Below are positions 1 to 64,000 of a stretch of DNA of 64,000 bases, one piece after another. The notes beneath the pieces are model-generated. The model worked only from the letters and a program-made list of their open reading frames with translations, searched no databases and was not told the DNA's origin. The position numbers and the translations under genes are program-made. The stretch lies in assembly GCA_977017645.1 (NCBI GenBank), contig OZ360221.1, positions 192,696,001 through 192,760,000 on the forward strand, read 5' to 3'. Source of the stretch: Torpedo marmorata. Taxonomy: Eukaryota. Positions within the stretch are counted from its first letter, which is position 1. Each line of letters starts with the position of its first letter.

Positions 1-2094
1 TTTTAATGTTCATGCTTGTTGTATTTTTTGAGACAATATCAATAAATTTCCAATTGCAATTTTTCTCACAGATTAATTTATGGAATAAATCCCAGAAAAA
101 TATATTACCAGGTCAACCATTAATACCAAATTCTGACCAATGAGTGATTTTAGATGCTTAATATAAGGATTTATTGACTAATTGTGAATGCCATTGTTGT
201 CTGCACTGAGTATGTTGGAATAGGTATTATTGCCTGAAGCACACAACACAGATGTTCATCCCTTGTGAGAAGCTCTTACTGTCATCACATACCACTCTGA
301 GGCTTCAATATTCAATCTAGTAAACACCTTATTAGTAAGCCAGTACTTCATTTGATTTGTGCAACTAGACTTTGTGTGTCTGGATTTTTGATTTAATGAA
401 GATCACTCTTTCAAAAAAAATAATCAAAGCAAAAAAAAAATGTTGTTAACCACCCTCTGTATCCGTTCTAGCACTTGGCTATTGCCTGTTTTTGGCTTGT
501 GTCTTATCTGCATGCATATATGTAGGACAACACTGCTTCCATCTTTTTTCTTTTACCAGAAGCAATTCCTCGATTTGAATTCATCAGTGAACAATAAACA
601 TAATGAAATATAAGGATTTTTTTGGTCGGGAATACAACCCACGTTTAGAAGTACATATGAGTAACTGTAATTACACGTGACACCAATTACTCTGTTACAT
701 TGTATTAAATTTTAATGGAAAATTCCACAAGAGAATTGATGCCTAATTGCATCTTAATTTGCATAATTTTGCATATTAATTACCTCTCAGTTGAATAATA
801 AATTTCAGCACTTTTTTAATTTATGCATAGACACAAAGGAAGTTAAAAATTTAGGAAATTCAGGAAAGAATCAGGACCATATGGAAGCATATTATACTAA
901 TAAAGGTATTGTGTCATGGGTAGAACCATGGTAGTTATTTATATCTAAGGTACAACTTTGCATATTAACAATAACTACACTGCAATGAAGTAATTTTGCA
1001 GATTGAATATTTCTAGATTGCACCAAAAGAAACAAGCAGATAATATGAGCATATTTGATTTCAGAGGGAAGTTATAACATCAAGGCAAGCCCAGGATATG
1101 CTCCATTTTGCTTATGCAAAAGTTATCTAATTTCATTGAAGCCTCGTGTACCACTGTGTTGCATCATGTACAAGTAATCTGGCCCACAATTTATTTTAGC
1201 TGGGCATGAATTACCAATTTATCTCAATGCAAGTCATGATGACAAGTCTGATCATGTATTTGAAAGAAGATACTTTTCTGGGCTTTTATCCTTCCTTAAA
1301 GATTTACACCCTTGGCAACTGCATTTCGAAAATTCTGCAAAGCCACTGAATCCTGTTTTCCTCAGCCCATTTACTTATTCCATTATCGTAATCTTTGACC
1401 AATCACAGCTCTCTCTCTCTCAATTCATAACTATTTCCATCTCACTTTGTGTAATATTACAAAGTTATTCTTTAATTGTTAATGAGCTTGCATTCTCCTC
1501 AGGTCACCTGACCTCTCTTCCTCCAATCAGCTTCTAGCTGCTGCTCTGCCCCTTTCTTTTAAATTCTAACAGCTGCCGTTAGAATTTGGAATGTGTTGTA
1601 TGAGCTAAGTAGTTTTTATTTCTCATTTTCAACTGTAACTATACAATTAAGTTGAGTAAAGCTTGGAAAACAGTCACCAAGTCTTTTCATTCTCACAACA
1701 CTGTTTCCTAATTCTCCCATTTCTTTTGGATTTCAAATTATCAATGTTTTATTGTCTCTGACTACTAGTTTGCCTTCTGAGTACCTTTTTGTTGCTTCTA
1801 AGCCATTCCATATTTTTATTGGCCAACCCATCACCAAAAATAATCTCACAGTTACTATTGGTCTGAACCTCAGATGTTGTACCAATCAATATGAGACATC
1901 ACATAACCTATCAGATTTGTAAATCAATCTTTGATTTCTTGTGTGTAAAACCAGCAGTTATTGTTTTACAATGATGAAGCATTCTGCAACTGTACAATTT
2001 TTTTTAGAAAATTTAGAAATTAGTATAGAGATGGCTTCAGGAATATTAGAACAAGAAATGCTTTTACTGAAAAAGCAGGTGGTATACCTGTTGT

Positions 2095-2300
2095 GACACA
2101 GTGGTGCAGTGACAAGAGCTACTGCTTTACAGCTCCTGGGTACAAAGCTGATCTCTGGTGCTGTCTGCGTGGAGATTTCATATCCTCCCCGTGTCTGCGT
2201 GGGTTTCTCTTCACCCTAACTCTAACACTATTCCCTTTCACCATCAAAAGACATGCGAGCTGAAAAGTTAGTTGACTGTTGAAAATTTCCCCTAGTATAG
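2095..2300 (+). mobile_element. Degenerate tRNA-derived SINE (V-SINE-like)
   Basis: Core 'tcctccccgtgtctgcgtgggtttc' shared with SINE copies at 14511, 18727 and 41315. Confidence 0.6.
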
Positions 2301-3223
2301 GTCATGGAATTTGGGGACACAGGATGAGGGCAGTGGATGGGAACTTGGAAAGAATAGGTCAAATGGAAAATTAATGGAGGAATGAGTTGCTTTATGAGGT
2401 GGCATAGACTCAATAGGAAATAAGTGGAAGTATGAAATATGGATATTCAGGAAGAAATGTCCATTATGTCCTTGCACCCCCCAAACAATATTTCTTTCCC
2501 TTCACTTAAAGGCTTATTGGCCTTTCTTTTCATTGCATCCAAAAGACTGTGAACTGGGGCATGAAACATATGTTCCAAAAGGAATTTCCTCTTTATATCT
2601 GCCATCTGGGATCATGTGCAAGGTAAGGGATGTATTAATAGAAGTGTTGAGAATCTTGTTGCCCAGGGGTTTTCAGCCCCATTACTAAGATTAAGCTGAC
2701 AGTAGGTCTTTGCAGCTCCTTTGCCTCCTCTAAGTCACTCACCACTCCTTCAAATACAGCAGCAGTATCTCAACTGCAGTGGTGCCAATATTTTTCACCA
2801 TCTGGGAGCCCACTGAGCAAATTAGATGAATCCTGATCCAAGAAAATTAATACTGGTTGACATGGATTCATGGAGTGGAAGGACGACAAGTAGCAGAACT
2901 CTTCCCCAAAGAGAAAAAATGTGGCAAATCTGTCAAAATGAGATGAGTGCTTAGAATGCACCATTGATCAGTATAATACTTGTTAAACAAAGAAAAATGC
3001 AATGCTAAATCTAGTTCTGGTTCATGAAGCAACTGGCCAGACAGGAAAACAGATGAAAGACAAGAATTGTCAAATATTTCTTTTTCAGCCAAGAATTAAG
3101 GTAAACTATCATGTTAAAGAGATCCCACTTAATTGTTTAAGGGAATAAATCTGGAGGGAGAAATTGATCAAAGGTAGGATGTATATAAATATGAAATATA
3201 TGATGCACAGATAAACAAATTGC

Positions 3224-3290
3224 TCACACACACACCACCACATACAGACACCCACCCCCCCCCCCCCCCACACACACACACACACACACA
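3224..3290. repeat. (CA)n microsatellite with poly-C
   Basis: Directly visible CA runs and C tract. Confidence 0.9.
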
Positions 3291-3814
3291 TGACATTTAA
3301 ATCAAGTGGAAGTAAAAAAACTAGACTGCATTTTTTGGAATTCCATCTTTAAATCCCTTAAACTGGTTATATAAAGCTTACTTAATATCCACTTCTTTGA
3401 CTAAACTATTGTCACATGTTCAAGTATCCTTTACATTGGCTCAAAGTATTTTATCCCCTTACATGGTTATGAATTATTTTGGACATATTTCACCATTAAG
3501 TTTGTTCTATGTAAAAATGGCCCTATTGTTTTCACAGAAAGAATGCATCACAGTTGCTGGTGGTGTGAGAGGGTTTTCCAACAAGAGAGCTGAATGGAGA
3601 GACTACAGTGGGAAGTGGATGTCAATAAATGCAAATTGATGAAATTGATGAGAATATAGACTTAATGCTTAATAGTTGTAAAAATGTTGGTGGACGAAAA
3701 CAGAAAAGGAACAGAGAACTTGGAGAGTGAAAGAACAATGATGGACAATGAAAGTCAAACATATCAGCTAAGCATTTGCAGAGGTAAATAAGAACACAGA
3801 GTAAGAATAAGCCA

Positions 3815-4248
3815 TCAGTTCCTCCTCATCTCTGTCTTAAATCTACTCCCCTGAATCTTGAGACCATGCCCCCTAGTTCCAGTCTCACCCACCAGTGGGA
3901 ACAGCCTCCCTGCCTCTAATCTATACTTTTCATAACTTTATACATTTCTATGTAAGCCCCCTTCACCTTTCCAAACTCCAATGAGTATAGTCCCAAGCAA
4001 CTCAATCTTTCCTCATAAACTAACCACCTCATTTCCAGAATCAACCCAGTGAACCTTCTCTGAACCACCTCCAAAGCCATTATATCCTTTCTCGTAAGGA
4101 GACCAGAACTCCATGCAGCAATCCAGGTGCGGCCTCACTAGTACTTTGTATAGTTGCAGCAGAATCTCCTCGTTCTTAAATTCAATCTCTCTAGCAATAA
4201 AGGCCAATATTCCATTTGCCTTCTTGATCACCTGCAAACTAACCATTT
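3815..4248 (-). mobile_element. CR1 LINE RT C-terminal fragment
   Basis: ORF 4013-4258 KKANGILAFI...LYKVLVRPHL...FWSPY, typical of the CR1 ORF2 C-terminus. Confidence 0.8.
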
Positions 4249-6070
4249 TTAGAACCATAGAACACTACAGCACAGAAAACAGGCCATTCGGCCCTTCTAG
4301 TCTGTGCCGAAATATTATTCTGCTAGTCCCATTGACCTGCACCCAGTCCATAACCCTCCAGACCTCTCCCATCCATGTATCTATCCAATTTATTCTTAAA
4401 ACTTAAGAGTGAGTCCGCATTTACCACGTCAGATGGCAGCTCGTTCCATACTCCCACCACTCTCTGAGTGAACAAGTTCCCCCTAATGTTCCCCCTAAAC
4501 CTTTCCCCTTTCACCCCAAAGACATGTCCTCTCATATTTATCTCTCCTAATCTAAGTGGAAAGAGCCTACTCGCATTTACTCTGTCTATACCCCTCATAA
4601 TTTTTTTAACTAACAAATCTCCCCTCATTCTTCTACGCTCCAAGGAATAAAGTCCTAACCTGTTTAATCCTTCCCTTTAACTCAACTCCTGAAGACCCGG
4701 CAACATCCAAGTAAATCTTCTCTGCACACTTTCAATCTTACTGAAATCCTTCCGGTAGTTAGGCAACCAGAACTGCACACAATACTCCAAATTTGGCCTC
4801 ACCAATGTCTTATACAACCTCACCATAACATCCCAACCCCTGTACTCAATACTTTGATTTATGAAGGCCAAAATGCCAAAAGCTTTGTTTACAACCCTGT
4901 CTACCTGTGACGCCACTTTCAGGGAATTATGTATCTGTATTCCCAGATCCCTTTGTTCCTCCACACTCCTCAGTGCCCTACCATTTACTGTGTATGTCCT
5001 TGGTCCCGACATGGACCACGACATCTGGCTGCTCACCCTCCCTCCTGAGAATACCGAGAACTCGATCCGAGATATCACGGACCCTGGCACCAGGGAGGCA
5101 ACAGACCATCTGGGATTCTCGATCTCTCCCATAGAACCTCTTATCTGTCCCCCTAACTATCGAATCCCCTATCACTACTGCTCTCCTCTTTTCCCTCCTT
5201 CCTTTCTGAGCTGAGGGTCCAGTCTCAGTGCCAGAGACGTGACCACTACAACTTGTCCCTGGTAGGTCGTCCCTACCAACAGTATCCAAAACAGTATACT
5301 TATTGTTGATGCGAACAGCCACAGGGGTGCTCTGCTCTCTCTGCCTATTCCCCTTCCCTCTCCTGGCAGTCACCCAGCTACCTGCCTCCTGACATTTGGG
5401 GGTGACTGTCTCCCTGAAGCTCCTGTCTATTACTGCCTCTGCCTCCCAAATGTTCCGAAGTTCATCCAGCTCCAGCTCCAGTTCCCTAACTCGGTTTGTC
5501 AGGAGCTGCAGCTGGATGCACCTTTTGCAGGTGTAGTCATCAGGGACAATTGTGCTGTCCCAGATTTCCCACATCCCGCAATCAGAGCAATCCACTGCCC
5601 TAGATGACTCCATTACCTACTCCTAATTTAATTAAAGGATCTTACCTGGCCTTACCTCACTGGAAACAAGCTCGTCCTCAGCCTCTGCTCGCCGAAGCCT
5701 CTCGAGCCAAAGCCTCAAAGCTCCACTCCTACACTGGGCCACTCACACACTGGCTGCTCCTCTTCAGCTTCCCCTCCTTTTATTTGTCCCTGCAAATTAT
5801 CTCAAGTACACACTCCCACAAATCAACACTCTGTTTAACCCTTCAGTTGCCCTCCGCGCTCTTTTTAAAACTCATTCACCTTGGCTGGTTCCCAACACTC
5901 ACCGCTTTCCCAAGTCCTTCGCTTCTCCTCTTGCTGCAACGGCCCCGAGATCAAAATGGCCCAAGTCCCCGCTCTGCGCTCTTTTTAAATCTCACTCACC
6001 TAGGCTGGTTCCCTACACTCACTGCTCTCCCGAGTCCTTCGCTCCTCCTCTTGCTGCGACGGTCCCGAGT
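4249..6070 (-). mobile_element. Internally deleted CR1 LINE: 5'UTR + ORF1 (zinc finger, leucine zipper, GDS-esterase) joined directly to the ORF2 C-terminus and 3' tail
   Basis: ORF 4978-5613 has CSDC..CKRC, VRELELELDEL, VVIGDSIVRG and CCLPGARVRD. It joins YTVNGRAL..DLG..LYKTLVRPNLEYCVQFW at about 4997. CR1-type tail at 4249-4310. Confidence 0.85.
5855..6069. repeat. Two ~120-bp tandem units in the CR1 5' region
   Basis: 'gcgctctttttaaa.ctca.tcacct.ggctggttccc.acactcac...' occurs at about 5856 and about 5976. Confidence 0.8.
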
Positions 6071-6817
6071 TCATTTGTGATTCTTGTACAAGTAGTCCCA
6101 TATCTCTCTACTCTCTCTGAGGGAGAAAGAATTTCTTAAAGATAAAAGAAAATTATGTCTGAAAGTGAAAAGCGATGGTGAAGCTTAAAAATATATTTTA
6201 TATCAGGTTTTCCTGAGCAAGCAAATATGGAGGGTTTAAATGTTGAAAGAGAAAGCAGTGGGGTTCAAAATTCAAAACTAATGAGGTTGAAACTTCAGAA
6301 AGTTAATCAGACTAAAAATTAAAAATCTACCAGGCACAGATGGTGTACATCCAGAAAACCAAAGACGAAGAATGAGATGAAAGAGACAAAACTTAGAATT
6401 GTGCTTCAGGTCTACAAGCTGGGAAATACTTGCAAAAAGAAAGGAAAAGATAACCCAGGCATTTTTATTTTAGCTAATGTCAAAAATCTGATGGAAAGCT
6501 TGGTAAACTTACAATCCTGATGTGGAGTTCCCAATTTTGTAAATGCACATTAAGATTCATGTGTAAATAAAGGCAGGTCCCAGATGATTGCCCATCAATT
6601 AATTTTAATTGACAGAAAATTCTAATATGTCAACTAACTTCTGCAAACAAAACTCTTAACATGAATTCACGGTGCATGGAGCTGTGCACCAACACAGCGA
6701 AAACTGAGCCTGGAAGAAATGTCGCTGAATACACAAAGAGGTGGGTTAAGAGCATCAGATAGTATAGTATCACTTGGACATTTCTAAGCTTGTAGGATGT
6801 AACTCGTGATCTGCGCT

Positions 6818-8498
6818 ACAGCCTACAAAGCGAGGGCGAACACTATAGATGGCTGTGATGCTTCACTACCGATGAGCTGAACACTTTCTATGCCTGCTTT
6901 GAGAAGAGGGACCAAACAGTGCCTACTAGAATCCCTCAAAAGACTGAGGACCCTGTGATATCTGTCTCTGAGGGCGACATCAGAACATCATTCAAGAGGG
7001 TGAACCCACGCAAGGCGTGAGGCCCTGACGGAGTACCTGGCAGGGTACTGAAAATCTGCGCCAACCAACTAGCCGGAGTGTTCACGGACATTTACAACCT
7101 CTCATTGCGGCAGTCAGAGGTTCCCATCTGCTTCAAAAGGGCATCAATCATCCCGGTACCCAAGAAGAGTAGTGTGAGCTGCCTCAACGACTACCGCACT
7201 AACTACTACTGTGATGAAATGCTTTGAGAGACTGGTCATGGCCAGTATTAACACGTACCTAAGCAAAGATCTGGACCTACTGCAATTCGCCTATCGTCAC
7301 AATCGCTCCACAGCAGATGCAATATCGCTGGCTCTCCACTCAGCTCTGGATCACCTCGAAAACAGCAATTCATACATACGGCTGCTCTTCATCAACTACA
7401 GCTCGGCCTTCAATACCATTATACCCTCTGTGCTGGTCAAGAAGCTACAGACTCTAGGCCTCTGTACCCCACTTTGCCACTGGATCCTTGACTTTCTCAA
7501 CGGAAGACCACAGTCAGTATGAATTGGAAACAACGTCTCCTCCTCACTGATTAGCAACACAGGCGCACACCAAGGATGTGTGCTTAGCCCACTGCTCTAC
7601 TCGTTATACACCCATGACTGTGTGGCCAGGCACAATTCCAATGCCATCTACAAGTTTGCGGATGACACCACAGTTGTCGGCAGAATCACAAACGGCAATG
7701 AGGAAGCGTAAAGGAGGGAGATAGATCAGCTCGTTGAATGGTGTAATGACAACAACCTTGAGCACAAGTCAGCGAAACCAAGGAGATGATTGTGGACTTC
7801 AGGAGGAATTCAGGGGAACACAACCCAGTCCTCATTGAGGGCTCAGTAGTGGAAAGGGTCAAGAACTTCAAATTCCTGGGTGTCAACATCTCCGAGGATC
7901 TGTCCTGGAGCCTCCACGTTGATGCAATCACAAAAAAGGCTCGTCAGCGGCTATACTTTGTGAGGTGCCTGAGGAGATTCGGAATGTCACCGAAGACTCT
8001 CGTAAACTTCTACAGGTGTACCGTGGAGAGCATTCTGGCTGGTTGCATCACTGCCTGGTATGGAGGCGCCAACTCTCAGGACAAGAATAAACTCCAGAGG
8101 GTTGTTAACTCAGACTGTGACATCACAGGCACCAAACTTCACTCCATCGAGGAGGACATCTACATGAGGCGGTGTCTTAAAAAAGCAGCCTCTATCCTCA
8201 AAGACCGCCACCACCCAGGCCATGCCCTCTTCACTCTGCAACCATCGGGAAAAAGGTACAGGAGCCTAAAGATGAGCACTCAACGGCACAAGGACAGTTT
8301 CTTCCCCGCTGCCATCAGATTCCTGAATAATCAATGAACCAAAGCCACTGCCTTACTTTTCGTGCACTATTATTTATAATTTTTTATAGTAATGTCATAA
8401 GATGGTTATAATATGAATGTTAATTGCACTATGATGCTGCCGCAAAACACCGAATTTCATGACTTGTTCATGACAATAAATTCCGATTCTGATTCTGA
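6818..8498 (+). mobile_element. Rex1/Babar-type LINE, 5'-truncated and disrupted
   Basis: [35 protein letters not shown] motifs; ends in aataaa + (attctg)n. Confidence 0.85.
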
Positions 8499-8681
8499 AT
8501 AGTGGCAATGAGAACATTTGTGATCTGTGGGAAGAAGATATCATTCTGAAACTGTCGAGCACACTGGAATAAAGTTATTCTTCTTTTGACTTCCAAAGGC
8601 TGTCTACGTTTGCAAATTTTTCAATGGGATTTAATAACCTGTTTCTGTGTCCTCTGTGTTATCTACAAGTTGATATTTGCA

Positions 8682-11432
8682 AGGATTAGAATAGAACTAA
8701 ATAATATAGGAGAAGATTTGAAAGAAGAAGTTATTTATAAATGGAATTCTAAATTATTATTAACAAGAGGGAAGAATTCTCCTATTTTTAAACATTTGTT
8801 AGAAATATGGAATAGAGTGGATAGTGAGATAGGAGGGAAAGGGTCGATTTCTCGAAAAATGCCTTTATACCAAAATAAACATTCCATTTACTGTTGATAA
8901 TCAATTATTTAAAATTTGGTTCCAAAAGGGAATTAAGAAAATAAATGATTGTTTTGAAGCTGGTAAATTTATTACTTTTCAAAGATTGAAACATAAATTT
9001 AATGTATTGAACAATACACTTTTTGCTTATTATCAAATTAGAGCGTTTTTAATTGGGAAGTTGGGTTATAGTTTGTCTCTACCAAGACAGAGTGAACTGG
9101 AATTATTAGTTACTAATGGAGGTGTAAATAAATTTATTTCTCAAATGTATAGATTGTTACAGAGAAAAATGCCTAAATTAGGAATTCACAAATCAAGATT
9201 AAAATGGGAATCAGATTTGAATGTAACAATAGATGAGGAACATTGGAAAGAATTGTTAAACTAAGTATGACGAAGATTATTAACGTTAGATATAGATTAG
9301 TGCAATATAATTTCTTTCATCAATTATATTTAACGCCTAAAAAAATTAAATAAATTTAATTCAACATTATCAGGTTTATGTTTTAGATTTAATAGAGAGG
9401 AAGGTTCTTTTGTACATTCTACATGGTTCTGTCCAAAGATATATGATTTTTGGTTGAAAGTTAAAAAATTTTTAGACAAAGTATTAAGTATTACACTCCC
9501 AATGGACCCTATGATATTTTTGTTTGGAGATATTAAAATAATTATTATTTTTTTAAAAAATTATTTTATTTAAATTTTTAAATCACAAAATACATGAGAT
9601 AAAATATAAAATTATCAAAATACATGTGATACATTTTCACCCCCCCACCCTCCCTCCCCTCCCCAACCCCCCCCCCATCCCCACTAATCTAATAAAAAAT
9701 AAAAATTAAAATAAAATAGAAAAAAGAAAGAAAAGAATAGAATGAGGGGAATACCTTCTAAACTAATTCTATTATGGAGGTCAAATATGCCAGCAGATCT
9801 GATATCTAGAGATCTTCAAATCCTTAAACCCACAGCTCTCATATATGGGCTCCAAATTTTCAAGAAAAAGTGATATTTATTACGTAAATTATAAGTAATT
9901 TTTTCAAGTGGTATACACGAACGAAGTTCTGCGTGCCATCTTTCTAGTCCTAAATCTAAATCAGATTTCCAAGTAATAGCAATGCATTTTTTGAAACAGC
10001 TAAAGCAATTCGCAAAAATTCTACTTGATACATATTTAATTTCTTTTTAATACTAAATTTTTTAATATCTCCAAATAAAAATAACATAGGATCCATTGGA
10101 AATGCAATGTTAAATACTTTATCTAAAAAATTTTTAACTTTCAACCAAAAATCTTGAATTTTTGGACAAAACCATGTAGAATGAACAAAAGAACCTTCCT
10201 CTCTATTGCATCTAAAACATAAGCCTGATAATGTCGGATTAAATTTCTTTAATTTTGTAGGTGTTAAATATAATTGATGAAAAAATTATATTGTACTAAT
10301 CTATATCTAACATTGATAATCTTCGTCATACTTAATTTACATAAATCTTTCGAATGATTTTCATCTATATTTACATTTAAATCTAACTCCCATTTTAATC
10401 TTGATTTATGCAATCCTATTTTAGGCATTTTCCTCTGAAACAATTAATACATTTGAGAAATAAATTTATTGACATCTCCATTAGTAACTAATAATTCTAA
10501 CTCATTTTGTCTCGGTAAAATTAAATCATAACCTAATTTCTCAGTCAAAAAATCTTTAACTTGATAATAAGCTAAAAATGTATTATCTGGTATATTAAAT
10601 TTATCTTTCATTCTTTGAAAGGTAATAAATTTTCCAGCTTCAAAACAATCATTAATCTTCTTAATACCTTTTTGAAACCAAATTTTAAGTAACTGATTAT
10701 TAACAGTAAATGATATAAATCCATTTTGATATAATGGCATATTTGAAGAAATTAATCCTTTTCCACCTATTTCTTTATCCGTCTTACCCCATATTTCTAA
10801 CAAATGTTTAATAATTGGTATTAATTTAGAATCCCATTTATAAATAATTTGTTCTTTAAGATTTTCTCCTATATTATTTAATTCTATTTTAATCCAAGTT
10901 AGTATTAAGATGAAATTAAATATGTATCAAATAGAATTTCTGCGAATTGCTTTAGCTGTTTCTAAGAAATGCATTGCTATTACTTAGAAATCTGATGTAG
11001 ATTTAGGGTTAGAAAGATGGCATGCAGAACTTCGTTCATGTATACCACTTGAAAAAATTACTTATAGTTTATGTAATAAATATCATTTATTTTTGAAAAT
11101 ATGGAGCCCTATATAAAAACTGTTGGTTTAAGGATTTGAAGATCTCTGGATATCAGATCTGACTGGCGAACCTATCTTCCACAATAAAATCAGTTTATAG
11201 TTGTTTTTTTTTAGATTGACATTCTCCTTACTCTATCTTTTTCTTTCTTTCTTTCATTCTTTCTTTTTAATTTTAGTAGATTAGTAGGGGTGGGAGGGTT
11301 AGGGAGGGGAGGGAGGGAGGGGGGGGTGAAAATGTATCACATGTATTTTGATAATTTTGTATTTTATTTTATGTATTTTGTGATTTAAAAATTTTAAATA
11401 AAATATTTTTAAAAATAATAATAATAATAAAA
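8682..11432 (+). mobile_element. L1/Tx1-clade ORF2 3' part, split by a nested antisense L1
   Basis: Collinear with the copy at 35830-37200. Interrupted at about 9543, resumes at about 10899 (agtattaagatg). G-rich 3'UTR and A-rich tail at 11290-11432. Confidence 0.85.
9544..10898 (-). mobile_element. L1/Tx1-clade 5'-truncated copy nested in the opposite orientation
   Basis: ORFs 10444-10803 and 9956-10144 are homologous to the host copy and to 52662-53396; tail at about 9544-9580. Confidence 0.85.
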
Positions 11433-11433
11433 A

Positions 11434-12351
11434 AACACAGGCGCACACCAAGGATGCGTGCTTAGCCCACTGCTCTACTCGTTATACACCCATGACTGTG
11501 TGGCCAGGCCATCTACAAGTTTGCCGATGACACCACTGTTTTCGGCAGAATCACAAACGGCAATGAGGAAGCGTACAGGAGCGAGATAAATCAGCTCGTT
11601 GAATGGTGTAACGACAACAACCTTGCGCTCAACGTCAACAAAACCAAGGAGATGATTGTGGACTTCAGGAGGAAGTCAGGGGAACACGACCCAGTCCTCA
11701 TCGAGGGCTCAGTAGTGGAGAGGGTCAAAAACTTCAAATTGCTGGGTGTCAACATCTCCGAGGATCTGTCCTGGAGCCTCCACGTTGATGCAATCACAAA
11801 GAAGGCTCACCAGCGGCTATACTTTGTGAGGTGTTTGAGGAGATTCGGTATGTCACCAAAGACACCCGTAAACCTTTACAGGTGTACCGTGGAGAGCATT
11901 CTGGCTGGTTGCATCACTGCCTGGTATGGAGGCGCCAACTCTCAGGACAAGAATAAACTCCAGAGGGTTGTTAACTTGGCATGTGAAATCACAGGCACTA
12001 TACTTCACTCCATCGAGGACATCTACACGAGGCGGTGTCTTAAAAAAGCAGCCTCTGTCCTCAAAGACCCCCACCACCCAGGCCATACCCTCTTCACTCT
12101 GCAACCATCGGGAAAAAGGTAAGAGCCTAAAAACGAGCACTCAATGGCACAAGGTCAGCTTCTTCCCCGCTGCCATCAGATTCCTGAATAATCAATGATC
12201 CAAAGACACTGCCTTACTTTTCATGCACTGTTATTTTTATCTTTTTTATAGTAATGTCATAAGGTCGTTATAATATGAATGTTTGCACTATGATGCTGCC
12301 GCAAAACACCGAATTTCATGACTTGTTCATGACAATAAATTCTGATTCTGA
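11434..12351 (+). mobile_element. Rex1/Babar-type LINE, 5'-truncated
   Basis: Near-identical to 7555-8498; (attctg)n tail. Confidence 0.85.
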
Positions 12352-12582
12352 AATCTGTTCCAAGATCTTGTATGTTTTCCATTTATGCAAATTATTCAGA
12401 TGTGGGGAAAAGATAAACAATTATTATCACTTGTTGATTATAAGTAAAATTGCTGGAGTCTGTGAGAAAAACCGAGCCATCTGCATAACTAGCATATCTA
12501 TGCAGAAGCAGTTAAATATGACAAATGTGAAATCCTACATTTTGCGGCTAGTTCACAGATGGCATATTGATAGCAGTTTTGA

Positions 12583-13979
12583 AATCAGAATGAGAATTTA
12601 TTGTCATGAACAAGTCATGAAATTCGGTGTTTTGCAGCATCATCATAGTCCAAACATTCATATTATAACCATCTTACAACATTACTATAAAAAATATATA
12701 AATAATAGTGCACGAAAAGTAAGGCAGTGTCTTTGGTTCATTGATTATTCAGGAATCTGATGGCAGCGGGGAAGAAGCTGTCCTTGTGCCATTGAGTGCT
12801 CGTCTTTAGGCTCCTGTACCTTTTTCCCGATGGTAGCAGAGTGAAGAGGGCATGTCCTGGGTGGTGGGGGTCTGAGGATAGAGGCTGCTTTTTTAAGACA
12901 CGGCCTCATGTAGATGTCCTCGATGGAGTGATGTCTGGTGCCTGTGATGTCACAGGCCAAGTTAACAACCCTCTGGAGTTTATTCTTGTCCTGAGAGTTG
13001 GTGCCTCCACACCAGGCAGTGATGCAACCAGCCAGAATGCTCTCCACGGTACACCTGTAGAAGTTTACGAGAGTCTTTGGTGACATACCGAATCTCCTCA
13101 GACCCCTCACAAAGTATAGCCGCTGGCAAGCCTTCTTTGTGATTGCATCAATATGGAGGCTCCAGGACAGATCCTCGGAGCTGTTGACACCCAGGAATTT
13201 GAAGTTCTTTACCCTCTCCACTACTGAGCCCTCGATGGGGACTGGGTCGTGTTCCCCTGAATTCCTCCTGAAGTCCACAATCATCTCCTTGGTTTTGCTG
13301 ACGTTGAGCTCAAGGTTGTTGTCATTACACCATTCAACGAGCTGATCTATCTCCCTCCTGTACGCTTCCTCATTGCCGTTTGTGATTCTGCCGACAACTG
13401 TGGTGTCATCGGCAAACTTGTAGATGGCATTGGAATTGTGCCTGGCCACACAGTCATAGGTGTATAACGAGTAGAGCAGTGGGCTAAGCATGCATCCTTG
13501 GAGTGCGTCTGTGTTGATAATCAGTGAGGAGGAGACGTTGTTTCCAATTCGTACTGACTGTGGTCTTCCGATGAGAAAGTCAAGGATCCAGTTGCAGAGT
13601 GGGGTACAGAGGCCTAAAGTTTGTAGCTTCTTGACCAGCACTGAGGGAATAATGGTATTGAAGGCCGAGCTGTAGTCGATGAAGAGCAGCCGTATGTATG
13701 AATTGCTGTTTTCGAGGTGATCCAGAGCTGAGTGGAGAGCCAGCGATATTGCATCTGCTGTGGAGCGATTGTGACGATAGGCGAATTGCAGTGGGTCCAG
13801 ATCTTTGCTTAGGTACGTGTTAATTCTGGCCATGACCAGCCTCTCAAAGCATTTCATCACAGTAGAAGTTAGTGCTACTGGACGGTAGTCGTTGAGGCAG
13901 CCCACACTACTCTTCTTGGGTACCGGGATGAATGATGCCCTTTTGAATCAGGTGGGAACCTCTGACTGCTGCAATGAGA
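12583..13979 (-). mobile_element. Rex1/Babar-type LINE with a 386-aa open RT fragment
   Basis: ORF 12745-13905: [35 protein letters not shown]. Confidence 0.9.
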
Positions 13980-14510
13980 CATCCCATTATAGAATACATT
14001 CTGCATCCACAGAAAGAGCATAATGAAGTTCCAATAATTAAACCGCAAAAATTACTCTTGTAAAAATGATGAAACACTCAAAAAGTGGCAGTTATTTTTC
14101 CATTGATGGTTAGAGAATGTTCTGAGAGAGGTTTTCAAAATATAGAGATTTTTATAATGCAGAGAATGAAGCAATGTTCAGTAAATTAGTATATTAATAT
14201 ACAAGCTCTAAAGAATTGAGAAGGATCTCTTTTATGAACAGGTGTTCCCATGAGTTGTCAGTGATGCATACTCTATGAAATTATTTGAAGCAAAATTGGA
14301 ATAAGATTTTGAAAGAGATTGTAAAATTTGAGACAGGATAGAGCATTGGAAATTAATGGAAATAAAGCAAATCTGATTTAATAGTTGGTACTGGCAACAG
14401 GGCTATAAATCCTTCTTGTAAGTTTGAGAGTTTTACACTGAACACTCAGAGCTGTCATCATGGTAAAACACAAGTATAGTCAGTGATTCTGGATTTATTA
14501 CACAGATGCG

Positions 14511-14765
14511 ACACGTGGCGGTTAGCACAATGCCAGCAATCGGGACCAGGGTTCGAATCCCGCGGTATCTGTAAGGAGTTTGTACATTCTCCCCGTGTCT
14601 GTGTGGGTTTTCCCCGGGGACTCCGGTTTCCTCCCACCATTTGAAACGTACTGGGAATATAGGTTAATTGGGTGTAAATTGGGCGGCACGGACTCGTGGG
14701 CTGAAATGGCCTGTTACCATGCTGTTTGTCTTCATTTAAAAAAAATTAAATTTAAATTTAAAATA
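14511..14765 (+). mobile_element. tRNA-derived SINE (V-SINE-like)
   Basis: B-box gttcgaatcc, conserved core ttctccccgtgtctgtgtgggttttcc, tail tggcctgttac. Confidence 0.8.
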
Positions 14766-15149
14766 TTTAAAAATCAAGGCAGTATCACATGCATCTTAGA
14801 ACTTGACACAATACAAAATGAGTGTTCTTTCTTTGACATCCTATTTCTTGAAAAATATTTTATGTCTCACCACAATGAGTAAACCAGAGATAAGAGTGAG
14901 AAGGAATGAAAGGTTAACCTGGTTATCCACTTTCCAGCTACTAATGGATAGCAATATGTAACTAACAATAGAAGTAAGAAATGAAGAACTAAAGTAAATT
15001 GTGTACCTAATCCAGTCACAGCAAGCCAAGACCATTTGTTATCTTAAAAAAAACATTATTTTAACCTTATTAGATTTTGAGGTTTTACTCTTTGTGAAAC
15101 TTTTCCTCAAAAGTTGTCCAGTTACATGATTGGCCAGCTGTAAAGGGGT

Positions 15150-15378
15150 TTGATGCTGGATGCTGGAATTCCTTATTCCATTTGATCCATTCAGGCTCAC
15201 TTAACCTTCCAACTTGCATGTTTTTGGGATGTGGGAGGTAAACAAAGTACCCGGGGAAATCCATGCAGTCACAGGGAGAACTTGCAAACTCCACATAGAC
15301 AAAACCAAGGTGAGGGTTGAACCCAGGACATTTGAACTGTGAGGTAGTCGCTCAACTAGCTGCACCACTATGCCATCC
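15150..15378 (-). mobile_element. Degenerate tRNA-derived SINE
   Basis: Reverse complement contains ggttcaaccc and ggagtttgcaagttctccctgtgactgcatgg core. Confidence 0.65.
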
Positions 15379-15614
15379 CACTGGATGAAATCAATTTCTC
15401 ATGCCACCGTGAAGATGTAACCCAGAGCAACCCGAAGTTTGGTGGTAAGAGAGCAGTTAGACAGATCCAGTTTTGCATATGTTTTATTCAAATGAAATAA
15501 ACTAGCAACAGTTGTGTTGCTGCTGACACTTCGGTAGAAAAGAAGAAACCAAACAGTCACTGATATCACGAAGAAACAATTATTTTTCATTATTAAAATG
15601 TTATTTTAATGTTT

Positions 15615-16710
15615 TTCTCGCAGCGGCTCCTCCGGGCATTTGCACGTTGTATGTTAAGCTGAGAGCCGTGCACAATCGACAAGCAGGAGGATTGGACAAA
15701 TGGAGCGTCGGGGATCATCTAGAACCCAACAACAGCACCGGGGTCCCTCTGGGTGAGGTCCCCGGGCACTGCTGACGGACCGGCCCACCATTGCAGTAGC
15801 AGGCCTCCAGTCCTCGGTGTCGAGTGATGTCGGCGGCCGGGGTGAGGATGCGGTGTGAGGTGCGGGCGGCAGAGGACGGGTTCAGAAGACGGTGGCAGAA
15901 CGACCAGTTTGGAGCTCGGATGGACTGGAGTTGGGACCCTTTCCACACAGGTACTCATGGAGAGCTGCAGCTGAGAGGACTGGAGAACGTTGCGGAGACC
16001 AACAGAGGAGTACGATGGCGAGGTCGGCCGGGGCGGACGACGGGACTACCGGTTGTAGCAGGCACTTCGGAGTGCGGTGTTGGAGGGAGACGGCGATGAC
16101 GTTGCGGCCATGGACACAGTGTGGGGTCTCTCCCTTTCTGGACAATGGTGCAGGGACACTGAACTCTGCGGAACTCTGGGGTTAAATGGACTGGGTGGCG
16201 AGTCTGTGCTGAAAGTAGTGGACGTTTCACATCTTGCCTACTACTATGTTGTTGCGGTATCGAGGCTATTGTCTGGTCCTACTGATTGCTGTATTATAGT
16301 CACTGTGCAGTAACGAGGGGGATTATTTGTGAATTTGGTGTCTTTTGTGAATTTTGTGTTGTTCAGTGTGTCCTTACTGCAAGTGTGCTTAAGATGGCGG
16401 TGCGTAGATCATGGCGGCTTCTTGGGCAGATAAGTGGTCTGGACTTGGTTTTATGTTCTGTCTGGTGTTCATGCTTGCTGCTTGCTTGCTTGGGGTGGCG
16501 GCACGTTAAATTCGCAGCGGCTTCCTTGATAGGCTGAGTGGTGAGCAGGGGCTGTCTTGGTCAGTCTTGTTTTGTCTTGTCTGTCAGAGGCATTGTCTTG
16601 GCCTTGTCTTGTTATTTATGGGCACTGTTTGGAGAATCTTCTTTTCGTTTTATGCTATGTAATGTAATGTGAAATAACAATAAATTGATTCTGATTCTGA
16701 TTCTGATTAC
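15615..16710 (+). mobile_element. GC/CpG-rich putative non-autonomous retroelement with Rex1-like (attctg)n tail
   Basis: Sharp GC-rich island ending in caataaattgattctgattctgattctgatt; no recognisable protein. Confidence 0.55.
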
Positions 16711-17771
16711 ATTCAAAAATCGGTGGGAAGGAATGGCTCTGTGTCAACATGATTCCAAAATATTTATACAGATTTATTTTATATAATATATATTTTGTAT
16801 ATATGTGTTATTATGTGTTATGTATTATGTGTGTGTCTGGTTGTATATGTACTGTCAAAAAAGAGTAAACTTGAATTTGATCATCAGATTATTGTTATTT
16901 TTTGGTGCCCAAGTTTGTTATTGTCATTGAAATGGATACATTTACAGAGACGCCATCTTTTTACTGATGAACCACCAGTAATTTTGTTTCTGAGTTGATC
17001 AGAGCTGTATTTTTGTTATTGTTAAAGGTATATATAACAGCAATAGTACTTTCATAAGTACATTCAAGCTAAATTAATTAATGTGTTTATAAAAATTGCA
17101 TTACAAATAGTTCTTAGAAATGTTTTAACTGCAGGAATGAGGAAGAGTAGCATCTGATATTAATGGCCCCAACATTAATGTTACAAGTTAATACGTGCAT
17201 ATTATAGAGTAAGTTCTTTCAAATCTGACATACTGCTCTGTAGTTAAGGATAAGGACAAGCAAATTATCAGAATATAATTATGATTTATATTCTTAATTG
17301 GAATTTCAAATGGAAGTAAATTGTTGAAGTGTACACAAATTAATTAAAAGTGACGCCAAAACGAGCTTGTACTTTGCTTGGAAATAAAGGACAGTTACTT
17401 ACTTAATTTGAAGGCAAAACACTGAATCTGTTTGTAACACCACAATGAAAATATATGATCAATAGCTTCACCTAGTGGTGATGTCTGGACATGAACCTCT
17501 ATATTAATAGATTAATGTCCATAAACATATTGTATATTTGTTTGGTTGTTTTGAATAATATTCAATTATTTGTTATCTTTATTTCAGTTCCTCTGCTTTC
17601 TCCCTGAAGAATTTGAGTTGCTTTAAAACTTGCAACTGACTGTACAATTTATTAGTTATTTTTTTAACCAAAACTCTGTTTGCAGCTTTAAAAAATTGTT
17701 TACTGCACTTTTGATGTGTACTTGCAAAAGCCTGAATAAAGTACAGAAACCTTATAACATCACTGCTATTG

Positions 17772-18492
17772 TCATAGAATCATAGAGAATGCAGCATAGA
17801 ACAGGCCCTTTGGCCTCACCAGTCCATGCCAACCAATATGGTGTTTTGAGCTAATCCCCTTTGCCTGCACTTGGTCCGTATCCCTCCAAGCCCCTCTTGT
17901 CCGTAAACCTTTCCAGGTGTATTTTGAACGTTGTCATTATGCCCATTTCTATAGTTTCCTCTGGCTGCTCATTCCAGATATGGACCACCCTCTGAGTGAA
18001 AAAAATGCCTCCAAGTTCCCTCCTAAATCTTTTCTCCCTCACGTTAAACTCTTAGTTCTAGAATCATCTATCCTGGAGAGAAAGACTGTGAGTGTACACT
18101 TTATCCATGCCTCATGATTCTATAAATCTTTGCTAGATCACCGCTTAGCACCCTTCACACAAGGGAATAAAGACCCAGGCTTTCCAACCTCACTCCATAA
18201 ATGGTAGCATCCTCTGCACCCATTCCAATTTATTGATGGCCTTCCTAGAGCTGGATGACCAGAACGTACACAGTTCTCCTAATGTGGTTTCACTCAACTT
18301 TTGTATTCTGTACCCTGCCCAAAAACCATATACCATGGCCACCTGAGTTGCCACTTTCAAGGAACTATACTTGTATACCCATGGGTCTCCCTGTACTGCA
18401 ACACTCTCAAGGGCCCTGCCATTCACCGTGTATGTCCTGTCCTGGTTTCACTTACCAAATTGCAACACCTCACACTTGTCAGAGTTAAATTT
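17772..18492 (-). mobile_element. CR1 LINE 3' fragment
   Basis: catagaatcatag tail; FFTQRVV..WN and MNGRALESV..LKVATQV motifs. Confidence 0.8.
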
Positions 18493-18954
18493 ACAATAAT
18501 TCATTAAAGAAAAATCATTGTTACCAAAATCTTTGTAAATCATGCAACCTGCTCAGTTTCTCCAAAAGATTTTCTTCTTTTACAAACCATGCAACCCCTT
18601 GGGGTAAAAGGTGTACACTGCCCATCAAAGAACTACAATAAAGGAATCAATGCTGGTTTTGGGTGACACTCCACCTGGCATCAAAGTACAATCACCACAA
18701 GGTCCAAAACAACATATACCATGTCACGGTTTGGTTGGTGTATCGGTGAGAACAACGCCTTTACAGCACCAGCAATCGGGAACGGGGTTCGAATCCACGC
18801 TGTCTATAAGGAGTTTGTACGTTCTCCCCGTGTCTGCGTGCGTTTTCCCCGGTAGCTATGGTTTCCTCCCACCATTCGAAACATACCGGGGGTGTAGGTT
18901 AATTGGGTGTACATTGGGCGGCACGGACACGTGGGCCAAATGGCCTGTTACTGT

Positions 18955-20452
18955 AAAAAACACAAATGCTGGAGAAACTCAGCAGGTCAAACAGTGTCTT
19001 TTATGCAGCAAAGGTAGAAATACATAACCGACGTTTCGAGCTTGAGCCCTTAATCAAAGTATGAGAAAATGCCGGCAGGCGTCCGAACAAAAGAGTGAGG
19101 GGGGAAGGGGGGGTGGCAAAGGCAGGAGATGATAGGTGGAGAAAGGAGGGAGGGGACAGCAGCAAAGAGGGGGAGGAGGGATGGCTGGGTGGGCGGAAAA
19201 TAACTGGAAGGACAGGTAAGGGGGGAGGGGAAGGAAAAGACAAGCAGGTTTAGTGGAAAGCAGAAAAGTCAATGTTAATGCCATCTGGCTGGAGAGTGCC
19301 CAGACGGAAAATAAGACGTTGTTCCTCCAATTTGCGGGCAGAGAAATGTCCGTCTCCGCCGCATCTGTTCCCAAGATGAGGTCTTCCAGTCCAGATCTTC
19401 TGAAATGTCTGCCTTCTTCCACAAACGTGGCTTCCCCTCCACCACCATCAACTCAGCCCTCACCTGCAACTCCTCCATTTCCCGCTCATCTGCCCTGGCC
19501 CCCTCTGCCCCCAGATGCAACAAACATAGAATCCCCCTCATCCTCACCTACCACCCCACCAGCCTCCGCATCCAACACATTATCCGCCGGAATTTCCGGC
19601 ACTTACTACAGGATCCCACCACCAAACACATTTTTCCTTCTCCTCCGATCCCTCCGCGATTCCCTCGTGCACTCATCCCTCCCCACCCATCGCACCCCCG
19701 GCACCTTCCCCTGTGCCCGCAGGAGGTGCAACTCCTGCGCCCACACCTCCCCCCTCACCACGGTCCGGGGCCCCAAACAGGCCTTTCAAGTGAAGCTGCA
19801 CTTCACTTGTACATCCAGAGAACTTATTTACTGCATCCGGTGCTCCCTTCGTGGCATTCTCTACATCGGAGAGACCGGTCGTAGATTGGGAGATTGCTTC
19901 GCTGAGCACCTCCTCTCCGTCCGCAACAACAGCGACCTCCCAGTAGCCAACCATTTCAATTCCGAGTCACACTCCCACACTCACATGTCTGTCCATGGCC
20001 TTATGTACTATCCCACCCAGCCTACCCGCAAATTGGAGGAACAACATCTCATTTTCCGTCTGGGCACTCTACAGCCAGATGGCATTAACATTGACTTTTC
20101 TCTTTTCCACTAAACCTGCTTGCCTTTTCCTTCCCCTCCTCCCTTACCTGTCCTTCCAGTTTTTTCCACCCACCCAGCCATCCCTCCTCCCCCTCTTTGC
20201 TGCTGTCCCCTCCTTCCTTTCTCCACCTATCTTCTCCTGCCTTTGCCGCCCCCCCCTTCCCCTCCCCCTCACTCTTTTGTTCGGACACCTGCCAGCATTT
20301 TCTCATACTTTGATGAAGGGCTCAAGCCTGAAACGTCGGTTATGTATTTCTACCTTTGCTACATAAAAGACATTGTTTGACCTGCTGAGTTTCTCCAGCA
20401 TTTGTCTTTTTTACATCAACTACGGTGTCTACAGATTTTTGTGATTTACTTT
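18955..20452 (+). mobile_element. Penelope-like element, 5'-truncated, with GIY-YIG endonuclease, inverted terminal segment and 14-bp TSD
   Basis: LIYCIRC..LYIGETGRRL..EH..VANHF..E..LIFRLGTLQPDGINIDF. 18955-19340 is an inverted copy of about 20030-20413. TSD tggcctgttactgt at 18941-18954 and 20453-20466. Confidence 0.9.
20309..20345 (+). ncRNA. Minimal hammerhead-ribozyme-like motif in the Penelope terminal repeat
   Basis: (T)TGATGA-agggctcaagcct-GAAA-cgtc; Penelope elements are known to carry minimal hammerheads. Confidence 0.55.
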
Positions 20453-20699
20453 TGGCCTGTTACTGTGCTGTATGTCTAAATTTAAACGTGTAAAGAAGCA
20501 AAGGGCTTGCTCACTGAGGACATACAAAGACCTTGAGTAGAGAAGATTGGGGCTGCGTCAGTGTTCAGATTTAGCATTCTGCCATGGTCTGAAATGCACT
20601 GAGTTGGGGACAGTGTTGTCCTGAGGTGGGGGATGGTAATTAACAGAGGTGAATGGGAATGGGTTGCAGATACAATTTACAGATGGGGGTCAAACAGAG

Positions 20700-20962
20700 G
20701 TGGAATGGTTCATAACCCACCATGTCAGTTGATGAATTTAAATTCACTCTAGACTACAACATTAATGTCAGCAATGGCATATGTAAAACTACTTGATTGG
20801 TTCATGCCCTTTGATGCATTTTGGTTTTATGTGAGTCCAGGTCCACAGTGATGTTGCTGGCTCTAAGCTGCACTTTAAAATTGACGAGAAAGCTACTTTA
20901 GGGTAACTTGAGGTGGGCAATAAATGTTGTTCTACAAAGTGGCATCCAAGTCCTGTAGATGA
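20700..20962 (+). repeat. Old degenerate interspersed repeat (SINE-like); related copy at about 39170-39500
   Basis: Shared 'ccaccatg.cag.tg..gaatttaaattca' and similar downstream sequence. Confidence 0.45.
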
Positions 20963-20970
20963 AATACAAG

Positions 20971-21602
20971 TATAAATAACGGTGACTTCGCTCCACCAAT
21001 AGTCACCTGGAGGCTAAGTGTGGTCCTTGCTTTTGACGCGTTTTAATTAATTTACTAACAAAGTCCAATATGTTCAAAACCTTTATTTTCACACATGACT
21101 TGCAGTAATCTTCAATGACTTTAATATAAACAGTTCTTGTAAACGATGTATGATGAGTTCCTTTAAATAGTTCTTTAAACAATTCCAAAACGATATGAAA
21201 CACTGTAGATGATGTTAAAGTTATAAAAACATTATAAAACGATATAAAACGGTCAATAAAGATGTGGAGACCTCACTCACCCTCCATACATCTCTATCCT
21301 TTCTTTGTTCTCTCTCTCTAATGGCTCTGCGCATCCTACCCCGCGCATACTACAACTCCCAGCCTCCCACGCGCACAATGACGTCACTCCATACTGCGCA
21401 TGCGCCCGTCGGCACTCCCGCGCATGCGCATATCAAAGAACGGGCCGACGACGGCCCACAGAACAACGCAAGCGCTCCAAGGCCCGACGTGGCCTCGGAG
21501 CGCTCCGAGGACGGCCTGGTGAACAACGCGAGCGCTCCAAGGCCCGACTAGACATCGGAGCGCCGCAACAACGGTAAGTTAAACGAGCCTACGGCTCTTA
21601 CA
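20971..21602 (-). repeat. 3' LTR
   Basis: Direct repeat of 26281-26912; one substitution noticed by eye (gcgcacaatg vs gcacacaatg). Confidence 0.95.
21379..21430. promoter_or_regulatory. LTR motif cluster: CRE (TGACGTCA) and two NRF1-like GCGCATGCGC sites; also in the 5' LTR at about 26689-26740
   Basis: tgacgtca 21379-21386, tgcgcatgcgc about 21395-21405, gcgcatgcgca about 21420-21430. Confidence 0.55.
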
Positions 21603-21819
21603 CCGGCCCCTAATTATTATAATTAGACGTAATGTCTTGAATAATAATTACACTATAAATTATAAATAACAATAACCATAATATTCAAAACAATACAAAT
21701 CTTCTTTCTTCCTTCTTCATAAATCTAGAGTTTACCATAACTCTGATTCAACAAAAGTCTGTAACCTGTGAAATATACAACAACAAATAAAGCCAGATCA
21801 CATTTATCAAAGTTCCTCT

Positions 21820-21990
21820 GTCTCCAACAAAAGGCAGACCTTATTAATAGGTCTGTTTAGAAAACCAGTCTTAGTTTTAATTCGCACTTGACGCACAAGT
21901 CCTCTTTGTCTTGAAAAGTCTCAATAATCTTTTCCAAGTAACCAGGAATTTCTTGAAGTTGAACCATCCATAACAATCACAATGTCTCTT
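21820..21990 (-). pseudogene. BEL/Pao integrase C-terminal (DUF5641-like) remnant
   Basis: DIVIVMDGSTSRNSWLLGKIIETFQDK / GLVRQVRIKTKTGFLNRPINKVCLLLE, frameshifted, downstream of the long ORF stop. Confidence 0.8.
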
Positions 21991-22026
21991 TAAAGTTCTT
22001 CCATCTTCACAATCCGAGTCAAAACG

Positions 22027-25000
22027 TCAACCAGTAAACCTCAAATCCTCCTCAGACAAAATAGATACAGTTTTTCTTTTGAATTTAACATGAGGCACTT
22101 CTTCAGCATGTCGTTTCACTTTATTCCTTTCTTCAGTATTCCACTTCTCATGTGAAGAATTTAAACTCTTAGAATTAGAATTTGAATATTTATCTGATCC
22201 TTTCGATTTTAAACAGGTCTGTTTAACCACTCTGGTTTCTATTGCTCTTTCCTGCAATTCTAAATCCAATTTTGCAACTTTCAATTCAGTCTCAGCTCCT
22301 TCCGAGAAATTAATAATTTGATCTGAAGTCAAAATATCATGTGATACATGGATATTTCCATTGTCAATCCTGTTGCGGCAAACTTGAAATTTTTTAATTT
22401 CTTCATCTTGTTTGTTACATTTCTGCAATGCAATATCACATTCTTTCTGCATTGTTAATTGTTGAACATTCAATTTACATTCTTGATTGGTTTTTAAAGT
22501 CAACTGTTTTGAGTTATTAAACAATAACTTGTTCTCTTTTAAAACATTAATCTCTTCCTCCAACCTTTTACATTTTGATAATGCTGAATCTCTTTCCTCA
22601 ATAACTGTATTCATTTCTTCAGCAGTTATTCTTTTCTTCCGCTTTCTGACTTTGCGAGTTTTACTTACAATTAAATCTCTTTGTTTACTGTTTTCTTGAT
22701 TATATAATATTTCCAATTCCCCTTTCAACATTTTGTTCTCTGAATTCAATTGCATTAAATTATCATTCACATTATTCTTTATTCCATCAGCACAATTTTC
22801 TGTGTTTTTCAGTTTTACATCACATTGCAATATTTTTTCATTAGCTTTGTCTGTTGTATTCTCTGAACTACAAAATCTACATTCAGATTTGTTTTCAGTC
22901 ACTTGTTTAATTCCTGTATTTGATTCAATTACACATGAATGATCAATAGTATTATTTGCAACATCTTCTAATACCTCACTTTCATCCTTTTCTGACGAAA
23001 TTAATTCCTTCAATGTTGTTTTAAATACCATTGATTTATTTTCACATTGACCTGTTTTCTTTTCTTCAAAAGTGATTTTCTTATTCACGGTTTTTTGCTC
23101 TTCGCTTAACTCTTCAACTTTCTCAACCGAAATTTTATTAATATTTATCGCTACCTGTTCCTGAGCAATATCATTATTTCTTTCCATTGGTCCATTGATT
23201 GCCCAACCAAGCATGGTTCTAATAGCGTAAGGTCCATTCCTTTTACTTTCTATTACTTCTTTTGGTTCCAAAACCTTTGGCACATCTGAACCAATCAGCA
23301 TTTCTATCTCAGAATTAATTTCAGGTAAATAAACTTTCCACAGATAAGCTAAATGATGGATATTCCTTTGATGAGGAATATTTCCTTCATTCACAGGCAT
23401 AGTCTTCTGAGTATATACACTTGGAAGATCACAAAATTTTTTGTCATCCAATCCAGCAACCTCTAAGCCTGAAACAATGTTAGTTTCAACAACCTTTTCT
23501 TGTCCCATGGTTTTTAACATAATTCTTGATCTTTTTCCTTGAATATTAAGCTTATTCATTAGTCCTTCCGTGCAAAAAGATGCAGTGCTGCCTGGGTCTA
23601 GAAATGCATATGTTTTTACTATTGCATCCCCTTTCTTGGCCTTGACTTGTACAGGCACTATTGAAAGTTTGCAGTTATTCACCCCGGCCCCAGTAAGACC
23701 ACTTGTCTGAACCGAGGTTATAACATTATTTTCTGTTGTTTCCTTTGTTTCTGTTTGCTCCTTTTCCAATTCCTTGTTTCTGTTATGGATATGCAAAATT
23801 CTAGGATGTTTTAAATTGCATATGTTACAATTAATTCGCTTCTCGCAGTTTTTACTGATGTGCCCTTTACACAGACAGCTAAAACATATTCCATTTTCCT
23901 TTAAGAAAGCGATCTTTTCCTTATGTTCCTTCTTTTCCAATCGTAAACACATTTCCAAAGCATGTCCACCTTTACAGAACAAACAACTCTTTTCATTAGG
24001 CAAACTTTCCTTTTCCTTATTTACTTTGTCATTTTCTTTACTTATAACTTGCACATTAGTAGCAAAAGTACTCCTTTTTAATTTCGGACTAGACTGTGAA
24101 TTAGACTTCCTTACATCTTTGCTCATTGAATTATCTCTGGTATTTCCATATAGTGGATCTGTTTCAACGTACACTTGTCGTTCAAGAAAATTTACCAAAT
24201 CCTTTAAGGTAATTTTTCGACCGTAATTTACTTGTAAATCACAAGCCAAATTTCTCCATCTATCCCATACCTTGTAAGGTAATTTTTCTAAAATGATTCG
24301 CATATTACTATGCACATCAAGCTCACGAATACTATAGATTTCTTCCATAGCATTACAACATCCTCTTAAAAACAGAGTAAACTCTTGCAGAGCCTTTACA
24401 TCATTTTGTTTTATTGATGTCCATTTAAGAGCTTTATCCATATAAGCTAAAGCAATTCGATGCTTGTTGCCAAAATATTGTTCCAATAAAGCCTTAGCTT
24501 TGTCTAATCCTCTTCCTGAAGACATTTGTTTACAACTTTTTACCAGTTCTTTTGGATGTCCCTTTGTGAACATTTCCAAATAATAAAGACATTCATCACG
24601 ATCTTGACATTTATCTTCAATATTGCGTTTGAAAGATCTCATAAATGATTGATATTGAAGTGGATCACCATCAAAAGTTTGTATCTCTTTCTTGGGTAAA
24701 GAAGAGAGAGACTGTAACTGAAACAATGATGCAGCAATTTCATTTTGTCTTTCCTTGGATGACAATACATTGCTCTGTTCACTGTCTCTTGTTGCATGCA
24801 ATGTATCTGGAAACCTCACTGGTGTAGTTTCTTCCATATTTCTGATGCTTGACTCATATAACAAAGAAGCTGCTTCGTTCGACCGAACCCAAGCTGCAGC
24901 TTTGCTTTCAGATGTTACTATTGGTACATGTGACTCGATACCAATATGCTCTTGAAAGGTTTGTGCTTGTATATGTAAGTTTTGTATCCTTGGTTCTAAA

Positions 25001-25875
25001 ATATCTATCCTTTTGGTTGGTTTCTTTTCCTGTGATTCCTTTTTTAAATATGACCTTTTATTATCAGACACTTTAGATAATTTACTTCTAGCACCAGATA
25101 CCATTGAGCCTTCTATTGCTTTCTTTTCTGCCTTGGCAATAGCAATGTTTGCTTTCAGCTCCTGCTGTTCTTTTTTCTTTCTTAACTGCTCTTGTCTCTT
25201 TCTTAGTTGTTGGTTCTGCATCAGCTGCTCCTCCTGTTGTCTCTGCCTCAGCCGTTGTCTCTGCCTCAGCTGCTCCTCCTTTAGTTCCTCCTCCTGTTCT
25301 TCTAAAACATGTTTATCCTTAAGAAATTCTTGTTGTGCAAGAAGAGCGGCCAATTTAACATCAATCTTTGTACGTGACGATGCAGAACTTGAAGTACGAG
25401 AAACTCTGGAGCTCGAACCAGAACTTCTTTTGCTTCTCCTGCTTTCAGCATTTGAGACACTGTCACTTGCTTGTATTTCGTCCTGCAGTTCATATGTTGT
25501 CTTCATACTTACCTCTTTATCCAATTCAAATTGTATATCCTTTGCATCTTCTACCACTTCAATTTCTTCATCATTTGTTGACACAATTTCAGCCATTTCC
25601 AAGTTATCTTCTTGTTCATCTAATGAAGCTGCCTCTTCATCCTTTGCCTGCTTCAATCTTTCGATAAGAGCCCTTTTATTTCCACTTATGTCCTTTTTCA
25701 GTCGCTTCAATTCTTCTTTAATATCCGCAACCTTCATGTCTTCAATACGTTGGTCCTCAACAGCAACATCAGCGGTTGCTGCGTCAGCTGCTGATATATC
25801 AGTAGCTGCTGTATCAGTGGCTGCTGCGGCCATTTTACTCGTCTTGTTCCTCTTTCCTTCAAGCATACACAACAC
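22027..25875 (-). CDS. BEL/Pao Gag-protease fusion: SAP domain, coiled coil, DUF1759-type Gag, three Cys/His knuckles, aspartic protease, MIPOL1-like coiled coils
   Basis: Open 1282 aa. SAP MKVADIKEELKRLKKDISGNKRALIERL; LPKKEIQTFDGDPLQY; CLFCKGGH, CFSCLCKGH, CNICNLKHPRILH; YAFLDPGSTASF; GPYAIRTMLGW. No RT DD motif region. Likely start is ATG 25833 (AAAATGG). Confidence 0.9.
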   Translation of the reverse strand: MLCMLEGKRNKTSKMAAAATDTAATDISAADAATADVAVEDQRIEDMKVADIKEELKRLKKDISGNKRALIERLKQAKDEEAASLDEQEDNLEMAEIVSTNDEEIEVVEDAKDIQFELDKEVSMKTTYELQDEIQASDSVSNAESRRSKRSSGSSSRVSRTSSSASSRTKIDVKLAALLAQQEFLKDKHVLEEQEEELKEEQLRQRQRLRQRQQEEQLMQNQQLRKRQEQLRKKKEQQELKANIAIAKAEKKAIEGSMVSGARSKLSKVSDNKRSYLKKESQEKKPTKRIDILEPRIQNLHIQAQTFQEHIGIESHVPIVTSESKAAAWVRSNEAASLLYESSIRNMEETTPVRFPDTLHATRDSEQSNVLSSKERQNEIAASLFQLQSLSSLPKKEIQTFDGDPLQYQSFMRSFKRNIEDKCQDRDECLYYLEMFTKGHPKELVKSCKQMSSGRGLDKAKALLEQYFGNKHRIALAYMDKALKWTSIKQNDVKALQEFTLFLRGCCNAMEEIYSIRELDVHSNMRIILEKLPYKVWDRWRNLACDLQVNYGRKITLKDLVNFLERQVYVETDPLYGNTRDNSMSKDVRKSNSQSSPKLKRSTFATNVQVISKENDKVNKEKESLPNEKSCLFCKGGHALEMCLRLEKKEHKEKIAFLKENGICFSCLCKGHISKNCEKRINCNICNLKHPRILHIHNRNKELEKEQTETKETTENNVITSVQTSGLTGAGVNNCKLSIVPVQVKAKKGDAIVKTYAFLDPGSTASFCTEGLMNKLNIQGKRSRIMLKTMGQEKVVETNIVSGLEVAGLDDKKFCDLPSVYTQKTMPVNEGNIPHQRNIHHLAYLWKVYLPEINSEIEMLIGSDVPKVLEPKEVIESKRNGPYAIRTMLGWAINGPMERNNDIAQEQVAININKISVEKVEELSEEQKTVNKKITFEEKKTGQCENKSMVFKTTLKELISSEKDESEVLEDVANNTIDHSCVIESNTGIKQVTENKSECRFCSSENTTDKANEKILQCDVKLKNTENCADGIKNNVNDNLMQLNSENKMLKGELEILYNQENSKQRDLIVSKTRKVRKRKKRITAEEMNTVIEERDSALSKCKRLEEEINVLKENKLLFNNSKQLTLKTNQECKLNVQQLTMQKECDIALQKCNKQDEEIKKFQVCRNRIDNGNIHVSHDILTSDQIINFSEGAETELKVAKLDLELQERAIETRVVKQTCLKSKGSDKYSNSNSKSLNSSHEKWNTEERNKVKRHAEEVPHVKFKRKTVSILSEEDLRFTG

Positions 25876-26280
25876 TAGTCAAACAACAGTCCCCAATGGA
25901 CCAGCGGCAGCAATTCCAATCTGTGTTCTTACTTGCTAAAGATACACAGAAGGAGTCCACAGACTTATGCCTACCACTTCAAATGACTGTAATGTGCTGC
26001 AATCCACAAACGAGCTTCAACCACAACATCCGTCACTAATATCACTGATTTTCCAAAAAATAGTTTCTCCAACGTATTTATAGGACACTTTACTATAAGA
26101 TTTGAAGCTTTAAATCCCTCTCTGGCTGTTATTCATGGCAGATGGAAGTGGATTACAAACTGCCCCCAACTCGAGGCATCTCCAAAATGGCCACCAATTT
26201 ATATCAGTCCAAAGCACAGAGAGTTTTTTCTATCTTCTTTCCTTCAAACTTCTGTTCCAAACAGCCAGCCCTTTATTGAC

Positions 26281-26912
26281 TATAAATAACGGTGACTTCG
26301 CTCCACCAATAGTCACCTGGAGGCTAAGTGTGGTCCTTGCTTTTGACGCGTTTTAATTAATTTACTAACAAAGTCCAATATGTTCAAAACCTTTATTTTC
26401 ACACATGACTTGCAGTAATCTTCAATGACTTTAATATAAACAGTTCTTGTAAACGATGTATGATGAGTTCCTTTAAATAGTTCTTTAAACAATTCCAAAA
26501 CGATATGAAACACTGTAGATGATGTTAAAGTTATAAAAACATTATAAAACGATATAAAACGGTCAATAAAGATGTGGAGACCTCACTCACCCTCCATACA
26601 TCTCTATCCTTTCTTTGTTCTCTCTCTCTAATGGCTCTGCGCATCCTACCCCGCGCATACTACAACTCCCAGCCTCCCACGCACACAATGACGTCACTCC
26701 ATACTGCGCATGCGCCCGTCGGCACTCCCGCGCATGCGCATATCAAAGAACGGGCCGACGACGGCCCACAGAACAACGCAAGCGCTCCAAGGCCCGACGT
26801 GGCCTCGGAGCGCTCCGAGGACGGCCTGGTGAACAACGCGAGCGCTCCAAGGCCCGACTAGACATCGGAGCGCCGCAACAACGGTAAGTTAAACGAGCCT
26901 ACGGCTCTTACA
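26281..26912 (-). repeat. 5' LTR
   Basis: Direct repeat of 20971-21602. Confidence 0.95.
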
Positions 26913-27014
26913 ACAAGAAATAAGTTTACTTTATCACACAAAATCAACAACAGTGCTTGAGTTACTTTTTGAAAATCTGTGTTGTGAAGGTAAACTAGAA
27001 AATCTGTTGATATT

Positions 27015-27430
27015 AGAGTCCAGTGCAATACACAGAAGTTCTGGAGAAACTTAGCAGGTCATGCAGCATCCCTTTGAAGTAAAAGGTAGTCGATGTTTCG
27101 GGCCTTCTTCAGGATTGACGAAAAGATGGAGGGGGGTGGGTGATGCAAGGGGAAGGGAAATGAGAGGAGGGAAGAGCACAAGCTAACAGGTAAGAGATAA
27201 TAGGTGGACAGAAGTGGGAGGGTGGAAGAGAAAGAAGCTGAGAACTGATGGGGAAAGGGCAGAGGGCGAAAAAAGATATCTCTGATATGAGAAGGAAGGG
27301 AAGGGGGTGGGGAGCTGGAGGAATGTAGACAGAGGGATGAGAGAAAGAGAGAGACCAATGGGGGAGGAGAGTGGTTTAACAAAAATTGGAGGTCGATATT
27401 GCTGCCGTCTGCTCGGAGACTGCCAAGAGA
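27015..27430 (-). mobile_element. Penelope-like 3' terminal fragment with hammerhead-like core
   Basis: Reverse complement CTGAAGA-aggccc-GAAA-catc (27092-27112) and gacctgctaagtttctccag motif as in the 18955 element. Confidence 0.7.
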
Positions 27431-27439
27431 GTTCTGAAC

Positions 27440-27885
27440 TCAGCTTAGTCCATCACACAAACCAGCCTCCTCTCCATTGAATACAACTACACTTCCTACT
27501 GCCATAGAAAAGCAGCCAACATAATAAAGGGCCCATCCCATGCCAGACACAGTCTATTCTTACCCCTCCCATTGGGCAGAGATACATGAATTTGAAAAAA
27601 TAAACCATCAGATTCAAGGACACGTTCTTTACCGCTGTTATCAGACTCTTGAACAGGCCTCCAAATCACAAAAGATGATACTCATTCTTACAAAAACTAC
27701 CTCAAAGCAGACCTTCCACTACTTCAACCGTACTTTTCTCTAGCCCTCTGTAACACTACATTCTGCATTTTGTTGCATTTTACACTACCTGTTGAATTTA
27801 AGTATGAGTTGGCTTGCCTGGATAGCATGTAAAACAAAGATTTTCACTGTACTTTGATACACTTGGCAAAAATAAACAATTCAAT
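27440..27885 (+). mobile_element. Old Rex1-like 3' fragment
   Basis: KAANIIK-like segment, accagattcaaggaca, ccgctgttatcagactc, aataaac tail. Confidence 0.55.
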
Positions 27886-28053
27886 TAAATTATTTTTGTC
27901 TAATATACAGGTCTGTGATGGGAAGGACAAGGGAATATTGACTGAGCAGAATTCTGCCTTTCATTGTTTTTTTTAAATCAAACCTACTTTTGAAGTAAAC
28001 CAGATCATATCAGCACATATTGGACAGTGGCTCAGCTAAATATATATCGCTAT

Positions 28054-28450
28054 TCATCAGAATGTTGCCAGGGGTGCCTTTTAGAAATGTATAAAATTAT
28101 GAGGGACCAGGACAGGATATAAGAGATACTTTTTTTCCCCAGGCAAATGAGTCTACACCTAGAGGGCACACATTTAAGGTGTGGGGGAGGAATTTAAAGG
28201 AGATCTGAGAGAGTTTTCTCACACAGATGGTGGTGGTTATCTGGAATGAGCTGCCAGAGGAAGTGATGGAGGCAAGTACTGTTATAATGTTTAAAGGGCA
28301 TTTGGGCAGATACTTGGAAAGAAAAGGCACAGAGGGATACAGACCGAATGCATGCAAATAAAATTAACATAGTTGGGCATCATGGTCAGCATGGCAAAGA
28401 AGGGACGAAAGGCCTCATTTTTGTGCCAAACAGTTCTACGATTCTATGAT
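28054..28450 (+). mobile_element. CR1 3' fragment
   Basis: tagagggcacacatttaaggt, ctggaatgagctgccagagg, ttctatga tail. Confidence 0.75.
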
Positions 28451-29029
28451 TGGCCAGCCTCCTTGAGCACTCGTTAGCTTTCTGTTGTCCACCTGGGAGC
28501 ACCTGATCTATAAGGATTTGCTTTTTAGAAAACAAGTGCATTTTTTAATAGATCTACCAACGTGTTTGATCATTTGAGTCTGATTAGTGGGGCAGTCTGG
28601 TTAAATTATTAAGCATTCCCTGAAGTACTATAAAACCTATCTATGTGTGGCATATATGCAAAAAGTTCAAATCTCCCAATATCAGGAGTGCCACTTAGGA
28701 GCCATCCTGTGGAGTACAAGTTTGAATCATCATTAAGTAACTTGCAGGTAGCAAGAATTATTTTCAGCCAGACATCGCTTTCAAATTCTGTATCAAATTT
28801 CCTCATCACCAGCAACATAGCAGGGTAAGTACTTTCACCATGTGATGCATGCAGAATGACACTCTCTCTCCCTTATAATCATTTCTCATTCAATCCCAAC
28901 AAGTTCATTTCTAGATCTCCAATCTCATCCAGCATCTAAAAGAAGCTAAGTGTTGTGGATACAGCTCAGGCCATCACACAAACCAACCTGCCCCCATTGA
29001 CTCTGCTTCGAGTGTCTGGTGATGGAAAC

Positions 29030-30188
29030 ACCTCCCAGAGATTCTGGACCATTTCAATTCATCTCTAGAAACTATTCAACAGATGATGCTATAGCCTTGA
29101 CCCTTCATTCTGTCCTGACCCACCTGGAGAACAATACCTCATACACCAGGCTGCTGATCATTGACTTCAGCTCAATGTTTAATACAATCATTCCCCAGAA
29201 GTTGGTGGAGAAGTTGTCCTCACTGGGACTGAACACCCCTCACTGTAACTGGATTCCGGACCTCCTAACGGAAAGACCACCGTCTGTCCGGGTCGGTAGC
29301 AGAACGTCGAGCACTGGTGCACCTCAGGGCTGAGTGCTCAGCCCTGTTCATGCTACTGACCCATGACTGCATTGCCAGATCCAGCTCCAACAGTGTCATC
29401 ACGTTTGCAGATGACACAACAGTAGTTGGCCTCATCAGCAACAACAATAAGTGGCACTATAGAGAAGAGGTGGGAAATCTCGTGAAATGGTGCAAGAGTA
29501 ACAACCCGAGTCTCAACATGGACAAGTCGAAGGAGATAATTGTGGACTTCAGGAATGACCACCCTCCACTACACATCAACAACTCTGTAGTGGAGAGAGT
29601 GGAGAGCACCAAGTTCCTTGGAGTTCACTTAACTCGTGGCCTATCGTGGACACTCAACATCTTCTCACTTGTCAGGAAGGCACAACAGTGACTGCACTTC
29701 CTGAGAAGACTGAAGCGGGCAAGGCTACCGGCCACCATTATGTCAACCTTCTATAGGAGCTCTATCGAGAGCGTCCTGGCCGGCTGCATCACAGTGTGGT
29801 ACGGTTGCTGCAGAGAAATGGATCGGTCAATCCACAGGACCATAACAGTGGCAGACAGGATCACTGGGGTCTCCATCCCCCCAATCGATGTGATCTACCG
29901 GGATAATTGTTTGAGGAGAGCTCGCAAAATCATTGAGGACCCCTTCAACCCTGCACACAGCATCTTTCAGCTGCTCCCGTCAGGAAAGCGATACAAGAGC
30001 CAGCACAACCAGGCTGAGGAACAGCTTCTTGTATGGATGAAATACTTGTCCTGCATATGTATTGTTTATCTGTATGTGTGTTTTGTCTGGTTGTGTGTCT
30101 GTGTGTTTTGCACCGAGGACCTGAGAACGCTGTTTTGTCGGGTTGTTCTTGTACAATCAGATAACAATAAACTTGACTTGACTTGACT
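29030..30188 (+). mobile_element. Rex1/Babar-type LINE (second subfamily), disrupted
   Basis: [31 protein letters not shown] motifs; aataaa(cttga)n tail. Confidence 0.85.
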
Positions 30189-30627
30189 ATACATCCCCCT
30201 GTCTTCGAAAAATTTCTAACTTATTAAAAGACCCATCCTGGTCACAACTTCTCCTCCTTTATATCAGGCAGAAGGGACATGCGTTAAAAACTTCCAAAAT
30301 TCAAGGACAGTTTCTTCCCTGTTGTTTTCAGACTCCTATTGGTAAAAGATGCTGCCCTTACAGTTTTAACTATACTTTTATCTGCACCCTGCACTTTTCC
30401 TTTGTAACACTCTACCCTGCACTCTTTGACGTACTGTAACTCTGCTAACTCTACAGCCTTCACTTTTGTTTTATTATTGCAATACCGCTGCACTACCCTT
30501 CCTTTCCCTTCCCTTCTTGCCCTGTCCTGCTACCATCTGCCCCTTATCCTCCATCTCACCTGATTCCACCCATTATTACCAGCCCCTGTCTCATCCCCTC
30601 CCTCTCACCTTTTTATATTAACTAACT

Positions 30628-31269
30628 CAGCCATTCTCAACCTTTTTTCGGCTATGCCCATTCCCCCTGGACTCTGCTCAGTTTACGGTACCCCTTCCCT
30701 GTGAAACAGTCAAGTTTTGGTTTCTTCCATACTTCTCTCCTACCGACTACATCAGTGGTTTTCAAACTGCCCCACTACACTCACATTCCACCTTAAGAAA
30801 TCCCTATGCCATAAATGTTCTGTGATTAGTAAGGGATTGCTTAAGATGGTATGTGATTGGAAAGAAAAAGGTTTGAAAACCACTGTTTTAATCGTACCTA
30901 ATTGACTCGTTATGTACACGGTTTCATAACTCCAAAGGAAATGGGCCAATGACAATTTTTCTCAAGCGAAATATTTCAGTAACAATTGGGTCTAGAGCAG
31001 TGGTTCTCAACCTTCCCTTCCCACTCACAAACCACCTTAAGCAATCCCTTACCAATCACAGAGCACTTATGGCATAGGGATTGCTTAAGGCGGATTGTGA
31101 GTTTAGGGGGGCAGTTTGAAAACCACTGGACTACATAAAAAGCATAAAAATAATTATGCTACATGAGGGGAAAAGAAAACAAGGCTTTTACTTAAATGTG
31201 CTGTGGCTCCTGGATGGGGAGGGGGTGCGGGGAGGGTGCGGGTCGTAGGGCCCCCATTCAGAATAGCTG
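30628..31269. mobile_element. Outer hAT/Charlie-type MITE
   Basis: Ends CAGCCATTCTCAA / ttcagaatagCTG; flanking 8-mers aactaact and agctaact (7/8 match). Confidence 0.7.
30753..31128. mobile_element. Inner composite hAT/Charlie-type MITE
   Basis: TIR CAGTGGTTTTCAAAC at both ends; perfect 8-bp TSD gactacat (30745-30752, 31129-31136). Confidence 0.9.
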
Positions 31270-32059
31270 AGCTAACTTTCCTCTATATTTCTCAGTCCTG
31301 ATGCAGGATCATGACCTAAAACATCATCCGCACCTTTGCCTTTGCAAATGCTGCTTGATCTGCTGATGTCCGCCAGCAGTTTGTTTTTTGCTCCTCCTCT
31401 CTCTTATGTCTCCAAAAGAAGCCCTTTGGCTTTGAATCCTGAATAGGTATTTTTGAATTTGTGGGATACAGGCATTTCTGGCGGGTCACAATAATTAATC
31501 ATCTCTTATGCTGCTGGCCGGTCTTCCATTTTAATTCCTGCTGTCCTTGAGATGTAGCAGCTTTTACAATGCTATTGGGCAGGGAATTCTTGAACTTTGA
31601 CCCAGAAATGAAGACACAGCTATGTACCCAAAATCAAGTTAGATTGTTTTGCATGGAGACACTTAGAAATAATGGTCCTTCCATAATGGTGTAGATTAAA
31701 CACAATATTTACAGTTCAACCTGGTCACAATATTACTGAAAACAGAGAGAAAGACATTTGATGGTTTGCTCATTAAAAACTGTACATGGAGATATAACTC
31801 CTTAAACACTGCTGATGTGTTGGGCACAATGTGTTCATGATTCGTGAATTAGTATTTTCTAAGTCATCTTCCTGAACCTGATCTATGCTATTTCTGCCAA
31901 CAATATCACGATGCAAGTTTCAAATTTGTTGGCAAATCTGAGTCACAATCCCACTGTTTTGCAGATGCAAATCCAGTTTGAAAAATCTAGCAACTTTAAT
32001 TCATTTGAAGCAATGCTGGTGAATCAGTTACTCAGTGATTCCACCAGTTAACTTCCCTC

Positions 32060-34836
32060 ATTAACTTCCCTCATTAAAAAAGACGAGTCTAAAAATTCTT
32101 TACTTTGAGTATTTAATCTAGGTAACTTAATTTTAGATAAAAATTAATTAATTTTAGAATCATCTTCATCAATCTGAGATTTATATAAATTCAAATAAAA
32201 ATCCTTAAAAGAATCATTTTTTTCTCAAGGTTTATATGTTATTTTCTTAGAATTCTTTTTTATAGCATTTATAGTTCTAGAAGTTTGATCTTTCTTTAAT
32301 TGCCACGCCAACACTTTATGTGCTCTTTCTCCCAATTCATAATACCTTTGCTTAGTTCTTTTAATTAATTTTTCAATTTTATATGTTTGTAACATATTAT
32401 AATGCAATTTTTTCCCAATTAAATTTTTTCTCTTTTCTTCTGATCTCTTTTTTTGTAAGTCCTTCTCCAAAAATTTAATCTCCCTCTCCAAATTATCTAC
32501 CTCCCAAACATAGTCCTTCTTAATTTTTGCTGAATAACTTATTATTTGGCCTCTTAAATAAGCCTTTAAAGCTTACCAAATAATAAATCTCCACCTATAT
32601 ATAGTTTTTTTCTTTTTCTGGAATTATACAAGTCATTAACGAGCTTGTGTTACCCTATCTTGGACTTGTGAGGACAATAAAAACATATCTATCCTAGAAT
32701 ATGAATCATGTCTAAAAGAATAAAAAGAATAATCTTTTTCTCTTGGGTTCAGTTTTATCCAAATATCTATTAAGTTTAAGTCTTTCATCAAAATAAGAAT
32801 TCTTTTAGCAATTTTAGATTTAACAACTGATTTCGATATTTTATCCATTATCGGATCTAAACAACAATTAAAATCCCCACCAATTAAAATATTATCATTA
32901 GCTTCTGACAAATGCATAAAAGAATCTTGAATAAATTGTTCATCTTCCATATTTGGTACATATATATTCATAAGTGTCCACAATTCTGAATATATCTGAC
33001 AATGTATTAAAACATATCTACCTACCACGTCTATAACCACAGATTGTATTTTAAAAGATAAATTTTTATTAACTAATATAGCAACTCCTCTTGCTTTAGA
33101 ATTAAATGAAGATGCAACCACTTGGCCAACCCATTCTCTCTTCAACTTCTGATGTTCTAAATCTGTCAAATGTGTCTCTTGTAAAAAAGCTATATCTACA
33201 TTTAACTTTTTAATATATGCTAAAGTTTTCTTCCTTTTAATTGGGTTATTTAGCCCATTTATATTAATACACTACATTTATTGTATTACTATCCATCATT
33301 ACTAAATCTTAATAAGTCTCTCTCCATCAGATCCACCAGCACCCTCCTCCACATTTGTAATCTATTTGACATCTCCTTAAAAAGAAAAAGAAAGAAAAAT
33401 AAAATAAAAAAGAAACAAAACCCCACTGTATACAATACTGGCAAAATTACCCCAGTATTACCCCCCTCCATTACTCGGGAAGTGGCCCTCGCCACTAAGG
33501 TGGTATGCGGCTATGAAGGAGAAAACAAAAAGTCCACCCCACCCCCCCAACAGATTTTACACAACATTTATTATCATACCTTCATTTAGCTTCTTCAATG
33601 TCCTTATGAACTTGGACTTCACCAATCTCGATCTCGGCTTCATCCTCTTTTCCTGAAGTACTTGGCAAAGAAACTTGCGACGGTGAAATATCTTGAACTT
33701 GGTGATGTTCCATCAAATCTTGATCTTTCTTCAAATACGGAAGAGAATTTGCATGTTGGAGCGCTTGTTGACAATCCGTAAAAAAACAAGATTGATTCCC
33801 TGTAGACTGAACCTTCAAAACCGTAGGATATCTAAACGAAAACTTATACCCCTTATTCCAAAAAATCGCTTTTGCTGGATTAAATTCCTTTCGTTTATTA
33901 ACTATAACTGAACTCAAATCAGGGTAAAAGAAAACTCTATTCCCCTGAACCATCAATGGACCATTCTGCGACTTAGCGTTTTGAATAGCTAATTTCAATA
34001 CCTTCTCTTTATCCGGATATCGAAGACATTTAACTAAAACTGAACGTGATCTTTGACCAACATACGGTTTCCCCCTACCAACTCTATGTACTCTCTCTAA
34101 CTCCAGTCCATACTTAAAATTATCAATACCCAGAGCATCTGGAATCCATTTTTGAAAGAATTCAGTCGTATCATACCCTTTGAAATTTTCAGGTAGTCCC
34201 ACAATTTTAATATTGTTCCTCCGGCTCTGATTGTCCAATACATCTAGCTTTTGTAAAAGTTCATTTCTTTGCTGCTTCCAACCTGTAAATGAATCTTCTA
34301 CTTTATAAACTCTATCTTTATAATCCACCATTTCTTCATAATGTTCTTTAACCTCTTTTTCAATTTCTTGAACTTTCACTTTTACTATATTCACAGTATT
34401 TGTCTGTCTTTTCATATCTTGCTTAATATCTTTCATTTCATCTTCAATTCCATTAAGTCTAAGCTCCAAACGATATTCCATCGTTGATATCCTTTTTGTC
34501 ATGTTATCAATAGCCTTAAGTATTTGTTGAGCTACCGATATTTCAATCTCTTCTCCACTTGAATCTTCAGCCTCTCCCTCCATTTCTCCCATTTCTTCTT
34601 CCATTATTCCTTTCTTCTCTTTCTTTTTATCTTCTGAATCTGATGAAGTTTCAAGTCCCACAACATATTGTAATGATTGTGGGACGTCTCCTTTGCTGTC
34701 AGCCTTATCTGACAGCTCCCGTTGTCTATCGCGCATGCGCACCGTTTCGCGCATGCGCGGTTGCTCAGTTGAGATTTGTAGTTCTGTAGTCTTCTTTCGA
34801 GCACCGGCACAATTTTCCCCAGCTCCCCGGGACGGC
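32060..34836 (-). mobile_element. L1/Tx1-clade 5' portion: ORF1 (Transposase_22-like) plus ORF2 AP-endonuclease
   Basis: ORF1 LDNQSRRNNIKIVGLPE, LERVHR, FFYPDLS. EN motifs LQETH, KARGVAIL, NIYVPN, IGGDFN, SRIDMF. Confidence 0.9.
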
Positions 34837-37199
34837 AGATTTAATCCATGTAGATCAAGCTGGTTTTATTAAGAATAGATATTCAAAAGATAACATAGCT
34901 AGATTAATTAGTTTAATTAATGTGGAAAAAAAAGAGATGATTTAGCATTAGTATTAACATTAGATGCTGAAAAGGCTTTTGACAGATTAGAGTGGAATTA
35001 TTTATTTAAGGTATTTGGGAAATTTGGCTTTGAAACTACATTCATTAATTGGATTAAAACTATATATATAATCTGCTAAAGTGGTGACAAATGGACAAAT
35101 TTCTTCAAAATTTTCTTTGACTAGGTCAACTAGACAAGGATGTCCTTTGTCGCCAGCACTGTTTATTTTAGAAATAGAACTTTTGGCAGAATTAATTAGA
35201 CAAGATATTAAGATTGCAGGTATTAAAGTTGGAAGAGAAGCGCATAAAATTAGTTTATTTGCAGATGATGTATTGATTTATATGACAAAACCTATTACTT
35301 CTTTAATACAATTGACTGTTTTATTGAGAGATTATGGGGAAATATCTGGTTATAAAATTAATTCTGATAAAACAGAAATTTTGGCATTGACACAAGGGGA
35401 TTATAGTAAATGTAAAGAAATTACACAATTTAAATGGTCAAAGGAAGGAATTAAATATTTGGGAATAAAGATTGATACAAAATTAACTAATTTATAAAAA
35501 TTAAATTATTTACCATTATTTATGAAAATTAAAAAGGATTTAGAAAGTTGGAAGGACTTACCTATAACTTTAATAGGAAGGGTAAACTGTATTAAAATGA
35601 ATGTCTTTCCAAGAATTCAAAATATTTTTCAATCAATTCCTTATGAAATCCCTTCGAAATTTTTTAAAGATTTAAATTTAATTATTAGGAAGTTTTTGTG
35701 GAAAGGAAAGTTGGCTAGAGTAGGTATGGAGAAGTTAACTTGGAAATATGAAATGGGTGGTTTGCAACTTCCTAATTTTCAAAATTATTATAAATTTGTT
35801 AATGAAATGTTTGATTTAGCTAAGTCTTCTGCTTGGATTAGAATAGAATTAAATAATATAGGAGAAGATTTGAAAGAAGAAGTTATTTATAAATGGAATT
35901 CTAAATTATTATTAATGAAAGTGAAGAATTCTCCTATTTTTAAACATTTGTTAGAAATATGGAATAGAGTGAATAGGGAGATAGGAGGGAAAGGGTCGAT
36001 TTCTCCAAAAATGCCTTCATATCAAAATAAACATTCCATTTACTGTTGATAATCAATTATTTAAAATTTGGTTCCAAAAGGGAATTAAGAAAATAAATGA
36101 TTGTTTTGAAGCTGGTAAATTTATTACTTTTCAAAGAATGAAAGATAAGTTTAATGTATTGAATAATACATTTTTTGCTTATTATCAAATTAGAGCATTT
36201 TTAGTTGGGAAGTTAGGTTATAGTTTGACTTTACCAAGACAGAGTGAACTAGAATTATTAATTACTAATGGAGGTGTAAATAAATTTATTTCTCAAATGT
36301 ATAGACTGTTTCAGAGAAAAATCCCTAAAGTAGGAATTCATAAATCAAGATTAAAATGGGAATCAGATTTTAATGTAACAATAGGTGAAGAACATTGGAA
36401 AGAATTATGTAAACTAAGTATGACGAAGATTATTAATGTTAGATATAGATTAGTTCAATATAATTTTTTTCATCAATTATATTTAACGCCTAAAAAATTA
36501 AAGAAATTTAATTTGACGTTATCAGGTTTATGTTTTAGATGTAACAAAGAGGAAGGTTCTTTTGTACATTCTACATGGTTTTGTCCAAAGATTTATGATT
36601 TTTAGTTGAAAGTTAAAAAAAATTTAGATAAAGTATTGAGTATTATACTTCCAATGGACCCTATGATATTTTTGTTTGGAGATATTAAAAGAATTAGTAT
36701 TAAGATGAAATTAAATATGTATCAAATAGAATTTTTGTGAATTGCTTTAGCTGTTTCTAAGAAATGTATTGCTATTACATGGAAATCTGATGTAGATTTA
36801 GGGTTAGAGAGATGGCATGCAGAACTTTGTTCATGTATACCACTTGAAAAAATTACTTATTATTTGCATAATAATTATCATTTCTTTTTGAAAATATGGA
36901 TCCCAAATATGAAGGCTGTTGGTTTAAGGATTTGAAGATCTCTGGACATCGGATCTGACTGGCGAACCTATCCTCCACAATAAAATTAGCTTATAGATGT
37001 GTTTTTTAGATTGACATTCTCCTTATTCTATTTTTTTCTTTCTTTTTTATTTTTATTTTAGTAGATTAGTAGGGGTGGGAGGGTTAGGAAGGGGAGGGAG
37101 GGAGGGGGGGTGAAAATGTATCACAAGTATTTTGATAATTTCATATTTTACCTTATGTATTTTGTGATTTAAAATTTTAAATTAAATATTTTAAAAAAA
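34837..37199 (+). mobile_element. L1/Tx1-clade 3' portion: RT, C-terminal Cys-rich region, 3'UTR and tail
   Basis: DQAGF, LDAEKAFD, RQGCPLSP, LFADD, KYLG, CFRC..H motifs; frameshifted. Confidence 0.9.
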
Positions 37200-37890
37200 G
37201 GGTATTTGTGTACATTTTGGTTTGACCACGTAGAAATTACAGCACTTTTTATACATAGTCCCCTCATTTCAGGGCACCATAATATTTGGGACATAGCAAT
37301 GGTATGTATATTACAGTCGTCATGTCTCGTAGTTTGTTGCATATCCCTTGCATGCAATGACTGCTTGAAGTCTGTGATTTCATAGACATTACCAGGTGTT
37401 GACTATCTTCTTTGGTGATGCTCTGCCAGGCCTCTACTGCAGCCATCTTCAGCTCCTGTTTGTTTCGGGGGCCTGTCCCCTGAAGTTTTCTCGTCAGCAT
37501 ATGGAAGGCATGCTCAATTGAACTTAGAACAGGTGACTGACTTGGCCGTTCAAGAATTTTCCAGTTTTTAACTTTGAAAAACTCCTTTGTTGCTTTAGCA
37601 GTGTTTTTGGGATCATTGTCTTGCTGCAGGATGAAGCGCCGTCAAATGAGTTTGGAGGCATTTGCTCGAACTTGAGCAGATAAGATGTTTCTATACAACT
37701 CAGAATTCATTTTGCTACTGACATCAGCAGTTACATCATCAATGAAGATAAGTGCGCCAGTACCTGTGGCAGCCATACATGCCCAGGTTCTTTTAAATAC
37801 TTCTTGTTAAACTATAATCTGGCCATCCTGTTCCAGTGTCTAACTAGTGGTTTGCATTTTGCAGTGTAGCCTCTGTATTTCTGTTTATCA
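37200..37890 (-). mobile_element. Tc1/mariner transposase remnant, internally deleted
   Basis: FILQQDNDPKNTAK, PSQSP-like motif, PRNKQELKMAAVEAWQSIT. Confidence 0.8.
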
Positions 37891-40244
37891 GATTCAACCT
37901 CTTGTGGGGTGAGGTTCATCATGGCAAGGACTGAGTGCATATTACATGGGTTTTGATTTAAAAAGAGCATGTTAAAACAGAAAACAAAGACAATGGATTT
38001 CCACAGAATTTTTACAGGACATATCTTATCAACAAGTACATTGCTCATGAAGTAAAAATGCCAGAGGGGTGAATTTCCAAAGAACTTCATTTCTAAACAA
38101 AACAAATGATAACATTATAAAATTAGCACATTTTAATCATATCCTGGTAGACTGGGAAATCTTGATATGATTTTGGGAAATAAGGATATTATAGGGGTGC
38201 TAGATTTTGTCAATTTCTGGAAGAGTTGCCTGTATAATTGTTTCTTTATTATACTGAATACATTTTCCAAAGATTAAAATTGACTTCAAGGTCTGGAGGG
38301 TGGCAAGAGTGAATTGTCATTATAAATACTGATTTGGTGAAACATTCATAGCTGCAAACGAGCTGCAGGAAAAAAAAACTTTAATCATAGTTTTTTTCTA
38401 GCTTTCTCGTGAAAGGAAATGCAACTTAATAGCAATGTCTTGTTCTTTTAATCTATTTCTCAGCTCTTTCGCATTCTTAGAACTCAATTTTATCATCTTG
38501 AAAAAATGGGGAAATTCATTTCATGAACTTCATTGAAGTAAAAATGGATTGTTAAAAATGGAGTTTTAATAAATTCAAGGTTCAACACATTCAGCCAAAG
38601 CAAAGCCAATGGATGTTTTAACCAAAACAGTCAAATTCAAGCAAGGAGAGATTATGATCAAGTTTATAGTGCTCCAATTAGACAATACCTTAAATAGCTG
38701 GACACAAGGTGTAATGCTTCATAATAATTTCAAAATTTTTGGAATCATTTTTGAGATGTAACTTTCAGTGTGATCAAAACCTTGGAACATTATTGCTTCA
38801 GGAATTTTTAATGGCATCAGCATAGCAAAAAAAATCTGCTTAAAGGGGTCAGTTCTTGAAGAGAAAATTAGCTGTTTTCTCTTACTGCACAGGATTCTAC
38901 TCCATCGCAGTACCATTTCCACTAGTTTTGTGAACTAATTTTCTCTGAATTACCTTATTAACTGTCATTAAAATATATTAAATCTACATTCTTGATGATC
39001 AGTAGTCATGGTGATCTGACTGAATGACTGGCCAGGTAATATGGCCCAGGGGTAGTAAGTACAATACATTTGTTTTGCCAGTAGATGGAATATTTGCACA
39101 AAAAATCTGCCTGAAATTTTTTAGTGATTCATAATCAAAAATAATGTTAAAATCAGGTAATGTCCCGATGCGGTATGGTAGTTTCGTGGTTAAACTGATG
39201 ATTTGCCAATCCAGATGTCTGGACTATTAATCCAGAGGCACTTTCAAATCACCATGGCAGCTGAAGAATTTAAATTCAAATCATTACAGAAATTTAGAAT
39301 TAAAAACTACTTGAATGTCACGTTCACTCATGTCATTCAAGGCTGCACTTACCTCGTCTAACCTGTTCATGACTGCACATCTACAGATATGATTGATTTC
39401 TAATTGCCCACTGGAACAGCCTGGAAAAACAAGCAGTTCAGGGATAATTAAGGGTGTGTAATTAAGGCCAAATCTTTCCAGCAACATCTATGTCTCTGGA
39501 ACATATAAATATGGAAAAAAAGTATCTGTGTTGTTCCAACCAAATAACAACCAAAACAGATCCGTCAACTTCTCCATAAACTTCTCTGAAAAGGGTAGAA
39601 GGATAAGAAATTACTTCATGTATTTACGAATACAATTTATGAAAGTTAAATGTCATATTATCACATCAGTACTTAGCTGTAGCTCCATTGAGATCTCTTT
39701 CTTTTGAGTAAGAAGTTTATGGTTAAAGATCCAGCCCAGAGATAAGTTCAAGATTTAAATCATTGAGGATTCCTGAATTGTTGGAGTGCCATCCTTTGTA
39801 TGAGGCATTAAACCATCTTTCCTCTCAAGTAGGTAAACAAGAACATTTGCAGACTCTGTGGTCTAGTGCAGTACTCAAAAGTGCTGGAGAAATTCAGCAG
39901 GGCACTCAGCATCCATAGCATGGATTTAGTCAGATAAATGATATGTTTCCCATTAAAATAAGGGATTAGGGTGCAAAGATAATGGGTCTTGGTGTAACTG
40001 TACGAGATTCAGCATTAAATTCAACCATTTCAGGAAAACAAACATTACATTTCCAATATTCATATTTTTTCCTTTGTATTGGTCTTTCTGGTTATTTGTC
40101 TCCTTTTGCTTGAACCTCCACCAGATATATCCAAAGTTATTAATAAGCTTTTAATACCCTTTCATCCAACAGCACCACCACTTCTGTCATTCAGTCCCTC
40201 CTGGTCTAGACTCCATCACAGACCTTTATCTTCTGCATCCCATG

Positions 40245-40922
40245 CTCCCAATACAGCCTCCTCTATATCAGGGAGACTGGACGCAGATTAGGAGATGGCT
40301 TAGTTGACTGGGAAATCACTTCATTGAGCACCTTCGCATGTCTGCTGCAACAGCGAGGACCTCCCAGCGGCCAATCACTTCAATTCCACACACAATTGCC
40401 ACACTGACATGTCTTTCCTTGGCCTTGTGTACTGACAAGTTGAGGCCACCCGTAAATTGGGGGAGCAACAACTAATATTCCATCTTGGCACTCTCCAACC
40501 GGATGGCTTTAACATAGACTTCTCCAGTTTCCGTTAACTCCCCTCCCCCAGTCTCTTTCTCTTTCCTTACCCTCCTGTCTCATTTCCTCCAGCTCCCCAT
40601 CCCCTTCCTTTCCTTCTCCTATCAGAGAGCTCAACTTCTTAGCCCTCTGCCCTCTCTCCCCTATCAACTCAGCTTCTTTCTCTTCTCCCATCCCACCTGT
40701 ATCCACCTATTACTTCTTACCTGTTAGCCTGTGCTCCTCTCCCTGTCCCTTCCTCCCTCCTCACCTCTCCTTCTCCCTCCTCACCCCAACCTTTCATTCA
40801 GACATCTGCTTGATTTCCAACATTCCTGATAAAGGGCTCAGATCCAAAACGTCAACTGCCTTTTATTTCCTGTGGATGCTGCTTGACCTGCCATGTTTCA
40901 CCAGCACTTTTGTGTACTGCAC
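40245..40922 (+). mobile_element. Penelope-like GIY-YIG and 3' fragment
   Basis: LLYIRETGRRL, ANHFNS, QQLIFHLGTLQPDG; ctgataaagggctcagatccaaaacgtc. Confidence 0.8.
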
Positions 40923-41309
40923 TTTCATCTCAAGTAGTTTAATGATGCTGAAATTAATTTGAACTCAACTTTTGACAGTCCACAATGGTTGAATATTTAG
41001 AAAGTAAAACACAATAGTTCCAAAGGAAAGTGATCCAGGTTGGAACCAAAATTGGTTCAGTGATAAGAAGCAGTGGTCGATGCCTGCTTAAGTGACTGGA
41101 ATGCTGGTTGCCAAACAATTCCTTCCTTTTCATGATATATTTTATTGAGAGTCTTGCCTGTCAGGCCAAAGTGTAGGTCCAGAATGTGTTAGTTTGAAGC
41201 TCCTTCGTCATGTACTTCTGATGAGCATTCTTCAAGCTGAAACGTTAACTCTGTTTCTCACTCCACAGGAGCTGAGCATTTCCAATTTTAATTTTTTTAA
41301 TTTTTAATT

Positions 41310-41563
41310 TTAATTTAGAGGTACAGCATGGGGTAACAGGCCCTTCTGGCCCATGAGCCTGCGCCGCCAAAATACACCACACGTGAACAATTAACCTATT
41401 AACCCCATACGTCTTTGAAATGTGGGAGGAAACCAGAGCACTTGGAGGAAACCCACGCAGACACGGGACAACGTAGAAACTCCTTACAGACAGCGTCAGA
41501 TACAAACCTGGGTCACTGATGCTGTAATAGCTTGTGCTAACGACTACACTAACCATGCCACCC
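41310..41563 (-). mobile_element. tRNA-derived SINE (V-SINE-like)
   Basis: Reverse complement of the SINE core (gtgtctgcgtgggtttcctcc...ggtttcctcccaca). Confidence 0.8.
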
Positions 41564-43101
41564 TAAAAATATTTTCTGTTTTATTTCAAATTTCCAGCAT
41601 CTACAGTTTCATTTCAATTTTCAATAATTTTGGCTTCCTAACTTTAAATGAGAGTATTTTGGTTTCTTCAAATCATTTCATACCTAACCTGGACAGAAAT
41701 AATTATAACAATCATTGAACATTTTAACACCTCACTGTCGAAAGCTGCTTCTACACAGTTTGGATTAGCTTCAATTATGCAATATGTGTAAAGCTACAGA
41801 TGAAGTGATAAATGTATCACACATAAGCAAGTTAACATAAATTAACCACCATGGTGTCCTTTACATAATTTGTTTTTGATTTTATTTTCTATAATGATTG
41901 CACAAAGGTGTTTGTAAACAGTGCACGAAACAGGGTTTTAAAATGGATTTTATTCGGGACAACCGCTTTCATACAACTAACAAAGTACATCAATGTAAAA
42001 ATTGATATGTTATTAAACCCCAATATTCAGTGCAACAAAGCTCACATAAAATTAGAAGAAATAACTACATTTATCAAGCTCATTTCATCACCTCAGGAAA
42101 CACTTTTGAAGTATCATCACTGTTGTGCTGTGGGAAATGGGAGAGCTGGTTTGCTTACGGCAAGCTTGCACAAATAATAATTAGCAGATAATGTTTTGAA
42201 ATATGATTTGGAGCTAGGTGTCGGGCACGATCGCAGAGGCAACTCTGTTGCCCTTCTTCAAAATAGTGCTGTGGGATTATTTACAGTCATCTGAGTGAGT
42301 ACATGTGACAGATATTCAGAACCATGGAGTGAGATTTGATTGTTGCATTGGCCATCTCTGAGTACAGTACTGCTCACTGAATCACAGTCACTCTTGCAAC
42401 CTACCTTGTACATCTTCAAAGATACTTCGAAAGTGCCAAAGGCCACTTGGTGTTTTTCTTGCTATGCCTGGACATAAGTTAGATTTTGTTCCAAGCAGGA
42501 AGGGCTACTTCATTATTTGAGGAGGAACTGGAATAGAATGTTACACAATCAACAAATGTTTCCATTTCTGACCTTGTGATGGAGCGAACAGCTGATGTAG
42601 CTAAAGATGGTTGAACATCTTTGACAATGACAATGTATCGAGTTTTATCCAATAACCACATTCAAAGTACGTTCTGGTAGATTCAAGTCCAACCATTTCC
42701 GAGTTTTTTTCTTGATTCGTATTGTTTTCATTCTTGTTCCTAGTACTCACAACAATGTTCCTCTATTATCATTTATGCTTTTTACACAGCCACTCCATTC
42801 CGGGACATTTTCTCCTTTTTTCCGGAATGTGTGCTGTGTAAAAAGCACGGAAACGGAATGGGAGTATCATTCCAGTCCCGTCTTTTTACCGCAAAGGGAC
42901 CTAGTAAACTTCCCGGAACGCCTGCAGTGTAAACTGCACTTCAGGCATTCCGGGACCAACTCGGCTTATTAATATGACGTTGCGATGACGTTTGATGGCA
43001 CGTAATGTGTGCGACGTTTCAGCACGAGATTTGAAACCAACAGTCAGTCAGTTATCAGCATTAAACAGCCAACAGTCAGTTCACAGCATCCAACAACTAC
43101 G

Positions 43102-45093
43102 ATGTCTGCCAACTGGAGTGATTCTGAGATCCGCGAGCTCCTCGCCATCCCTGTGGTGAACAAAATAAACCTCCACATAACGGACACAGTGAGGGATGGA
43201 CCGATATTAGATTGGGTAGCATTAAAAATGAGAGAAAGGGGGTTTAATCACGACAAGTCCCAGGTGATTAGCAAGCTTAAATGCCTGCGTAGGAAGTACC
43301 ATCAGGTAAATGACCACAATGGCCGGAGTGGCAGGGGGTGATTGGACTGGCTGTATTTTGAACTGTGCTATGCCATCTGGGGCACAAGCCATTCAGCACA
43401 CGCAGTAGCACTATGGAGCAACATGGAGGATCCATCGTCGCCTGATGTGGTTCCAGCTGTGTCTCCCTCCTCCAGCAGCAGTCCTGATACCAGGGTCCTG
43501 AGTGGTATGGAAACAGCCCAGCAATACAGGACCTGCGCCTCAAGAGCAACCAGGTAAAAACTTATTCTTCTCGTGATCAACAAACTTTGTCATGTGTTTT
43601 GTAAGTGTGTCTGCCCATAAAGAGCGGTCTTACTAATGTAACTTGTGCTCCATTGCTTTCCAGGGTACCAGCCACCTAAGAAGAGACCGAGACCTACCAA
43701 GGCACAGGTGGTGACCCAGGAAATGAGGGAGATGTTTCACTCAATGGACCGTGAGGATGTCGAGAGGGAGCGTATTCGGCAGGAGGTGCAGAGGGCCCGT
43801 GAGGAGCGGATGAAGAGAGAGGCACAGGAGGCAGAGATGGCAGCACGTGAGGCGGACAGACGTACCCGCTCAGAGGAGGTGGCAGCACGTGAGGCGGACA
43901 GACGTACCCGGTCAGAGGAGGTGGCAGCACGTGAGGCGGACAGACGTACCGGGTCAGAGGAGATGACAGTACGTGAGGTGGACAGACGTACCCGGTCAGA
44001 GGAGATGACAGTACGTGAGGTGGACAGACGTACCCGGTCAGAGGAGGTGGCAGCACGTGAGGCGGACAGACGTACCCGGTCAGAGGAGATGGCAGCACGT
44101 GAGGTGGACAGACGTACCCGGTCAGAGGAGATGACAGTACGTGAGGTGGACAGACGTACCCAGTCAGAGGAGGTGGCAGCACGTGAGGCGGACAGACGTA
44201 CCCGGTCAGAGGAGGTGGCAGCACGTGAGGCGGACAGACGTACCCGCTCAGAGGAGGTGGCAGCACGTGAGGCGGACAGACGTACCCGGTCAGAGGAGGT
44301 GGCAGCACGTGAGGCGGACAGACGTACCCGCTCAGAGGAGGTGGCAGCACGTGAGGCGGACAGACGTACCCGCGCAGAGGAGTTGGCAGCACGTGAGGCG
44401 GACAGACGTACCCGCTCAGAGGAGGTGGCAGCACGTGAGGCGGACAGACGTACCCGCTCAGAGGAGGTGGCAGCACGTGAGGCGGACAGACGTACCCGGT
44501 CAGAGGAGGTGGCAGCACGTGAGGCGGACAGACGTACCCGCGCAGAGGAGGTGGCAGCACGTGAGGCGGACAGACGTACCCGCTCAGAGGAGGTGGCAGC
44601 ACGTGAGGCGGACAGACGTACCCGCGCAGAGGAGGTGGAAGCACGTGAGGCGGACAGACGTACCCGCGCAGAGGAGGTGGCAGCACGTGAGGCGGACAGA
44701 CGTACCCGCGCAGAGGAGGTGGCAGCACGTGAGGCGGACAGACGTACCCGCGCAGAGGAGATGGCAGGGTTTGGACAAATGTTCAAAGATTTCCAACAGG
44801 AAATGCAGAACCAGGCCTCACTCATGAGGGACATGATGACTCTAATGTCGTCCTCTGCTCGACAGCATCAACCTCCCGTGTCACTGCCACAAACTCCCGT
44901 ACGACAGTACCACACTCATCAACCCCATAGTCAGTATTTCTATCAGACACCACAGCAGAATGACTTTATGCAACACTCAGACGAGGCATATGGGTCTTTT
45001 AAATCACCCTCGTCCTCCTCCCTCCTCCAGCTGCTGGAGCGATGTGACTTTTGCAAGTGGTCATCAATGTTTGGTTTTATTGCACAGTTGTAA
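43102..45093 (+). pseudogene. Harbinger Myb/SANT-like DNA-binding protein, 2 exons, with internal stop, probable frameshift and repeat expansion
   Basis: MSANWSDSEIRELL..KLKCLRRKY..NGRSGRG*LDWLYFELCYAIWG. Intron 43554-43663 (GT..tactaat..CAG). Exon 2 has PPKKRPR (NLS-like) and the E/R-rich repeat. Confidence 0.85.
43831..44766 (+). repeat. 42-bp minisatellite, ~22 units, in frame (EEVAAREADRRTRS)
   Basis: Unit gaggaggtggcagcacgtgaggcggacagacgtacccg(g/c)(t/g)ca. Confidence 0.97.
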
Positions 45094-45215
45094 ATAGTTA
45101 AATGCAGTTGAATTAAAAGTTTTTATTTTCGTTTACATGTCTCCTATTCACTACTATTCTATGAAAAGTGCACTAGATACATCTACTAAAAGCTGTCATT
45201 TACTAGCTTAATTTC

Positions 45216-46730
45216 TTACAGAATGGACATAATTGCCTCACGGATCGCCTGGTGACTGTGTGCTTGTGCACCCTGATAAGCAACTCGCTCAGGCTCCTCA
45301 GGGAGATCGGGTAGCTCAGTGTTCCACTCAGGCAAGAAGTGTTCCTTGTTGATCTCACATATATTGTGTAGAACACAACAGGCAACAACAACGTCTGATA
45401 CAAAAGTGGTACAAATATCAAGTCGCTTGGCCAGGCACCTCCAGCGAACTGTGAGACGTCCGAATGCATTTTCCACCACAATCCTTGCCGAGTTTAAATG
45501 GAAGTTGTAGCTACGCTGCCATTGATCGAGTGTGTTGTGGTTAGTGAACCCCTTCATCAACTACTTCCTCAGTGGATAAGCTGGGTCTCCAATTAGATGC
45601 ACAGGAATCTCCACTCCGTTAACAGTTCTGGATTTCTGTAGGCAGAACAATGTAGATGTATAAGTGGCTTCTGCACCCTCTGAGAACAACACATAAATCA
45701 CTGTACAGTGGGGTACATTAACTTACTTCACGTGGGAAGAGTTACCCACCTTGATCCTCGGCCTTTCTGTAGATGGGTGAGTTGGCTAAAACTCGAGCAT
45801 CATGGGTGCGCCCAGGCCAACCCACATACACATCTGTGAAGCTGGAACAACAAGAAGTCTGTGTTGAGATAGACAGATGAAACACATTAATTAATAAAGA
45901 GCAATAATTGTAACTCAGGGCATGATCCTCACCAGTAGTTGTGGTCTACAACTGCCTGTAGAACAATGGAGTGCCAGCCTTTCCGATTGTAGTAGGCTAG
46001 TGGGTCCTCATGGGGGGCTCTGATGGAAATATGTGTGCCATCAATGGCACCAGCACACACTGGATACCCTCATTCTGCAAATGTGTCCATTGCCTCCTGG
46101 AGTCGTGCACAACTCGGCAGGTCAACAAAACGTTTATATAGGGCCCTCTTCAATGCTCCTGTAACTTGGCGTACCAACACACAGACAGTGGCCACACCAA
46201 CACTAAAAATACAACTTATGGATTGATGTTCACATGGGGTAGCATACCACCACAAAGCAACGGCGAGTCTAAGCCAAGGTTCCAGAGGTTGTCACCAGTT
46301 TGTTGTCTTGCGCCTCAGATGTGACTCAATGAGTTCCAATACAAAGTCAAAAGTGTCCCAAGACATACGGAAATGACCCCTCCACTCATCTTCATCAAAA
46401 TTGTTTAGGACATTAGACCAGAACACAGGCCCATGTGGTCTCTCTCTCCTCCACATTTTTCTATCATACAGCAGCGCGAATGGACTCACCAGAAGGAAAC
46501 GTCTCTGTCTACGGCGTCTAAGGTTCGCGCGCGTTTCTGCCTCATACTGCTCCCTGCTTCTCTTCAAATTCTCCTCCAATGTATTTCTGATCGCACAAAT
46601 ACGTTGCTCGCACGGATTCTGCGTCCATCTGCGCATCATGATGCATGATGCGCAGGAAATTAGCCTGGGCTCGAAGAGTGCTATACATGTTCACTGCTAG
46701 CACCATAAGCACATCAAGATCTACTGCCAT
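45216..46730 (-). pseudogene. Harbinger (HARBI1-family) DDE transposase, at least 3 exons, multiple stops
   Basis: [64 protein letters not shown] introns 45842-45932 and 45636-45726. Confidence 0.9.
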
Positions 46731-47004
46731 TTTGTTTTGTTTTGAAGGATATGTCGGACGCGTATGTTATACATCACAGTCGATGTCAATGCAGTGGAGT
46801 TACACGTCCCGCCTCTTTTGATACCGCAATGCCGGCATGCTGTGTAAATAGGCACACTCACCCAGAAAATTGCAGGTTTTGCTCATTCCAGTGTGAACGA
46901 CCAATGCCGGCATATTGGAGGGTCTTCATTATGGAGATATCGCGGGATTGCTGTGTAAAAAACATAATTGACATTCTATCTATAAAACCTTTCCAGTCTT
47001 TCTG

Positions 47005-47455
47005 GTTTACACAAAAATTCTGGAGAAACTCAGCAAGTCACACAGTGTTCTTTATGTTCCAAAGATAAAGATACATTTCCAAAGTTTCTAGCTTGAACCC
47101 TTCATTAAGGTATAAGCAAAAAGCAGGCAGGCACCTGAATAAACTGGTGGGGGGAGGGGAAAGGGGGGGGAGCACAGGCCCACAGGCAAGAGGTCATAGG
47201 TGGATATGGGTAGGAGGTCATGAGAAAAAAAAAGCTGAGAAATGATAAGGGAAGGGAATAAATCTCTGAATGGAGAGGGAAGTGGTGGAGAACTGGAGGA
47301 AAGGAGACAGAGGGATTGGGTAGAGAGGGAGACAAGTGAGTGGCCTAATGGAAATCGGAGAAGTCGATGTTAATGCCATCCGGTTGGAGAGTGCCCGAAC
47401 GGAATATTAGGCGTTGCTCCTCCAATTTATGGATGGCCTCGGTTTGGCAGTGCAT
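47005..47455 (-). mobile_element. Penelope-like 3' fragment
   Basis: Reverse complement KLEEQRLIF..GTLQPDGINIDF and ttaatgaagggttcaagctagaaac. Confidence 0.8.
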
Positions 47456-47759
47456 GATTACTACAGGGCAACTGTGGACTATGCAAGTTGTTCTCACCAG
47501 CATGTAGATATAAAACAATGCAGCGTCTAGTTATCTTCAGGGAGAAAGTATGACTAGGCACAACAATAACTATTTAATGATTTTATTCCCATTATTTATC
47601 TTTTTTTTAATATTGGGAACTTTTGCTTTAAAATAGCAACATTCTGAGCCTGACCTGGCAAATTTCAGTTCTGAAAGGTTGGCAACAGTGGGTGCACTGA
47701 AGTGTTGAGCTTAGTGGTTCTGGCAGAATCCAAACTGAGCATTGGCAAGCAGTCTATTA

Positions 47760-48490
47760 TAAAGTAAATGGCACCTGAGAGCACTGTTGATGACAGTTCC
47801 TGTCACTTTGCTGATGAACGAGAGGAGCCTTCATTTTTGAGTAGTTATTGGCCTTCCCTAATTTCCTTTGAGAAAGTAGCTGTGAATCACTATTTTGAAC
47901 AACATAAGTGCCCACTAATTTTTGGGGGAAAGGAGACAGACCCAACAAGTATGAAGAAATTCTTCTATCTTTCCAAGTCAGGAGAAGGGGGGTGGGGGAA
48001 GCACAGTTGGTGTTCTTCCTGTGCACCAGTCACCATTAATCTTCTTGGCATTTTAGTCTAGGGGCATGAGAATTGCTGTCAGTGCAGCCTAGACCAGTAA
48101 CTGCACCATATTGTGTGGATGGCACACACTGCAGCCATGACGTGACAGGAGTGAATGTTCAAGATGCCAGATGGGATGCCGGTCAGGTGGATTGCATTAT
48201 CCTGGATGGAATTGAGCATCCTAAGTGTCATTGGAGCTGGATGTGTTCAAGCAATTGAAGAATATTCCATCACACTCCTAGTCTGTGACCTGTGAATGGT
48301 GAAAATATTATTCCCACTTCTAACCGCTGATTGAAGGGAGGTTATTGATGAAGCAGCTGGTTGGGTCCAGGGCACTACACTGCGGAACTCCTGCAGCAAT
48401 GTTATGGGACTGGGACCTTCAAAAATCATCTTCATTTGTGTGAGGTTTGATTCCAACCATTATAATATTTTTTCCTGGCATTCCATTGAA
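47760..48490 (-). mobile_element. Ancient LINE (CR1/L2-like) RT remnant
   Basis: Reverse complement gcaggagttccgcagtgtagtg..ctggacccaac (GVPQ-like) and RSVMEYS. Confidence 0.45.
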
Positions 48491-49064
48491 TGTAAAGAAA
48501 TAAGAAAAACATAAGGCCAGCAGTAGGTCCTGTCAACTCTTTGAACCTGCTGCACCATTCAATACAATTATATTTTATCTAATCTTGGCTTCAACACCAT
48601 GCTTCCTCCCAACAGTCCTTGATCCCTCATTGTGTCAAATATCTGTCAATCTCTGCCTTTAATCTAGTCACTGACACTATTCGCTCAATTCACTGGGGCA
48701 GAGAATTCCAAGATGCACAATCCTCTGAGATAAGACATTCCCCATCTCCATTTGCAGTGGATACTTATCTGTCATTGATATAATTTATAAATAGTTGAGG
48801 TCCCAGTAATGATCGCTATGTTGCTTCACTATTTATTGAATGCCAATCTGAAACCAACCCACTATACTGACTCTCTGCTTTCTGTTAGTTTCTATTTGCG
48901 CAAATTTATTATCTCAGCCCTGCTCACTGTTTCTGTATGATTCTGAGTATCAGATTATATCATACTGATCTATGGGGCAGCTCCCCCAGTTTCAAAACCA
49001 GTCCTCAGATAGGCACATGGATTACTTTGTAAGGTCTATTGGGCTGGGAGTGACATTCTGAGCA

Positions 49065-49460
49065 AATCCCATTTGCCTGCACTTGGGCTATATCTCTCCA
49101 AGACCTTTTTATCCATAAATCTGTCCAAATGTCTTTTGAACATGGTTATTATATCTGTTTATATAATTTCCTCTGGCAGTTCATTCCCAATAAGGACACC
49201 CTCTGAGTGACAAAGTTGCCCCTCATGTCCCTCTTTCCATCTCATGTTAAACCTAAGCCCTCTAGTTCTTGAATCGTCTATCCTGGGAGAAAGAATGTGA
49301 GCATCCATTTTATCAATGCCTCTCATAAGTTTATGTATCTCTACAAGGTCACCCCTCTGCCTTCCATGCTCGAAAGATCCAGCCTTTCCAAGCTCTCCCA
49401 ATAACCCAACCCCTTCAGTCCCAGCATCATCCTGTTGAATCTCCTCTGCAACCCTTTCAA
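49065..49460 (-). mobile_element. CR1 3' fragment
   Basis: RGDLVEIHKLMRGID..SRTRG..NELPEE. Confidence 0.75.
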
Positions 49461-50023
49461 GTTATTAATGACAGTAGTAACGCAGGTTATTTTGTTAACA
49501 ACATCTAATCTTTGAATGAAAAGAACAAAACTCTGGATGTCTGGCTACTTTTGTCTTAAATTTCCTAAGCTCTTCTGAATTTAAATTCAATGGAGTCCTT
49601 GTTGGGATTTGAACTTATGACTCTGGATTACTTATCCAGACCTCTTGTCTATGAAAATGCAAAATGCGGTAGAAGCTAGAAATTAGATAATTTTCAACAT
49701 TGAAAAAAGTGAGTCAGAGATTAAACTCCCGACAAGATCTTTCAAAATTCAGCAAACACCTCAAGCCAAAGTTGAATCACCAGATCCATGACATAAATGC
49801 TGAAGTTTGAGGCAGGAACAAGGTGAGCTTGTTGACAATTTCCTTGCATGGTTTGCAAACACAACATGTAAATGTAGATTTAGTGAGTAGATAGTCCTCT
49901 TTGAGACTATTTTTTTTTTGTGTTCATTCCTGAATCTGACCGGCTGAGGTAGAGTTAGCTGAGACACAGTCTTATTTCCTTCTCATTAACTGCTCTACAT
50001 TAATTTCCATTTTACTTTATCAG

Positions 50024-50150
50024 GGCCCCAAATTGGACACCAAGTTGTAAGAAAAGTGGAAGCTAAGGCAATAACAGATGAAAATAATGATACTGGTTAT
50101 GTTGTTCAATGTACAAATGCACCAAATTCTAATATGCTGGAACAAATCAG
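50024..50150 (+). CDS. Candidate internal coding exon of an unidentified host gene
   Basis: Acceptor tttccattttactttatcAG, donor AG|GTACTT, open frame PQIGHQVVRKVEAKAITDENNDTGYVVQCTNAPNSNMLEQI. Confidence 0.4.
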
Positions 50151-50828
50151 GTACTTTAAAAAAAAAATCAAACTACAATATTATACATTAATTCAATTTA
50201 AAAAGGTAATAAATACAAAAGATCGATAATAAATATTCATAGTTACCATCGAGCAGAAAAAAAAACCAAGTGGCAATACAAGCCAGGCCTTTTTGTGGTG
50301 TCAGAGTACTTCATCATTAGTGTACCAAGGGGAGGTTCAAGAGCCTGAAAGACATTGGAAAAAAACTGTTCTTGAACCTAGAGGTGCTGGACTTCAGGCT
50401 TCTGTGCCTTCTTTCTGAATGCAGTAGCGAAAAGAGGTGGTGACCAGGATGATGAAATACTATGATTGGTTCCATCTACACATTATTTCCACCTCCATCC
50501 TCCCCACAAACTTTCCACCTATCACCTACCAGACTCTGCCTCACCCTCTCTCACTTCTTTATACTGACTAGTTCCCTCATAATTTTGTTTTGATTCAGAT
50601 TCTCGACCTGTAACATCTACCATCCTTTTGCCTCCACAGGGGTTGCTTGACATGCTGAATTCCAATAGTTTGTTTTTCACTCGTTTCACTTGGTTCTAGA
50701 TTGTGACCAATAAGCAAAAATTTAAAGGTCAATGCAAACCCCTGCACAAGTGTGCTGAAGAAAGGAGAAAAAATGTGGAAAATTGTATTATTCTATGTGA
50801 GGATTAGTCACATGATGTGACTAAATAT

Positions 50829-51677
50829 TGGCGTAATGGCGGCGCTGCCGCTGGTGCGGACCCGCGGAGATACAGCGCTCCCGCGGGGTCCAGCCGCCCA
50901 GTCGACTGCCGTCGGTTCCGCACGGGCTTTGAACGGCTCGTTGAGGGAGCCGACGGTGGTTTTATTTAAGATCCCGTGACCACGGAGTCTGTGCCCAAGA
51001 TGGCAGCGCCTTTTAACCAGCAGCAGCCACGAGGGGCTGCAGACTCCGGGGAAGCGGAGGACTGGAGCAGGGCACCAGAGGATGGGAAGATCACCCCCGT
51101 CTGAGAAGGAGAAGCGGAGGAGACGACCCACGGGACAGTGACCACGGCGGCGGACCGGTGAGGGGCTCTGAGGCTGAAGGACCAGTGCATGCGGCAGGCT
51201 GCTGGCGACTCGAGGCGAGAAACCCGCGGAGGCTGTGGGCTGCTGAAGACTGCTGTCGGGGGACTCACGCCGGGCTGCTGGAGGCTGGCTCGAACTGGCT
51301 GGAGGAGTACCAGGTATCGGAACCGGGATGCGAGGGGTGCCGAGGGCGCCCTGACCGTGTCGGAGGTTCGGATCTGGAGCTCGGGATGCCGATGGTTTGG
51401 ACTGGACTCTGTGTGGCTGCGGAGGCTGCGGAAACGCTTGAGGCGAATCTATGGACACTTGGTGACTCTGGGGGGACTCTCTTTTGCTTCTCTTTCTCTG
51501 ACTGTAAGGAATGTTAGAGGTGCTTAGGCAATTTCTGCCGGTGGCGAATCTGTCTGCCTTGTAGCAGGCAAAAAGAAATTTCATGTAATATGACACTGTC
51601 TTATTACTATGACAATAAATTGAATCTTGAATCTTGAATCTTGAATCTTGAATCTTGAATCTCAAATTGAATCTTGA
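50829..51677 (+). mobile_element. GC-rich putative non-autonomous retroelement with (aatcttg)n tail
   Basis: Starts tggcgtaatggcgg; ends gacaataaattg(aatcttg)x5; no recognisable protein. Confidence 0.6.
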
Positions 51678-52373
51678 CTAGAGCTGATTTCACCAACGAG
51701 ATAATCAGAGAGTAACAAGATAATTAAATGACTATACAGTAATCGCAAAGTGCAGATCCATCTTGCCTGATTGTTACTCTGGGCTGCACTTACATTGACA
51801 TGAAATCATGAGCTGAAAAGGAAGTACAAGACAACTTTGTTAAGCAAAATATATCATCTGTTAGTCCAAAAAGAATTAAGACAACTAACTGAGACACAAG
51901 AGACTGCAAAGGATGAACTGCTGGATGCACTCAGTGGTTTGAGCAGCATCTATGGAGGCAAAGGTATGATTAACGTTTTGAGTCAAGACCCTGCATCAGG
52001 CAAGTAACTGATGCACCAACACTATAACAAACATGCAAACTCATTCCCTGGGTTGGTGAGAGGACATATTTTACAAGTACAGAATCCAGTTATGGAATCC
52101 AGCTAATGTTATCACATGTCATTTGGAACAAGGCCAGCCAGCAGATAAGGCAGAATATAATCAATCTCCTTTGTACAACAAAACTGAAAGAACAGAGAAT
52201 ATCAGCAGCGCCACCAGCAATATCAGTAACAATTGTAACCTCTTCAAATGTAACAGGCACCATGTCACCAACACGATGCACCAAGTCATCACAGAGAGGA
52301 ACAATTACTTCCATAATGGAGAAATAATATCTTACCAGCTCAGTGATAGTGTAAATTATACTTTAGGAGTCTT

Positions 52374-53428
52374 TTTTTTTCTTTTTTAAAAAAAATATTT
52401 TATTTAAAAATTTTAAATCACAAAATACATAAAATAAAATATAAAATTATCAAGTTATCTGTGATACATTTTCACCCCCCTCCCCCCTCCCCTCCCCAAC
52501 CCTCCCAACCCCACTAATCTAATAAAAATAAAAATATAAAATAAAAATAGAAAAAGAAGAAGAAAAAAGAAAGAAAAAGATAGAGTAAGGAGAATGCCAA
52601 TCTATAAACTAATTCTATTATGGAGGTCAAGTATGCCAGTAGATCCGATATCCAGAGATCTTCAAATCCTTAAACCAACAACTTTCATATATGGGCTCCA
52701 AATTTTTAAGAAGAAATGATATTTGTTACGTAAATTATAAGTAATTTTTTCAAGTGGTATACACGAACGAAGTTCTGCATGCCATCTTTCTAATCCTAAA
52801 TCTAAATCAGATTTCCAAGTAATAGCAATACATTTCTTTGAAACAGCTAAAGCAATTCGCAAAAATTCTATTTGATACATGTTTAATTTCATCTTAATAC
52901 TAAATTTTCTAATATCTCCAAACAAAAATATCATAGGATCCATTGGAAATGTAATCTTAAATACTTTATCTAAAATTTTTTTAACTTTCAACCAAAAATC
53001 ATAAACTTTTGGACAAAACCATGTAAAATGTACAAAAGACCCTTCCTCTTTATTACATCTAAAACATAAACCTGATAATGTTGGATTAAATTTCTTTAGT
53101 TTTTTAGGTGTTAAATATAATTGATGAAAAAAATTGTATTGTACTAATCTATATCTAACATTAATAATCTTCGTCATACTTAATTTACATAATTCTTTCC
53201 AATGATTTTCATCTATTCTTACATTCAAATCTAATTCCCATTTTAATCTTGATTTATGAATTCCTACTTTAGGCATTTTCCTCTGAAACAATTTATACAT
53301 TTGAGAAATAAATTTATTGACATCTCCTTTAGTAACTAATAATTCTAATTCATTCTGTCTTGGTAAAATCAAAGCATAACCTAATTTCTCAATCAAAAAA
53401 GTTCTAATTTGATAATAAGCAAAAAGTG
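52374..53428 (-). mobile_element. L1/Tx1-clade 5'-truncated copy with 15-bp TSD
   Basis: TSD tactttaggagtctt at 52359-52373 and 53429-53443; open 244-aa ORF2 C-terminus with CFRC..H. Confidence 0.95.
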
Positions 53429-54924
53429 TACTTTAGGAGTCTTGACAAGAAATAATGCCTCAAGCTTACGACCGCTCAAATAAAACGTTTTATGAAAACA
53501 GGGAAGAAAATCTTTATTAAGTTTATTTGTCACATTATACCTGGTACAGTGAGAAGGGCTCATCTGTGAGCTGTCTAGCTGTCTAACAGGTTAGCTCTAA
53601 CATTTATACAGCCACATAAAGAGAACATTTTGTAGAGTATAGAGATATAATGAGAAGGAAGATCAATTGGCACCATGCAACGGGAGCATGAGAGCACTGT
53701 TATGGGGTTCTTCAGGAGTCTGATGGCCACGAGGAAGAATTGTCTTTAAGCTATTGGTGCATGCTTTTACACTTGTGACTCCTCTCCCTAATGGGAGGAA
53801 GGAGAAGAGAGTGTGTTCAGTGATGAAATATTATTTACAGCATAAATAGTGATCTGTATTGTTATAAGGACAGGAGGGCTACTTGTTCTTATTGCACCAC
53901 ATTACTCACGAGTGCATTATAATAGGCATGAAAATGAACATTGCATCTCTCAGTATCACCTGATCTTTGGTCTGAAAATAAATATTATGTAATCAGGTTT
54001 GAATCCTTAAAGTGAAATTAAGATTGAGAGCTCTGGGAACAACAAGAAGTAACAAACTGTATTAAATTTGGTATTATTAATTTTCATGTGTTTCTGTACC
54101 TCAGTTCCTAGAATTATAGCGTCTTGGACAGAAATTGAAATAGGATTTTCTATCTCTGACACTGGGTGGCAGTAGAACCAAGCTCTGTTGGTTCTACTGC
54201 CACCCATATGAAACCAACTCATATGGTTTCAAAGGATCAATTCCAACTGAGAGAACACAGGAAATGATTTTCCCAGACTCAGCCACTGGTGAGGTCTTGA
54301 ATATTGAAATATTTCCAACTGAAATTTGTTGACACTGAATCTACAGATTTCTGATGAGCTGCTGCTGTGCAGAGAGCCCCAAATTCTGTAGTGATCTGCT
54401 ACCATAGTTTGATGTGGTCAATCTTAGTGGGAGTTGTGTTCAGGAGAGCATGGGTACTCTTTGCCAAGCTGGAACTAACCCCACTGATGTGCTTTTCACA
54501 TCACTCCATTATGGAGTGCTTCGAGAGGTTGGTCATGGCTCACATTAACTCCAGCCCACCAACCATCCACATACTCATTCAAAGTCAATAGAACCAAAGT
54601 TCATCCAAACCCAACAACCATACACGCAGAGAGAGGAAGCAGAGCATGCTGAGAAAAGATCCTGTGGGATTATAATTGTCAACTTGTCACCAGTTCTGAT
54701 GACTTTAACCACCATTTTGGTAACAACATTTGTCGAAAGCAACTATCAACAAATCTAGCAATTTTCAAGAAAATCATCCAAGATTGTTGATGTTTGTGAA
54801 GTCACCAGTCGTCCAGTGCACAAAGCAACATTGTTTATCATTGACACTGTGTTAAACCTGATCATAAGTCTGGCAATGCCCAAAACATCTGTCCATCATT
54901 GAAAGGAAGGAAGGTGAGGTGAAG

Positions 54925-55580
54925 CAATGGGTGACTTTAATAGCCATTATAAAATGACTTTGACATCCACCATTATGGAGTGCTTCGAGAGGTTGGTCAT
55001 GGCTCACATTAACTCCAGCCTACCAACCATCCACAACTCTTCAGAAACCTGAAGAAATTTGGCATGTCAACTGCTTCGCTTATTAACTTCGACAGATGCA
55101 CCATCAAAAGCATCCTATCAGGTTGCAGTATGCATGGTACTGGAACTGCTCCACCCAAGACTACAAGAAACTGCAGAGAGTTGTGAACACCACACATACC
55201 CCATCCTCCATCAACCCCAGCTATAACTCCTGCTGTCTTGGAATAACAGCCAACGTAAAAAAAAAAGACTGATCCCACCCTGGCCATGCTTTCTTCACTT
55301 CCCTCTCGTCAGGAGGAAGATTCATGAGTATGAGATCACCCACCATCAATGCAAGGACAGTTTCTTTCCTGTCATTATCAGACTCCTGAATGAACCTCAA
55401 AGTAGTAAAATCAAGCTTTCTTTGCTCTGTACCAACTGATCTCTCTCTGTAACTCTGCACTTTAGTACAGTGTCCTAACTTGTACCATGCATGAGATGTC
55501 TTACTGGCCTGCTTGGAAAACAACTTCTATCATTGCATCTTAGCACATGTGACAATAAACTTGAACTTGAGCTTGAATGT
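54925..55580 (+). mobile_element. Old deleted Rex1-like element
   Basis: [19 protein letters not shown], aataaac(ttgaac) tail. Confidence 0.65.
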
Positions 55581-55844
55581 GATAACATCAGAGCAATGTG
55601 AAACGCAATGCCACAGCATTGTACATTCCTGTAATGTTCTTCAATAGTCCAGTTAGAACCAATTCTAGTCATAATGCCTGCAACATTTAAACACACGTTG
55701 TTCCCAACATTCTTCAGGTACACAATTGATTGAACAGATTACAGAAACGAACAAATATTGGGCATTGTGCTCTAAATCATACATAATCATCCAAACATGT
55801 GAATTAGAAATAGGATTAGGCTATCTAGACTTTCTGATAAGAAG

Positions 55845-57146
55845 TATTCTCTTTACCCCACAAAACTGCTTTCGCCGGGTTAAATTCTTTCCGTTTTTTT
55901 ATAATTACCATACTCAAATTAGCATAAAAAAACACCCTATTTTTATCAATCATCAACGGACCATGATGAATTCTTGCATTTTGAACAGCCAGTTTCAATA
56001 TCTTCTCTTTATCCTGATATCTAAGGCATCTAATTAGAACTGAACGTGGTCTTTGACCAGGATATGGTTTTCTCCTGCTATCTCTATGAGCTCTATCCAG
56101 TTCAAGTCCATCCGGAAAATGATCAATTCCCAAAGTCTGTGGAATCCAGTTTTGAAAAAATATTGTTGGATTTGTCCCTTCAAAATCTTCGGGCAGACCC
56201 ACAATTTTAACATTATTTCTCCGACTCTGATTTTCCAATACGTCTATTTTTTGTAAAAGTTCATTCCTTTGTAGCTCCCAACCTGTGAATGAATCTTCCA
56301 CTTTATTCACTCTATCCTTATAGTCCACTATTTCCTCGTAATGATCCTTAACATTCTCTTCAATTTTTTGAACCCTCAGTATTACTTTATCCACAATATT
56401 TGAATGCTTTTTCATATCTTGATTAACAGCTTTTATTTCTTCCTTGACCTCTGTAAATCCATGCTGCATACGTTGATTCAGCAATGAAACTTGTTTTGTT
56501 AATTTGTCCATAGCTTCAATAAAAGACACTGATAATTCTTGTTTATCTTGAAGCATTTGAGCCTCCTCTTCTCCACTTATTTCTTCTTGCTCCTCTCCCT
56601 CCATCTCTTGTATTCCTCCTTCCAATTCTTGATATCTTTCTTCCTCTCTTCTTTTTTCTTCTGAATCTGTAGACGACGATAGTTCCTGTTCAGCTTCATA
56701 GCGGTACAGTTGCGGAGCTTTTCTTCTACTGTCAGCTGTAGCTGACAGTTTGCGATCTTTATCGCGCATGCGCAGACGTTCCACCGGAAGTTGTAGTTCT
56801 TTAACCTTTCTTCGAGCACCAGCGCCATCTTCCCCAGCTCCCCGGGAGGACGGCGCTGGTGCTGCAGTTACCTTCACCGTCCTTGTCTGCATCTTCCTCG
56901 GAGGGAGAGGAACTTGATCCCGAGGCTCCATCGTTAAGGTAGGCCGATCTTCCTCTTGAATTAAACTTTCTTTAAACACCGTTTTCTATGACTTTTGCTC
57001 TTTCGTTTTTCTAGTAGACATTCTTGAATCGTTAATAAACAGCTTAACTTTTTTTTAATAACTAAATAAGTTTCTTTTATTCAGGTTTTAATTAATTCTG
57101 CAGGGAAGGTGTATTTTCACGTCTCCAACCTACGCCATCACGCCAT
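55845..57146 (-). mobile_element. L1/Tx1-clade 5'UTR + ORF1 only (3'-truncated)
   Basis: ORF 55825-56979 LENQSRRNNVKIVGLPE, LDRAHR; upstream ATG 57021 followed by an early stop; 5' end tggcgtgatggcg. Confidence 0.85.
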
Positions 57147-59070
57147 TTATAATCATTCTCTTTACAAATCTGTACTTAAAGAGATAGGCAGCAAACAATG
57201 TTTCACTTAATGAAGAGGGGTGACTAAAGAAACCATACTTCCTTCAATAAACCAAGATAAATATCAGAGACTCTTGGAAGTGTTCAAAAATGCATGTTTC
57301 ATTAGTTTGAAAGAGAGAAGAAAACCGTATCACTCCTACGATTCCTTTATGGTAGATACAGCTCAGAGAGTTTAAACTAACTAACCAAGAGTATGGGAAG
57401 CTGAGTATAGATTCCAAAGAGAGAAATGCAGAACTGGAAATGGAAATTAATAAATTAATTTAAAAGGAAGAAAAAATAAAATAAGACAATAGATAAAACA
57501 AACAGCCTAGCTATGTTTGTACTGAAATATAATGCATATCGTGAATAAAAGGCAGCATAATGATGCAGTCGGTACAAGATGGGTGACAAGATGGTATTAA
57601 AATCAGCAAGTGCTGAACTCTCCCATGCAATTAGAAAGCAAAGCATGGGTACGCACAGAGAATCCATAGACACCTGCGTGACACTGGCAACACGAGGCAT
57701 ATGTGGCAGGGTATTCAAACCATAACTGATTTTAAGTAAATTCTGTGGGTCAGCGACAATGATGCCTCCCTTCCTGACAGGTTGAACACCTTCTACGCAC
57801 GGTTCAATGAGAAAAACAATGTGACACCAAAGAAAGCCTCGTCTCCCCTGATGAACAGGCACCGCGGCTGAGGTGAGGAGCATTCTATCCAGGGTGAACC
57901 CACGCAAAGCAGCAGGACCAGACAACATACCTGGTCAGGTGCTGAAGGACTGTGCGGCCCAGTTGATGGAGGTCCTAACATCTTCAACATCTCACTGCAG
58001 CAGTCCACTGTCCCTGCAGGAATCAAAGCAGCCACCATCATCCCAATGCCCAAGAGAGTGATGGACTAAATGATGACCGCCCAGTGGCACTAACCTCTTA
58101 CAATCATGAAGTGCTTGAGCGACTGGTAATGGAACGCATTAAATTATACTTTCCAGCAACATTAGACCTGTTGCAGTTTGCCTACCATCTAAACAGGTCT
58201 ACAGATGATGCTATAGCCTTGACCTTCCACTCTGTGACTTCAGCTCGGCGGTCAACACAATCATATCTCAGAGACTGGTGGATAAACTCTCCTTGTTGGT
58301 ACTCAACAACCCTCTCTGCAACTAGATTCTTGGACTTCTTGACTGAAAGACCACAGTCAGTCCAGGTTGATAGCAAAATCTCAAGTCCCATCACATTGAG
58401 CACTGGTGCACCTTATGACTGCACTGCCAGATTCAATTCAAACAGAATCATCAAATTTGCAGATGATACAACAGTAGTTGGCCTCATCAGCAACAATGAT
58501 GACTCGGCTTAGAGAGAGGAGGTTAGGTGGCTCGTAAAATAGTGCGACAACAATAATCTGAGTTTCAATGTGGACAAGTCAAAGGAGATGATTGTGGACT
58601 ACAGGAGGACAAAGGTCGACCATTTTCCATTACACATCAATGGTTCCATCATGGAGAGAGTGGAGAGCACAAGGTTCCTTGGTGTGCATATAAAGGATGA
58701 CCTAACCTAGACCCATAACACCTCCTCATTAGTCAGGAAGGCGTAGCATCACCTATACTTCCTAAGGAGGTTGAGGAGTGCAAGGCTACCAGTCCACATC
58801 TTGACAACTTTTTACAGGAGTACATTTGAGAGTGTCCTGTCTGGCTCCATCACTGCATGGTATTGTAGCTGCAAAGCATCAGATTGGAAGTCAATACAGA
58901 GGATCATCAAAATGGCCGAGATCACTGGGGGTCTCCTTTTCCTCTATTGATGACATTTACGGGGAGTGTTGCTCAAATAGGGTTCAGATAATTATAGAAG
59001 ACCCTTTCAATTCAGCAAACAGTATTTTTGACCCACTACCATCAAGAAGGAGGTACAGGAGTATCAAAAT

Positions 59071-59800
59071 TTTAGCTTTTATCTCGTTGATAGCTAGACG
59101 AGCAATTTTAATGAAATAGAAAGATAACTCTTCACCCACTCATACTCAGTGGTTACATGATGTTATGTCCTATTTAAGTTTGGAGAAAATTAGATACAAC
59201 ATTAAAGACAAAAAGTTTGAATTTGACATGTTGTGGGGCCCATTCATGGACTATTATCACAATTTGAAGATTTAAGTAGTTTGGATGCTCCTGGGACTCT
59301 CTGTCTGGTGTCTGAAGGTCGTTATTTGATCCATATCTTCATAATTTATATGTTAACCTTGGTTAGAGGGAGGGGTTAGATTAGCAAGAGGGTTTTTGTT
59401 TTCTTTTTTTTCTTTTTCTTTTTTCTTTTTTTTTTGTTAGTAGAATAATTAGATAATTATGGGTTTAAGTGTGGTTTATCATGGATCATATCATAAAATA
59501 AGGTGAAAATTATCCTTTTGTTTTATATAAGGGGATTTTTAATTAAATACTATCTATTTTCTATCCAATATTATATTGGGATATATTACGAGAAATGGAT
59601 CAACCGTTAATTAACACAATTATAGAATTCAATCTCTTGAAAGAAATAAGTTAAATAAACAATTAGGGGTAGGCTTTTGATTTACAATATATGTGCGATA
59701 TGTGACATGTATATGATATGACCTGCTGTGTGTTATTACCAGATGACTATGTATGTAGGATTTATATATTAAACTCAATAAAAATATTTTAAAAAGAAAG
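59071..59800 (+). mobile_element. L1-clade 3' end fragment nested in Rex1
   Basis: LIARRAILMK..TQWLHDVMS..EKIRY..WGPF; A-rich tail; short aaaat duplication at 59066-59070 and 59801-59805. Confidence 0.8.
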
Positions 59801-59932
59801 AAAATCAGGACTGCCAGGCTAGGAAATAGCTTCTTCCCAGAGGCTGTGAAATTGATGAACAGAGTCTTGTAACTGAGTAAATCATCCCAAAACATTTATA
59901 TGTATTTATTTTAAATTATATCTTTATGCATA

Positions 59933-60765
59933 CGCCAATGACTGTGTGGCTCGGTACGGCAATAACACCATCTACAAATTTGCTGACGATACCACAGTAG
60001 TGGGCTGTATTAAAAAGAGTGATGAGTCAGCATGCAGGCGGGAGATTGAAAATTTGGTGGAATGGTGTACTAACAACAACCTTGCACTCAATGTCACCAA
60101 AACCAAGGAACTGATTGTAGACTTTAGGAAGGGGAGAACCAGAGGTGTATGATCCAGTAATCATTGGGGGATCAGAGGTGGAAAGAGTGAGCAAATTTAA
60201 ATTCCTGGGAGTCACTATCTCGGAGGAACTTTCCTGGATCCAACACACTAATGTCATCATGAAGAACATTATGGCCTGGTATGGGTGCACCAATACCTCT
60301 GCGCAGAAAGGCTTGCAAAAGGTAGTGGACACAGTCCAGTACTTCACAGGTAAAACTCTCCCCATTATCGAGAACATCTACATAGAACACTGCCGTCAGA
60401 GAGCAGTAGCAATCATCAAGGATCTACACTATCCAGGACATGCTCTGTTCTCGCTGCTGCCATTGAGAGGTATAGGTGCCAAAAGACTTGTACCACAAGG
60501 TTCAGGAACAGTTGCCACCCCTCCACCATCAGACTTCTAAACAACAAACTCAATCAGAGACTCATTTAAGGACTCTTACTTTGCACATTATTTATTTTCT
60601 GTATTGCAGCCAGTTTGTTTACATTTTATTCTTTTCTGAGTACAGGTTTTTTGCACTACTGATAAGTAGAAATTCTGCCTGGCCCACAGGAAAAAGAATC
60701 TCAGGTTTGTATGTGATGTAATGTATGTTCTCTGACTAAAAATCTGAACTTTGTACTTTGAACTT
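59933..60765 (+). mobile_element. Rex1-type fragment nested in the 3'UTR of another Rex1
   Basis: [33 protein letters not shown]; ctttgaac-like tail. Confidence 0.8.
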
Positions 60766-61993
60766 TATGTACGTATATATCTGATTATTATGTATTGTGC
60801 AATGTGTGTGTATGTATAAGCACCGTGGTCTGGAAAAAAACAGTTTCATCGGGTTGTGTACATACAGTTAGATGATGATAATAAACTTGAACTTGAACTT
60901 GAGATTCAGCCAATCAGTGTATTTAACAAATCAATAGATTCTTAGATAATAAGAAATCAAAGGGTGTTTTGTAAGTGCAGGGAAGTCTTCTTGAACAGAA
61001 GGTCAACCATGACATTATTAACTAGCAAAGCAGAAATGAAGGGCTGAATGACCTTGTCACTTTTCTATTTCTTCTGCCCTCATGGTGATCTTTCGTTGCA
61101 CATGTACAATGTAGCACAATTTACACTGGTCTGAACGGCCTTCATTAATTTTCCTCATCTCCTTCCTCTGGTCTTCAAACCTATTAACTTTGTGCTCAAT
61201 GATCAGCACTTTAAATAATAACATCTGGTAATGAAAAATCATTTTCTTTTTATTCTTTGAAAATTAATTCGTGTTTTACAATTAAGTAATATTTGTTTTG
61301 GCTGATCAAATTTTTGAGTTCCTGCACAATTCAATAGAGTTGTCTGTTCTATCTGAAAAGTAATTCTATAATTTGATGTAACCATAGAGACAGTCCTTTA
61401 GATCAAGGGAATAATCCCCTTAAAGGAGGTACAAGTGGTAGGAAAGGATTGCGTCCATTAGATGGAGAGCTTCATCTTTTGAAGTTTATTAAATTACACG
61501 CTAGTTGCCAATATTCATTTTTGTTCCAATTTGTCTGGACACTTAATTATTTGCCATTACATTATTTATAATTAAGATTAATTTTGTGCACATTTTTTGT
61601 GGCTCAAGAGTTTAGAATGAATGAACAAACATAACTCTCCATTAGTGGTAAATCTTTGCAGCTACAATCCATTAAGTTTCCATATATGTGATAATAAAAA
61701 CATCACTTAAACCATCTTTATTTCTCCATAAAGCACTTATGATGTTTTCTGCCAACCTTCCTGAAAAATATTCTAACTTGTTATTGAGTGTACAATTAAT
61801 TGATTCAAATCTGCATAAAACTTGGATTTCTGATTTACTGAGTTCATTTGGATAACCTTGACATTGCAGTCAATTTAAAGATCCCATAGCACCTCTGGCT
61901 CAAAATGCAAGTGGCTGGGAAATAAAATACATCAGAGCACCAAGGAAATTGGGGAGGGAAGAGGTGAGCATTCTCACTAAGAGTAGGAAACTC

Positions 61994-62991
61994 TTCTTAA
62001 AATATTTTTATTGAGTTTAACATATATCACATATACATGATCCGTAATAGACAGATAGTATATCTTTTCGTATGCATATAGTATAACTTATTTGTATTAC
62101 ATGGAACCATTTTCATATAGATCACAGTTCATTTCTATTTAATTTTTTTTTAAATTAACAGTAATAGACATAGCTAAACCCCTTTCCAAATTACTCAAAA
62201 TAAGAAAGGAAACAAACAAAAAACAATAAAAAGAAAAAAAAAAGAAAAAATTCAACAAAAAAATCCCAAAACTAACCTAATTCTATTCTAACCCCTTCCT
62301 CTAATCAAGATTGCCATTTAAAAGAAAAAGAAAAGTACGAATATGGATCGAACAGCGACCTCCAGACCTCAGACAAAGACTCTTCGGAGCATCCAAATCT
62401 GTTAAATCTTCCAATCGTGATAATATTCCATGAATGGGCCCCAAATCTTATCAAATTGAAAGTTATTGTCTTTAATGTTGTATCTAATTTTCTCTGGACT
62501 TAAACACGTCATTACATCGTGTAACCACTGTGTATGCATAGGGGAGGAATCTTCTGGCATTAAGAGTGATTGGGAACATGATTTGAACATAACTTTTTCA
62601 GACGAAGATTGACATTCTACTCTTAGTTTAATCAATGATTCCTCATTCTGTGCCAGGAACTGTTTATTACAATTTAAAGTGGCACATAGAGTACACATGT
62701 CTAAACTTAAATTATCTCATTTTTATGCTGATATTGACCCACTATGTGAGAAATGTAAATTTTTTGAAGCTTCATTGATTCATATGTTTTGGGAATGTCC
62801 AAATTTAGGAAGTTTTTGGGGAAATATATTTCAAATTTTATCAATGATTTTTATAATTAAAATACAACCATGTCCATTGATTGCTTTATTTAGATTTTCT
62901 CGAGCACCGGATATACTTACCTCTGCAACCCAGGAGAAAGATTTAGCTTTTACTATGCTGATAGCCAGATGGGCAATTCTATTGAAATGGA
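61994..62991 (-). mobile_element. L1-clade copy with 5' inversion and 15-bp TSD
   Basis: Minus part 61994-62554; inverted (+) part 62555-62995; TSD aagagtaggaaactc at 61979-61993 and 62992-63006. Confidence 0.9.
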
Positions 62992-63059
62992 AAGAGTAGG
63001 AAACTCGAATAACCATGAAAGAGATGCAGCCACAATATTTATCGCCCTTTTATTTGTAG

Positions 63060-64000
63060 TCATATATCATTGAGGCAAAGGTAGATCAGAAGGTAAATTG
63101 TAAGGAGGGAATAAGTTGTAAGGAGGGAATATGAGGATTCATTAAGAGAGTGGACAAAGATGTGTCAAATGGAGGGAAAAGGGACAATGTAAAATTGTCC
63201 AATTTGACAGGAGAAAGCTAATAAAATGTTATCTAAATGATGAGAGATTGGAGAGGGATTTGGGTGTTCCGGTGTATGTTCATGGAAGGCACTATGCAAG
63301 TGTGGCCAGTAACTACAATAGCTAACCGACCATTTTAGTTGATTGCAGAGAATTGATTGAAAAAAGCAGCAATGTTCTGTTTTGGATATGTAGTATGCTT
63401 AGCAACACAAATGGAGAGGGTGGTAAAGAAGGCATTTAGTACATTGGCCTTTATCAGTTGGGATATTGAACATAAAGGATTTACAAGACATGTTGCAGCT
63501 GTACAAAACTTTGGTTAGACCACATTTGGAGTATTGTGTACAGTTCCAGTCACCACTTTATAGAAAGTATGTGGAAACTTTGGAGTGGGTGCAGAAGAGG
63601 TGTCCAGGATGTTGCAGAGATTGGAGAGTATGAGCTAAAAGGAGAGGTTGAACAAACTGATTATTTTCTCTAGAGTGTCTGAGGCTGATAGAAAGAATCA
63701 TTTTCTCAGGGTGGAAATGTCAATTACTAGAGGGCTTAGCCTTGAGGTGAGAGGACGACATTTAGTGGAGATTCAAGAAGCAGCTGTTTTCACACGGAGA
63801 GTGATAGGTGCTTGGAAAACATTGCCATGGGGAGCTGGTGAAAGCAGATATGATAGCAATGTTTAAGGGGCATTTGAACAGACACATGAATATGCAGAGA
63901 ATGGAGGACATTTGAACAGACATGAACGTGCAGAGAATGGAGAGATATAGATCATGTGCTGGCAGATAGGATTAGTTTAAATTGGCATCGTAGATGGCAC
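63060..64000 (+). mobile_element. CR1 RT 3' fragment, degenerate
   Basis: LYKTLVRPHLEYCVQF, VKKAFSTLAFI, TRG..L motifs. Confidence 0.8.

Follow-up and report, generated by a model that had tools for sequence, protein, structure and literature searches.

A non-autonomous BEL/Pao element of Torpedo marmorata carries BRCA1, MIPOL1 and ELOA pieces in frame with Gag-protease, with a MIPOL1 exon order that suggests a circular RNA template

Acutely transforming retroviruses are helper-dependent, with host cDNA fused to gag and pol lost. In animals, LTR-mediated retroposition has been described by Tan et al. 2016 (PMC5131818), where according to the part of the article used here several parental genes may contribute, including a four-gene case from mouse. 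Dong et al. 2016 (PMC4897178) report 33 mouse pseudogenes derived from circRFWD2 with LTR-rich flanks; the mechanism is called mysterious in the available portion of that text. A 2026 VGP preprint covering 244 vertebrate genomes (10.64898/2026.06.26.734816) puts MIPOL1 at the head of its list of genes most often retrocopied in cartilaginous fishes. In its available sections the list is read as selective filtering, and section 6 gives no mechanism.

The element described here resembles all of these systems in part. Like acutely transforming retroviruses it fuses host cDNA to Gag, has lost pol and presumably depends on a helper; unlike them it has no env, resides in the germline and shows no sign of selection on the captured protein function. 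With LTR-mediated retroposition it shares the replacement of the internal ORF by partial spliced host RNA between the LTR parts and secondary rounds as a non-autonomous element; the described cases also have short sequence common to both sides of the joins. In the part of PMC5131818 considered, however, circRNA does not occur (the term appears 0 times) and no large family is reported, and what the present element adds to those cases is a junction of back-splice type, subfamilies in a graded series and selection on the frame over long times. As in maize Bs1 (PMC5131818, PMC13317346, both in excerpt), pieces of three unlinked host genes form a chimeric ORF within an LTR element. Bs1 is described there with 1-5 copies and with one piece out of frame. 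The element of the present vertebrate host belongs to BEL/Pao, keeps all three pieces in frame, has one of them in circularly permuted order and exists in far more copies. The circRNA-derived pseudogenes share the reversed exon junction corresponding to a back-splice, the absence of poly(A) and the association with LTRs. In the excerpt of PMC4897178 the LTR enrichment concerns the flanks only, while in our case the permuted cDNA is enclosed by a complete LTR element, continues the Gag-protease frame and has both exit points mapped. Each ingredient thus has a precedent (LTR retroposition, maize Bs1, mouse circRNA pseudogenes), but no report was found for their combination and scale. The original prediction knew of no description of such an element. 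This holds for the element itself in the literature searched, to which most subscription journals and repeat databases did not belong, but not for the class of mechanism, which is known. Two batoid genome preprints mention neither MIPOL1 nor BRCA1 nor Pao. What is new is therefore a three-gene, frame-selected cassette, likely including circRNA sequence, in a very successful non-autonomous BEL/Pao family.

The window, i.e. the whole stretch of 64,000 nt that was analysed, contains the element on its minus strand at 20971-26912. The 5’ LTR (26281..26912) and the 3’ LTR (20971..21602) are 632 bp long each and match at 631/632 positions. The same 5 bases are found at 20966..20970 and 26913..26917, so that the LTR pair is bounded by a short target-site duplication as in BEL/Pao elements. 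The 3’ LTR is 90-96% identical to the LTRs of pol-bearing sister elements. It is preceded by a motif at 21603..21620 which recurs before the 3’ LTR in sister and older copies and which we take to be the polypurine tract. LTR ends of the young family read TG...TA and some older copies end in CA; TG...CA is presumably the usual form. The base following the 5’ LTR (boundary at 26281) starts no TGG-type primer site, and priming in the young family may be unusual.

A 5’ leader (25834..26280), common to the pol-bearing sisters, is followed by a chimeric ORF of 1268 aa counted from Met (25833-22027, minus). Its first 913 aa (23095..25833) comprise a SAP domain, DUF1759 (Pfam), three Cys/His knuckles at about 23985-23806 and an aspartic protease motif at 23604. 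Gag and protease in a single ORF are characteristic of BEL/Pao. Among the matches listed, 120 relatives show 42-61% identity to this part, most of them carrying PF05380 or PF18701. BEL homology ends at aa 913. Neither reverse transcriptase (RT), RNase H nor integrase was detected in the window ORF using Pfam; the sister element L091 has RT, RNase H region and integrase as expected of an autonomous BEL/Pao element. The window element is a non-autonomous BEL/Pao derivative. The stop codon (22027..22029) lies 424 nt ahead of the 3’ LTR and at the same place in 29/29 near copies. Downstream of it a non-coding remnant of the BEL integrase C-terminus (21834..21986, minus) shows 76% aa identity to aa 2076-2126 of a pol-bearing sister, and the DNA match to these sisters picks up again at 21988 with 94%. 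Eight pol-bearing sister elements with frames of 2018-2134 aa share the LTR, Gag-protease (92-95% on the DNA level) and 3’ end with the window element. The cassette aligns to 0/8 of them. An antisense frame of 327 aa (24956-25939, plus strand) overlaps the low-complexity N-terminus of Gag, and a Gag repeat region near 25230-25300 differs in length among copies.

Between Gag-protease and the stop codon the order is BRCA1, MIPOL1, ELOA, all in one frame. It had been predicted that a MIPOL1-like host sequence in permuted order replaces Pol in frame with Gag-protease, and both parts of this prediction are borne out. The IVSKTRK...KKFQV block (22677-22381) aligns to aa ~366-466 and the LKVAKL...RVVKQT block (22296-22216) to aa 262-290 of the MIPOL1 protein P0001. 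A protein search with the last 359 aa gave 3 matches out of 2454 candidates, all named MIPOL1 (sawfish with E 2.2e-26, coelacanth and newt). The two blocks share 80% and 91% of their nucleotides with the mipol1 exons of the same genome, whereby a generic coiled-coil match is ruled out. A derivation of the captured part from pol was discarded likewise, as it matches neither the sister pol nor the 120 BEL proteins. The MIPOL1 segment is also not a regular part of BEL elements, as the cassette aligns to 0/8 sisters and 0/120 public BEL relatives match MIPOL1 at E<=0.01. No Gag-MIPOL1 fusion was found among 6549 public candidate proteins of 697-2219 aa, the sole match being a BRCA1.

MIPOL1 had been proposed as host cargo. 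It is present and is the middle one of three. The stretch preceding it (22678..23094) gave 3 matches among 1.84 billion proteins, all of them named BRCA1 and from cartilaginous fishes (58% aa identity to Narcine BRCA1, E 3.8e-32). It consists of two intron-free host exons with 69% and 78% identity to brca1 on C61. The stretch following MIPOL1 (22030..22212) is composed of two pieces of host eloa exons (C41; 81% and 85%) with a 111-nt in-frame deletion. ELOA encodes Elongin A, and this assignment derives from matches of the stretch in the older copy L105 to PF06881 (E 1.6e-17) and human Elongin-A (E 5.8e-40). The window piece stops short of the PF06881 region. Closest named homologues are batoid, namely Pristis MIPOL1 as well as Narcine and Rhinoraja BRCA1. 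All three inserts are spliced, in frame and derived from single-copy host genes on three contigs. Intron-free host sequence thus replaces the internal ORF between LTR-element parts, as in LTR-mediated retrocopies. That the cassette stems from spliced host RNA is almost certain. A further intron-split gene with an Elongin A domain exists besides eloa (G000:C25:175318134-175337048).

Older copies of the cassette are closer to the host genes. They show 90-96% identity to the host mipol1 exons, and most of them about 85-98% to the BRCA1 and ELOA exons (69-85% in the window). Three BRCA1 codons are kept by the copies and by Narcine but are lost in host brca1; hence the capture predates their loss in the host. 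Older three-gene copies (L094-L105) retain an ELOA region with a putative motif which we take to be a BC-box and which is lost in the young lineage. Motifs of this type are used by some viruses to recruit ubiquitin ligases.

Selection on the cassette was evaluated by aligning 349 codons with host exons. The resulting dN/dS of 0.68 compares to a neutral value of 0.73 (0.52-1.04), obtained in simulations that used the observed spectrum with its strong bias to G>A and C>T. Exchange quality (BLOSUM), helix propensity and loss of hydrophobic residues are all neutral. In the ELOA part amino-acid changes are slightly below the neutral number (P 0.039, uncorrected and one of several tests), and shared variants of the near copies lean towards synonymous (N/S 1.50 vs 2.56 for singleton variants, P 0.23), so that some weak protein constraint is conceivable. 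For comparison, Gag-protease shows dN/dS 0.43-0.50 (shared vs singleton variants P 0.025). Stop codons behave differently from residues: 11-11.5 are expected in the cassette and 0 are present, with 0/1000 and 0/1500 simulations being free of stops. Deletions against the older copies comprise 24, 120, 3, 81, 198, 3 and 111 nt, 7/7 of them in frame (chance about 1 in 2000; sizes are relative to the best-fitting of three old copies, some with own indels). The cassette is intact in 27/29 closest copies, and stop variants are singletons (3) and never shared (0). As residues are neutral after ~20% divergence, yet no stop arose and all seven deletions keep the frame, the open frame rather than the MIPOL1 function appears to be selected. 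Purifying selection on the captured protein, as known for v-onc genes, was not detected in dN/dS and residue tests. The proposed analogy with a functional transduced oncogene is hence not supported, only the frame is retained.

The simplest reading of this pattern is that translation must extend near the 3’ end. With a stop right after the protease, 1493 nt instead of 424 nt would lie ahead of the LTR, and a long 3’UTR makes retroviral RNAs decay targets unless they are protected (PMC2925335, in the part considered). The cassette could accordingly act as a translated stuffer that brings ribosomes to a stop close to the 3’ end and thereby shields the RNA from long-3’UTR decay, to which we assign about even chances. 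If ribosome transit is the sole need, any open sequence would serve. It is rather unlikely, by comparison, that the tail is a working protein module, such as a coiled coil that takes over from RT/integrase and dimerises Gag-protease or, for the older copies, an adaptor binding Elongin BC. The frame has indeed been held through ~0.2 substitutions per site and 7 deletions, a single-sequence model predicts mostly long helices at low confidence (mean pLDDT 55.9, pTM 0.22), and older copies retain the PF06881 region of ELOA. However, amino-acid change is neutral in rate and kind, and the successful lineage does without the PF06881 region and carries deletions in all three pieces.

To resolve the MIPOL1 order, 320 kb of the host mipol1 locus (C40) were tiled for the intervening exons; exon numbers follow our own count with the large N-terminal coding exon taken as 2. 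The N-terminal exon and the exon 10 region gave one match each. In the window, part of exon 7, exon 8 and exon 9 follow each other without introns (22373..22677, junctions after 22573 and 22468). They are succeeded by the start of exon 3 and part of exon 4 (22216..22372), joined through an 81-nt in-frame deletion. The older copies read exon 7 (from nt 48), 8, 9, 3, 4 and the first 18 nt of exon 5. Joins 7|8, 8|9 and 9|3 are exact in 13/13 rows (window, one near copy and 11 older copies), 3|4 and 4|5 in 8/8 older copies spanning them. Exon junctions are thus crossed without introns, as the original prediction required of spliced RNA. The 9|3 join (22372..22373) has 0 bases gained or lost and connects the exon 9 donor to the exon 3 acceptor, which lies 206 kb upstream in the host. 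No MIPOL1 sequence from outside exons 3-9 was found in any copy by a genome search with the best candidates scored. A non-colinear junction at an exact donor and acceptor, with nothing from beyond the circle-forming exons among these candidates, is what distinguishes circRNA-derived pseudogenes. Exons 3-9 total 780 nt, and two turns of such a circle contain no stop.

The breakpoint of the permutation coincides exactly with a join of a donor to an upstream acceptor, which makes circular RNA, and not ordinary mRNA, the most likely template. The prediction of capture by template switching from spliced mRNA therefore stands with respect to splicing, but probably not with respect to a linear message. 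A circle as MIPOL1 template is strongly favoured by this sequence evidence, although a tandem duplication or trans-splicing yields the identical junction and counts against it. Exonic Mipol1 circRNA was detected in mouse by divergent-primer RT-qPCR (PMC9888537), and a human MIPOL1 circRNA is listed as an array entry (PMC8783515), both according to excerpts. Inverted intronic repeats were considered as support for circularisation and dropped: within 10 kb of exons 3 and 9 they are weak (60.8 bits), and the 45 inverted and 55 direct repeat matches across the whole flanking introns are uninformative in this respect.

The copy L136 further illustrates the capture. It contains a BEL pol part, BRCA1, MIPOL1 exon 7 (from nt 48), 8, 9, 3, 4, 5 and 6 (to nt 28) and the BEL integrase end. 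This corresponds to 727/780 nt of the exon circle, just under one turn. Late exon 5 has matches in the host and L136 only and the start of exon 7 in the host only (genome search, best candidates scored), hence no capture exceeds one turn. With its RNase H degrading the template in its wake, an RT should not get much beyond one turn of a circle, so that the length fits. As a sign of a circle this gives modest support, coming from a single event in a single copy.

A linear RNA with the same 9|3 join could have arisen by trans-splicing or from a transient ancestral tandem duplication of the 206-kb exon 3-9 block. Same-strand interspersed repeats (87-89% identity) flank exons 3 and 9 and could seed unequal crossing-over; this repeat has about 15 further matches in the tile, though, and is therefore not special. 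Moreover each exon is single-copy in the 320-kb tile, no second late exon 5 exists except in L136, the capture ends just below one unit and MIPOL1 circRNAs are reported from mammals. We consider such a linear source improbable. Hardly plausible is a backward RT jump within ordinary mRNA at short homology, the exon-end position being fortuitous: 3 nt are common to both exon boundaries, but exon-end pairs are hit by only 3/6343 possible in-frame backward joins with >=3-nt homology in an mRNA model, which makes a chance jump unlikely, and the remaining capture joins fall inside exons.

Returning to the circle as template, the following course is suggested. While a BEL/Pao element was being reverse-transcribed, cDNA made from co-packaged host RNAs probably took the place of its pol. 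RT would have switched from the 3’ end of the element onto the 780-nt mipol1 circular RNA, run nearly one round and exited onto BRCA1 sequence, which we regard as very likely. Capture joins other than 9|3 lie within exons. Possible microsimilarity at switch points amounts to ~8 nt with one mismatch at MIPOL1 exon 6/BEL and to only ~2 nt at BRCA1/MIPOL1. L136 lacks ELOA and represents a two-gene form (BRCA1 and MIPOL1) besides the three-gene form. In 10/12 of the older copies compared here, MIPOL1 and ELOA are separated by about 20 nt that start like the LTR of the family, the common filler matching the LTR start of L136 at 16/17 bases. ELOA therefore probably arrived later, with an LTR end joined into exon 5; an event leaving the first ~17 nt of the family’s own LTR at the join is the likely route. 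A BRCA1-only or longer-BRCA1 intermediate was sought in the genome, where the host alone matched. An ORF ending in integrase residues is found only in the older copy L105. Deletions later compacted the cassette. In a further copy (G000:C42:9563886-9564968) the MIPOL1 block is tandemly repeated within a single frame of 459 aa.

The element was predicted to be young and recently spread, in agreement with the near identity of its LTRs and with at least 40 dispersed matches at 98% to its 3’ part (best 40 of 4871 candidates scored). Twenty near copies were picked as closest to the window, a choice that favours intact ones. Among them LTR pairs are 98-100% identical in 14/20, frames of 1268-1370 aa are open in 13/20 and an exact 5-bp target-site duplication is present in 12/20 (3 fail, 5 are unresolved). 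A domesticated chimeric host gene at this locus is a far-fetched alternative: the 1268-aa ORF is intact, but so it is in 27/29 near copies, and the LTRs with their target-site duplication and the >=40 dispersed copies indicate a mobile passenger.

Genome searches gave 49,862 candidates for the MIPOL1 protein (best 77 scored), 6618 for the Pao pol domain and 178 for the ELOA domain kept by older forms only; these are candidates and not copy numbers. In 353 kb taken for host genes 4 cassette copies occur, all within the mipol1 tile. This density of ~one per 88 kb corresponds to roughly 70,000 in the 6.2-Gb genome (Poisson about 19,000-180,000, from one region). The copy number is thus at least dozens and roughly tens of thousands. 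The four copies (L058, L059, L067, L073) are inserted in introns of host mipol1, i.e. the source gene, one of them immediately upstream of exon 6 in the same orientation.

In Gag-protease the likeness of the older cassette copies to the window is only 65-79%. Their LTR pairs are 88-93% identical in 5/12 and 82% in one more, with none found in the rest. The divergence of Gag-protease suggests that the cassette was carried onto newer backbones. A tree of the MIPOL1 piece forms a ladder from a star of host and old copies (branches 0.014 for the host, 0.011-0.044 for old copies) via intermediate copies to the young group ~0.2 away. It is highly probable that the element moves by means of RT and integrase provided in trans and that recombination has transferred it to newer backbones of sister elements. 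Parts of the cassette are also contained in four public runs under four other organism codes, and the runs listed included none of RNA. Contig X2 spans the 9|3 join, X4 and X5 span BRCA1|MIPOL1, and X8 has loose ends at the sites of window-lineage deletions. The family is probably common to related species.

It is tempting but doubtful to regard the host-RNA patchwork itself as the cause of the success of this lineage. An endless-frame circular RNA together with BRCA1 and ELOA would then have served as a functional tail first (coiled coil; Elongin BC-binding) and as an obligatory translated stuffer thereafter. A pol-less element would outnumber its helper and fill several percent of the 6.2-Gb genome. 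This would explain why MIPOL1 heads the retrocopy list of cartilaginous fishes, and perhaps other genes listed there.

Independent of this, passive carriage by a transposon is a simpler candidate than selective filtering for the MIPOL1 retrocopies of the preprint. SUDS3, SDF2L1, SLU7 and ZNF276 are further top retrocopied genes of cartilaginous fishes in its available part (10.64898/2026.06.26.734816) and candidates for similar LTR cargo. Thousands of look-alikes of BRCA1, MIPOL1 and ELOA may mislead gene annotation and distort RNA-seq, circRNA calling and retrocopy counts; in a search for the parent circRNA in this species, the copies would imitate its 9|3 junction. Small RNAs against the element could also target the three host genes. 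The route by which circular RNA enters genomes was left open by Dong et al. 2016; the anatomy seen here would place it within an LTR element, by template switching and just under one turn. As the assembly steps are preserved as dated copies in one genome, LTR-driven exon shuffling becomes traceable stepwise. Selection on the open frame is here separated from selection on the protein, which offers a case for testing how RNA decay or translation constrains selfish elements.

No host gene was recognised in the 64-kb window. At 43642-45093 (plus strand) an open frame of 483 aa consists of 22 copies of a 42-bp unit (95% matches) encoding a charged 14-residue repeat; it has a low-complexity Pfam match only and is possibly part of a transposon gene. 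Adjoining the element, a Penelope-like 3’ end with inverted terminal segments is located at 18947-20420, including what we assume by eye to be a GIY-YIG-like motif. Many LINE fragments, some as inverted pairs, occupy 7100-13979, 32636-36956 and 52383-56985, with an RT match at 12748-13947 and L1-like ORF1 frames recognised by eye at 33582-34865 and 55825-56985.
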